A DNA stretch of 64,000 nt from Pristiophorus japonicus (taxonomy: Eukaryota). Position 1 is the stretch's first letter. Each line of letters opens with the position of its first letter. The stretch spans positions 620,001 through 684,000 of the forward strand of contig NW_027251165.1 in NCBI RefSeq assembly GCF_044704955.1, written 5' to 3'. Below the pieces are notes generated by a model. That model saw only the letters and a list, made by a program, of their open reading frames with translations. It was not told the origin of the DNA and searched no databases. Made by a program: the position numbers and the translations under genes. Positions 1 through 64,000 of the stretch are shown here, piece by piece.

Positions 1-3000
1 GGGTTTGTTTAGATTTGGGGCCGGGTTCTGTTCGGTTGCAGCCAGGTTCTTTTGGGGCCAGTTTCGCTCACGGCCGGGTTCGGTTTCGGCCGATTTCGGT
101 TGGGTCCGGTCTCAGTTGGGGACGGTTTCGTTGCGGAATGGTTCGGTTCGGTTGGGGCTGGGTTCGGTTCGGTTAGCTTGGGGATGGTTTCGGTTCATCC
201 GGTTGGGGCCAGGTTCGGTTCAGTTGGGCTGGAGATGTTGGTTTCGGGCCGGGTTCGCTTGCGACTTGGTTCGGTAAGGTTCGTGCCAGTTTCGGTTCAG
301 TTTGGGACGGGTTCGGTTCGGTTGGGGCCGGGTTCAGTTGGGGATGGATTCGTTAGGGACGGGTTCGGTTCGGTTCGGTTGGGTGCGTGTTCGGATCAGT
401 TCGGCTGGCGCTGGGTTCAGTTCGTACTTTTGGGGCCACGTTTGATCTGTTGGGGCTGGATTTGGGTCGGTTGGGGCCGGGTTCGCTTGGGTTTGTTTCG
501 CTATGGTTGGTGAAAGGTTCGGTTCAGTTTGGGAAGTTTCGGTTCGGTTGGATGAGGCTTCGGTTTGGTTGCGGCCGTGTTTGATTGGGGGACGGGTTCG
601 CTTCAGTGGGGGCCGGGTTCGGTTCTGTTGCGACCATGTTCGGCTTGTTTGGGACCGGGCTTTGTTCGATTGGGGTCGTGTTCGGTACAGGTGGTGCCAG
701 GTTCGGTTTAGTTCGGGAAGGTTTTGTTTCGGACGGGGAGTGGATCGTTCGGGGCCTGGTTCGCTTCGTTTGGTGCCGGGTTTGCTTGGTTGGGTGCCGG
801 TTCTGCTAGTTTGGAGCCGGGTTCAGTTCGGTTGTGGCCAGGTTCGATTGCGGCCGATTTAGGTTCGGGCCGGTGCGCTTTAGGCCGCGTTCAGTTCGGT
901 TGGAGCAAGTTCGTTTCAGTTCAGAACAGGTTCGGTTGAGGCAGGGATCGAATGGGGCCGGATTTGGTTTGGTTGGAGCCAGGTTCGGTATGGTTGGGGC
1001 AGGTTTAATTCGGTTGGGTGACGGGTTCGGATCAGTTAGATTGTGGCCAGTTTCGATTGGGGCAGGGACCAGTTCGGTTCGAGCCGGGTTCGGTTTAGTT
1101 GGGCCAAGGTTAATTTGTGGCGGGTTTTGGTTCGGTTGGGGCCGTGTTTGCTTGGGACAAGTTATGTTCAGTTTGGAACAAGTTCGTATCGGAATGGTTC
1201 ATTCAGTTGTGGCCGGGTTCTGTTCGGGACGGTTTCATTTTGGTTCGGTCCGGTTGTGGCCGGATTCAGTTCAGTTAGGTTGGGGCCAGGTTCGGTTCGT
1301 TTGGGGCCGGGCTCGATTCGGTTGGGCCAAGTTTCGGTTCGGTTGGCACTCGGTTCGCTACGGTAGGGACAGCGTTCGGATTGGTTAGGGCCAGGTTGGT
1401 TTCAGTTGGGGCCGGGTTTGGTACGGTTGACACAGGGTTCGGTTCGGTTGGGACCGCGTTCGGTTCGGTTTGGGACGGCTTCTGTTCGTTTCGGTTAGGC
1501 TGGTTCAGTTTGGTTGTTCCGTGTTCGGATCGGTTGGGGCCGGGTTTAGTACGTTTGGTTCCGGGTTCGGTTCGGTTGGGGCCGGGTTCTGTTCGTTTGG
1601 GGACTGGTTCAGTTCCGTTGTAGCCGGGGTCGGTTCGATTGCGGCCGGGTTTGTTTGGAGCCCGGTTCGGATCGTTTGGGGCCAGGTTCGATTGGGGCCG
1701 GTTACATTTCAGTTCGGCCCAGATTCGTTTGGGCCGGGTTTGTTTCGATTTGGACCGGGTTCGGCTCGGTTGCAGCCAGGTTCGTTTGTGGCTAGTTTCT
1801 GTCACGGCCGGGTTTGGTTTGGGCCGAGTACGTTTGGGGCCGGTTTCAGTTGGGGACGGTTTTGTTGCGGAATGGTTCGGTTCTATTGGGGCTGGGTTCG
1901 GTTCGGTTAGCTTGGGTATGGTTTTGGTTCATGCAGTTGCGGCCAGGTTCGGCTCAGTTGGGGCTGGAGTTGGATCTTTTCGGGCCGGGTTCGGTTGGGA
2001 CTTGGTTCGGTACGGTTGGTGCTAGTTTCGGTTCAGTTTGGTACGGTTTCGGTTCGGTTGGGGCCGGGTTCTGTTAGGGATGGATTCGTTGGGGACAGGT
2101 TCGGTTCGGTTCGGTTGGGTCCGTGTTCGTTTCAGTTCGGTTGGCGCTGGGTTCTATTCGTTCTGTTGGGGACACAATCGGTTCGGTTGTGGCTGGATTT
2201 GGTTCGGTTCGGGCCGGTTTCGGTTGGGACTTGGTTTGGTATGGTTCGTGACAGGTTCGGTTCAGTTTGGGATGGGTTCGGTATGGTTGGATCAGGCTTC
2301 GGTTTGGTTGCGGCCGTGTTTGATTGGGGCCGGGTTCTATTCAGTTGGGGCCGGGTTCTGCTCGTTTGTGGCCGTGTTCGGTTCGTTTGGGGCCTGGTTC
2401 GTTTCGGTTGGGGCCGGGTTTTATATCGTTAGGGGGCAGATTCGGTTCGGTTGTGGAGTGGTTCGGTTGGGGCCAGTTTCGACTCGGTTGGTGTTGGGTA
2501 TGGTTCAGTTGGGGTCGGGTTTGGTTGGTGCCGGGTTCGGTATGTTTGTTTCCAGGTTTAGTTCAGTTCCGTACGGGTTCCCTTCGGTTGGGGCCGGGTT
2601 CAGTTGGGGACGGATTCGTTGGGGACTGGTTCGGTTCGGTTCAGTTGCGGCCGTGTTCGGTTCAGTTCGGTTGGCGCTGGGTGCCGTCCGTTCAATTGGG
2701 GCCAGTTTCGGTTCGGTTGGAGCTGGATTTGGTTCGGTTGGGGCGGCCTTCAGTTGGGACTTGGTTCGGTACAGTTCGTGCCAAGTTCGGTTCAGTTTTG
2801 AAAGGATTCGGTTCGGTTGGATCCGGCTTCGCTTTTGTTGCGGCCGTGTTAGGTTGGGCCCGGGTTTGATTCAGTAAGGGCCGGGTTCGGTTCAATTGTG
2901 ACAAAGTTCGTTTGGGGTTGGGTCCGGGATTGGTTTGGTTGGGAACGAGTTCGGTTTGGTTGGGGCCACTTTTGGTTCGGTTGTGGCCGAGATCGGTTCA

Positions 3001-6000
3001 GTTGGGGCCGCGTTCGGTTCGATTGGCGCCGGGTTCGCTTCGGTTGGGGCCGGGTTCTGTTCGGTTGGGTCCAGTTTCTGTTCGTTTCGGTTGGTGCCGG
3101 GTTTGCTTTGGTCGGGGCCGGCTTCGCTTATGTTGGGACCAGCTTCAGCTCTGCTCAGTTGGGGCTGAGATCGGTCCGGTTCGTTTGATGCCTGGTTCGT
3201 TACATTTGGGGCTGGGTTCGGGTTTATTGTTGCAATTTTCGGTTGGGGCCGGTTTTGTTTCTGTTGGGCCCGGGTTAGGTTGGAGCCGGGTTCGGTTGCG
3301 GCCGGGTTCGGTTCGGTGGGGGCTGTGTTCGGTTCGGTAGGGTCTGTGTTCGGTTCGGTTGGGGACGATTTCTATTTGTTTCGGGCTCGTTGCAGTTTGG
3401 TACGGGGCGGTTTCGGTTCGGTTGGGGCCGGTTGGGTAAGGTTAGTGTAGGTTGGGGTCAGTTGTTGTCGGGTTCGGTTCGGTTGATGCGCGATTCGCTT
3501 CGGTTGGGGCCGGGTTCGTATCGGTTGGTGATGGGTTCGGCTGGGGCCGGCGTCGGTTCGGTTGGGGCCAGGTTTGGTTCGGCTGTGGCCGGCTTCGTTC
3601 GGTTGGGTCCAGTTTCTGTTTGGTTCAGTTGGGCCTTGGTTCGGTTCGATACGTTTGGGGTCCAGTTCGGTAAATTTGGGGATGGGTTCGGTTCGGTGAC
3701 GGCCACTTTAGTTTGGGAACGGGTTCGGATCTGGCCGGGTTCGGGTCAGTTGCGGCCGGGTTTGATTCGGTTGGGGCAAGTCCGGTTGAGTTCCGGTGGG
3801 TTCAGTTAAGTTCGTTGGTTCGGTGCCGGGTTCTGTTGGTTAAAGTTTCGCTTCAGTATTGTTGGGGCCGGGTTCGGTTAGGGCCGGGTTAGGTTCAGTT
3901 GGGGATGGTTTCGTTTTGTTTGGGTTGAGGCCGGGTTCGGTTCGGTTGGGGCCGAGTTATTTTGGGGCCGAGTTCTGTTGGGGCCGGGTATCGTTGGGGA
4001 GGGATTTGTTGCGGACGTGTTTGGTTCGTTTGGGCCCGGGTACGGTTCTGTTCGGTCGGGTCTGGGTACGGTTAAGCCAGTTTCGGTTCGGTTGGTGCTG
4101 AGTTTGGTTCAGTTGGGTGCGGGTTCGTATTGGGCTGGGTTCTGTATGATTTTTTCCAGGTTCGGTTCAGTTCCATACGCATTCGGTTCGGTTCAGTTGA
4201 GGTGGATTCGTTGGGGACGGGTTCGGTTCGGTTCAGTTGGGGCTGTGTTCGGTTCAGTTCGGTTGGTGCTGGTTTCGATTCGTTCTGTTGGGACCAGATT
4301 CGGTTCGGTTGGGGCTGGATTTGGTTCGGTTGGGAACATGTTCAGTTGGGACTTTGTTCGGTATGGTTGGTGCCAGGTTCGGTTCAGTTTGGAAAGGGTT
4401 CTGTTCGGTTGGATCCGGCTTCGGTTTGTTTGCTACCGTGTTTTGTTGGGTCCGGGTTCGGTTCAGTTGGGTCCGGGTTCGGTTCAGTTGTGACCATGAT
4501 CGCTTCGGTTGGGGCCGGGTTCTGTTCGATTGGGGTCTTGTTTGATAAGGTTGTTGCCAGGTTCGGTTTAGTTCGTGACGGGTTCGGTTCGGTCGGGGAG
4601 GGTTTCGGTTGGGGACGGATTCGCTTCGTTTGGACCGTGTTCGCTATGTTTGGTGACTGGTTCTTCTCGTTTGGCGCCGGTTTCGGTTCGGTTGGTGCCT
4701 GGTTTGATTCGGTTGGGGCAGATTCGGTTCGGTTGGGAAGGAATTCGGTTGGGGCCAGATTCGGTTTGGTTGGGGCTGGGTTTGGTTCAGTTGGGGGCAG
4801 GTTCGGGTTGGGCTGGGTACGGTACGGTTGGTTCCAGGTTCGGTACAGTTCCAGACGGGTTCGTTTCGGTTGGGGCCGTGTTCAGTTGGGGATGGATTCT
4901 TTGGGGACGGGTTCGGTTCTGTTCGGTTGGGGACGTGTTCGGTTCAGTTCGGTTGTAGCCAGTTTCGGTTCGGTTGGCCTGGAGTTGGTTCTGGTTGGGT
5001 CGGATTTGGTTGGGACTTGGTTCAGTATGGTTGCTGCCAGGTTCGGTTCAGTTTGGAAAGGGTTCGGTTCGGTTGGGTCCGGCTTCGGTTTGGTTGCAGC
5101 CGTGTTTGGTTGGGGCGTGGTTCGGTTCAGTTGGGGCCGGGTTCGGTTCAGTTACGACGATGTTCGCTTCGGTTGTGGACGGGTTCTGTTCGATTGGGTT
5201 CGTGTTCGGTACGTTAGTTGCCAGGTTCAGTTTAGTTCGGGACGGGTTTGGTTCGGACTAGGAGGGTTTCGGTTGCGGACGGATTCTCTTTGTTTGGGGC
5301 CGAAATCGCTTCGATTAGGCCGGGGTTCTCTTGGTTTGGGGCCGGGTTCTGCTCGTTTGTGGCCTGGTTCGGATCGGTTGTGGCAGGGTTCGTTTCGTTT
5401 GGGGCCGAGTTTGGTTCGGTAGGGGGCAGATTCGGTTCGGTTGGGGCTGGGTTCGAGATGGTTGTTTCCAAGTTCGGTTCAGTTCCGACGCTTTCAGTTC
5501 GGTTGTGGCCGTGTTCAGTGGTGGACGGATTCGTTGGAGACTGGTTCGGTTCGGTTCGGTTGGGGCCGTGTTCGGTTCAGTTCGGTTGGCGCTGCGTTCG
5601 GTTTGTGATTTTGTGGCCAGTTTCGGTTCGGTTGGGGCTGGATTTGGTTCGGTTAGGGCCGTGCTCGGTTCAGTTTGGAAATGCTTCGTTTCTGTTGGGT
5701 CCGGCTTCGGTTTGGCTGCGGCCGTATTTGGTTGGGGCCAGGTTCGGTTCAGTTGGGGCCGGGTTCGGTTCAGTTGCGACCATGTTCGCTTCGGTTGGGG
5801 ACGGGTAGTGTTCGATTGGGGTCATGTTAGGTACGGTTGTTGCCAGGTTTGGTTTAGTTCGCGACGGGTTTGTTTCAGTCGGGGAGGGGTTCGATTGGGG
5901 ACGGAGTCGCTTCGTTTGGGGTGGGGTTCGCTTCGTTTCGGACCGGGTTCTGTACGTTTGTGGCCTAATTCGGTTCGGTTGCGGCCGGGTTCGTTTCGGT

Positions 6001-9000
6001 TGGGGCCGGGTTTGGTTCGGTAGGGGGCAGATTCGGTTCGGTTGTGGAGGGGTTACGTTGGGGCCAGGTTAGATTCGGTTGGGGCTGGGATTGGTTCCGT
6101 TGGGGGCGTCTTCGGTTTGGGCTAGGTTCGGTACTGTTGTTTCCAGTTTTGGTTAAGTACCAACGTGTTCGGTTCGATTGTGGCCGTGTTCAGTTAGGGT
6201 CGGTTTCATTGGGGATCATTTCGTTTAGGTTCGGTTGTGGCCGTGTTCGGTTCAGTTCGGTTGGCGCAGGGTTCGGTTCGTTCTGTTGTGGCCAGGTTCG
6301 GTTTGGTTGGGGCTTGATTTGGTTCGGTTGGGGCCGGGTTCGGTTGGGATTTGGTTCAGTACGGTTAGTGCCAGGTTCGGTTCAGTTTGGAAAGGGTTCG
6401 GTTCGGTTGTATTCGGCTTTGGTTTGGTTGCGGCCGTGTTTGGTTGTGGCCCGGTTCGTTTCAGTTGGGGCCTGGTTCGGTTCAGTTGCGACCATGTTCG
6501 CTTCGGTTGGAACCGGGTTCTGTTAGATTGGGTCGTGTTTGGTACGGTTGTTGCCATGTTCGTTTTAGTTAGGGACGGGTTTGGTTCGGTCGGGGAGGGG
6601 GTCTGTTGGGGACGGATTCGCTTCGTTTGGGGCCGGGTTCTGCTAGTTGGGGCTGGGTTCGGTCCGGTTGTGGCCGGGTTCGTTTCCTTTGGCGCCGGGT
6701 TTAATTCGGTTGGGGGCAGATTCGGTTTGGTTGGGAAGAATTTCGGTTGGGGCCAGGTTCGGTTCGGTTGGGGTGAGGTCCGGTTGCAGCTGTGTTCTGT
6801 TCGGTTGGGGCCAGGTTCGGTTTGGTTGGGGCTGGTTTTGGTTCAGTTGGGGCCCAGGTTCGGGTTGAGCTGGTTTCGGTACGGTTGCTTCCAGGTTCGG
6901 TACAGTTCCGGACTGGTTCGGTTCGGTTGGGGCCGTGTTCAGTTGGGGATGGATTGGTTGCGGACGTGTTTGGTTCGGTTTGGCCCGGGTACGGTTCGGT
7001 TCGATCTGGGCTAGGTTCGATTAAGCCAGTTTCGGTTCGGTTGGGGCTGGGTTTGGTTCAGTTGGGGGCAGGTTCGTATTGGGCTGGGTTCGGTACGGTT
7101 GTTTCCAGGTTCGGTTCAGTTCCATACGCGTTCGGTTCGGTTGGGGCCGGGTTCAGTTGAGGAGGATTCGTTGGGGACGGGTTCGTTTCGGTTCGGTTGG
7201 GGCCGTGATCGGTTCAGTTCGGTTGGTGCTGGTTTCGATACGTTCTGTTGGGACCAGGTTGGGTTCGGTTGGGCTGGATTTGGTTCGGGTGGGACCGGTT
7301 CAGTTGGGACTTGGATCGTTATGGTTGGTGCCAGGTTAGGTTCAGTTTGGAAAGGGATCGGTTTGGTTGGATTCAGCTTCAGTTTGATTGCTGCCGTGTT
7401 TGGTTGAGGCCGTGTTCGGTTCAGTTGGGTCCGGGTTCGGTTCAGTTGTGACCATCATCGCTTCGGTTGGGGCCGGGTTCTGTTCGATTGGGATCGTGTT
7501 TGATTAGGTTGTACCAGTTTCGGTTTAGTTCGGGACGGGTTTGGTTCGGTCTGGGAGGGTTTCGTTTGGGGACGGATTCGCTTCGTTTGGGACCGTGTTT
7601 GCTTCGTTTGGGGACGTGTTCTGCTCGTTTCGGGCCGTGTTTGGTTCGGTTGGGGTCGGGTTTGGTTCGGTTGGGGGCAGATTCGGTTCAGTTGGGGAGG
7701 AGTTCGGTTGGGTCCATGTTCGGTTTGGTTGGGGCTGGGTTTGGTTCAGATGAGGGCAGGTTCGGCTTGGGCTGGTTTCGGTACGGTTGCTTCCAGGTTC
7801 GGTACAGTTCCGGACGGGTTCGGTTCGGTTGGGTCCGTGTTCAGTTGGGGATGGATTCGTTGGGAACCGGTTCGGTTCGGTTCGGTTGGGGCCGTGTTCG
7901 GTTCAGTTCGGTTGGCGCTGCGTTTGGTTCGTTCTGTTGGAACCAGTTTCGGTTCAGTTGGGGCTGGATTTGGTTCGGGTTGGGCCGGATTCGGTTGGGA
8001 CTTGGTTCGGTACGGTTGGTGCCAGGTTCGGTTCAGTTTGGAAAAGGTTCGGTTCGGTTGGGTCCTGCTTCGGTTTGGTTGCAGCCGTGTTTGTTTTGGG
8101 CCCGGTTCGTTTCAGTCGGGTCCGGGTTCGGTTCAGTTACGACGATGTTCGCTTCGGTTGTGGACGGGTTCTGTTCGATTGGGTTAGTGTTCGGTACGGT
8201 TGTTGCCTGGTTCAGTTTAGTTCGGGACGGGTTTGTTTCGGTCGAGGAGGGTTTCGGTTGGGGACGGATTCTCTTCGTTCCGGGCCGGAATCGCTTCGTT
8301 TGGGGCCGGGTTCTCTTCGTTTGGCGCCAGGTTCTGCTCGTTTGTGGCCGGGTTCGGTTTGGTTGCGGCCGAGTTCGTTTCGGTTGGGGCCGGATTTGGT
8401 TCGCTAGTGGGCAGATCCGGTTCGGTTGTGTAGGGATTTGGTTGGGGCCAGGATTGCTTTGGTTGGGGCTGGGTTTAGTTCAGTTGGAGGCGGGTTCGGT
8501 TTGGCCTTGGTTCGGAATGGTTGTTTCCAAGTTCGGTTCAGTTTCCGACGCTTTCGGTTCGGTTGAGGCCGTGTTCAGTTGGGGACGGATTTGTTGGAGA
8601 CTGTTTCGATTCGGTTCGGTTGGGGCCGTGTTCGGTTCAGTTCGGTTGGCGCTGGGTTCGGTTTGTACTTTTGTGGCCAGGTTCGGTTCGGTTGGGGTTG
8701 GATTTGGTTCGGTTAGGGCCGGGTTCGGTTCAGTTTGGAAAAGGATCATTTCTGTTGGGTCCGGCTTCGGTTTGATTGCGGCCGTGTTTGGTTGGGGCCG
8801 GGTTCGGTTCAGTTGGGGCCGTGTTCCGTTCAGTTGCGACCATGTTCGCTTCGGTTGGGGACGGGTTCTGTTCCATTGGGGTCGTGTTCGGTATGGGTGT
8901 TGCCAGGTTCGGTTTATTTCTGGACGGGTTTGTTTCGGTCGGTAAGGGGTTCGGTTGGGGATGGAGTCGCTTATTTGGGGCGCGGTTCGCTTCGTTGGGA

Positions 9001-12000
9001 CCGGGTTCTACTCGTTTGTGGCCGGTTTCGGTACGGTTGGGGCCGGATTCGTTTCGGTTGGGGCCGGGTTTTGTTCGGTAGGGGGCAGATTCGGTTCGGT
9101 TGTGGAGGGGTTCCGTTTGGGCCAGGTTAGATTCGGTTGGAGCTGGGTTTGATTCCGTTGGGGGCGGCTTCGGTTTGGGCTGGGTTCGGTACGGTTGTTT
9201 GCAGATTCGGTTAAGTACCAACGTGTTCGGTTCGGTTGTGGCTGTGTTCAGTTGTGGACGGATTTGTTGGGGTTCATTTCGTTTCGGTTCGGTTGGGGCC
9301 GTGTTCGGTTCAGTTTGGTTGGCTCTGGGTTCGGTTCGTTCGATTGTGGCCAGGTTCGGTTTGGTTATGGCTTGATTTTGTTCAGTTGGGGCCGGGTTCT
9401 GTTGGGACTTGGTTCAGTACGGTTGGTGCCAGGTTCGGTTCAGTTGGGGCCGGATTCGGTTCAGTTGCGACCATGTTCGCTTCGGTTGGAGCCGGGTTCT
9501 GTTAGATTGGGGTCGTGTTTGGTACGGTTGTTGCATGTTCGTTTTAGTTCGGGAAGGGTGTGGTTCGGTCGGGGAGGGGTTCTGTTGGGGACGGATTCTC
9601 TTCGTTTGGGGCCGGGTTCGCTTCGTTTGGGTCCCGGGTTCTGCTAGTTGGGGCCGGGTTCGGTTCGGTTGTGGCCGGGTTCGTTTCGGTTGAAGCCGGG
9701 TTTAATTCGTTTGGGGGCAGATTCGGTTCGGTTGTGAATAAGTTCGGTTGGGGCCAGGTTCGGTTCGGTTGGGGTGAGGATCGGTAGCGGCTGTGTGCGG
9801 TTCGGTTGGGGACTCGTTCGGTTGGGGACGGGTTCGGTTCAGTTGGGTTGGAGCTGTGTTCAGTTCTGTTGTGGCCGGTTTCCGTTCACTTGGGGCAGGG
9901 TTCGGTTGGGTTGTAGACGAGTTCGGTTTGGTCGGGGCCGGTTTCGATTTGGTAGGGGCCAGTTTCTGTTTGGTCCAGTTGGGGCGGCGTTCTGTTCGGG
10001 CCAGTTTCGATTGGGGCCGGGTTCGACTGGGGCCCGGTTTAGTTCAGTTCGGTTGGGGCCTGGTTTGGTTCGATTGGGGCCAGATTCATTTCGGTTGTTG
10101 CTGGATTTGGTTCGGTTGGGTCCGCATTCCGTTCATTTGGGGTCAGGTTCGAGTGGGGCCCGGTTCGTTTCCTATGGGGCCGGGTTCGTTTCGTTTCGGG
10201 CTAGCTTTGGTCGGGGGCGGATTCGTTTCGTTTGTGGCGAGGTTCGATTTCGGCCTGTTTGGAATCAGATCGGGCCGGGTTCGTTTGGGCCGGGTTCGGA
10301 CCATTAGGGGCCGGGTTTGGTTCGATTGGGGCCGGGGTCTGTTCGTTTGTGGCGAGGTTCGATTTGGGCCTGTTTGGAATCAGATCGGGCCGGGTTCGTT
10401 TGGGCCGGGTTCGGACCATTATGGGCCGGGTTTGGTTCGATTGGGGCCGGGGTCAGTTCGGTTGTGGCCAGGTTCGATTGGGGCCGGTTTTGGTTCGGGC
10501 CGGTGAGTTTTCGGCCCGGTTCAGTTCGGTAGAGGCAAGTTCGTTTAAGTTCAGGAGAGGTTCGGCTGAGTCCAGGATCGAATGGGGCCGGATTGTGTGC
10601 TGTTGTGTTGGGGCCGGGTTCGGTTAGTTTGGGGCCGGGTTTGGTTTGGTTGGAGCCAGGTTGGCTATGGTTGGGGCAGGTTTTAGTTCGGTTGGGTGAC
10701 GTGTTCGGACCAGTTAGATAGGTGCCAGTTTCTATTGGGACCGGGATCAGTTCGGTTCCGGCGGGGTTTGGTTTAGTTGGGCCAGGGTTTAGTTGGGGCC
10801 GGTTTTGGTTCGGTTTGGGCCGTGTTTGCTGGGGACAAGTTCGGTTCAGTTTGGAACAAGTTCGTTTCGGAATGATTCGTTCAGTTGTGGCCGGGTTCTG
10901 TTGGGGACGGTTTCATTTCGGTTCGCTTCGGTTCGGTTGTGGCCGGATTCGGCTCAGTTAGGTTGGGGCCGGATTCGGTTCGGTTGGGGCCGGGCCCGGT
11001 TCGGTTGGGGCCAGGTTCGGGTCGGTTGGCACTGGGTTCGTTTCGGTAGGCACCGCCTTCAGATTAGCCAGGGCCGGGTTGGGTTCAGTTGGGGACGGGT
11101 TCCGTATGGTTGGTACAGGGTTCGGTTCGTTTGGGACAACGTTCGGTTCAGTTTGGGACGGGTTCTGTTGGTTTCGGTTGGGGCTGGTTCATTTTGGTTG
11201 GGTCCGTGTTCCGATCGGTTGGGGCCGGGTTCAGTATGGTTGGTTCCGGTTTCGGTTCGGTTGGGGGCGGATTCTGTTCGTTTGGGGACTGGTTCAGTTC
11301 CGTTGAAGCCGGGGTTGGTTCGATTGAGGCCGGGTTTTGTTGGGGCCCGGTTCGGATCGTTTGGGGCCAGGTTCGATTGGGGCCGGTTTCATTTCAGTTC
11401 GGGCGAGGCTCATTTGGGCCGGGTTTGTTTAGATTTGGGGCCGGGTTCTGTTCGGTTGCAGCCAGGTTCTTTTGGGGCCAGTTTCGCTCACGGCCGGGTT
11501 CGGTTTCGGCCGATTTCGGTTGGGTCCGGTTTCAGTTGGGGACGGTTTCGTTGCGGAATGGTTCGGTTCGGTTGGGGCTGGGTTCGGTTCGGTTAGCTTG
11601 GGGATGGTTTCGGTTCATCCGGTTGGGGCCAGGTTCGGTTCAGTTGGGCTGGAGATGTTGGTTTCGGGCCGGGTTCGCTTGCGACTTGGTTCGGTAAGGT
11701 TCGTGCCAGTTTCGGTTCAGTTTGGGACGGGTTCGGTTCGGTTGGGGCCGGGTTCAGTTGGGGATGGATTCGTTAGGGACGGGTTCGGTTCGGTTCGGTT
11801 GGGTGCGTGTTCGGATCAGTTCGGCTGGCGCTGGGTTCAGTTCGTACTTTTGGGGCCACGTTTGATCTGTTGGGGCTGGATTTGGGTCGGTTGGGGCCGG
11901 GTTCGCTTGGGTTTGTTTCGCTATGGTTGGTGAAAGGTTCGGTTCAGTTTGGGAAGTTTCGGTTCGGTTGGATGAGGCTTCGGTTTGGTTGCGGCCGTGT

Positions 12001-15000
12001 TTGATTGGGGGACGGGTTCGCTTCAGTTGGGGCCGGGTTCGGTTCTGTTGCGACCATATTCGGCTTGTTTGGGACCGGGCTTTGTTCGATTGGGGTCGTG
12101 TTCGGTACAGGTGGTGCCAGGTTCGGTTTAGTTCGGGAAGGTTTTGTTTCGGACGGGGAGTGGATCGTTCGGGGCCTGGTTCGCTTCGTTTGGTGCCGGG
12201 TTTGCTTGGTTGGGTGCCGGTTCTGCTAGTTTGGAGCCGGGTTCAGTTCGGTTGTGGCCAGGTTCGATTGCGGCCGATTTAGGTTCGGGCCGGTGCGCTT
12301 TAGGCCGCGTTCAGTTCGGTTGGAGCAAGTTCGTTTCAGTTCAGAACAGGTTCGGTTGAGGCAGGGATCGAATGGGGCCGGATTTGGTTTGGTTGGAGCC
12401 AGGTTCGGTATGGTTGGGGCAGGTTTAATTCGGTTGGGTGACGGGTTCGGATCAGTTAGATTGTGGCCAGTTTCGATTGGGGCAGGGACCAGTTCGGTTC
12501 GAGCCGGGTTCGGTTTAGTTGGGCCAAGGTTAATTTGTGGCGGGTTTTGGTTCGGTTGGGGCCGTGTTTGCTTGGGACAAGTTATGTTCAGTTTGGAACA
12601 AGTTCGTATCGGAATGGTTCATTCAGTTGTGGCCGGGTTCTGTTCGGGACGGTTTTATTTTGGTTCGGTCCGGTTGTGGCCGGATTCAGTTCAGTTAGGT
12701 TGGGGCCAGGTTCGGTTCGTTTGGGGCCGGGCTCGGTTCGGTTGGGCCAAGTTTCGGTTCGGTTGGCACTCGGTTCGCTACGGTAGGGACAGCGTTCGGA
12801 TTGGTTAGGGCCGGGTTGGTTTCAGTTGGGGCCGGGTTTGGTACGGTTGACACAGGGTTCGGTTCGGTTGGGACCGCGTTCGGTTCGGTTTGGGACGGCT
12901 TCTGTTCGTTTCGGTTAGGCTGGTTCAGTTTGGTTGTTCCGTGTTCGGATCGGTTGGGGCCGGGTTTAGTACGTTTGGTTCCGGGTTCGGTTCGGTTGGG
13001 GCCGGGTTCTGTTCGTTTGGGGACTGGTTCAGTTCCGTTGTAGCCGGGGTCGGTTCGATTGCGGCCGGGTTTGTTTGGAGCCCGGTTCGGATCGTTTGGG
13101 GCCAGGTTCGATTGGGGCCGGTTACATTTCAGTTCGGCCCAGATTCGTTTGGGCCGGGTTTGTTTCGATTTGGACCGGGTTCGGCTCGGTTGCAGCCAGG
13201 TTCGTTTGTGGCTAGTTTCTGTCATTGCCGGGTTTGGTTTGGGCCGAGTACGTTTGGGGCCGGTTTCAGTTGGGGACGGTTTTGTTGCGGAATGGTTCGG
13301 TTCTATTGGGGCTGGGTTCCGTTCGGTTAGCTTGGGTATGGTTTTGGTTCATGCAGTTGCGGCCAGGTTCGGCTCAGTTGGGGCTGGAGTTGGATCTTTT
13401 CGGGCCGGGTTCGGTTGGGACTTGGTTCGGTACGGTTGGTGCTAGTTTCGGTTCAGTTTGGTACGGTTTCGGTTCGGTTGGGGCCGGGTTCTGTTAGGGA
13501 TGGATTCGTTGGGGACAGGTTCGGTTCGGTTCGGTTGGGTCCGTGTTCGTTTCAGTTCGGTTGGCGCTGGGTTCTATTCGTTCTGTTGGGGACACAATCG
13601 GTTCGGTTGTGGCTGGATTTGGTTCGGTTCGGGCCGGTTTCGGTTGGGACTTGGTTTGGTATGGTTGGTGACAGGTTCGGTTCAGTTTGGGATGGGTTCG
13701 GTATGGTTGGATCAGGCTTCGGTTTGGTTGCGGCCGTGTTTGATTGGGGCCGGGTTCTATTCAATTGGGGCCGGGTTCTGCTCGTTTGTGGCCGTGTTCG
13801 GTTCGTTTGGGTCCTGGTTCGTTTCGGTTGGGGCCGGGTTTTATATCGTTAGGGGGCAGATTCGGTTCGGTTGTGGAGTGGTTCGGTTGGGGCCAGGTTC
13901 GACTCGGTTGGTGTTGGGTATGGTTCAGTTGGGGTCGGGTTTGGTTGGTGCCGGGTTCGGTATGTTTGTTTCCAGGTTCAGTTCAGTTCCGTACGGGTTC
14001 CCTTCGGTTGGGGCCGGGTTCAGTTGGGGACGGATTCGTTGGGGACTGGTTCGGTTCGGTTCAGTTGCGGCCGTGTTCGGTTCAGTTCGGTTGGCGCTGG
14101 GTGCCGTTCGTTCAATTGGGGCCAGTTTCGGTTCGGTTGGAGCTGGATTTGGTTCGGTTGGGGCGGCCTTCAGTTGGGACTTGGTTCGGTACAGTTCGTG
14201 CCAAGTTCGGTTCAGTTTTGAAAGGATTCGGTTCGGTTGGATCCGGCTTCGCTTTTGTTGCGGCCGTGTTATGTTGGGCCCGGGTTTGATTCAGTAAGGG
14301 CCGGGTTCGGTTCAATTGTGACAAAGTTCGTTTGGGGTTGGGTCCGGGATTGGTTTGGTTGGGAACGAGTTCGGTTTGGTTGGGGCCACTTTTGGTTCGG
14401 TTGTGGCCGAGTTCGGTTCAGTTGGGGCCGCGTTCGGTTCGATTGGCGCCGGGTTCGCTTCGGTTGGGGCCGGGTTCTGTTCGGTTGGGTCCAGTTTCTG
14501 TTCGTTTCGGTTGGTGCCGGGTTTGCTTTGGTCGGGGCCGGCTTCGCTTATGTTGGGACCAGCTTCAGCTCTGCTCAGTTGGGGCTGAGATCGGTCCGGT
14601 TCGTTTGATGCCTGGTTCGTTACATTTGGGGCTGGGTTCGGGTTTATTGTTGCCATTTTCGGTTGGGGCCGGTTTTGTTTCTGTTGGGCCCGGGTTAGGT
14701 TGGAGCCGGGTTCGGTTGCGGCCGGGTTCGTTTCGGTGGGGGCTGTGTTCGGTTCGGTAGGGTCTGTGTTCGGTTCGGTTGGGGACGATTTCTATTTGTT
14801 TCGGGCTCGTTGCAGTTTGGTATGGGGCGGTTTCGGTTCGGTTGGGGCCGGTTGGGTAAGGTTAGTGTAGGTTGGGGTCGGTTGTTGTCGGGTTCGGTTC
14901 GGTTGATGCCCGATTCGCTTCGGTTGGGGCCGGTTTCGTATCGGTTGGTGATGGGTTCGGCTGGGGCCGGCGTCGGTTCGGTTGGGGCCAGGTTTGGTTC

Positions 15001-18000
15001 GGCTGTGGCCGGCTTCGTTCGGTTGGGTCCAGTTTCTGTTTGGTTCAGTTGGGCCTTGGTTCGGTTCCATTCGTTTGGGGTCCAGTTCGGTAAATTTGGG
15101 GATGGGTTCGGTTCGGTGACGGCCACTTTAGTTTGGGAACGGTTTCGGATCTGGCCGGGTTCGGGTCAGTTGCGGCCGGGTTTGATTCGGTTGGGGCAAG
15201 TCCGGTTGAGTTCCGGTGGGTTCAGTTAAGTTCGTTGGTTCGGTGCCGGGTTCTGTTGTTTAAAGTTTCGCTTCAGTATTGTTGGGGCCGGGTTCGGTTA
15301 GGGCCGGGTTAGGTTCAGTTGGGGATGGTTTCGTTTTGTTTGGGTTGAGGCCGGGTTCGGTTCGGTTGGGGCCGAGTTATTTTGGGGCCGAGTTCTGTTG
15401 GGGCCGGGTATCGTTGGGGAGGGATTTGTTGCGGACGTGTTTGGTTCGTTTGGGCCCGGGTACGGTTCTGTTCGGTCGGGTCTGGGTACGGTTAAGCCAG
15501 TTTCGGTTCGGTTGGTGCTGAGTTTGGTTCAGTTGGGTGCGGGTTCGTATTGGGCTGGGTTCCGTATGATTTTTTCCAGGTTCGGTTCAGTTCCATACGC
15601 ATTCGGTTCGGTTCAGTTGAGGTGGATTCGTTGGGGACGGGTTCGGTTCGGTTCAGTTGGGGCTGTGTTCGGTTCAGTTCGGTTGGTGCTGGTTTCGATT
15701 CGTTCTGTTGGGACCAGATTCGGTTCGGTTGGGGCTGGATTTGGTTCGGTTGGGAACATGTTCAGTTGGGACTTTGTTCGGTATGGTTGGTGCCAGGTTC
15801 GGTTCAGTTTGGAAAGGGTTCTGTTCGGTTGGATCCGGCTTCGGTTTGGTTGCTACCGTGTTTGGTTGGGTCCGGGTTCGGTTCAGTTGGGTCCGGGTTC
15901 GGTTCAGTTGTGACTATGATTGCTTCGGTTGGGGCCGGGTTCTGTTCGATTGGGGTCTTATTTGATAAGGTTGTTGCCAGGTTCGGTTTAGTTCGTGACG
16001 GGTTCGGTTCGGTCGGGGAGGGTTTCGGTTGGGGACGGATTCGCTTCGTTTGGACCGTGTTCGCTATGTTTGGTGACTGGTTCTTCTCGTTTGGCGCCGG
16101 GTTCGGTTCGGTTGGTGCCTGGTTTGGTTCGGTTGGGGCAGATTCGGTTCGGTTGGGAAGGAATTCGGTTGGGGCCAGATTCGGTTTGGTTGGGGCTGGG
16201 TTTGGTTCAGTTGGGGGCAGGTTCGGGTTGGGCTGGGTACGGTACGGTTGGTTCCAGGTTCGGTACAGTTCCAGACGGGTTGGTTTCGGTTGGGGCCGTG
16301 TTCAGTTGGGGATGGATTCTTTGGGGACGGGTTCGGTTCTGTTCGGTTGGGGACGTGTTCGGTTCAGTTCGGTTGTAGCTGCATTCGATTCGTTCTGTTG
16401 GAGCCAGTTTCGGTTCGGTTGGCCTGGATTTGGTTCTGGTTGGGTCGGATTTGGTTGGGACTTGGTTCAGTATGGTTGCTGCCAGGTTCGGTTCAGTTTG
16501 GAAAGGGTTCGGTTCGGTTGGGTCCGGCTTCGGTTTGGTTGCAGCCGTGTTTCGTTGGGGCGTGGTTCGGTTCAGTTGGGGCCGGGTTCGGTTCAGTTAC
16601 GACCATGTTCGCTTCGGTTGTGGACGGGTTCTGTTCGATTGGGTTCGTGTTCGGTACGTTAGTTGCCAGGTTCAGTTTAGTTCGGGACGGGTTTGATTCG
16701 GTCTAGGAGGGTTTCGGTTGCGGACGGATTCTCTTTGTTTGGGGCCGAAATCGCTTCGTTTAGGCCGGGGTTCTCTTGGTTTGGGGCCGGGTTCTGCTCG
16801 TTTGTGGCCTGGTTCGGTTCGGTTGTGGCAGGGTTCGTTTCGTTTGGGGCCGAGTTTGGTTCGGTAGGGGGCAGATTTGGTTCGGTTGGGGCTGGGTTCG
16901 AGATGGTTGTTTCCAAGTTCGGTTCAGTTCCGACGCTTTCAGTTCGGTTGTGGCCGTGTTCAGTGGTGGACGGATTCGTTGGAGACTGGTTCGGTTCGGT
17001 TCGGTTGGGGCCGTGTTCGGTTCAGTTCGGTTGGCGCTGCGTTCGGTTTGTGATTTTGTGGCCAGTTTCGGTTCGGTTGGGGCTGGATTTGGTTCGGTTA
17101 GGGCCGTGCTCGGTTCAGTTTGGAAATGCTTCGTTTCTGTTGGGTCCGGCTTCGGTTTGGCTGCGGCCGTGTTTGGTTGGGGCCAGGTTCGGTTCAGTTG
17201 GGGCCGGGTTCGGTTCAGTTGCGACCATGTTCGCTTCGGTTGGGGACGGGTAGTGTTCGATTGGGGTCATGTTAGGTACGGTTGTTGCCAGGTTCGGTTT
17301 AGTTCGCGACGGGTTTGTTTCAGTCGGGGAGGGGTTCGATTGGGGACGGAGTCGCTTCGTTTGGGGTGGGGTTCGCTTCGTTTCGGACCGGGTTCTGTAC
17401 GTTTGTGGCCTAATTCGGTTCGGTTGCGGCCGGGTTCGTTTCGGTTGGGGCCGGGTTTGGTTCGGTAGGGGGCAGATTCGGTTCGGTTGTGGAGGGGTTA
17501 CGTTGGGGCCAGGTTAGATTCGGTTGGGGCTGGGATTGGTTCCGTTGGGGGCGTCTTCGGTTTGGGCTAGGTTCGGTACTGTTGTTTCCAGTTTTGGTTA
17601 AGTACCAACGTGTTCGGTTCGATTGTGGCCGTGTTCAGTTAGGGTCGGTTTCATTGGGGATCATTTCGTTTAGGTTCGGTTGTGGCCGTGTTCGGTTCAG
17701 TTCGGTTGGCGCAGGGTTCGGTTCGTTCTGTTGTGGCCAGGTTCGGTTTGGTTGGGGCTTGATTTGGTTCGGTTGGGGCCGGGTTCGGTTGGGATTTGGT
17801 TCAGTACGGTTAGTGCCAGGTTCGGTTCAGTTTGGAAAGGGTTCGGTTCGGTTGTATTCGGCTTTGGTTTGGTTGCGGCCGTGTTTGGTTGTGGCCCGGT
17901 TCGTTTCAGTTGGGGCCTGGTTCGGTTCAGTTGCGACCATGTTCGCTTCGGTTGGAACCGGGTTCTGTTAGATTGGGTCGTGTTTGGTACGGTTGTTGCC

Positions 18001-18257
18001 ATGTTCGTTTTAGTTAGGGACGGGTTTGGTTCGGTCGGGGAGGGGGTCTGTTGGGGACGGATTCGCTTCGTTTGGGGCCGGGTTCTGCTAGTTGGGGCTG
18101 GGTTCGGTCCGGTTGTGGCCGGGTTCGTTTCCTTTGGCGCCGGGTTTAATTCGGTTGGGGGCAGATTCGGTTTGGTTGGGAAGAATTTCGGTTGGGGCCA
18201 GGTTCGGTTCGGTTGGGGTGAGGTCCGGTTGCAGCTGTGTTCTGTTCGGTTGGGGCC
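1..18257 (+). repeat. Recent higher-order duplication: 1-6812 recurs at 11421-18257 (offset 11420, then 11445 after a 25-bp indel)
   Basis: The sequence at position 1 recurs at 11421. ORF pairs 52/11472, 834/12254 and 4130/15550 have offset 11420; 5248/16693 and 6235/17680 have offset 11445. Identity breaks after 6812/18257. Confidence 0.95.
10227..10453 (+). repeat. 115-bp local tandem duplication within satellite 1
   Basis: GGAATCAGATCGGGCCGGGTTCGTTTGGGCCGGGTTCGGACCATTA starts at 10261 and again at 10376. Confidence 0.9.
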
Positions 18258-21200
18258 GTGTTCGGTTGGAGACGGGTTGGTTTCAGTTGGGTTGGGGCCG
18301 TGTTCCGTTCTGTTGTGGCCGGTTTCCGTTCAGTTGTGACAGGTTTCTGTTTGGTTGGCGACGAGTTCGGCTTTTCGGGGCCGGTTTCCGTTCGGTAGTG
18401 GCCAGTTTCTGTTTGGTTCAGTTGGGGCCGTGTTCGGTTTGGGCCAGTTTCGATTGGGGCCCGGTTCGGTTGGGGCCCGGTTTAGTTCAGTTCGGTTGGG
18501 GCCTGGATTGGTGCGATTCGGGCCAGATTCATTTCGGTTGGTGCTGGATTTGGTTCGTTTGGGTCCGCATTCCGTTCGTTTGTGATCAGGTTAAAGTGGC
18601 GCCCGGTTCGTTTCCTTTGGGCCGGTTTCGTTTCGTTTCGGCCTATCTTTGGTTGGGGCGGGTTCGTTTCGTTTGAGGCCAGGTTCGATTGGGGCCAGTT
18701 TAGAATCAGTTCGGGCCGGGTTCGTTTGGGCTGGGTTCGGGTCTTTAGGGGCCGGGTTTGGTTCGATTGGGGCCGGGTTCAGTTCGGTTGTTGCAAGGTT
18801 CGATTGGGGCTGGTTTAGTTTCGGGCCGGTGCGCTTTCGGCCGGGTGCAGTTCGGTTGGGACAAGTTCGGTTCAGTTCAGGACAGGTTCGGTTGAGGCCG
18901 GGATCGAATGGGGCCGGATTGTGTACTGTTGTGTTGGGGCCGGGTTCGTTTAGTTTGGGGCCGGGTTTGTTTTGGTTGGAGTCAGGTTCGTTATGGTTGG
19001 GGCAGGTTTAAGTTCGGTTGGGTGACGGGTTCGGATCAGTTAGATTGGGGCCAGTTTCTATTATGGGGCTGGGATCAGTTCGGTTCGGGCCGGGTTCGGT
19101 TTAGTTGGTCCAGGGTTTAGTTGGTGCCGGTTTTGGTTCGGTTGAGGCCGTGTTTGCTTGGGACAAATTCGGTTCAGTTTGGAACAAGTTCGTTTCGGAA
19201 TGGTTCGGTCAGTTGTGGCCGGGTTCTGTTGGGGACGGTTTCATTTCGGTTCGGTTCTGTTGTGGCAGGATTAGGTTCAGTTAGGTTGGGGCCGAATTCG
19301 GTTCGGTTGGGGCCAGTATCGGTTCGGTTGTAACTGGGTTCGTTTCGGTGTGGACCGCGTTCAGATTGGTTATGGCCGGCTTGGGTTCAGTTGTGGCCGG
19401 GTTCGGTACAGTTGACACAGGGTTCGGTTCGGTTGGGACCGCGTTCGGTTCAGTTTGGGACGGGTTCTGTTCGGTTTAGTTGGGGCTAGTTCAGTTTGCT
19501 TGGCTCCGTGTTCGGATCGGTTGGGGCCGGGTTCAGTACGGATGGTTCCGGGTTCGGTTCGGTTGGGTCCGGGTTCTGTTAGTTTGGGGACTGGTTCGAT
19601 TTCGTTGTGGCCGGGGTCGGTTCGGTTGAGGCCGGGTTTGGTTGGGTACCGGTTCGGACCGTTTGGGGCTAGGTTCGATTGGGGCCGGTTTCTTTTCAGT
19701 TCGGGCCAGGTTCATTTGGGCCGGGTTTGTTTAGATTTGGGCCGGGTTCGGTTCGGTTGCAGCCAGGTTCCTTTGGGGCCAGTTTCGGTAACGGATGGGT
19801 TCGGTTTGGGCCGAGTTCGGTTGCGGCCGGTTTCAGTTGGGGACGGTTTCGTTTCGGAATGGATCGGTTCGGTTGTGGCTGGGTTCGGGTCGATTAGCTT
19901 GGCGATGGTTTCGGTTCATTCAGTTGCTGCCAGGTACGGTTCAGTTTTGGACGGGTTCGGTTCGGTTGTGTCCGTGTTCGGTTCAGTTCGCTTGGCGCTG
20001 GGTTCAGTTCGTACTGTTGGTGCCACGTTCGGTTCGGTTTGGGTTGGATTTGGGTCGGTTGGGGCCTGGTTCAGTTGTGACTTGGTTCGGTATTGTTGGT
20101 GACAGGTTCCGTTCAGTTTGGGCCGGGTTCTGTTCGATTGGATCAGACTTCGGTTTGGTTGCGGCCGTGTTTGATTGGGGCCGGGTTCGGTTCAGTTGGA
20201 GTCGGGTTCGGTTCTGTTGCGACAATGTTCGATTTGGTTGGGGCCGGGTCCTGATCGCTTAGTGTCCTGTTTGGTACGCATGGTGCCAAGTTCGGTTTAG
20301 TTCGGGACGAGTTTGTTTCGGTCGGGAAGTGGATCGTTCGGGGCCGGGTTCGCTTCGTTTGGGGCCGGGTTCGCTTGGTTTGGTGCCGGGTTTTGCTCGT
20401 TTGGGGCGGGGTCTAGTTCGGTTGTGCACAGGTTCGATTGGGGCCGGTTTAGGTTCCGGCCGCTGCGCTTCAGGCCGGGTTCAGTTCGGTTGGGGCAAGT
20501 TCTGTTCAGATCAGAACAGGTTCGGTTGAGGCCGGGATCGAATGGGTCCGGATTGTGTACTGTTGTGTTGGGGCCCTGTTCGGTTAGTTTGGGGCCGCGT
20601 TTGGTTTGGTTGGAACCAGGTTCGGTATGGTTGGGGCAGGTTTTAGTTCGGTTGGGTGACGGGTGCGGATCAGTTAGATTGGGGCCGGATTCGGTTCGGT
20701 TCGGGCCGGGCTCGGTTCGGTTGGGGCCAGGTTCGGTGCGGTTGGCACTGGGTTCGTTTCGGTAGGGACAGCGTACGGATTGTTTCGGGCCGGGTTGGTT
20801 TCAGTTGGGGCCGGGTTTGCTACGGTTGGCAGAGGGTTCGTTTCGGTCGGTACCGCGTTCGGTTCGGTTTGGGAGGGGTTCTGTTCGGTTCGGTTGGGGC
20901 TGGTTCAGTTTGGTTGGGTCCGTGTTCGGATCGTTGGGGCCGGGTTCAGTACGGTTGGTTCCAGGTTCGGTTCGGTTGGGGCCGGGTTCTGTTCGTTTGG
21001 GGACTGGTTCAGTTCCGTTGTGGCCGAAGTTGGTTCGATTGAGGACGGATTTGTTTGGGGCCCGGTTCAGATCGTTTGGGGCCAGGTTCGATTGGGGCCG
21101 GTTTCTTTTCAGTTCGAGCCAGGTTCGTTTGGGCCGGGTTTGTTTCGATTTGGGATGGGTTTGGTTCGGTTGCAGCCAGGTTCGTTTGGGGCCAGTTTCG

Positions 21201-24200
21201 CTCACGGCCGGGTTCGGTTTGGGCCGAGTTCGGTTGGGGCCGGTTTCAGTTGGGGACGGTTTCGTTGCAGAATGGTTCAGTTCGGTTGTGGCTGGGTTCG
21301 GTTCGGTTAGCTTGGGGATGGTTTTGTTTCATTCGGTTGGGGCCAGGTACGGATCAGTTGGGGCTGGAGTTGTTCGTTTCGGGCCGGTTTGTTTTGGGAC
21401 TTGGTTCGGTACGGTTGGTGCCAGTTTTGGTTCAGTTTGGGAAGGGTTCGTTTCGGTTGGGGCCTGGTTCAGTTGGGAATGCATTCGTTGGGGACGGGTT
21501 CAGTTCGGTTCGGTTGGGTACGTGTTCGTTTCAGGTCGGTTGGCGCTGGATTCAGTTCGTACTGTTGGGGCCACGATCGGTTCGTTTGGGGCTGGATTTG
21601 GTTCGGTTGGGGCCGGGTTCGGTTGGGATTTGGTTCGGTATGGTTAGTGACAGGTTCGGTTCAGTTCGGGATGTTTTCGGTTCGGTTGGAGCAGCTTTCG
21701 GTTTGGTTGGGGCCGGGTTCGGTTCAGTTGGCGCCGGGTTTGTTTCGGTCGGGGCGGGTTTCGGTTGGGGACGGATTCGCTTCGTTTGGGGCCGGAATCG
21801 CTTCGTTTGGGGCGGGGTTCTCTTCATTTGGGTCCGGGTTCTGCTCGTTTGTGCTCGGGTTCGGTTCGGTTGGGGCCTGGTTCGTTTCGGTTGGGGCCGT
21901 GTTTGATTCAGTAGGGGGCCGATTCGGTTCTGTTGTGGAGTGGTTCGTTTGGGGCCAGGTTCGGTTCGGTTGGGCCTGGGTATGGTTCAGTTGGGGTCGG
22001 GTTCGGTTGGTGTTAGGTTATGCATGGTTGTTTCCAGGTTCAGTTCAGTTCTGGACGGTTTCCCTTCGGTTGGGGCAGGTTCAGTTGGGGACGGATTCGT
22101 TGGGGACAGGTTCGATTCGGTTGAGTTGCGGCCGTGTTCGTTTCCATTCGGTTGGCGCTGGGTTCAATTAGTTCAGTTGGGGCCAGTTTCGGTTCTGTTT
22201 GGGCTGGATTTGGTTCGGTTTGGGCCGCGTTCAGTTGGGACTTGGTTCGGTACAGTTGGTGCCAATTTCGGGTTCAGTTTGGAAAGGGTTCGGTTCGGTT
22301 GGATCCAGCTTCGCTTTGGTTGTGGCCGTTATTGGTTGGGCACGGGTTTGATTCAGTCAGTGCCGGGTTCGGTTCAATTGCGACAATGTTCGTTTCAGTT
22401 TAGTCCGGGATTGGTTTGGTTGGGAACGAGTTCGGTTTTATTGGGCCCAGTTTCGATTCGGCTGTGGCCGAGTTCGGTTCAGTTGGGGCTGCGTTCGGTT
22501 CGCGCAGGGTTCGGTTCGGTTCGGGCCGGATTCTGTTCGGTTGGGTCCAGTTTCTGTTCGTTTCGGTTGGTGCCGGGTTTGCTTTTGTCGGGCCCGGCTT
22601 CGCTTATGTTGGGGCCAGCTTCAGCTCCGCTCAGTTGGGGTTGAGTTCGGTTCGGTTCGTTTGATGCCGTGTTCGTTAGATTTGGGGCTGGGTTCGGGTT
22701 GCTTGGTGCTATTTTCGGTTGGGGCCGGTTTCGGTTCGGTTGGGGCCGTGGTCGGTTGGGGCCGGGTTCGGTTGGGGCCGGTTTCGGTTCGGTGGGTCTG
22801 TGTTCGGATCGGTTGGGGTCGGTTTCGGTTCGGTTGGGGCCGGGTTGTTTTTGGTTGGGGCCGGGTTCGTATCGGTTGCGGAGGGGTTCGGTTGGGGCCG
22901 GCGTCGGTTCGGTTGGGGCCAGGTTTGTTTCGGTTGGGGCCGGCTTCGCTTCGGTTGGGGACAGTTTCTGTTTGGTTCAGTTGGGGCTTGGTTCGGTTCG
23001 GTTCGGTTGGGGTCCAGTTCCGTAAATTTGGGGCTGCGTTCGGGTCGGTTGGGGCCGTGTTCGGTTGAGGCCAGTTTCGATTAGGGCCGAGTTCGGTTCG
23101 GGCCCGGCTTCGTTCAGTTCGGTTGGGGCCTGGTTTGGTTCGATTGGGGCCAGATTAATTTCGGTTGGTGCTGGATTTGGTTCGTTTCGTTCCGCATTCC
23201 GTTCGTTTGGGGTCAAGTTCGAGTGAGGCCCGGTTCGTTTGCTTTGGGGCCGGGTTCGTTTCGTTTCGGGCTAGCTTTGGTTGGGGGCGGGTTCGTTTCG
23301 TTTGTGGCCAGGTTCGATTGGGGCCAGTTTCGATTCAGTTCGGGCCGAGTCCGTTTGGGCCGGGTTCGGACCGTTAGGGGCCGGCGTTGCTTTTGTTTTG
23401 CAGCAAGGTTTGGTGTGGTTGGAGCCGGCGTCGCTTCGGTTGGGGCCAGTTTCTGTTCGGTTCAGTTGGAACTTGGTTCGGTTCGGTTCGGTTGGTACCC
23501 ATTTCGGTAAATGTGGTGCTGGTTTCGGTTCGGTTGCGGCCAGTTTCGGTTGGGATCGGGTTCGGATCTGGCCGGCTTTGGTTCAGCTACGGCCGCGTTT
23601 GATTCGGTCGGGGCAAGTTCGGTTGATTTCGGGACGGCTTCAGTTCGGATCGTTGGGTTGGGGCCTGGTGCTGTTGGGTAAAGTTTTGCTTCGGTATTGT
23701 TGGAGCCGGGTTCGGTTGGGGCCCGGTTCGGTTCAGTTGGGGCCATGTTCGGTTGGCCCAAGTTCTGTTGGGACCATGTTCAATTGGGGACGGATTCATT
23801 GCGGATGATTTCGGTTCGGCTGGGCCCGGGTTCGAGTGGTTCGATTGGGGCTGTGTTCATTTGGGGCCAGATACGGTTCGGTTGGGGCTGGGTTCGTTGG
23901 AGACGTGTTCGGTTCATGTGGGTTGGTGCCAAGTTCGGTACGGTGGGGGCTGTGTTCGGTTCGGTTGGGTCTGGCTACGCTTCGGTTGGGGACGATTTCT
24001 GTTTGGTTGGGGCCGGTTGCAGTTTGGTAGGGGCCGGTTTATGTTCGGTGGGGGACGGGGACGGTTCGATTGGTGCCTCGTTCGGTTCGGTTGCGGTCGG
24101 GTTCTGTTCTGTTGGGGCCGTGTTCGTCTTGGTTGGGGAGTGGGACTGTTGGTGCCAGCGTCGCTTCGGTTGGGGCAAGGTTTGGTTAGGTTGGGGCCGG

Positions 24201-26432
24201 CTTCGCTTCGGTTGGGGCCAGTTACTGTTCGGTTCAGTTGGGTCTTGGTTCGGCTCGGTCCGGTTGGGGCCCGGTTCGGTAAACTTGGGGCTGGGTTCGG
24301 TTGTTGTTGGGTTCGGTCCGCTTGGGGTCTGGTTTGGTTCGGTTGGGGTCGGTTTCGGTTCGCTTGGGGCTGGCTTCGGTTCGGTTCAGTTCGCTTGGGG
24401 GCAGGTATGGTTTGGTCGGGGCCTGCTTCGCCTCGGTTGGGGACGGGTTACTAGTTCGGCCTGGTTGTGGCCGTTTTAGGTTTGGTAGGGGCCAGTTTCT
24501 GTTTGGTTCATTTGGGGTTGTGTTCGATTATGGCCAGTTTCGATTGGGGCCGGGTTCTGTTGGGGCGCGGTACAGTTCAGTTCGGTTGGGGCCAGTTTCG
24601 ATTGGGGCCGAGTTCGGATCAGTTCATGGCGGGTTCAGTTCGAATCGTTCAATTGGGACCGGGTTATGTTGCGGAATATTTAGTTTGGGTTTTGTTGGGG
24701 CCGGATTCGTTTGGGGCCAGGTTCGATTAATTTCGGGATTTTTTTCGGTTCGGTTGGGTTAAGACCAGGTTCGGTTCAGTTCGGGACTGGTTCGATTAGA
24801 TAAGAGCCGGTTTCGATTAGTGACGATTTCGTTTAAGTTGGATTGAGGACGGGTTCGGTTCAGTTTGGGGTGGGTTCGGTTCGGTTGCTGCAGTTTGCGG
24901 TTCGGTTGTGTAGGATTTGCTTGGAGTCGTTTTCGGTTCGGTTGCGGTCTTGTTCGGTTTTGTACTAGTTCGGTTCAGTTGGGGCCGGATTCGGTTTGTT
25001 TGGGGCCGTGTCTGGTTCAGTTGGGGCCCGGTTCTGTTCGTTTGGGGAGAGATTCGCTATGGGCAGGGTATGGTTCGGTTCGGTTGGAGCTGTTTTTAGT
25101 TGGGTTCTGGCCAGCTTCGTTTCGTTTGGTCCGGGAACCCTTCGGTTGCGGCCGGGTTTGGTTCGGTTGGGTCTAGGTTCGGTAAGGTTGGGGCCGGGTT
25201 ATGTTAGGTTCGGAACGGGTTCTGTTCGATTGGCGCCGGTTCGGTTGGGGAGTGGTTCGGTTCGGTTGGGGCTGGGTTCGGTTCGGCTGGAGCCGGGTTC
25301 GGTCCGGTTGAAGCCGGTTTCGGTTCGGTTGGGTCCAGGTTCAGTTCGGTGGGGACGATTTTGGTTCCGTTGGGCCCTGTTTCAGTACGTTTGGGGCGGG
25401 TTTCAGTTGGGGCTGAGTTCGGTTCGATTAGAGCCGGGTTCTGTTCGGTTGGGGCAAGGTTCGGTTCAGTTGCGACCAGCTTCCATTCAGTTAGGCCTGA
25501 TTTCCGTGCGTTTGAAGACGGGTTCGATTCCTTTTGGATGGAGATGGGATTCGTTCGGTTGGGGCCAGATGTTGTTCGGTTCGGTTGGAGCCGTTTTCCG
25601 TTCGTTTGGGGTCAGGTTCGGTTGAGGACGGATTCGGTTCAGTTGGATTCAGGCCGGGTCCCCGTCTGTTGCGGCACAGTTCAGTTCGGTACGGTTGGGT
25701 CCTGGTTCGGTTCGGTTGTTGCTGGGTTCTTTTCGGTTGGGGCAGGGTTCGGTCATTTGGGGATGAGTTCGCTTGGGGCCGGGTTCAGTTCGCTTGGGGC
25801 ATGGTTCGTTTCGGTTCTGTTGGGGCCGGGTACGGTTCGGTTGCGGCCGGGTGCTGTTTGGGTGGGGACAGTTTCAGTTCGGTTCAGTTGGAGATGTGTT
25901 TGGTTCAGTTAGTTTGGTGCCGCGTTCGGATAGGTCAGGGCCGACTTCGCTTCGGTTGGGTCCAGTTCCTATTCGGCGCACTTGAGGCTGGGTTCAGTAC
26001 GGTTCGGTTCGGGCAGGTTTTGGTAATGGGCTGGGTTCGGTTCGGGCCGGGTTTCGTTCTATTCGGGGCAATTTAAGTTTGGTTCCTTGTGTTGGGGTCG
26101 GGTTCTGTTGGGGAAAGGTTCTATTCGGTATTGTTGGGGTCGGGTTCGTTTGGAGCCTAGTTCGGTTCGGTTGGCGGTGAATTCGGTTCGTTCAGTTGAG
26201 GTCAGTTTCGGTTTGGTGGGGCTGGGTTTGGTTCGCTTAGGACCTGGTACGGGTGGAACTTGATCGGACGGTTGGTGCCAGGTTCAGTTCCCTTTCGGAC
26301 GGGTTTGGTTCAGTTGGAGCCGGCTTTGGTTTGGTTGCAGCTGTGTTTGTTTGGGCCCCGGTTCGGAACAGTTGATGCCGGGTTTGGTTCAGTTGCGACC
26401 ATGTTCGCGTCGGTTGGGGACAGGTTCTGTTC

Positions 26433-28471
26433 ATAGAACATAAGAACATAAAAATTAGGATAAGGAGTAGGCCTCTATCCCATCGAGCTAGCTCCGCCAT
26501 TCAACAAGTTCATGGCTGATCTGGCCGTGGACTCAGCTCCACTTACCCACCCGCTCATCAAACCCTTAATTCCCTCATTGTTTAAAAATCTATCTATCTG
26601 TGACTTGTATACATTCAATGAGCTAGCTTCAGCTGCTTCCTTGGGCAGAGAATTCCACAGGTTCGCAACACTCTGGGAGAAGAAATTCCTTCTCAATTCG
26701 GGTTTAAACTGGCTCCCCCGTATTTTGAGGCTGTGCCCCCTAGTTCCAGTATCCCCGACCAGTGGAAACAACCTCTCTGCATCTATCTTGTCTATCCCTT
26801 TCATTATTTTAAATGTTTCTATAAGATCATCCCACATCCTTCTGAACTCCAACGAGTAAAGACCCAGTCTACTCAATCTATCATCATAAGGTAACCCCCT
26901 CATCTCCGGAATCAGCCTAGTGAATCGCTCTATACCCCCTCCTTGCCAGTATATCCTTCCTTAAGTAAGGTGACCAAAACTGCACGCAGTACTCCAGGTA
27001 CGGCCTCACCAATACCCTGTACAGTGGCAGAAGGACATCCCTGTTTTTGTACTCCATCCCTCTCGCAATAAAGGGCAACATTCCATTCGAATTCCTGATG
27101 ACCTGTTGCACCTGGAAACTAACTTTTTGGGATTCACGTACAAGGACACACAGATCCCTCTGCACCGCAGCATGTTGTAATTTCTCCCCATTCAAATAAT
27201 ATTCCATTTTCCTGTTTTTTTTTCCAAGTTGGATGAACTCACACTTTGCGACATTGTAATCCATCTGCCAAACCTTAGCCCATTTGCTTATCCTATCTAA
27301 ATATCTTTGCAGCCTCTCTGTGTTCTCTACACACCCCGATTTACCACTAATCTTTGTATTATCTGCAAATTTTGTTACACTATACTCTGTCCACTCTTCC
27401 AGGTCATCTATGTATATTGTAAATAGGTGTAGTCCCAGCACCGATCCCTGTGGCACGCCACTCACCACCGATTTCCAACCCGAAAAGGAACCATTTTACC
27501 AACTCTCTGCTTTCTGTCAGCCAAACAATTCTCGATCCATGCGAATACATTTCCACTGACTCCGCGTACCTTTATCTTCTGCAGTTACCTTTTGTGTGGC
27601 ACCTTATCGAATGCCTTTTGAAAATCTAAATGCACCACATCCATCGGTACACCTCGATCTACCATGCTCGTTATATTCTCAAATAATTCCAGTAAATTAG
27701 TTAAACATGATTTCCACTTCATGAATCCATGCTGCGTCTGCTTGATTGCAATATTCCGCTCTATATCGCCCGCTATTTCTTCCTTAATGATAGTTTCAAG
27801 CATTTACCCCACTCCAGATGTTAAACTAACCGGCCTATAGTTACCTGACTTTTGTCTGCGCCATTGTTTAAACAGAGGCGTTACATTAGCTGCTTTCCAA
27901 TCCGCTGGTACCTCCTCAGAGACCAGAGAATTTTGGTAGATTGTAAGTAATGCATCTGCTCTAACTTCTACCATCTCTTTTAATACCCTGGGATGCATTT
28001 CATCAGGACCAGGGGACTTGTCTACCTTGAGTCCCATTCGCCTGTCCAGAACTACCCCCCTAGTAATATCAATGTCTCAAGGTTCTCCCTTCCTACATTC
28101 CTGTGACCAGCAATTTCTGGCATGGTTTCTCTGTCTTCCACTGTGAAGACCGAAGCGAAATAATTGTTTAATGTCTCAGCCATTTCCACATTTCCCATTA
28201 TGAAATTCCCCTTCTTATCTTCTTAGGGACCAACATTTACTTTACTCACTCTTTTCCGTTTTATACATCTGTAAAATCTTTTACTATCCGTTGTTATGTT
28301 TTGCGCAAGTTTACCTTTGTCATCTATCTTTTCTTTCTTTATTGTTTTCTTAATCATTCTTTGCTGTCGTTTAATATTTTCACAATCTTCTATTTTCCCA
28401 CTAACCTTGGCCAACTTATGCGCATTGGTTTTTAATTTGATACTCTCCTTTATTTCCTTATTTATCCATGG
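26433..28471 (-). mobile_element. CR1-clade LINE copy 1, 5'-truncated, degenerate ORF2 (RT)
   Basis: Minus-strand ORF2 fragments ([66 protein letters not shown]); 3' tail (TTCTTATG)n at 26433-26450; TSD CTGTTC at 26427-26432 and 28472-28477. Confidence 0.96.
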
Positions 28472-31400
28472 CTGTTCGATTGGGGTCATGTTCAGTTCGC
28501 TTACTGCGAGGTTCGGTTTCGTTCGGGAGAGGATTGGTCTGGTAGGGGTAGGGTTCCGTTGGGGACGGATTCGATGCGGTTGGGGCCAAGTTCACTTAGG
28601 TTGACGCCGGTTTGGTTCGTTTGGGGCCGGATTCGGTTCGGTTGAGGCAGTGTTCGGTTGGGGCCGGGTTTGTTTAAGTTGGGGCCGGGTTTGGTTCGGT
28701 TGGGGCCTGGTTTGTTTCGATTGGGACAGGATTCGGATCGGTTGTGGCCGGGTTCTGATCGGTTCGTGCCTGGTTCTGTTCGGTTCGGGCAGTGTTCTGT
28801 TCGGTTATCGCCGGGTTCTGTTGGGGAGGAGTTCGGTAGAGTCCGGTTCGGTTGGGGCGAGGTTCGGTTGCGATTGGGTTCGGTTCGTTTGCTGCTGGGT
28901 TCAGTGTGTGCCGGGTTCTGTTCAGCTAGGTTTGGGCCAGGTTCTGTTCAATTGGGGCCGGGTTCGATTCAGTTTGGGACGAATTCGTTTTGGTTGGCTC
29001 CGGCTTCGGCTCGGTTGGCGCCGGGTTCGCTTCGGCTGGAGCCGGTTCGGTCCGGTTGAAGCCGGTTTCCGTTTGGCTGGGTCTAGGTTCAGTTCGATGG
29101 GGAAGATTGTGGTTCGTTTGGGGCCTGTTTCGCTTCGTTTGGGGAGGGTTTCGTTTGGGGCTAGGTTCGGTTCGGTTCGGACCGGGTTCGGTTCGGTTGG
29201 GGCAGGGTTCGGTTCCGTTGCGACCAGGTCCGATTCAGTTGGGTCCGATTTCGGTTCGGTTGAGGACGGGTTCGATTCCGTTTGGTTGGAGATGGGATTC
29301 GTTCGTTTGGGGTCAGATGTTTTTCGGTTCGGTTGAGGGCTGTTTCTGCTCGTTTGGAGCCGGGTTCATTTTGCGACCGGATCGGTTTATTGGGTTCAGG
29401 TCGGGTTCGATTCATTTGTTGGCGGTTCATTTCGGTTGGGGACCGGTTCGGTTCGGTTTGTGCTGGGTTCGCTTCGCTTGGTGCCGGGTTCGGTTCTGTT
29501 GTTGCTGGGTTCGTTTCGGTTGGGGCCGGGTTCGCTTCGGTTTGGGCCGCGTTCAGGTCGGTTGGAGCTGGCTTCGGTTCGGTTCAGTCGTGGACGGTTT
29601 CGGTTCTGTTCACTTGGGTTTGGTCGGGGCCGGCTTCGCATCGGTTGTGACCAGTTTCTGTTCGGTTCAGTTGGTTCTGGAATTGGTTCGGTTCGGTTGG
29701 GGCCGAGTTCGGTACATTTGGAGCTGGGTTCGCTTCGGTTGGGGAAAGTTTCAGGTGGGACCGGGATGGGTTCGGTCCGGGTTCGGTTCAGTTGTGGCCG
29801 GGTTTGTTTCGGTTGGTGCAATTAAGGTTCATTTCGGCACGGGTTCAGTTCGGTTCGTTGGATTGGGGCAGGAATCTGTTGGGGAAAGTTTTGTTTCGGT
29901 ATTATTGGGGCCGGGTTCGGTTGGGGCCTGGTTCGTTTCAGTTCTGGATGGGTTCGGATCGGTTGGGTTGTGGCCGGGTTCAGTTCGGTTGAGGCCGAGT
30001 TCTGTTAGGGAAGAGTTCGGTTGGGACTGTGTTCAGTTGGGGACGGGTTCGTTGCAGACGGTTTCGAATCGGTTGGGCCGGGTTCGGTTCGGTTCGGTTG
30101 GGGCTGGTTTGGGTTCGTTCGGTTGGGGCCAGGTTCGGTTCGGTTGGGGCTGGGTTTGGTTCAGTTGTGGCCGGTTCGTTTGGGACTGGGTTTGGTGCGG
30201 TTGGTGGCAAGTTCGGTTCATTTCCAGACATCTTCGGTTCGTTTGGGGCTGGATTCTGTTAGGTGCGGGTTCGGTTCATTTGGGTTGGAACCGAGTTCGG
30301 ATCAGTTCGGGGTGCGTTCGATTCTGTTGGTGCCGTGTTCAATTGGGGACAGATTCGTTGGGAACGGGTTCGGTTCTATTCGGTTGTGTCCGGGTTCGAT
30401 TCGGTTCGGATGGCATTCAGTTCGGTTCGATTCGGCTGTGGCCTGGTTTGGTCCGGTTGGGGCCGGATTCGGTTCGGTTGGGGACGAGTTTGTTTTGGTT
30501 GGGTCCGGCTTCGGTAAGGTTGGGGCCTGCTCCGGTTCGGTTGGGGCCGGGTTCGTTTCGGTTGGGGCCGGGTTCGTTTCGATTGGATCCGGGTTCGGTT
30601 CTTTTGGGGCCCGATTCGCATCGGTTGGGGCCGAGGTTGGTCCAGTTTGGGCCGGGTTCTGTTCGGTTGGGACCGGGTTCGGTTCAGGTCGCTTAGATCT
30701 GGATTCAGTTTGGATGGGGCCGCCGTTGATTCGGGGCCAGTTTCGATTCGGTTCAGTTGGGGCCGGTTTCGGTTTAGATCAGTTGACTCCGTTTTCTGTA
30801 CGGTTTATCCTGGGTTCTTATCCTTTCAGTTAGGGCTGGGTTCAGTTCGGTTGGGTCCGGGTTCGTTTCGGTTGGGGCCGGATACTCTTCGGTTGGGGCC
30901 GGGTTCTGTTCGGTTGTGGCCGTTCTCGGTTCGGTTGGGACATGGCTCGTTTCGGTTGGGCGGGGTTCGGTTCGGTTGAGGCCGGGTTCGGTCCGGTTGT
31001 GGCCGGGATCTGATCGGTTGGGAGCAGGTTGTGTTCAGTGGGGACAAGTTTGTTTCGGTTGGGCTTGGCTCCATTCGTTTGGGGGGGAGTCCGTTTGGGG
31101 CTGGGTTTGGTTCGCTTGGGGACGGTTCGGTTCGGTCGTGGCCGGGTTCGGTTCATTTGGGACCAGGTACAGTTGGTGGACGGGTTCGGATCAGTTGGGT
31201 TCAGGCCGGGTCAGGTTCTGTTGCGGCACAGTTCAGTTCGGTTATGGTTGGGCCCTGGTTCGGTTCGGTTGTTGCTGGGTTATTTTCGGTTGGGGCCGGG
31301 TCCGGTACATTTGGAGACGAGTTCGGTTGGAGCCGGGTTCGGTGCTGTTGGGGCAGGGTTCGTTTCGGTTCAGTTGGGGCCGGGTACGGTTCGGTTGGGG

Positions 31401-31981
31401 CCGGCTGCTTTTCGGTTGGTGACAGTTTCTTTTCGGTTCAGTTGGAGATGTGTTCAGTTCAGTTCGTTTGGGGCCGTGTTCGGTTTGGTCATGGCCGACA
31501 TCGCTTCGGTTGTGTCCAGATTCTTTTCGGCTCAGTTGAGGCTGGGTTCAGTTCGGTTCGGTTGGAGCAGGTTTATGTAGGGGGCCGGGTTCGTTTCGGG
31601 CCGGGTTTGGTTCTGTTCGGGGCAAGTTCAGTTTGGTTCTTTGTGTTGGGGCCGGGTTCTGTTGAGGAAAGTTACAATTCTTTATTGTTGGGGCCGGGTT
31701 CGTTTGGATCCGGGTTCGGTTCGGTCGGCGCTCAGTTCGCTTCGTTCGGTTAAGGTCAGTTCCGGTTTGGTTGGGGCTGGGTTTGGTTCGCTTGGTTCGG
31801 GTAGGACTTAATCAGTACGGTTGGTGCCAGGTTCAGTTAACTTTCGGACGGATTTGGTTCAGTTCGAGCCGGCTTTGGTTTGGTTGCAGCCGTGTTTGAT
31901 TGGGCACCGGTTCGGTTCAGTTGAGGCCGTGTTTCGTTCAGTTGCGACCATGTTCGCTTAGATTGGGGCCAGGTTCTGTTC
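28472..31981 (+). repeat. Satellite 1, block B
   Basis: Same pentamer satellite, lying between CR1 copies 1 and 2. Confidence 0.95.
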
Positions 31982-33809
31982 ATAGAACATAAGAACTTAA
32001 GAATTAGGAACAGGAGTAGGCCTCTAGCCTCTCGAGCTTTCTCCGCCATTCAACAAGATCATGGCTGATCTGGCCGTGGACTCAGCTCCACGTACCCACC
32101 CGCTCATAAAATTCTTAATTCCCTAATTGGTTAAAAATCTATCTATCTCTGACTTGAATACATTCAATGAGCTAGCCTCAACTGCTTCCTTGGGTAGAGA
32201 ATTCAACAGATTCACAACCCTCTGGGAGAAGAAATTCCTTCTCAACTCGGGTTTAAATTGGCTCCCCCGTATTTTGAGGCTGTGCCCCCTAGTTCTAGTG
32301 TCCCTGACCAGTGGAAACAACCTCTTTGCATCTATCTTGTCTATCCCTTTCATTATTTTAAATGTTTCTGCAAGATCACCCCACATACTTCTGAACTCCA
32401 ACGAGTAAAAACCCAGTCTACTCAATCTATCATCATAAGGTAACCCCCTCATCTCAGGATTCTGCCTAGTGAATCGTCTCTGTGCCCCCTCCAAAGCCAA
32501 TATATCCTTCTTTAAGTAAGGTCACCAAAACTGCACGCAGTACTCCAGGTGCGGCCTCAGCAATACCCTGTACAGTTGCAGAAGGGCATCCCTGCTTTCG
32601 TACTCCATCCCTCTCGCAATGAAGGCCAACATTCCATTCGCCTTACTGATTACCTGTTGCACCTGCAAACTAACTTTTTGGGATTCATGCACAAGGACCC
32701 ACAGGTCCCCGTGCACCGTTGCATGTTGTAATTTCTCCCCATTCAAATAATATTCTCCTTCACTGTTTATTTTCCCAAGGTGGATGACCTCACACTTTCC
32801 GACATTGTATTCCATCTGACAAACCTTAGCCCATTCGCTTAACCTATCGAAATCTCTTTGCAGACTATCTGTGTCCTCTGCACAACCGGATTTCCCAGTA
32901 ATCTTTGTATCATCTGCAAATTTTGTTACACCATACTCTGTCCACTCTTCCAGGTCATCTATGCATATTGTAAATAGTTGTGGTCCCAGCACCGATCCGT
33001 GTGGCACACCACTCACCACCGATTTCCAACCCGAAAAGGACCTATTTACCCTGACACTCTGCTTTCTGTTAGCCAGCCAATTCTCTATCCCTGCTAATAC
33101 ATTTCCACTTACTCTGCCTACCTTATCTTCTGCAGTAACCTTTTGTGTGGCACCTTATCGAATGCCTTTTGAAAATCTAAATACACCACATCTATCGGTC
33201 CACCTCTATCCACCATTCTCGTTATATCCTCAAATAATTCCAGTAAATTAGTTAAACATGATTTCCACTTCATGAATCCATGCTGCGTCTGCTTGATTGC
33301 AATATTCCGATCTACATGTCCCGCTATTTCTTCCTTGATGATAGTTTCACGCATTTACCCCACTCCAGATGTTAAAATGACCGGCCTATAGTTACCTGAC
33401 TTTTGTCTGCGCCCTTTTTTAAACAGAGGCGTTACATTAGCTGCTTTCCAATCCGCTGGCACCTCCCCAGAATCCAGATAATTTTAATAGATTGTACCTA
33501 ATATCTGCTCTAACTTGAGCCATCTCTTTTAATACCCTGGGATGCATTTCCTCAGGACCAGGGGACTTGTCTACCTTGAGTCCCATTCGCCTGTCCAGCA
33601 CTACCCCCACTAGTGATAGTGAATGTCTCAAGGTCCTCCCTCCCCACATTCCTGTGACCAGAAATTTCTGGCATGATTTCTCTGTCTTCCACTGTGAAGA
33701 CCGAAGTAAAATAATTGTTTAATGTCTCAGCCATTTCCACATTTCCCATTATTAAATTCCCCTTCTTCTCTCTCTAAGGCACCAACATTTACTTTACTCA
33801 CTCTTTTCC

Positions 33810-35490
33810 CTGCAGTCAGAATCAGGGGAAGTCATAACGGGGAAGAAAGAAATGGCGCACAAATTGAACAAGTGCTTTGTTTCGGTATTCACTGAGGAGG
33901 AGACAAACAACCTTCCGGATATAAAAGGGGTCGGAGGGTCTAGTAAGGAGGAGGAACTGAAGGAAATTGTGTGGGGGAAACTGATGGGATTGATGGCCGA
34001 TAAATCCCCAGGGCCTGAAGGACTGCGTCCCAGAGTACTTAAGGAAGTGGGCTTGGAAATAGTGGATGCATTAACAGTCATTTTCCAACATTCCATTGAC
34101 TCTGGATCAGTTCCTATGGAGTGGAGTGTAGCTAATGTAACCGCACTTTTTAAAAAAGGAGGGAGAGAGAAAACAGGGAATTATAGACCGGTCAGCCTGA
34201 CATCGGATGTGGGTAAAATGATGGAATCAATTATTAAGGAAGTCATAGCAGTGCATTTGGAAATAGGTGATATGATAGGTCCAAATCAGCATGGATTTGT
34301 GAAAGGGAAATCATGCTTGACAAATCTTCTGGAATTTTTTGAGGATGTTTCCAATAGAGTGGACAAGGGAGAACAAGTTGATGTGGTATATTTGGACTTT
34401 CAAAAGGCTTTCGAAAAGGTCCCACACAAGAGATTAATGTGCAAAGTTAAAGCACATGGATTGGGAGTAGTGTGCTGACAGGGATTGAGAACTGGTTGTC
34501 AGACAGGAAGCAAAGAGTAGGAGTAAATGGGGACTTTTCAGAATGGCAGGCAGTGACTAGTGGGGTACCGCAAGGTTCTGTGCTGGGGCCCCAGCTGTTT
34601 ACACTGTACATTAATGATTTAGACGAGGGGATTAAATGTAGTATCTCCAAATTTGCAGATGACACGAAGTTGGGTGGCAGTGTGAGCTGCGAGGAGGATG
34701 CTATGAGGCTGCAGAGTGATTGGATAGGTTAGGTGCGTGGGCAAATGCATGCCAGATGAAGTATAATGTGGATAATTGTGAGGTTATCCACTTTGGTGGT
34801 AAAAACAGAGAAAGAGACTATTATCTGAATGGTGACATATTCGGAAAAGGGGAGGTACAAAGAGACCTGGGTGTCATGGTACATCAGTCATTGAAGTTTG
34901 GCATGCAGGTACAGCAGACGGTTAAGAAAGCAAATGGCATGTTGGCCTTCATAGTGAGGGGATTTGAGTACAGGGGCAGGGAGGTGTTGCTACAGTTGTA
35001 CAGGTCCTTGGTGAGGCCACACCTGGAGTATTGTGTCCAGTTTTGGTCTCCTAACTTGAGGAAGGACATTCTTGCTATTGAGGGAGTGCAGCGAAGGTTC
35101 ACCAGAGTGATTCCCGTGATGGCGGGACTGACCTATCAAGAAAGACTGGATCAGCCGGGCTTGTATTCACTGGAGTTCAGAAGAATGAGAGGGGACCTCA
35201 TCAAAACGTTTAAAATTCTGATGGGGTTGGACAGGTTAGATGCAGGAAGAATGTTCCCAATGTTGGGGAAGTCCAGAACCAGGGGACACAGTCTAAGGAT
35301 AACGGGTGAGACATTTAGGACCGAGATGAGGAGGAATTTCTTCACCCAGAGAGTGGTGAACCTGTGGAATTCTCTACCACAGAAAGTTGTTGAGGCCAGT
35401 TCACTGAATATATTCAAAAAGGAGTTAGATGAAGTCCTTACTACTAGGGGAATCAAGGCGTATGGTGAGAAAGCAGGAATGGGGTACTGA
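33810..35490 (+). pseudogene. CR1 ORF2 reverse-transcriptase/C-terminal domain pseudogene (2 frameshifts, no endonuclease domain)
   Basis: [47 protein letters not shown] and RPHLEYCVQFWSP are spread over three overlapping ORFs. Confidence 0.92.
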
Positions 35491-35575
35491 AGTTCAGCCA
35501 TGAACTCATTGAATGGCGGTGCAGGCTAGAAGGGCCGAATGGTCTACTTCTGCACCTATTTTCTATGTTTCTATG
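33810..35575 (+). mobile_element. Nested CR1 LINE of a different subfamily, 5'-truncated
   Basis: Plus-strand ORF2 pieces 33852-34478, 34472-34732 and 34720-35490; tail (TTTCTATG)n at ~35559-35579; TSD TTTCC at 33805-33809 and 35576-35580; the host CR1 sequence resumes exactly afterwards. Confidence 0.95.
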
Positions 35576-35792
35576 TTTCCGTTTTATATATCTGTAACAG
35601 CTTTTACGATCCAATTTTATGTTTTGCGCAAGTTTACCATTGTAATCTATCTTTCCTTTCTTTATTGCTTTCATAGTCATTCTTTGCTGTCGTTTAAATG
35701 TTCACAATCTTCTATTTTCCCACTAACCTTAGCCAACTTATACGCATTGGTTTTAATTTGATACTCTCCTTTATTTCCTTATTTATCCACGG

Positions 35793-38700
35793 CTGTTCGA
35801 TTGGGGTCATGTTCGGTTCGATGGTGCGAGGTTCGGTTTCATTCGGGAGAGGTTTGGTGCGGTAGGGGAGGGGTTTGGTTGGGGATGGATTCGGTGCGGT
35901 TGGGGCCAAGTTCACTTAGGTTGACGCCGGTGTGGTTCGTTTGGGGCCATGTTCAGTTCGGTTGGAGCAGGGTTCGATTGAGGCCGGGTTTGTTTCGGTT
36001 GGGGCCGGGTTTGTTTCAGTTGGGGCCTGGTTTGTTTCGTTTGCGGCAGGATGCGGTTGGGTTCGGGCCTGGTTCTGATCAGTTCGGGCCGTGTTCTGTT
36101 CGGTTATCGCCGGGTTCTGATGGGGAGGGGTTCGGTTGCGTCCGGTTCGGTTGGGGAGAGGTTCGGTTGCGGCTGGGTTCGGTTCGTTTGCTGTTGGGCC
36201 GGGTTCTGTTCAGCTGGGTTAGGGCCGGGTTATGTTCAGTTGGGGCAGGGTTCGATTCAGTTTGGTACGAGTTCGTTTTAGTTGGGTCCGGGTTCGGCAC
36301 GGTTGGGGCCGTCTTCGGTTCGGTTGGGGCCGGGTTCGTTTCGGTTGGGGCCGGGTTCGTTTCGGTTGAGGCCGTGTTCATTTCGGTTGGGGCCTGCTTC
36401 ACAACGTTTGGGGCCCAGTTCGGTTCGTTTGGGGCCAGGTTCGTTTCAGTTGGGACCGGGCTCGGTTCAGTTAGTTTGGGGATGGGTTCGGTTCGGTTCG
36501 GTTGGGGCTGGGTTCAGTTTGGTTGGGTCCGGGTTTTGTTCGGTTGGTCAGGGTATTCTTCGGTTGGGGCTGGGTTCTGGTCGGTTGGTGCCAGGCTCGG
36601 TTCTATTGGGGCCGGGATCGTTTCGTTTGGGCCGGGTTCGCTTCGTTTGGTGCTGGGATCCGTTCAGTTGAGGACATTTTCGGTTCTCTTGAGGCCGGGT
36701 TCGGTTTGGTTGCGGCCGGGTTCGGTTCGGTTGGGGCCGGATTAGGTCCGTTGGGGCCGCGATCGGTTCGATTGGAGACAGGTTGGGTACGCTGAGGAAA
36801 AGTTTGGTTCGGTTGGACTTGGTTCCGTTCGTTTGGATGCGGAGTTCTGTTCGGGCTGGGTTTGGTTCGATTGGGGCTGGGTTTGGTTTGGTTGGGGCCG
36901 GGTTCGGTTCAGTTCGGACAAGGTTTGGTTGCGGACGGTTTCGGTCCAGTTGGGTTCAGGATGGGGTTCGGTTCTGTTGCGGTCCGGTTCGGTTCGTTTC
37001 AGCATGTGCTGGGTTCGTTTAGCTTGGGGACGAGTTCAGTTGGGGCCGGGTTCAGTTCGGTTGTGGCAGGGTTCGGTTCGGTTCGGTTGGGGCCGGTTTC
37101 GGTTCGGTTGCTTCCGGGTTCTTTTCCGTTGGGGCCAGTTTCTGTTTGATTCAGTTGGGGATGGGTTCGTTGCAGTTCGGTTGGGGCCGGTTTCAGTTTG
37201 GTCGAGGCCGGATACGCTTCGATTAGGGAAAGTTCGTGTTCGGCTCAGTTGCCGCTGGGTTAGGTTCGATTCGGTTGGGGCCAGTTTCGGTTGGGGCCGG
37301 GTTCGGTTCGGGCCGTTTCGGTTCAGTTCGGGCCGGGTTCAGTTTGGTTCTTTGTGTTGGGGCCGGGTTCTGTGGGGGAAAGTTTCGGTTTGGTATTGTG
37401 GGGCCGAGTTCGTTTGGAGCCAGGTTTGGTTCAGTTCGGGATGGGTTCGGTTCGGTCGGGTTGAGGCCGGGTTTGGGTCGGTTGGGGCCGAGTTCGGTTG
37501 GGATTGGTTAGGTACGGTTGGTGCCAGGTTCGCTTCGTTTGGGATTGGTTCCGTTCGGTTGGAACCGGCTTCGGATTGGTTGCGGCCTTCTTTGTTTGGG
37601 GCCAGGTTTGGTTCAGTTGGGACATGGTTCGGTTCAATAGTGACCATGCTCGCTTCGGTTGTGGCCGGCTTCTGTTCGATTGGGGTGATGTTCGGTACGG
37701 TTGGAGCCAGGTTCCGTTTAGTTCGGGACGGGTTAGGTTCGGTTGGGTAGGCGTTCGGTTCGGCACGGCATCGGTTCGTTTGGGGTCGGGTTCTGTTCGG
37801 TTGGGGCCGGGTTCTGTTCGGTTGGGTCCGGGTTCGGTTCTGTTGGGGCCGGGTTCCTTTCGGTTGGGGCTGGTTTCGGTTCAGTTGGAACCGGCTTCGG
37901 TTCGGTTGGGACCGGGTTCGGTTCAATTGTGGTCGGATTCGGTACAGTTGGGGCCCGATTCGCTTCGGTTGGGGCCGGGTTCGTATCGATTGGGGAGGGA
38001 TTCGGTTGGGGCCGGCGTCGGTTCGGTTGGGGCTAGGTTTGGTTCGGTTGTTCGGGCTTGGTTCGCCTCGGTTCGGCTGGGGCCCGCTATAGTAAATTTG
38101 TGACAGGGTTCGGTTCGGTTGAGGCCAGTTTCAGTTGGGACCGGGTTCGGAGTTGGCCGGGTTCGGTTCAGTTGCGGCCGGGTATGATTCGGTTGGGGCA
38201 ATTTCGGTTGAGTTCGTGACAGGTTCATTTCAATTCGTTGGCTTGCGGCCGTGTTCTGCTGGTAAAGTGTTGCTTCGGTATTGTAGGTGCCGGGTTCGGT
38301 TGGGGCCGATCACCGTTCAGTTGGGGATGGTTTCGGTTCGTTTGGTTTGAGTCCGGGTTCTATTCGGTTCGGGCCATATTCGTTTTGGGCCGAGTACTTT
38401 TGGGTCCGGGTTCAGTTGGGGACGGGTTCATTCCGGACTGGTTCAGTTCGGTTCGGCCCGAGTTCGATTCTGTTGGGTTGGGGCCGGGTTCGGTTCTGTT
38501 AGTGACGGGTTCTGTTCGGTTGGGTCCGGGTTCGGTTGGGGACGAGTTCGGTACAGTTGGTATGTGGCCGGGTATAGTCCAGTTGGGGTCCGGTTCGGTT
38601 GGGTTGGGGACCTGGTTCGGTTCGGTTTGGGCTGGGATTCGTTCGGTTGATGCAGGGTTAGGTTCGCTTGGGGACGAGTTCAGTTTGTTTGGTGCCCGTT

Positions 38701-41316
38701 TCACTTTTGTCGGTGCCGGGATCGGTTCTGCTAGGGAACTGGTTCGTTTCGGTTGGGGCCAGGTTCGGTTTACTTCGGGCCGGGTTCGGTTCGGTTGGGG
38801 TCGGGCTCGGTTAGGTTGGGGCTGGATTCGCTTCGATTGGGGCCGTGTTCGGTTCGTTTCGGGAGTGGTTCGATTGGGGCTCCCTTCAGTTCAGTTGGGG
38901 ACAGTTTCTTATGGTTCAGTTCGGGCTGGATTCGGTTCAGTACGGGACGGGTGCAGTTCGGTTCTTTGGGTTGAGGCCGGAATCGGTTCTGTTCTGTCAG
39001 GATTCCGTTCGGCTGGGTACGATTTCTGTTTGGTTGGGGCCATTTCCAGTTTGGTGGGGGCCGGTTTCGATTCGGTTATGGCCGGGTTCGGTTCGGTCGG
39101 GGCATGGTTCGTTTAGGTTGTGTTCGGGTTCGGTTTGGTTGGGGCTCGAATCGCTACGGTTGGTGCCGGGTTCTTATTGTTTGGGGAGTGGTTCGGTTAG
39201 GGCCGGCGTCGGTTCGGTTGAGGCCAAATTTGTTTTGGTTGGGGCTGGCTTCGCTTCGGTTGGGTCCAGTACTGTTCGGTTCAGTTGGGGGTGGTCCGGC
39301 TCGGTTTGGTTGCGGCCCAGTTCGGAAATTTGGGGCTGGGTTCGGTTCGGTTGCGGCCAGTTTCGGTTGGGATCTTGTTCAGATCTGGCCGGGTTTGGTT
39401 CAGTTACGGCCGCGTTTGATCCGGTTGGGCAAGTTCCTTTGAGTTCTGGACTGGTTCAGTTCGCTTCGTTGGGTTGGGGCCTGGTTCTGTTGGTTAAAGT
39501 TTCGCTTCGGTATTGTTGGGGCCGGGTTCGGTTCGGCCGGGTTCGGTTCAGTTGGGAATGGCTTCGGTTCGTTTGGGTTGAGGCCGGATTCCATTCAGTT
39601 GGGGCCGGGTTCGGATGGGGCCGAGTTCTTTTGGGGGCCGGGGTCCGTTGGGGACGGGTTTGTTGCGGACGGATTCGGTTCGGTTGGGCCCGGGTTCGGT
39701 TCCCTTCGGTTGGGGCTGGGTTCGGTTGGTGCCAGGTTCGGTTCGGTTGGGTCTTTCTTTGGTTCAGTTGGGGCGGGTTTTTTTGGGGTTGGGTTCGGTA
39801 CGGTTGCTTCCAGTTTCAGTTCAGTTCCAGACGGGATCGGTTCGGTTGGGGGTGGGTTCAGTTCGGGCCGGATTCGTTGGGGACGGGTGCGGTACCGTTC
39901 GGTTGCTCCTGGTTTCGGTTCGTTCTGTTGAGGGCAGATTCGGTTCTGTTGGGGCTGGAATTGGTTCGTTTTGGGCCAGGTTCGGTTGTGAGTTTGATCG
40001 GTATGGTTGTTGCCAGATTCGGTTCAGTTTGGAATTGGTTCGGTTCGGTTGGATCCGGCTTCGGTTTGGTTGCGGCCGTTTTTGGTTGGGGCCAGGTTCT
40101 ATTCAGTTGGGGCCTGGTTTGGTTCAGTTGCGACCATGTTCGATTCGTTTGGGGCCGGGTTCTGTTCAATTGTGGTCGTGATCGGTACGGTTGTTGCCAG
40201 GTTCCGTTTAGTTCAGGACGGGTTTAGTTCGGTCGTGGAAGGGTTCTGTTGGGGATGGATTCGCTTCGTTTGGGGCCGGTTCCCTTCGTTTGCGAACGGG
40301 TTCGCTTCGGTTTGGGCCTGGTTCGTATCGGGTGGGGCCGGGTTTTGTTCGGTTGTGGGCAGATTCGGTTCAGTTGGAGAGAGGTTCGGTTGCCACTCTG
40401 TTCGGTTCGGTTGGGGCTGGGTTCGTTTGGGACTGGGTTCGTTTCAGTTTGGTTGTTGACAGGTTCGGTTCGGTTGGGGCCGCGTTCGGTTGGGGATGGG
40501 TTCCGTTCGGTTGGGTGGGGGTTCGGTTCTGGACGGCTTCGGTTCGTTTGTGGCCGCATTCTGTTCGTTTTCGGCCGGGCTCTGTTCGGTTGGGGCCGGT
40601 TCGGTGCGGTCGGGGCCGGGTTCGTTTTGGTTCGGGCCGGGTTCGTTTCGTTTGGGTCCAAGTTCGTTTCGGTTGGGGTGGGGTTCGGTTGGGGCCAGTT
40701 TAGTTTCGGTTCGCGAGAGGTTCGTTTGGGTTTGGATTCGGTTCGATTGGGTCTGGGTTCGGTTGGGACTGGGTTCGATTCAGTTGGGGTGGGGACTGGT
40801 TCGGTTCAGTTGGGGCCGGGTTCGGTTCGTTTGTGTCCGGGTTCGCTTGGCGACCAGATCGCTACAGTTGATTTGGGGCCGGGCTTGGTCAAGTTGGGTC
40901 CCGGTTCGGTTTGGTTGGGGCCAGTTTCTATTCGGATCAGTTGTGGGCGTGTTGGTACAGTTCGGTTGAGGCCGCGTTCAGTTTGGTCAGGGCTGGCTTC
41001 GCTTCGGTTGGGGCCAGTATCTGTCCGGCTCATTTGTGGCTGGGGTGGTTCGGTTCGGTTGGGGCTGGGATCGTTGCATTTGGGGCTTGGTCCGGTTCGT
41101 TTGGGGTCAGTTTCGGTTGGGGCCGGGTTTGGTGCCAGCCGGATTCGGTTCCGTTCGGTATGGGTTCAGTTCGGTTAGTTCGGTTAGGGCCGTGTTCTGT
41201 GGGGGAAATTTCGGTTCGGTATTGTTGGGGCCGGGTTCGGTTGGCGCCAGGTTCGGTTCGGTTTGCTATGGGTTTGGTTCGGTTGGGTTGAGGCCTGGTT
41301 TAGGTTACGGTGGAGC
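35793..41316 (+). repeat. Satellite 1, block C
   Basis: Same pentamer satellite. Confidence 0.95.
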
Positions 41317-41896
41317 TGAGAATGTGAAAAAGGTTTGCGAAAGTGGTAGATGGCTAGAGAAGGTAGCAAAAGGATGGAGATAGGGTATCATGGGAAAATG
41401 GCTAAAAGAAAATGTCAAGCTGAGATATTTGCAATGTCGACACAAAAAGGGGTTATTCAGAGTTGTGGTCAAACAGGAGTTACGCGAAAAGCAAAGACAG
41501 ACATGAGTCACCCGAGGGGCTGCTATATCCAGCCATGAAATAGGGAAATGCTATGAAAATCGAAACAATAAACACATCCCTGGAGCCCGCCCTATTTGGA
41601 GTGTTGTTCGTCTGCAATTGGGTGTGCTATGGTGGAAATCGACCAATGATTGTATAAACTGAGAGTCACTCAAATGTGTTCTGCTGTAACAATGTTTAAG
41701 TGTTGTGCTTTTGGACTGTTACGGGACTTGTCAGGAGAGAGGAGGACTGGCTCGAACCGAGAGTGTTCCCTTTATCCTAACAGGTCCCGGCCGGAGAATC
41801 TACAGAATAATGGTCTTATGTTGCTAAGACTAAAAGTGTTGATGTGTCAGTTAATTCGCTGAAACAGATTGAAGGGAAAAGAATCCAGTATCAACA
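41317..41896 (+). mobile_element. Probable solo LTR (580 bp) of a family different from the 54426-60638 element
   Basis: Non-repetitive island that starts TG and ends CAACA; flanked by GAGC (41313-41316) and GGGC (41897-41900), a 4-bp TSD with one mismatch; CCAAT at 41643 then TATAAA at 41653; the satellite resumes in register on both sides. Orientation is tentative. Confidence 0.6.
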
Positions 41897-44800
41897 GGGC
41901 CAGGTTCGTTTCGGATGGGGATGGGTTTGGTTCGTGTGGGGCCAGGTTTTTATTGATTGCGGCCGTCTTTCGTTGGGGACGGGTTCGATACAGTTGGGAC
42001 CGGTTCAGTTGCGACCGTGTTCGCTTCAGTTCGGGCCGGGTTCTGTTCGATTGAGGTCATGTCCGGTACGGTTGATGCCAGGTTCAGTTTGGTTCGGGAC
42101 GGCATCAGTTCAGTTGGGGAGTGGTTCGGTTGGGGACTGAATTCGTTCATTTCGGGATGGGTTCGGTTCGGTTGGCTTGAGGCCGTGTTCGGTTAGGTAG
42201 GGGGTGGGTTTGGTTCGGTTGGGGCCGGGTTCGGTTTGGTTGCGGCTGTCTTTGGTTCGGGGCGGGTTCGATTCTGTTGGGGCCGGTTCAGTTGCGACCA
42301 TGTTCCCTTCGGTTCGGGCCGGGTTATTTTCGATTGAGGTCATGTCCGGTGCGGCTGATGCCAGGTTCGGTTTGGTTCGGGACGGTTTCGGTTCAGTTAG
42401 GGAGGAATTTTGTTGGGTACTGATTCGGTTCAGTTCGGGATGGGTTCGGTTCGGTTTGGTTAAAGCTGGGTTTGGTTCGGTTGCGGCCGTGTTTTGTTGG
42501 GTCCTTGTTCTGTTGGGGCCGGTTCAGTTGGGGACGGTTTCAATGTGGACGAGTTCGGTTCGGTTGGGACTGGATTCGGTTCGGTTCGGTTGGGGCTGCT
42601 TCGGTTAATTCGGTTGGGGCCAGATTCGGTTCAGTTGTGGCTGGGTTTGGTTCTGTTGGGGACGTTTTCGGTTGGGACTGGGTTTTGTATGGTTGGTGCC
42701 AGGTGCGGTTCAGATCGAGACGGGTACTTTTCGGTTGGGGCCGGGATTGGTTAGGTACGTGTTCGGTTCATTTGGTGTGGGGCCGGTTTCGGTTCAGTTC
42801 GGGGTGGGTTCGTTTCGCTTGGGGCCGGGTTCAGTACGGAAATAATTCGTTGGTGCCGGGTTCGATTTAATTGGGTCGGGTTCGTTTCGGTTGGAGCCTG
42901 GTTCGTTTAGAGCCAGTTTCGTTTGAGGCCGGGTTCGGTTTGGGCCGAGTTCAGTTCGGTTGGGGCAAGTTCGGTTCAGTTCGAGACTAGTTCGGTTCAG
43001 AAAAGTTCCTTCAGTTGTGGCCGCGTGCTGTTGGAGACGGTTTCAGTTCGGTTCGGTTCGGTTGGGGCCGGGTTTGGTTGGGGCCGGATTCGGTTCAGAT
43101 GTGTTCGGGACGGCTTCGGTTCGGTTCGGTTATGGCAGGGTCCGGTTCGGTTGTGAAATGGGTCGCTTCGGTTGAGGTTGGTTTTGGTTCGGTTCATGCC
43201 GGGATCATTTCGATTGAGCCAGGTTCGGTTGGGGAGGGGTTCGTTTAGGTTGGGGCCGGGTTTATTTGTGTTCGGTTGGAGCCTGTTTCGGTTCAGTTGG
43301 GGCAGGTTCCAGTTCGGTTGGTGCTGGGTTCGATTCGGTTGCAGCCGGGTTCGGTTCGGTTGGGGCAGGTTTCTGTTCGGTTGGGGCCGGATGAGGTTCG
43401 GGTGGGGCCGGGTTCAGTTCGTTTGGGGAGGGGTTCAGTAGGGGCCGGGATTGGTTCAGTTCGTTTCGCTTGAAGCCGGTTTTGGTTCGGTTCTCTCCAG
43501 GATCGGTTCGGTTGGGGCTGGCTTCCATTTGCTAGGGTCCGGGTTCGGTTTGATTGGTGTCGATGTCGGTTCGGTTGGGGCCCTGTTTGGTTCGTTTGGG
43601 GAGGGGTTCAGTTGCGGCCGGCTTCAGTGCGGTTGCGGCCAGATTTGGTTCGGTTGGGGCTGGCTTCGCTTCGGTATGAGGCCAGTTTCTGTTCGGTTCA
43701 GTTGGGGCTGGGTATGGTTCGGTTGGCTCGCGGTTCAGTAAATTTGGGGTTGGTTTCGGTTCGGGTGGGGCCAGTTTCGGTTGGTGTCGTGTTCGGTTCG
43801 GGCCTGGTTGAGATCAGTTGCGGACGAGTTTGGTTCGGTTGGGGCATGTTCGGTTCAGTTCAGGACCGTTTCAGTTCGTTTCGTTGGGTTGGGGCCGGGT
43901 TCTCTTGGCTAAAGTTTCGGATCGGTATTGTTGGGTGCGAGTTCGGTTTGGTTGGTGCGGTTTCGGTTCCATAGGGACGCGTTCGTTACGGTTGTGGCCG
44001 CGTTTTTTTCGGTTGGGGCCAGCCATGGTTGGGGCAAGTTCGTTTCTGTTCGGGACGGGTTCAGTTCGGTTCGTTTGGTTGGGGCTGGGCTCGCTTCGGT
44101 TGGGTCGGGTTCGGTTCGGTAGGGGCCGGGTTCAGTTCGGTTGAGGACGAGTTCGTTTTGGTTGGTGCTTGTTTGCATTCGGTTAGGGGAAGGTTTCGGT
44201 TCGGTTGGGGACGTATTCGCTTCGTTTGGCGTCGTGTTCTGTTCGGTTCGGACCGAGTTCGGATTGTTTGCGGCCAGATTCGATTGGGGCAAGTTTGGGT
44301 TCATTTGGGACCAGGTCCGGTTCGATTGTGGCCGGGATCGCTTCGGTTCGGGACGAGATCGTTTTAGATGGTGCCGGTTTCGGTTTGTTAGGGGCCGGAT
44401 TCGCTTCGGTTGGGGCCGGATTCGGTTCGGTTGGGGCAGGGTTCGGTTCCAGCCCGGTGAGGTCTGGGCCGAGTTCAGTTCGGTTGGGGGAAGTTCGGTT
44501 CAGTTCGGGAAAAATTCGCTTCGGAAAGTTTCATTCGGTTGTAGCGGGCTTCTGTTGGGGAAGGTTTAAGTTTGTTTCGGTTCGCTTTGGGCCGGGTTCG
44601 GTTGGGGCCGGATTCGGTTCGGTTGGCTTGGTGCCGGGATCGGTTCGGTTGGGGCCGAGTTTAGTTCATTTTGATCCGGTGTCAGTTCGTTTGGGAAGGG
44701 GAACAGCCGAGTTAGGTTTGGTTCGTTCCGGTTGGAGTCGGTTTTGCTTCGGTTCTGGCCAGGTTCCGTTCGGTTGGGGCCTTGTTCCATTCGTTTGGGG

Positions 44801-47800
44801 GGACCGGGTTCAGTTCGGTTGGGGATGGTTTCCATTCAGTTCTGTTGCGGCCGGGTTCGTTTCAGTTTGGGCCGGGTTCGGTTCGGGTGTGGCCAGGTTC
44901 AGTTCAGTTGGGGAGGGATTCGTTTCGGTTGGGGCAAGTATGTTTCGGTTGGGGCCGGGTTCAGTTGGGGCCGGTTTCGGTTCATTTGGTGCCGGGATCT
45001 GCTGGAACTGAGTTCGGTTCGCTTGGGGCTGGTTTCGGTTCGGTTGAGGACGGGTTTGGTTCTGTTGAGGCCTGGTTCGGTTCAGTTGGGAACGGGTTCG
45101 GTCCGTTTGGGTCCGGGTTCGGATCGGGTCGGGCCGGGTTTGGTTCGGTTGGGGCAGGTTCGGTTCGGTTGGGACGAGTTTAGTTCGTTTAAGGCAGTGT
45201 TCCATTCGTTTGTGGAGGGGTTAGGTTGGGGCCGGTTTCGGTTCTGTTGGGGCCGTGGTCGGTTCGGTGTGAGGCGGGTTCGGTTCGGTTGCGACCGCAT
45301 TCGGTTCCGTTGCGGCCGAGTTCGGTTCGGTTGAGGATGGTTTCGGTTGGAGATGGGTTTGGTTCCGTGGGGGCCAGGTATCTTTTTGTTAGGTTGGTTC
45401 CGTGTTCGGTTCGGTTGCGGCCGGGTTCGGTTCCCGCCGGATTCGTTTCCGTTCGGTCCGCGTTCAGTTCGGTTCGTTCGGTTGGGGCCGTGTTCTGTTG
45501 TGGAAAGTTTAGGTTCGATATTGTTGGGGCGGGATCGGTTGGAGCTGGGTTCGGTTCAGTTAGGTATGGGTTCGTTTAGGTTGGGTTGAGATCTGGTTTA
45601 GGTTCGGGTGGGTCCAGGTTCGTTTCGGTTGTGGCTGGGTTTATTTCGGTTGGGGCCGGGTTCAGTTCAGTTTCGGACGGGTTCGGTTCAGTTGCAACTG
45701 CGTTCGCTTCGGTTCGGGTCGGGTTCTGTTCGACTGGGGTCATGTTCAGTATGGTTGGTGCCAGGTTCGGTTTAATTTGGGATGCGTTCGGTTCAGTTGG
45801 GGAGGGTTTCGGTTGGGAACTGATTCGGTTCAGTTCGGGATGGGTTCGGTTCGGTTGGCTTGAGGCCGGGTTCGGTTCGGTTGGGGCCGGGTTCTTTTTG
45901 GGCCGGGTTCTATTGGGGCCGGGTTCTGTTGGGGCCAAGTTCGATTGGGGCCGGTTTCACTAGAGGACGGGTTCATTGCGGACTATTTCGGTTCGTTTGC
46001 TGCCGGGTTCGGTTCCAGCCGGATTCGTTTCCGTTCGGCCCGCGTTCAGTTCGGTTCTTTCGGTTGGGGCCGTGTTCTTTTGTGGAAAGTTTAGGTTCGA
46101 TATTGTTGGGGCATGGATCGGTTGGAGCCGGGTTCGGTTCAGTTAGGTATGGGTTCGTTTAGGTTGGGTTGAGATCTGGTTTAGGTTCGGGTGGGTCCAG
46201 GTTCGTTTCGGTTGTGGCTGGGTTTGTTTCGGTTGGGGCCGGGTTCGGTTCAGTTTCGGACGGGTTCGGTTCAGTTGCAACTGCGTTCGCTTCGGTTCGG
46301 GTCGGGTTCTGTTCGACTGGGGTCATGTTCAGTACGGTTGGTGCCAGGTTCGGTTTAATTTGGGATGCGTTCGGTTCAGTTGGGGAGGGTTTCGGTTGGG
46401 AACTGATTCGGTTCAGTTCGGGATGGGTTCGGTTCGGTTGGCTTGAGGTCGGGTTCGGTTCGGTTGGGGCCGGGTTCTTTTTGGGCCGGGATCTGTTGGG
46501 GCCGGGTTCTGCTGGGGCCGGGTTTTGTTGGGGCCAAGTTCGATTGGGGCCGGTTTCACTAGAGGACGGGTTCATTGCGGACTATTTCGGTTCGGTTGCG
46601 GCCTGTTTCGGTTCCAGCCGGATTCGTTTCCGTTCGGTCCGCGTTCAGTTCGGTTCGTTCGGTTCGGGCCGTGTTCTGTTGTGGAAAGTTTAGGTTCGAT
46701 ATTGTTGGGGCCGGGATCGGTTGGAGCTGGGTTCGGTTCAGTTAGGTATGGGTTCGTTTAGGTTGGGTTGAAGTCTGGTTTAGATTCGGGTGGGTCCAGT
46801 TTCGTTTCGGTTGTGGCTGGGTATTGTTTCGGTTGAGGCCGTGTTCGGTTCAGTTTCGTACGGGTTCGGTTCAGTTGCAACTGCGTTCGTTTCGATCGGG
46901 TCGGGTTCTGTTCGAGTGGGGTCAAGTTCAGTATGGTTGGTGCCAGGTTCGGTTTAATTTGGGATGCGTTTGGTTCAGTTGGGGAGAGTTTCGGTTGTGA
47001 ACTGATTCGGTTCAGTTCGGGATGGGTTCGGTTCGGTTGGCTTGAGGCCGGGTTCGGTTCGGTTGGGGCCGGGTTCTTTTTGGGCCGGGTTCTGTTGTGG
47101 CCGGGTTCTGCTGGGGCCAAGTTCGATTGGGTCCGGTTTCAATAGAGGACGGGTTCATTGCGGACTATTTCGGTTCGGTTGCGGCTGGGTTCGGTTCCAG
47201 CCGGATTCGTTTCCGTTCGGTCCGCATTCAGTTCGGTTCGTTCGGTTGGGGCCGTGTTCTGTTGTGGAAAGTTTAGGTTCGATATTGTTGGGGCCGGAAT
47301 CGTTTGGAATCGGGTTCGGTTCAGTTAGGTATGGGTTCGTTTAGGTTGGGTTGAGGTCTGGTTTAGGTTCGGGTGGGTCCAGGTTCGTTTCGGTTGTGGC
47401 TGGGTTTGTTTCGGTTGTGGCCGGGTTCGGTTCAGTTTCGGACGGGTTCGGTTCAGTTGCAACTGCGTTCGCTTCGGTTCGGGTCGGGTCGGGTTCTGTT
47501 CGACTGGGGTCATGTTCAGTATGGTTGGTGCCAGGTTCGGTTTAATTTGGGATGCGTTCGGTTCAGTTGGGGAGGGTTTCGGTTGGGAACTGATTCGGTT
47601 CAGTTCGGGATGGGTTCGGTTCGGTTGGCTTGAGGCCGGGTTCGGTTCGGTTTGGGCCGGGTTCTTTTTGGGCCTGGTTCAGTTGGGGCCGGGTTCCGTT
47701 GGGGCCAAGTTCGATTGGAGCCGGTTTCACTAGAGGACGGATTCATTGCGGACTATTTCGGTTCGGTTGTGACTGCTTCGGTTCGGTTCGGTTGGGGCTG

Positions 47801-50800
47801 GTTCGGTTCATTCCTTTGGGGCCAGGATCGGTTCGGTTCGGGCTTGGTTTGGTTCCGTTGTGGCTGGGTTCGGTTGGAACTTGGTTCGGTACGGTTGGTG
47901 CCAGTTTAGGTTCTGTTCGGGACTGGTTCTGTTCGGTTGGTACCGGGTTCGGTTCTGGACGTGTTCGGTTCAGTTGGTTTGGGGCCGGTTTCGGTTCAGT
48001 TCGGGGTCGGTTCGTTTCGGTTGGGGCCGGGTTCTGTTCTGGACAAATTCGTTAGTGCCGGGTTCGGCTCGGTTGGAGCCATGTTCGATTGGGGCCAGTT
48101 TCGGTTCGGGCCCCGTTCAGATTGGGCCGAATTCTGTTCGGTTGGGGCAAGTTTGTTTCAGTTCTGGACAATTTCTGTCCGGACGTTTCGTTCGGTTCTG
48201 GCCGGGTGCTGTTGGCGACAGTTTCAGTTTGGTTCGGTTCAGTTGGAGCCGGGTGTGGTTAGGGCCGGATTCGGTTCACTTGGGTTGCTGCCGGGTTCGG
48301 TTCGGTTGGGGCAGGGTCCGGTTTGGTTGTGAAGGGGTTCGCTTCGGTTAGGGCTGGGTTTGGTTCGGTTGGTGCCAGGTTCGGTTCAGTTGAGCCGGGA
48401 TTGGTTGTCGAGGGATTTCTTTCGGTTGGGCCAGGTTTGCTTCTGTTCGTTTGGAGCCTGTTTCGCTTCGGTTGGGGTGGTGTTCGGTTCGGTTGGGGCT
48501 GGGTTTGGTTCTGTTTGGATCGGGTTCGGTTCGGTTGGGGCCGGGTTTGGTTCGGTTGGGGCCGGGTTGATTTCGTTTGGGGAGGGGTTCTGTAGGGGCC
48601 TGGTATGGTACAGTTCGTTTCGGTTGCAGCCGGCTTTGGATCGGTTCGGTTGGGGCTGGGTTCCGGTCGGATGGGGCCGGTTTCGGATCGGTTTTGGATG
48701 GGTTCGGTTCGCTTGGAGTCGGGTTCGGTTCGTTTGTTGCCTAGTTCGGTTGGGCCGAGTTCGGTTCGGTTGGGGCAGGTTCATTACAGTTGGGGCCGTG
48801 TTTTGTTCGGTGTGGACGAGTTTGGTTCGGTTGGGAATGGGTTCCATGCGTTTTGGGAGATGTTCGGTTGGGGCGTTATTTGATACGGTTGGGGCCGGGT
48901 TCGGATCTGTTCGGGCCGGGTTCGGTTCAGTTGGGACCAGGTTCGGTTCAGTTGGGGCCAGTTTATGTTCGTTTCAATTGGGGACTGGGTTCGGTTTGTC
49001 GGGGCTGGCTTCGCTTCAGTTGGGTTTAGTTTCTCTTTTGCTCAGTTGGGGCTGGGTTCGTTTCGGTTCGGTTGGGTCCGGTTTCGTTACATTTGTAGAT
49101 GGGTTCGGTTCGGTTGGGGCTGTGTTCGTTTCGGGCCGTGATTCAGTTCAGTTGGGACCGATTTTGGTTCGGTTGGGGCAAGTACGTTTCAGTTCAGGAC
49201 GGGTTCAGTTCAGTTCATTGGGTTGGGGACGGGTTCTGTTGGGGAAAGTTTCGGTTCGGGAATGTTGGGGCCGGGTTCTGTTGGGGCCGGGTTCGGTTCA
49301 GTTCGGGATGAGTTTTATTTGGTTGTGTTTAGGCCGGTGTCAGTTCGGTTGCGGCCAGGTTCTGTTAAGGAAGGGATCGGTAGGGGCCGGGTTCAGTTGG
49401 GCACGATTCGTTGCAGACGGGGTCGGTTCGTTTGGGGCTGGTTTCGGTTCGGTTGGGGACAAGTTCGGTTTGGTTGTGGCCGACTGGACTTTGGTAGTGG
49501 CCGGTTTCGGTTCAGCTGTGGGCAGGTTCGGTTCAGTTGGGGACGGGTTCGATTTGCTTGGTGCCCGGTTCGTTTCGTTTGAGGTCGGGTTTGGTTCGCT
49601 TGGGGCCGGTTCGGTTCGTTTGGAGCCAGGTTTGGTTCGGTTTGAGCCGGCTTCGCTTCGGTTGGGGCCAGTTTCAGTTCGGTTCATTTGGGGCTGCATT
49701 CGGGTCGGGTCGGTTCCGGCCCGGTTCGGGATATTTGGGGCTACATTCGGTTCGGTTTGGGCCAGTTTCAGTTGCGTCCGGGTTCGGTTCTGGCCGGGTT
49801 TGGTTCAGTTGCCGCCGGTTTTGAATCGGTTGGGGCATGTTCGGTTGAGTTCGCGACGGTTTCTGTTCAGTTCGTTGGGTTGGGGCCAGGTTCTGTTGGT
49901 TAAAGTTTCGGTTCGGTATTGTTGGGGCCGGGTTCGGTTGTGGCCCCGTTTGGTTCAGTTCGCGATGATTTCGGTTCGGTTGGGTTGAGGGCGGGTTCGA
50001 TTCGGTTGGGGCCGGGTTCGCTTGTGGCCGAGTTCGGTTGGTGCCAGGTTCAGTTGGGGATCGGTTCGTTGCGGGCTGGTTCGTTTCGGTTGGAGCCGGG
50101 TTCGGTTCGGTTCGGATGGGGCGGGGTTTGTTTCAGTTGGGGCCGGGTTCGGTTGGGACTGGGTTCGGTAAAGTCAGTGCCAGTTTCCATTCAATTTGCG
50201 ACGGGTTCGTTTCGGTTGAAGTCGGTTTCGGTATGTTTGCGGCTGTGTTTGGTTGGGGCCGCGTTCGGTTCAGTTTGGGTCGGGTTCGGTTCATTTGCAA
50301 CCATATTCGCTTCGGTTGGGTCCGGATTCTGTTCGATTGGGGCCTTTTTCGGTAGTGTTGGTGCCAGGTTCGATTTAGTTCAGGAAGGGTTCGGTTCCAT
50401 TGGGGAGGCGTACGGTTGGCGCCAATTACGTTTCGGTTGGGGCCGGGTTCATTTCGGTTGGGGCCGGCTTTGGTACGGTTGGAGCCGGCTTCGTTTCAGT
50501 TGAAGCCAGGTTTGTTTCGGTTGGTGCCAGGTTAGTTTCAGTTGTGTAGGGGTTCAGTTGGGGCCAGGTTCGGTTTGGTTGGGGCCAGGTGCGGTTCGGT
50601 TGGGGAATGATTCGCTAGGGGTGGCTTCGCTTCGACTGGGGCCCGGTTCGGTTCAGTTGGGGCCGGTTTCAGTCCGGTTGGTGCCAGGTTCCGTTCAGTT
50701 GGGTTGGGGTCGCGTTCGTTTCGGTTGAATCCGGTTTCCTTTCGGTTTGGTTGGGGCCAAGTTCGGTTTGTTTGGGGCCGGGTTCGTTTTGGTAGGGACG

Positions 50801-51285
50801 TGTTCGGTTCGTTTGGGGCCAGGTTCGTTTCGATTGGGGACGGGTAAGGTTCATTTGGGGCCGGGTTCGGTTGGGACCGGGTTGGTTCGTTTGAGGCCCG
50901 ATTCGCTGAGGTTGGAGCCGGGTGCGGTTCGGTTGTGACCGGGTTCGGTTCGGTTGGGGCCAGTTTCTGATTGGTTCAGTTGGGGACATTTCTGTTCAGT
51001 TCGGTTAGGGCTGGGTTCGGTTTGCTTGGGGCCGGCTTCGCTTTGGTTTGGGCCAATTTCTGTTCGGTTCAGTTGGGGCCGGTTTCAGTTTGATTCGGTT
51101 GGGGCCGTGTTCGGTACGGTTGGCACTGGGTTCAGTTCGGTTGGGACTAGATTCGTTTCGGTTTGGGTCGAGTTCTGCTCGGTGCGGTTGCGGCTGGGTT
51201 AATTTTGTTTGGAGCCGGGTACGGTTTGGTTGGGGAGTGGTTCGGTTGGGGCTGGTTTTCTTTCGGTTGGAGCCGGGTTCGGCTC
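41897..51285 (+). repeat. Satellite 1, block D
   Basis: Same pentamer satellite. Confidence 0.95.
45421..47768 (+). repeat. Four tandem copies of a ~583-599-bp higher-order unit within satellite 1
   Basis: The marker TGTGGAAAGTTTAGGTTCGATATTGTTGGGG recurs near 45499, 46081, 46680 and 47263; TAGAGGACGG.TTCATTGCGGACTATTTCG also recurs four times. Confidence 0.92.
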
Positions 51286-52928
51286 AAAAGAACATAAAAA
51301 TTAGGAACAGGAGTAGGCCATCTAGCTCCTCGAGCCTGCTCTGCCACTCCTAAAGATCATGGCTGATCTGACCGTGGACTCAGGTGCACTTACCCGCCCG
51401 CTGCCCATAATCCTTAATTCCCTTATTGGTTAAAATTCTATCTATCTGTGATGTGAATAAATTCAATGAGCGTGTCTTAACTGCTTCCCTGGGCAGAACA
51501 TTCCACAGATTCACATCCCTCTTAGAAAATAAATTTCTTCTCAACTCAGTTTAAAATTGGCTCCCCCGTAATTTGAGGCTGTGCTCCCGATTTCTAGTCT
51601 CCCCGTCCAGTGGAAACAATCTCTCTGCCTATAACTTGTCTATCCCTTTCATTAATTTAAATGTTTCTATAAGATCACCCGTCATCTTCTGAACTCCAAC
51701 GAGTAAAGACCCAGTCTACTCAATCTATCATCATAAGGTAACCCCCTCATCTCCGGAATCAGACTCGTGAAGCGTCTCTGTATCCCTTCCAAAGCTACTA
51801 TATCTTTCCTTAAGTAAGGTGACCAAAATTGCACGCAGTACTCCAGGTGCGGCCTCACCAATACCCTATACAGTTGCAGCATGGCCTCTCTGCTTTTGTA
51901 CTCCAAACCTTTCGCAATGAAGGCCAACATTTCATTTGCCTTCCTGATAATCTGCTGCACCTGCAAACTAGCTTCTTGGGATTCATGCACAAGGACCGCC
52001 GGGTCCCGGGCACCGCAGCATGTTGTCATGTCTCCCCATTCGAATAATATTCACTTATACTGTTTTTTTTCAAAGGATGATGACCTCACATTTTCCGACA
52101 TTCCATCTGTCAAAACTTAGCCCATTCGCTTAACCTATCTAAATCTCTTTGCAGCCTCTCGGTGTCCTCGACACAGCCCGCTTTCCCACTAACTTTGTGA
52201 CATCAGCAAATATTGTGACACTAAACTCTGTCCCCTCTTCCACGTCATCTATGTATATTTTAAACAGTTGTTGTCCCAGCACCAATCCCTGTGGCACACC
52301 ACTAACCACCGAGTTCCAACCCGAAAAAGACCCATTGATCATGACTCGCTGCTTTCCGTTAGCCAGCCAATTCTCTATCCCTGCTAATACATTTCCTCGG
52401 ACTCTGTGTACCTTTATCTTTGGCAGTAACCTTTTGTGTTGCACCTTTTCGAATGCCTTTTGGAAATCTGAATAGCCACATCCATCGGTACACCTCTATC
52501 CACCATGCTCGTTATATCCTGAAAGAATTCGAGAAAATTACTAAAACATGATTTCCCCTTCATGCATCCATGTTGCGTATCTTTGATTGCACTATTCCTA
52601 TCCAGATGTCCCGCTATTTATTCATTAATGATAGCTTCAAGCATTTTCCCCATTGCAGATTTTAAACTAACCGTCCTATAGTTACCTGCCTTTTGTCTGC
52701 GCCCTTTTTAAAACAAAGGCAGTATATTAGCTGCTTTCCAATCCGATGGTACCTCCCCAGAATCCAGAGAAATTTGCTAGATTATAACGAATGCATCTGC
52801 TATAACTTCCACCATCTGTTTTAATACCCAGGGATGCATTTCATCAGGACCACGGGATTTGTCTACCTTGAGTCCTATTAGCCTGCCCAGCACTAGCCCC
52901 CTAGTGATAGTGATTGTCTCAAGGTCCT
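51286..52928 (-). mobile_element. CR1 LINE copy 3, 5'-truncated, degenerate
   Basis: Tail AAGAACATAAAAATTAGGA at 51288; ORF2 fragments SGVPQGLVLG, FADVTK and RPHLEYCVQFWSP; same family as copies 1 and 2 but different junctions; no clear TSD. Confidence 0.93.
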
Positions 52929-53098
52929 GCTTGAACCGAACCTGGCCCAAACCGACCCGAATCTGGCCCCAACCGAACCCTTTCCAACCGAACGGAACCT
53001 GGCCCCAACCGAACTGAACCAGGCCCCAACCGAACCAGGCCGCAACCGAACCAAACATGTCGCAATTGAATCGATGCTGGCCCGCACCGTACCGAACC
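52929..53098 (-). repeat. Inverted segment of satellite 1 (GAACC orientation)
   Basis: Reads AACCGAACCTGGCCCCAACC; it is the only reverse-orientation satellite 1 in the window; its reverse complement resembles 53430-53600. Confidence 0.9.
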
Positions 53099-53879
53099 GT
53101 TTGGTTTGGGGCAGGTTCGGTTCGGTTGGGGCCGTATTTGGTTCGGTTGGTGCCGGGTTCTGTTCGGTTCGGTTGGGGCCGGGTTCGGTTCGGTTGGTGC
53201 CCGTTTCGGTTCGGTTGGGGGAGGTTTCGGTTATTTTGGGGCCAGGTTAGGTTTAATTTTGGAGGTGTTCGGTTGGGGTAGGGCTTGCTTCGGTTGGGGA
53301 GGTGTTATTTTGTGACCGGGTTCGGTTGCGATTGGGTTCTGTTTGGTTGGGGCAATATTCGGTTCGGCTGGGGAGGGTTTAGCTTGGGGCCAGGTTCGCT
53401 GCGGTTGGGGAGGGGTTCAGTTGGGACCGGGTTCGGTTCGCTTCGGGCTGGCATCGATTCAGTCAGGGCCATGTTTGGTTTGGTTGCGGCCTGGTTTGGT
53501 TGGGGCCTGGTTCGGTTCGGTTGGGGCCAGTTTCGATTCGGTTGTGGAGGGCTTTGGTTGGGGGCAGGTATGGTTCGGTTGGGGCCCGGTTCGGTTCGGT
53601 TGGGATGGGGTTTTGTTCAGTTGGCTGTCGGCTTCGGTTCGGTTGCAACCAGTTTCTGTTCGGTTCGGTTGTGGCCAGGTTCAGTTCGTTGGGGATGGGT
53701 GCTGTTCGGTTGGGCCGGGTTCGGTTCGGTTGGTGGCTGGTTCTATTCAGTTAGGGCCGGGTTCGGTTGTGGCCAGTTTCAGTTCGGTTGGTGCCGTGTT
53801 TGTTTCAGTTCTGGCCAGGTTCGATTGGGGCCGGTTTCGCTACAGTTCGGGCCGGGTTCGGTTTGGGGCGGGTTTAGTT
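53099..53879 (+). repeat. Satellite 1, block E (terminal)
   Basis: Pentamer satellite up to the abrupt switch at 53880. Confidence 0.93.
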
Positions 53880-54298
53880 CCCCTCGGACATTGTGTATTG
53901 CGCCCCCCCCCGGAACTTGTGTATTGGGAACCCCCTGCGACAATGTGCATTTGCCCCTCCTCCCTGGAATTAGTGTATTGGTACCCTTGGGACATTTTAT
54001 ATTCGGCCCCCCCGGGACATTGTGTATTGGCCCCCCCCAGACATTGTGTATTGGGCCCACTTGGGACATTGTGTATATGGCCCCTCTGGGATATTGTTTA
54101 TTGGGCTCCCCCCGCGACATTGTGTCTTGGGCCCCCTCGGGACATTGTGTATTTGCCCCCCCCAGGACATTGGGTTCCCCCCCCCCCCACGGAGCATTGT
54201 GTATTGGGCCCCCCCGGGACATTGTGTATTGTGCACCCATGGGACATTTTGTATGGTGCCCTCCCTAGACATTCTGTATAGCCCACCCGGGACATTGT
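53880..54298 (+). repeat. Satellite 2, left part: ~24-26-bp unit GGGACATTGTGTATTGGGCCCCCCC
   Basis: Tandem GACATTGTGTATTG cores separated by variable C-runs. Confidence 0.95.
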
Positions 54299-54425
54299 CG
54301 AAAAGAGAGTAACAAATTAAAAAGCAATGTGAATAATGTGGCCAAGGTTAGTGGGATACTAGAAGATTGGGAAATTTTAAACGACAGTAACGAATGACTA
54401 AGAAAGCAATAAACAAAGTAAAGAT

Positions 54426-55091
54426 TGTTAGCGTTAGTGTTTTCTCTGAAGAATCACTCAACACTCAGGGTCGGTTCCAATGCTGAAGCAGCTTTATTAC
54501 GCTCAGCGGGAAGGAAAAACTCAGGACCGTATCCAGGTTTCTCTTCACAGAACAAAGAGTTACATGTACCTTTATATGTTTTACAACAGTTAAAAAACAG
54601 CTTTCTGCAGTTACACAGCTCATCACGGCTGGACACAAGCCAATCATAACGATTATAGATTACATATAGGTTTTTTAATCCAATAGAATTCTCCTAGTAA
54701 CCAGGGAACCATTGTCAATTTGGGTTGATCGATGACTTTATATGTTCTCTCCCTAGTTCTTTCATCTGGGAGAAATAATTGGTTTGTAGCCTTGTTTACA
54801 GCAAATGGTTTCCCTCTTATCTTTCTTCCTGGGGAATTAATTGGTTTATGGCCTTGTTCACAGGAGATGGCTTCCTTCTTATCTCTGCCTTCCCAGGCAT
54901 TCCTACAGTGGGCCTCACAGGGTTATTGCTCGGTCAGTGAACGTTCAACAGTTCACAGTTTGACTACCTGATTTCCCATAATGCCTGGGCAGCCATTTTA
55001 TGTGTGTGTCCATTTAAGCTTATGTGAGTTCTAAATATCCAGCAGGTGCCTAATGCCTAAGTCTATATATATCTTTCGACTCTCTACAACA
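54426..55091 (-). repeat. 3' LTR (666 bp)
   Basis: TGTTAG...CTACAACA on +; direct repeat of 59973-60638; minus-strand AATAAA at 54493-54498. Confidence 0.97.
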
Positions 55092-55103
55092 ATTCCCCCT
55101 TTC
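55092..55103 (-). promoter_or_regulatory. Polypurine tract
   Basis: The minus strand reads GAAAGGGGGAAT immediately before the TGTTG start of the 3' LTR. Confidence 0.9.
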
Positions 55104-55228
55104 GGTAAAGGGACTAGCCCTAGTCCCCTTTTAACCGAAATACTGCCTTTATCTGATATTTGTGCACGGCCCGGTATTCCTTGCCTCAACGTGCTGGCCA
55201 GTCACGCGGTTTCAGGAGTTCCGGTTGC

Positions 55229-56932
55229 TCAAATCAAATTAACAAAGGCTAGCTCCTCCCGTCCCCTTATCAAACAGACTTGTTTAATATCCAGGGAACG
55301 GTGATTGGTCCGTTTCTGCCGTTTGTGGCGCCTGCATACCTGGCAGGCCATCACGCCCCATGTTATTGCTAAGATTAATTGTATTCCGACCAGTGTGTGT
55401 GAAATAATTCGAATCCATGGGTGGATGTTCACATTTATTCCCCAGTCCCAGACCTTTCTCCACCAACTCTGACTTTGTAAGTCTACCTCGGTATCTTCTT
55501 TGATTTTAGTTTGTAGCTGGTGATAGAGTTTTACAGATTGACCCACTCTGAGCCTCAACTCCCGTAATACTTCGGTTAGATGTGGGATAGGGACCTGCTC
55601 TGGCTCGTCATAATCCTGCAAATGATCATGGAGCTGATCAGTTACTTCAATAACTTCGGACTTCCGGCGCCTAATCTGGGTGATATGCGCTTGCCCGATC
55701 GCGACAGGTCGTAGTGGTGTAAAGCAAAAGTTTGGCTGCGGTATAGGGCACTGCAGGTCATTATACTGGTATGAACGCTCAGTAGTAGAGACGCAGTATC
55801 TTCCCCTCCCTCCGTAGCCTGCCCTCGCGAAGTGCATGTGTGCGGGCACTATTTCTAGTACACACCCATTGGTTCGGTTAAACCCGCACTCGTCTAGTTC
55901 GCCTCGGCCCACCGGGTGAGGGCATACTGTGATTTCCCCCCTTTGCTTGCAATCTGCTAGGGAAATCCCGGTAAGTATGTTGTTTCGACGAACGGCAGAG
56001 GTGGTGGTCAGGTAGTAGCGTATGGAGACATTTTCCCGTATTACTCCGATATTCTCTAGTTGGTATAAGGGGAACGGCCCTGAGTCCGGCGTTGCTATGG
56101 GGATCAACAGGACTATCCCTATCCCGGTAGTCCTACCCATCTGGCAATCTGGAATTGCGGGGTATACTCGGGTCAGTCCCTTCAGAGTACAATTATCCAG
56201 TGTCCCCCTTTGGTTCGCCAACTGAGCTAAATGTGAACTGTCTATCCAATCGGGTACCTCCCCGCGTTGGATCTGGTTGAGGTTGTGGCGGATCTGTCCC
56301 ACCATCCACAGACCATAAGCATGACAGAGTTGCCCCTGTCTTTGCTTTATTGTATCTTCTTGTTCTCTATCAATGAGGTGATTGATGGTTTTAGCGTGAG
56401 CTTCCAGGACTGAGATGCCATCCAACTGGATTTCGGCCCCCTCCTTTCCTAGGTTGGCCTGGTCTTCCTGGTTTTGCTCCACCCTCTCCAATAACCCCTT
56501 CATCACCCCTTTAAGCTGTTCTACCCTCTCATTTAGCCCTTGTATGTCTATCGAGTTCACTACGGAGGTTCCTGTATTGAAAACGGTAGCAACATCATTT
56601 ACTATTTCCCTCTTCACCCTGGGTGCTAACCCCTGTCCCCGGAACTTACTGGCACCCATGGCATCGGCAGCCTGCTGCATTACGACTTTACTTAATACAT
56701 TGTACATCTTCCTTGACTGTTCGGTACAATATTCCGGCATCTGGATGCCTGAAATATTGATCAGAACAGGCACAATTTCATGTTTAACATTATCATACAA
56801 TAATTCCCCTTCGTTGTACATTGCAATCCCATTTTCTGGTCCCTTAGTAGTTATGGGACAAGGCAGTTCTTCGGGCAATGTAGTGATTCTTATGGGGCGC
56901 GGTGTCGGAGGGGGTGAGAAACATACATACAA
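55229..56932 (-). CDS. env: Envelope / class I viral fusion glycoprotein (F-protein-like layout); 567 open codons but no signal peptide in this frame
   Basis: Furin site RVKR (aa 105-108, nt 56609-56620), then an apolar fusion-peptide-like segment (EIVNDVATVFNTGTSVVNSIDI) and a heptad repeat (LNERVEQLKGVMKGLLERVEQ); Cys-rich region (DCKQRGEITVCP...ECGF..NGC...YCV...CPIPQPNFCF); sequons NIS, NCT, NVS and NRT; Trp-rich membrane-proximal stretch; TM helix (IISHTLVGIQLILAITWGVMAC) and basic tail; located just upstream of the PPT. The listed start is TTG directly after an in-frame TAA, so the true start is uncertain. Confidence 0.85.
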   Translation of the reverse strand: MYVCFSPPPTPRPIRITTLPEELPCPITTKGPENGIAMYNEGELLYDNVKHEIVPVLINISGIQMPEYCTEQSRKMYNVLSKVVMQQAADAMGASKFRGQGLAPRVKREIVNDVATVFNTGTSVVNSIDIQGLNERVEQLKGVMKGLLERVEQNQEDQANLGKEGAEIQLDGISVLEAHAKTINHLIDREQEDTIKQRQGQLCHAYGLWMVGQIRHNLNQIQRGEVPDWIDSSHLAQLANQRGTLDNCTLKGLTRVYPAIPDCQMGRTTGIGIVLLIPIATPDSGPFPLYQLENIGVIRENVSIRYYLTTTSAVRRNNILTGISLADCKQRGEITVCPHPVGRGELDECGFNRTNGCVLEIVPAHMHFARAGYGGRGRYCVSTTERSYQYNDLQCPIPQPNFCFTPLRPVAIGQAHITQIRRRKSEVIEVTDQLHDHLQDYDEPEQVPIPHLTEVLRELRLRVGQSVKLYHQLQTKIKEDTEVDLQSQSWWRKVWDWGINVNIHPWIRIISHTLVGIQLILAITWGVMACQVCRRHKRQKRTNHRSLDIKQVCLIRGREELAFVNLI

Positions 56933-57074
56933 TTATATTGCAGCCGCCCCCGCCTCCTCGTAATACCCACACAGCCCCATTCCCTTCTTGCGGATGACTG
57001 ATTGCTGGGATTGTCCCGGAGGCGCGCAAATTATGCCGAAAGTACATTCATCAGGCCCTTTGACATCCCTCCGT

Positions 57075-57356
57075 TTAATGCATCTGCTCCTTATACCCGT
57101 GGAGCACTGTACACATACTCTTATTCTTATTAGGATTCTTATTAGGATTCACTTGTAACCATGCATTAAAATAAGTCCTGTCCTTGCTCCAGTCCTTGGT
57201 TGCTGGGATGCACATTCCGTCCGTTAAATTAAACAAGACTCCATAGTTCATATCGTTGTTTATTTCCAGCGTGCTCTGCTGTCCGTCGGTGTTGCCCAGG
57301 GTACGTGCATGTCGCAGGGCTATCCATATTACGAGTAGCGCCTTTCGTATTCCCAT
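57075..57356 (-). CDS. Signal-peptide-bearing 93-aa ORF, probably the detached N-terminus of env
   Basis: First ATG after the splice acceptor, in strong Kozak context (GGAATGG); MGIRKALLVIWIALRHARTLG resembles a signal peptide; sequon NLT; out of frame with the 567-aa ORF. Confidence 0.6.
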   Translation of the reverse strand: MGIRKALLVIWIALRHARTLGNTDGQQSTLEINNDMNYGVLFNLTDGMCIPATKDWSKDRTYFNAWLQVNPNKNPNKNKSMCTVLHGYKEQMH

Positions 57357-57444
57357 TCCGGTAAGTATTATCTGTAATTTTAAACAGACGGCCTGGTCGT
57401 CACCAGGGGTTAAGTTTTTTTGCTCTACGAGTGTCCCTGTCACC

Positions 57445-57472
57445 CTGCAAAATCAGAAGGACAAGGTTATAA
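57445..57472 (-). promoter_or_regulatory. Candidate env splice acceptor
   Basis: Minus strand TTATAACCTTGTCCTTCTGATTTTGCAG|G: branch-point-like motif, pyrimidine tract and CAG. Confidence 0.7.
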
Positions 57473-57580
57473 TCGAACCATTTCGAGCTGAATCTGTAGG
57501 GCGTGCGCCCGTCTCTTTACCCACTTAAATATTACCCAAACTCCTATTATGACCAAGGCCAAAGCTATTCCTCCAAACAT
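57467..57580 (-). CDS. Putative 37-aa single-pass membrane accessory protein (MFGGIALALVIIGVWVIFKWVKRRAHALQIQLEMVRL)
   Basis: Hand translation, below the ORF-track cutoff: 18 uncharged hydrophobic residues followed by KWVKRR; lies just upstream of env. Confidence 0.45.
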   Translation of the reverse strand: MFGGIALALVIIGVWVIFKWVKRRAHALQIQLEMVRL

Positions 57581-57719
57581 CGCTGTCTGCTTTACCGTTA
57601 GGTTGGGTTTGTGGACTACACCTACCCACCGTGGGGTACATTGGCTCTATTGCCAGAGGTGATGGTGCTATGGCTGCGCACTGCACTATCCGTCTAGTCC
57701 CGTTATCTCTTCCAGCCTG

Positions 57720-59416
57720 TTTATCTTAGCTTTTAACTCTTCAATTTGTTTTATTGAATATCTATTTCTTTATTGTATCAGGCAAGTATTATTACATAAG
57801 CTAGTTCTGTTTTTATTTTTGTTTCCTCTGTTAGGTGAGTCCTTTTTTTCCCTATTAAGAAATCCAAATTAATAATGTTCAGTATAAAACGGCTGTCAAT
57901 GGAAAGGGTTAACTCCTTTCCAGGTTTGTAAGAAGACCTGATGTCATTACGTGACTTCACGTAATCATCTGAAAAAAAAATCTTTGTGCCTTCAAAACTG
58001 GCTTCGAAATTAGGAATCCGTTAAACAGCATAAATCATTAGAGTAAACTCCAATGTTTTCTTAACTTCTAATTCAAGTACTTGCCAAAGAATTTTTTTTT
58101 TTTAAATTGTTTTAAAACAAGACCACACATACAATAGCAATTTTGTTTACTGAAATTCAATTCTGTTTTTTTTTTTTATTTCTCTCTTTCTCCTCGTTAT
58201 CTTCAAAACCCTCCTGCTTGTTTAGACTGTTCGGGACATTTTGGAAATCTTTTCAAACTGCATTGAAACTTTTTCATAATTGAAAATTCGAATCCATGTA
58301 GAGTGTTTTTTACTTATACCAATTTTTTTTTTTTCCTCTTCTAATTAAACCAATATCTTTTTCACAGCAAACATCAACTAGTATTTAGTAAGTTATGTCT
58401 TTTTCCATTTAGTCCGTTACATCTTTTTTTTTTTTTCTTTCTTCAAATTAGGTTTTGTATTTTACACGGAGGGTTCGTAACTCCATAAAGTTGTTAATTT
58501 GTTTACTTTCAAAGTGGCGTCTTTATCTTTTTCTTTTTCTCCATAACTGGAATGGAGACCAGCTTTGAGAGTTTGAGTGCTGCCTTTCGTTATCTCAAAA
58601 TGCTCCAGTTTCAAAGCCGTTACTAAAGCTTGCTGTTTTTTAACATTTTCCAAAAGTTCCTTTTACACCTTCGCAGATAGCTCGCCACTTGCCCAGGAGT
58701 TTGACCTGATCAGATTTAATTTAATCTTTTTTTTTTTAAATCCACCTCAGTATTTCCTGTGCCTTCTCTGAATATCTCAAAATCCCAATTCAAACTTTGT
58801 AATTTCAATCTTTATTTGAAACTTTTTTTTTTTTAGAAGCTCTTTTTTTTTAAAGCATTCTTTATCTCATTCCGAGACTAAATTTATGTCTTTCAACCCA
58901 ATCAATCATTGCATGTTTACTTTCGGCAAGTAAGTGAGCATGTCAAATAAATATTTTGCTCAACAAACCTATTCTTTATTTGTTTATTCTCCTAGCTCCG
59001 TAACTTATCATCCGAATAAATCCACACCTGCGTTTCTAACTTAAATGTCTTAAAACTTCCCACATACAGGACAACATTACAAAGGGTTTAAAAAAAAAGA
59101 CTTTCACTCTGTTTCTAAAATAAACAGACACTTGCATTCCTCTTCCAACCAGGCTTTCGGAACATGAAAACATAAAACAAAAATTCATTCTGCAGTCAAA
59201 AATCACAGACACTTCTCACTCAACGATCAGACATTTACAACAGTCTCTCTTCTTGTTTTGGCCGGCTCTATTTTTGGATCCATGACCTTTCAGGGAATTC
59301 GTAGTTTTATCTAAATAATTCCTCACATAACTAATTAGCTTCTTTTGTTTTTCCGCCAGGTGGCGGGTAAGCGACCCTTCTGGTCCCCACTCGAGTTTAC
59401 TTGTTTTCATGGCCAT
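57720..59416 (-). pseudogene. Decayed A-rich interval at the gag(-pol) position
   Basis: Positional call only. It starts with the 66-aa ORF MAMKTSKLEWGPEGSL after the leader, then has short broken frames and many A-runs on the sense strand; no CCHC, DTG, YxDD or integrase motif was seen. Confidence 0.4.
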
Positions 59417-59909
59417 TCCTGGGTAGGACTGGTATCGTTAGGAATCTACTCTCAGCGGTCCGCTTTCTTTCTAGCGCGACTTGTAGTAAACTGTCTCTTG
59501 GCTACTGTCAGGTCACAAGTTCTGCTGTTACACAAACTTATACAATTCTTAAAAACGCGTTTACGCAATTCCCGCAGTGCTCTACGTATCCTTAACGACT
59601 ACCTACCACCGCTCAGCCCGTTGGTCCGACCCTGTTCACAGGTTTGGATTCCGTTAGCCGCTGTACACCGCTTGGTTCTACCCCGGGGTATTTCAAATTA
59701 CACTACTGGGTCCGGAAGATGTCTCTCGGTATCACGATCCCACGGTCTAAGCGTGTTCCCTACGCCTACTTGGTTCCTGGCCGTCACGTGGGACAAAAGT
59801 CCTCTTAATTCAGGCTCAGGCTAGGCGTTTGAGATATTAGACCGTCTCCTCATGTCGATCAACCAGCTTCCACCTTCCGCACCCTTTATACTTAAAAATT
59901 GTTTTTTAT

Positions 59910-59918
59910 ACTCACCCG
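59910..59918 (-). promoter_or_regulatory. Candidate major splice donor
   Basis: Minus strand CGG|GTGAGT about 35 nt downstream of the PBS, the usual position of a retroviral major donor. Confidence 0.7.
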
Positions 59919-59952
59919 GGTTTTTTTCCAAGGGCGTCCAGCGACTCCGGGA

Positions 59953-59971
59953 AATCCCGTCGACTACGCCA
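59953..59971 (-). promoter_or_regulatory. Primer-binding site for tRNA-Ser
   Basis: Minus strand TGGCGTAGTCGACGGGATT, 1 nt after the 5' LTR; 17/19 match to the complement of the vertebrate tRNA-Ser(AGA/TGA) 3' end as I recall it (TGGCGTAGTCGGCAGGATT). Confidence 0.88.
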
Positions 59972-59972
59972 T

Positions 59973-60638
59973 TGTTAGCGTTAGTGTTTTCTCTGAAGAA
60001 TCACTCAACACTCAGGGTCGGTTCCAATGCTGAAGCAGCTTTATTACGCTCAGCGGGAAGGAAAAACTCAGGACCGTTTCCAGGTTTCTCTTCACAGAAC
60101 AAAGAGTTACATGTACCTTTATATGTTTTACAACAGTTAAAAAACAGCTTACTGCAGTTACACAGCTCATCACGGCTGGACACAAGCCAATCATAACGAT
60201 TATAGATTATATATAGGTTTTTTAATCCAATAGAATTCTCCTAGTAACCAGGGAACCATTGTCAATTTGGGTTGATCGATGACTTTATATGTTCTCTCCC
60301 TAGTTCTTTCATCTGGGAGAAATAATTGGTTTGTAGCCTTGTTTACAGCAAATGGTTTCCCTCTTATCTTTCTTCCTGGGGAATTAATTGGTTTATGGCC
60401 TTGTTCACAGGAGATGGCTTCCTTCTTATCTCTGCCTTCCCAGGCATTCCTACAGTGGGCCTCACAGGGTTATTGCTCGGTCAGTGAACGTTCAACAGTT
60501 CACAGTTTGACTACCTGATTTCCCATAATGCCTGGGCAGCCATTTTATGTGTGTGTCCATTTAAGCTTATGTGAGTTCTAAATATCCAGCAGGTGCCTAA
60601 TGCCTAAGTCTATATATATCTTTCGACTCTCTACAACA
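59973..60638 (-). repeat. 5' LTR (666 bp)
   Basis: Direct repeat of 54426-55091 with three substitutions seen by eye; TATA-like motifs on the minus strand near 60207-60215 and 60118-60123. Confidence 0.97.
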
Positions 60639-62511
60639 AGATGGATTATGAAAGTAAACTTGCGCAAAACATAAAAACAGAAAGTAAAAGTTTTTACCAA
60701 TAAATAAAACGGAAAAGAATGACTAAAGTAAATGTTGATCTCTCAGAAGATGAGTAGGGAGATTTAATAATGGGAAATGTGGAAATTTCTGAGACCTTAA
60801 ACAATTATTTGTCTTCGGTCGTCACAGTGGAAGACACAAAAACCATGCCAAAAATTGCTGGTCACGGGAATGTGGGATGGGAGGACCTTGAGACTATCAC
60901 TATTACTAGGGTAGTAGTGCTGAACAGGCTAATGGGACTCAAGGTAGAAAAATCCCATGATTCTGATGAACTGCATCCCAGGGTATTAAACGAGATGGTG
61001 GAAATTATAGCAGATGCATTCGTTGTAATCTATCAAAATTCTCTGGACTCTGGGGATGTACCATCGGATTGGAAAGCAGCTAATCTAACGCCTCTGTTTA
61101 AAAAAGGGGGCAGACAAAAGGCAGGTAACTATAAGCCGGTTAATGTAACATCTGTAGCAGAGAAAATGCTTGAAGCTATTATTAACGAAGAAATAGCGGG
61201 ATATCTAGATAGGAATAGTGCAATCAAGCAGACGCATCATGGATTCATGAAGGCGAAATCATGTTTAACTAATTTACTGGAATTCTTTGAGGATATAACG
61301 AGCATGGTGGATATAGGTGTACCGATGGATGTGTGTATTTAGATTTCCAAAAGGCATTCGATAAGGTGCCACACAAATCGTTACTGCAGAAGATAAATGT
61401 ACGCGGAGTCAGAGGAAATGTATTAGCATCGATAGAGAATTGGCTAACTAACAGAAAGCAGAGAGTCGGGATAAATTGGTCCTTTTCAGGTTGGAAATCG
61501 GTTGTTAGTGGCGTGCCACAATGACCCGTGCTGTGACCACAACTGTTTACTATATATATAGATGACCTGGAAGAGGGGACAGAGTGTAGTATAACATGAT
61601 TTGCAGATGACACAAAGATTAGTGGTAAAGCGGGTTGTGTAGAGGACACAGACAGGCTGCAAAGAGATTTAGATAGGTTAAGCGAATGAGCTAATGTTTC
61701 GCAGATGGAATACAATGTCAGAAAATGCGAGATAATCCACCTTCGAAAAAAAACAGTAAAAGGGAATAATATTTGGATGGGGAGAAATTACAACATGCTG
61801 TGGTGCAGAGGGACCTGGGGTCCTTGTGCATGAATCGCAAAAAGTTAATTTGCAGGTGCAGCACGTAATCAGGAAGGCGAATGGAATGTTGGCTTTCATT
61901 GCGAGAGGGATTGAATACAAAAGCAGGGAAGTCCTGCTGCGACTGTCCACGGTATTTGTGAGGCGGCACCTGGAGTACTGCATGCAGTTTTGGTCCCCTT
62001 ACTTAAGGAAGAAGTACTTACTGACAGGTGGTACAGAGAAGATGCACTAGGCTGATTCCGGAGATGAGCGGGTTACCTTATGATGATAGGTTGAGTAAAC
62101 TGAGCCTTGACTCATTGGAGTTCAGAAGGATGAGAGGTGATATAGAAACATTTAAAATGGAGAAAGGGAGAGAGGTTTTTTCCACTGGTCGTCGAGACGA
62201 GAACTAAGTTGTACAGCCTAAAAATACGGGGAAGCCAATTTAAAATGGGTTGAGATTGAATTTCTTCTCCCAGAGGGTTGTGAATCTGTCGACTTCTCTG
62301 CCCAAGGAAGCAGATGAGGCTAGCTCATTGAATGTGTTCAAATCACAGATGGATAGATTTTTAATCAATAAGGCAATTAAGGGTTATGGGGAGCAGGCAG
62401 GTAAGTGGAGCTGAGTCCACGACCAGATCAGCCATGATCTTGTTCAATGGCGGAGCAGGCTCGAGGGGCTAGATAGCCTACTGCTGTTCCTAATTCTTAT
62501 GTTCTTATGTC

Positions 62512-64000
62512 CATTGTGTATTGCTCTCCCGCCCCCCCCCCCGCCCACCCTCCCCCCGCGCCGGGACGTTGTGTATTAGACCCTCCTGGGACATTGTGTA
62601 TTGGGCACCCCCGGTCATTTGGTCTCGGTCCCCGCCGGGTCATTGTGTATTGGTCCCCCCCGGAACATTGTGTATTGGCCCCCCCGGGAAATTGTGGATT
62701 GGATCCCTCCCGGGACCTTGTGTAAAGGACCCCCGGGTCATTTTGTATTGCCCCCACCCCTCTGAGACATTGTGTATTCGCCCGACCCGAATATTGTGTA
62801 TTGGGCCTCCCCGATACTTTTTGCATTGGGCCCACCCCGGGACGTTGCGTATTGGGAACCCCGGGGACATTTTGTGTTGCCCCAGCCCGGTACATTGTCT
62901 ATTCGGCCACCCACGGGACGTTGTGTACTATGCCCCCCCCCGCGACATTTTGAATTGCCCCAACCCGCACATTGTGTATTACACTCCCCCGGGAAATAGT
63001 GTATTGCAGCCCCGGGATATTGGTTATTGCCCCACCCTGCAAATTGTGCATTGGACCCCCTGGGACATTGTATATTGCCCCTCCCCTGCCGGGAGATTGT
63101 GTATTGGGGTTCTCCGGACATTGCGTATTGCCCAATCAGGGAAATTGCGTGGTGAGCCTTCCCCGTCCCGAGACATTGTGTATTGGCACCCCCGGGACAT
63201 TTTGTATTGGGCCCCCCAAGTGACATTGTGTATTGGGACCACCGAGACATTGTTTCTTGGGCCCTCCCCGGGACATTGTGTATTGCCCCCCATGGACATT
63301 TTGTATTGGGCACCCCCGGGACAATGTGTATTGGGCCCCCCCGGGATATTTTGTATTGGGACCCACGGGAAATTGTGTACTGGCACCCCCCGGGACATTG
63401 TGTATTGTCCCCCCCGGGGCATTGTCTATTGAGCCCTCCCCGGGGCATTGTGGATTGGGCCCCCCGGGATATTGTGTATTGGGCCCTCCCCCCTGGGACA
63501 TTGTGTATTGGGACCAAATGCCGGGATATTGTGTATTGAGCCCACCCCGGGACATTGTGTATTGGGCCCCCCCAAGACAATTTGCATTGTCGACCCCCTG
63601 GACATTGTGTATTGTGCCCCCCCCGGGACATTGTGTATTGTGCTCCCCCAGGGAGATTGTGTATTGTGCCCCGACGAAACATTGTGTATTGGGCCCACCC
63701 GGGACACTGCGTATAGGGCGCCCCGGAGACATTGTTTATTCGGCGTCCCCGGGACATTGTGTACTGGGCCCGCCCCCCGGGAGATTGTGTATTGGGCCTA
63801 CCCCACGGGACATTGTGTATTGGGCCCACTGGACATTGTTGATTTGGCCCCCCGGGACATTGATGACTGGGCTCCCCGCCGGACATTGTGATTTCGCCCC
63901 CGCGGGACATTGTGTATTGCCCCCCGGGGACATCTTGTTTTTGCCCCCCCCGGGACATCGTGTTTTGCCTCTCCCCCGGGACATTGTGTATGGACCCCCA
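62512..64000 (+). repeat. Satellite 2, right part (continues beyond the window)
   Basis: Tandem GGGACATTGTGTATTGGGCn units up to the window end. Confidence 0.97.

Follow-up and report, generated by a model that had tools for sequence, protein, structure and literature searches.

A close described counterpart of the element analysed here is the recombinant koala retrovirus recKoRV1 (PMC6112702), in which an active retrovirus provides the 5′ LTR with the gag leader, an older, unrelated endogenous retrovirus (ERV) provides the middle, and an env end with 3′ LTR follows. It occurs in many copies (tens) with target duplications and codes for no intact virus, and co-packaging is proposed for it. 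Among viruses, snakehead retrovirus (SnRV), which has one zinc knuckle (PMC2717909), has endogenous relatives in clade Huo (PMC6001957) and in CmiERV lineage I of elephant shark (PMC4422223). F-like envelope proteins are described in several other systems. Lokiretroviruses, according to PMC7947760, have gag-pol-env with a tether and an RNase H that groups with that of foamy viruses, and an Env with a signal peptide, RXKR site, fusion peptide, coiled coil, TM segment and reported similarity to F; the hosts listed there do not include cartilaginous fishes. In foamy viruses, too, the Env of a retrovirus has an F-like core, and its TM subunit is long (PMC11468914); foamy Gag is without zinc knuckles (PMC2717909). 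Errantiviruses carry an F-type env in an LTR element, and the corresponding study (bioRxiv 2023.10.26.564294) reports that intact homologues of the invertebrate elements were not found among vertebrate ERVs.

The element in our window (the whole 64,000-nucleotide stretch of Pristiophorus japonicus DNA analysed) is recKoRV-like in that LTRs, primer-binding site (PBS), polypurine tract (PPT) and target duplication are kept, gag-pol is lost, the middle comes from another ERV family, and a coding-competent parent of the same LTR family exists. It differs from recKoRV1 in keeping the full length of env, though broken, in numbering hundreds to about a thousand copies rather than tens, and in having an SnRV-like parent from which its env appears to have been repeatedly refreshed. 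We consider it very probable that the element is a non-autonomous chimeric ERV in which the ends and the disrupted env of an SnRV-like virus enclose decayed sequence from a second ERV family, and that the Gag-Pol of a full-length helper likely provides for its packaging, reverse transcription and integration. Its organisation and copy numbers, the helper, the family that donated the middle, the disruption of env and its mosaic ancestry are all observed.

Structure, copy number and helper of the element

Confirmed on the minus strand, where all its features lie, the LTR element has an internal region of 4,881 bp between two 666-bp LTRs (5′ LTR, 59973..60638; 3′ LTR, 54426..55091) that are 3 mismatches apart, have TG...CA ends and are flanked on each side by AGAT, the target-site duplication (60639..60642, partner 54422-54425). 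The PPT (55092..55102) adjoins the 3′ LTR, and the PBS (59954..59971), presumably of tRNA-Ser type, takes a variant form in 7 of 21 near-identical copies. A candidate splice donor (59909..59917, near 59915) and a candidate env splice acceptor (57445..57466, ending at 57445) are canonical-looking and identified by motif only; the donor motif recurs in 17/18 full-length relatives and the exact acceptor motif in 15/18. When three contig sets of unknown kind were aligned to the element, the predicted splice was matched by none of the 15 joints listed of 19, a result uninformative on expression; among public runs, no RNA set was listed as containing the element. No RT, RNase H or integrase was found in the element's six frames. 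The LTRs, AGAT duplication, PPT and missing RT, RNase H and integrase claimed in the initial annotation were thus all recovered; its splice donor, acceptor and Ser PBS are present as motifs, the splice sites remaining candidates and the tRNA match presumptive. The element sits in a satellite region of a small contig. At the shark substitution rate of 2.2e-10 per site per year assumed in PMC4422223, the 3/666 LTR differences correspond to ~10 My and one difference to ~3 My; the element is young only in a relative sense.

Two parts of the interior had been overlooked by the initial annotation: a helper-type gag remnant of 32 codons (59333..59428; 94% identity over 32 aa in tblastn of helper Gag) and a decayed, A-rich filler of 1.75 kb from another ERV family (57580..59332). 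A decayed helper gag-pol was considered as the origin of this filler and rejected, as it has no match to helper sequence. It shares collinear blocks of 75-100% identity with nine loci of a class I ERV family, here family B, where the homologous region lies just upstream of the capsid-coding part, and family B Pol scores best against gamma/epsilon-type Pol. Between filler and env, only the 3′ half of a small membrane-protein ORF remains (57467..57579).

Exact genome matches numbered 1,429 for a filler 30-mer, 1,487 for an env 24-mer, 410 for a 24-mer spanning the premature env stop and 113 for a helper pol 24-mer, against 0 for each reversed-pattern control. These counts include some assembly duplicates, and four helper loci have common flanks; by extrapolation, about a thousand copies of the element's structure are present, pol-less env-bearing copies exceeding pol-bearing ones about ten to one. 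Forty filler matches, picked by position among the first 100 listed and all on one contig, comprised 27 pol-less env-bearing copies, 9 family B loci, 2 chimeras with filler, pol and env, and 2 other partial chimeras. The same structure was found at different sites in all 20 near-identical copies fetched, bearing out the claim of a multi-copy element rather than a one-off deletion. LTR pairs are identical in 16 of 21 near-identical copies, and the target-site duplication measures 4 bp in 8 of them and 5 bp in the other 13.

A full-length gag-pol-env relative with its own open env and LTRs of the same family (89-97% identity over whole-LTR matches) resides in the same genome, in keeping with the earlier proposal of movement on Gag-Pol supplied in trans. 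Among 20 loci selected for open env, a choice that places env-less helpers outside the count, 18 are full-length and 2 pol-less; most of the 18 measure 9.3-9.4 kb, and all three frames are open in 9. Helper Gag carries two CCHC zinc knuckles, gag is joined to pol in one frame via TGA (junction seen in 17/18), Pol comprises protease, RT, tether, RNase H and integrase, and an ORF for a small membrane protein (66 aa from Met) lies between pol and env in 17/18.

Affinity of the helper and type of its envelope protein

Sequence L081 is the one we take to be SnRV. Helper RT is 46% identical to SnRV, its closest isolate virus, against 36-41% for the remaining isolate viruses whose RT matched in full, and in a quick tree of 68 of 135 RT rows (all loci, closest matches and named ones), unrooted because it is without foamy, loki or Ty3 rows (ERV-L rows were likewise left out), helper and SnRV are split together from gamma/epsilon viruses (SH-aLRT 99). 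The zinc-knuckle regions are similar (54% over 41 aa), and the Envs, in both of which some 460 aa follow the furin site, align as profiles with probability 90.8 and E 1.2e-6 over 300 columns; the score is 14.8 bits, and none of 500 shuffles exceeded 3.7. Both read through a stop between gag and pol, UAG in SnRV (L081 has the UAGGGC context stated for SnRV in PMC13517186) and TGA in the helper; the helper further differs in its two zinc knuckles rather than one, the much shorter surface part of its 707-aa Env and the 66-aa membrane ORF before env. A viral-contig scan found 16 loci with the alignment query and none with helper RT alone. Relatives of the Env come mostly from sharks, in agreement with the host proposed at the outset; a further protein search with the Env alignment gained only one new shark sequence.

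By sequence, the helper groups with SnRV and probably not with lokiviruses, errantiviruses or foamy viruses. It shares with lokiretroviruses the gene order, tether and RNase H and the Env features listed above from signal peptide to TM segment; however, its RNase H is MLV-type (124 bits to XMRV/MLV against 22.6 to foamy), and RT-RNase H scores 405 bits to XMRV/MLV, 205 to foamy and 204 to Ty3. An RT sister to that of all other retroviruses and an integrase near CGIN1 would also mark a lokiretrovirus. CCHC knuckles and read-through into pol set it apart from foamy viruses, and a retroviral rather than Ty3/gypsy Pol from errantiviruses. The loki/errantivirus-like affinity first suggested is not upheld.

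In an F protein, a short part before the furin site is expected to be followed by long helices, a domain of Cys-rich beta structure, another helix and the TM segment (see also PMC11468914). The helper Env has this order. Its furin site ends at residue 245, leaving 462 aa after cleavage; the ~460 aa originally reported therefore stands, and the site is less early than first appeared because the full-length Env places it at 245 of 707. The CX6CC motif and short TM subunit of gamma-type Env are both missing from the helper protein, whereas two control Envs have CX6CC and a post-cleavage part of about 200-230 aa. An AlphaFold model from a 52-row alignment (pLDDT 71.5) shows long helices leading into a beta-rich domain that is followed by a helix; a 12-row alignment gave pLDDT 32.9. 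The nearest language-model clusters in the Atlas are Gypsy env, Baculo_F and Fusion_gly, with PF00523 clusters among the neighbours at 0.91-0.94, and the 10 best family-bearing matches all fall in one family or clan, as they do for a third of shuffled proteins; these Atlas scores are flagged weak (recognition 1701 and 1608, under 2300). From layout, model and language-model neighbours, the helper Env is probably F-type, as the initial annotation had proposed for the glycoprotein, and is predicted to be a class I fusogen of the paramyxovirus/foamy F type.

It is improbable that the Env instead has a separate, diverged fold or is a gamma-like SU/TM lengthened by a large insertion. This alternative draws on the CXXC motif in the surface part and on sequence searches: no F protein was found in Pfam or PDB with the 567-aa frame, its alignment or the helper Env, the sole family match being Baculo_F at E 0.0011, below cut-off and in 1 of 18 homologues, and no sequence match joins Env to foamy Env. 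Against it stand the absent CX6CC, the long post-cleavage part with its beta-rich Cys domain and, with the reservation about shuffled proteins, the agreement among Atlas matches. We found no statement that SnRV Env is F-like in a literature search whose coverage was thin for subscription journals and had the original SnRV paper (PMC190236) outside it.

The broken env and its mosaic ancestry

The env of the element starts at 57356 with a signal peptide and the beginning of the surface part (57075..57356), and runs off-frame to an early stop after a frameshift at about codon 75, within a short tandem-repeat tract (57120..57150) where most pol-less copies share the break. An in-frame stop (56933-56935), characteristic of the youngest subfamily, follows. 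The 567-aa frame behind it (55229..56932), which contains the furin site (56609-56620), a set of long helices and, behind a Cys-rich beta domain, a C-terminal helix and the TM helix, runs from stop to stop and is the rear of a 707-codon env, cut off from the signal peptide by one frameshift and one stop; it had been mistaken for the whole glycoprotein. Nor is env kept in the sense originally claimed, being disrupted in 21/21 near-identical and 27/27 position-sampled pol-less copies; the exceptions are the two pol-less copies with open env among the loci selected for it.

This env is of mosaic ancestry, its rear swapped in from helpers, as trees and pairwise differences indicate. In a tree of codons 1-133, pol-less copies stand apart from helpers with one exception, whereas in trees of codons 151-400 and 434-707 young pol-less copies nest among helpers. 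The leader and 5′ env of the window element differ from older pol-less copies by 0-3 per 220 nt and from helpers by 5-20; just behind the stop, it has 0 differences over 440 nt to one helper and older pol-less copies have 10-11 per 220. The breakpoint lies near 56918, beside the premature stop.

The chimera may have arisen when reverse transcription switched templates between helper-family and family B RNAs packaged together. Since all cis signals are kept, helper proteins would copy the element in trans, packaging being deduced from the mosaic env, and repeated co-packaging with helper RNA would replace the env rear and LTR, which would account for the long frame still open downstream of the breaks. 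Env would thus be carried as a passenger, not as a service.

It is distinctly unlikely that the broken env is still useful and kept by selection, as a short secreted 5′ peptide or as a rear expressed through splicing, frameshifting or an internal start (for example in receptor blocking). The 567-aa rear is open in 20 of 21 near-identical copies, pN/pS between pol-less copies is 0.2-0.3, and copies with LTR differences of 0-3% have inherited the same frameshift; but the rear frame is without a signal peptide, was recently acquired from helpers, and in most older pol-less copies has further frameshifts or stops. Low pN/pS also counts against the passenger reading itself: by simple counting without transition correction, it is 0.13-0.14 between the window env and helpers, besides the 0.2-0.3 between pol-less copies, and private changes give 0.54 for pol-less copies and 0.46 for helpers. 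Exchange with helpers by recombination could account for this, perhaps not wholly.

Very unlikely, too, is a two-component system in which pol-less copies supply Env to gag-pol elements without env. The roughly tenfold excess of pol-less copies, the two with open env and the retained splice motifs would suit it, yet env is broken in every near-identical and position-sampled pol-less copy, and the 18 full-length loci, selected for open env, have their own; with such a helper in the genome, the element is most probably not the env-donating half it was first suggested to be. Multiplication by segmental or satellite duplication instead of reverse transcription, despite the satellite surroundings on a small contig and the common flanks at four helper loci, is refuted for the copies examined, since each of the 21 near-identical copies, spread over many contigs, is bounded by a 4- or 5-bp target duplication of its own and set in different flanking sequence.

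Implications for SnRV-like retroviruses

As a chimeric ERV, the element is a defective passenger of the known recKoRV-like kind. Its abundance is unusual, and the mosaic make-up of its env would record repeated co-packaging with the helper. On a wider scale, we lean slightly towards a reading in which the SnRV-like retroviruses of sharks, skates, frogs and snakehead fish combine an orthoretrovirus-type gag-pol with an F fusogen of paramyxovirus/foamy type and form a third F lineage beside foamy and loki. On this reading, F would be the envelope with which retroviruses began, gamma/beta-type Env would have taken its place later, and the shark would hold recently active intact copies together with a thousand-copy chimeric parasite that swaps env with them. 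If SnRV-like Env is indeed F-type, the question raised in the lokiretrovirus paper, whether F is ancestral or was separately gained, would become testable with a third lineage, one that would include a cultured virus. The lasting interest of the locus would thus lie in an F-type Env in the SnRV lineage.

The window element and its copies

The element at 54426-60638 on the minus strand (the window element) is a defective, recKoRV-like chimera present in many copies; its env is dead, and it rides on what appears to be a shark retrovirus similar to snakehead retrovirus (SnRV). As the initial annotation had described, it is bounded by 666-bp LTRs with 3 mismatches between them and by AGAT target duplications at both ends, and its 4,881-bp internal region holds a primer binding site (PBS) and a polypurine tract, with no coding for reverse transcriptase (RT), RNase H or integrase. 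The insertion site is a decayed LINE inside a satellite region; the LINE reverse-transcriptase region (60639-62500) is 67% identical to LINE copies at other loci. Most of the window consists of a GGTTC-rich satellite of 21-bp units, strongly strand-skewed, and a 25-bp satellite flanks the LINE on both sides (satellite stretches at 1269-53900, 53880-54298 and 62561-63999). Satellite breaks of ordinary base composition at 26000-28500, 31500-35800 and 51300-53200 are probably other insertions, and a tRNA-Arg called by ARAGORN within satellite (24176-24248) is probably spurious.

The env of the window element is broken. The 567-aa frame previously taken for an intact glycoprotein gene opens at a stop codon and has no start codon; env itself starts at 57356 and encodes a signal peptide first, but its frame is shifted within a tandem-repeat tract (about 57120-57150) and then closed by an in-frame stop at 56933-56935.

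Across the 5.9-Gb genome searched, all 40 scored DNA matches to the window element stood at about 100%, and the 20 near-identical copies fetched were all pol-less, of the same env-bearing structure (5.8-6.3 kb), each with its own target duplication of 4 or 5 bp and both env breaks; the element is thus not a one-off. LTRs are identical in 16 of 21 near-identical copies, the window element included. Over the window element (54422-54425) and L001-L038, target duplications vary in length: 4 bp in 8 and 5 bp in 13 of the 21 pol-less copies, and mostly 5 bp in full-length relatives. Exact-pattern matches in the genome numbered 1,429 for the 1.75-kb middle of the element (the filler), 1,487 for env, 410 for the premature stop and 113 for the pol of its full-length relatives, with zero control matches for each pattern. 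To counter likeness bias, a sample was chosen by position, taking 40 filler matches from the first 100 listed, on one contig (C1). Pol-less, env-bearing elements accounted for 27 of these 40, every one with a broken env and nearly all with the frameshift at a common place, even where LTRs differ by 3%. Scaled up, this fraction gives ~960 copies, a figure extrapolated from one contig with assembly duplicates counted in.

The full-length helper and its lineage

Of 20 loci fetched for an open frame matching the 5' part of Env at protein level, 18 have a full-length gag-pol-env layout (the helper; 9.3-9.4 kb in most) with the same LTR family; the other two are pol-less yet have an open env. The helper encodes a Gag of about 470 aa with two CCHC knuckles, then a TGA, a Pol of about 1,180 aa (protease, RT with YVDD, tether, RNase H, integrase) and an Env in one frame, 707 aa from Met, with its furin site ending at 245 and its TM helix from 649. 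All three genes are open in nine full-length loci, LTRs are identical in five helper loci, and four with common flanks are probably one insertion. LTR family, leader and env are about 89-97% identical between helpers and the window element. Because a full-length helper with its own open env exists, the window element is not the env-donating half of a two-component system, as had been proposed; the 27 broken envs of the positional sample also tell against that role. Between pol and env, 17 of the 18 full-length copies (L021-L038) carry a small ORF (66 aa from Met, one predicted membrane helix), a candidate accessory gene with a remnant at window 57467-57579.

Helper RT-RNase H scored 405 bits with XMRV/MLV, 205 with foamy virus and 204 with Ty3, and RNase H alone 124 bits with XMRV/MLV versus 22.6 with foamy virus. 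These MLV-type scores differ from the position of lokiretroviruses, whose RNase H groups with foamy viruses in the available text of PMC7947760. Env relatives of the window element are mostly shark proteins; one of them, annotated from Pristiophorus japonicus, is 99% identical to a match in this genome, which points to that sawshark or a near relation as host. The closest Pol relatives of the helper come from sharks, minnows, eel, herring, carp and frogs. Among 16 viral-contig loci compared with helper RT, the best (46%) was L081, which we take as SnRV; the other 14 full RT matches reached 35-41%. L081 shares with SnRV, as published, the UAGGGC context and a single zinc finger and, presumably, the genome length. 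In a quick 68-row RT tree, which had no foamy, loki or Ty3 rows, the helper, L081 and fish and frog rows split from gamma/epsilon rows (SH-aLRT 99). The L081 Env aligned collinearly with the window Env family over 300 columns (probability 90.8, E 1.2e-6), at 14.8 bits, a score reached by 0 of 500 shuffles. ERVs related to SnRV form a recognised clade (PMC6001957 and PMC4977317, in the portions available) and are known from elephant shark (PMC4422223, likewise in part). On these sequence comparisons, the parent of the window element would be an SnRV-like shark retrovirus.

Foreign filler and mosaic env

Neither its DNA nor its translation gives the filler (59332-57580) a match to the helper. 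A second ERV family (family B) accounts for nine of the 40 sampled filler loci, and the filler aligns in collinear blocks of 75-100% identity with the region just upstream of the family B capsid-coding frame. The best scores of family B Pol are with gamma/epsilon-type viruses rather than the helper (in the three of nine loci shown), and the family B PBS, which we take to be Leu-type, is different. The middle of the window element is thus foreign, with family B its donor. Family B copies (L045, L051, L053, L056, L059, L060, L062, L063, L069) have a class I-like Pol and one zinc knuckle and are decayed. Two further sampled loci (L064, L066) are gag-less chimeras in which LTR and filler are followed by the pol and env of the helper, a second recombinant class. 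The window element is built like recKoRV1, as described in the accessible part of PMC6112702: one virus contributes the LTR and gag leader, an older element the middle, and the first virus again the env end and LTR.

In FastTree trees of 43 env copies, made with no formal test, pol-less copies stand apart from helpers over codons 1-133, with one exception, and young pol-less copies nest among helpers over codons 151-400 and 434-707. Older pol-less copies, at 0-3 differences per 220 nt, are the nearest relatives of the window element until about 56918, beside the premature stop, where a helper with 0 differences in 440 nt takes their place. The env of pol-less copies is thus a mosaic and, as retroviral recombination requires two RNAs in one particle, is indirect evidence for co-packaging with helpers. 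Recombination with helpers would also account for the open rear env frame and for a pN/pS of 0.13-0.14 between window and helper env. Among pol-less copies pN/pS is 0.2-0.3, which counts against a purely passenger env. Private changes give a ratio of 0.54 in 27 pol-less copies (86 synonymous, 159 non-synonymous, 9 stops) and 0.46 in 17 helpers (no stops), a crude count that fits drift or weak selection alike.

Predicted fold of Env

Env has 462 aa after the furin site, with 10 Cys in that ectodomain, and lacks a CX6CC motif. Modelled with AlphaFold (pLDDT 71.5, pTM 0.56), 497 residues of the window Env show strands and a helix before the furin site; after it come three long helices, a beta-rich domain predicted with confidence, and a C-terminal helix. 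The nearest protein language-model (Atlas) clusters are Gypsy env, Baculo_F and Fusion_gly, at 0.94-0.95, with recognition below the Atlas threshold; for the Mustelus protein the values were 0.91-0.93. No significant Pfam or PDB sequence match was found for Env; one of 18 homologues matched Baculo_F at E 0.0011. Post-cleavage length, absence of CX6CC, the model, the Atlas neighbours and the single Baculo_F match make an F-type Env, as predicted, probable.

Frog homologues include Mantella (a 16-member cluster, mostly 677 aa), Pelodytes and Xenopus; the set comprising the P0223 cluster, P0220, P0233, P0202 and P0222 also includes a divergent shark homologue that UniRef labels Ig-like. In P0222, a weak V-set match (E 0.045) suggests an Ig-like domain in the Env surface part. 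Env pieces inside predicted host proteins (P0210, P0217 and P0232: Niban-like, an fbxo15 isoform and a cadherin-domain protein) are probably fragments of proviruses, either exonised or wrongly joined.

An F-like Env has been described before in foamy viruses (PMC11468914), lokiretroviruses (PMC7947760) and errantiviruses (bioRxiv 2023.10.26.564294), going by the available sections of each. For SnRV we found no statement of an F-type Env in the literature covered, which excludes the original SnRV paper, nor in the accessible parts of bioRxiv 2024.03.17.585361 and PMC13709493. What still merits pursuit is that Env in the SnRV lineage is probably F-type.
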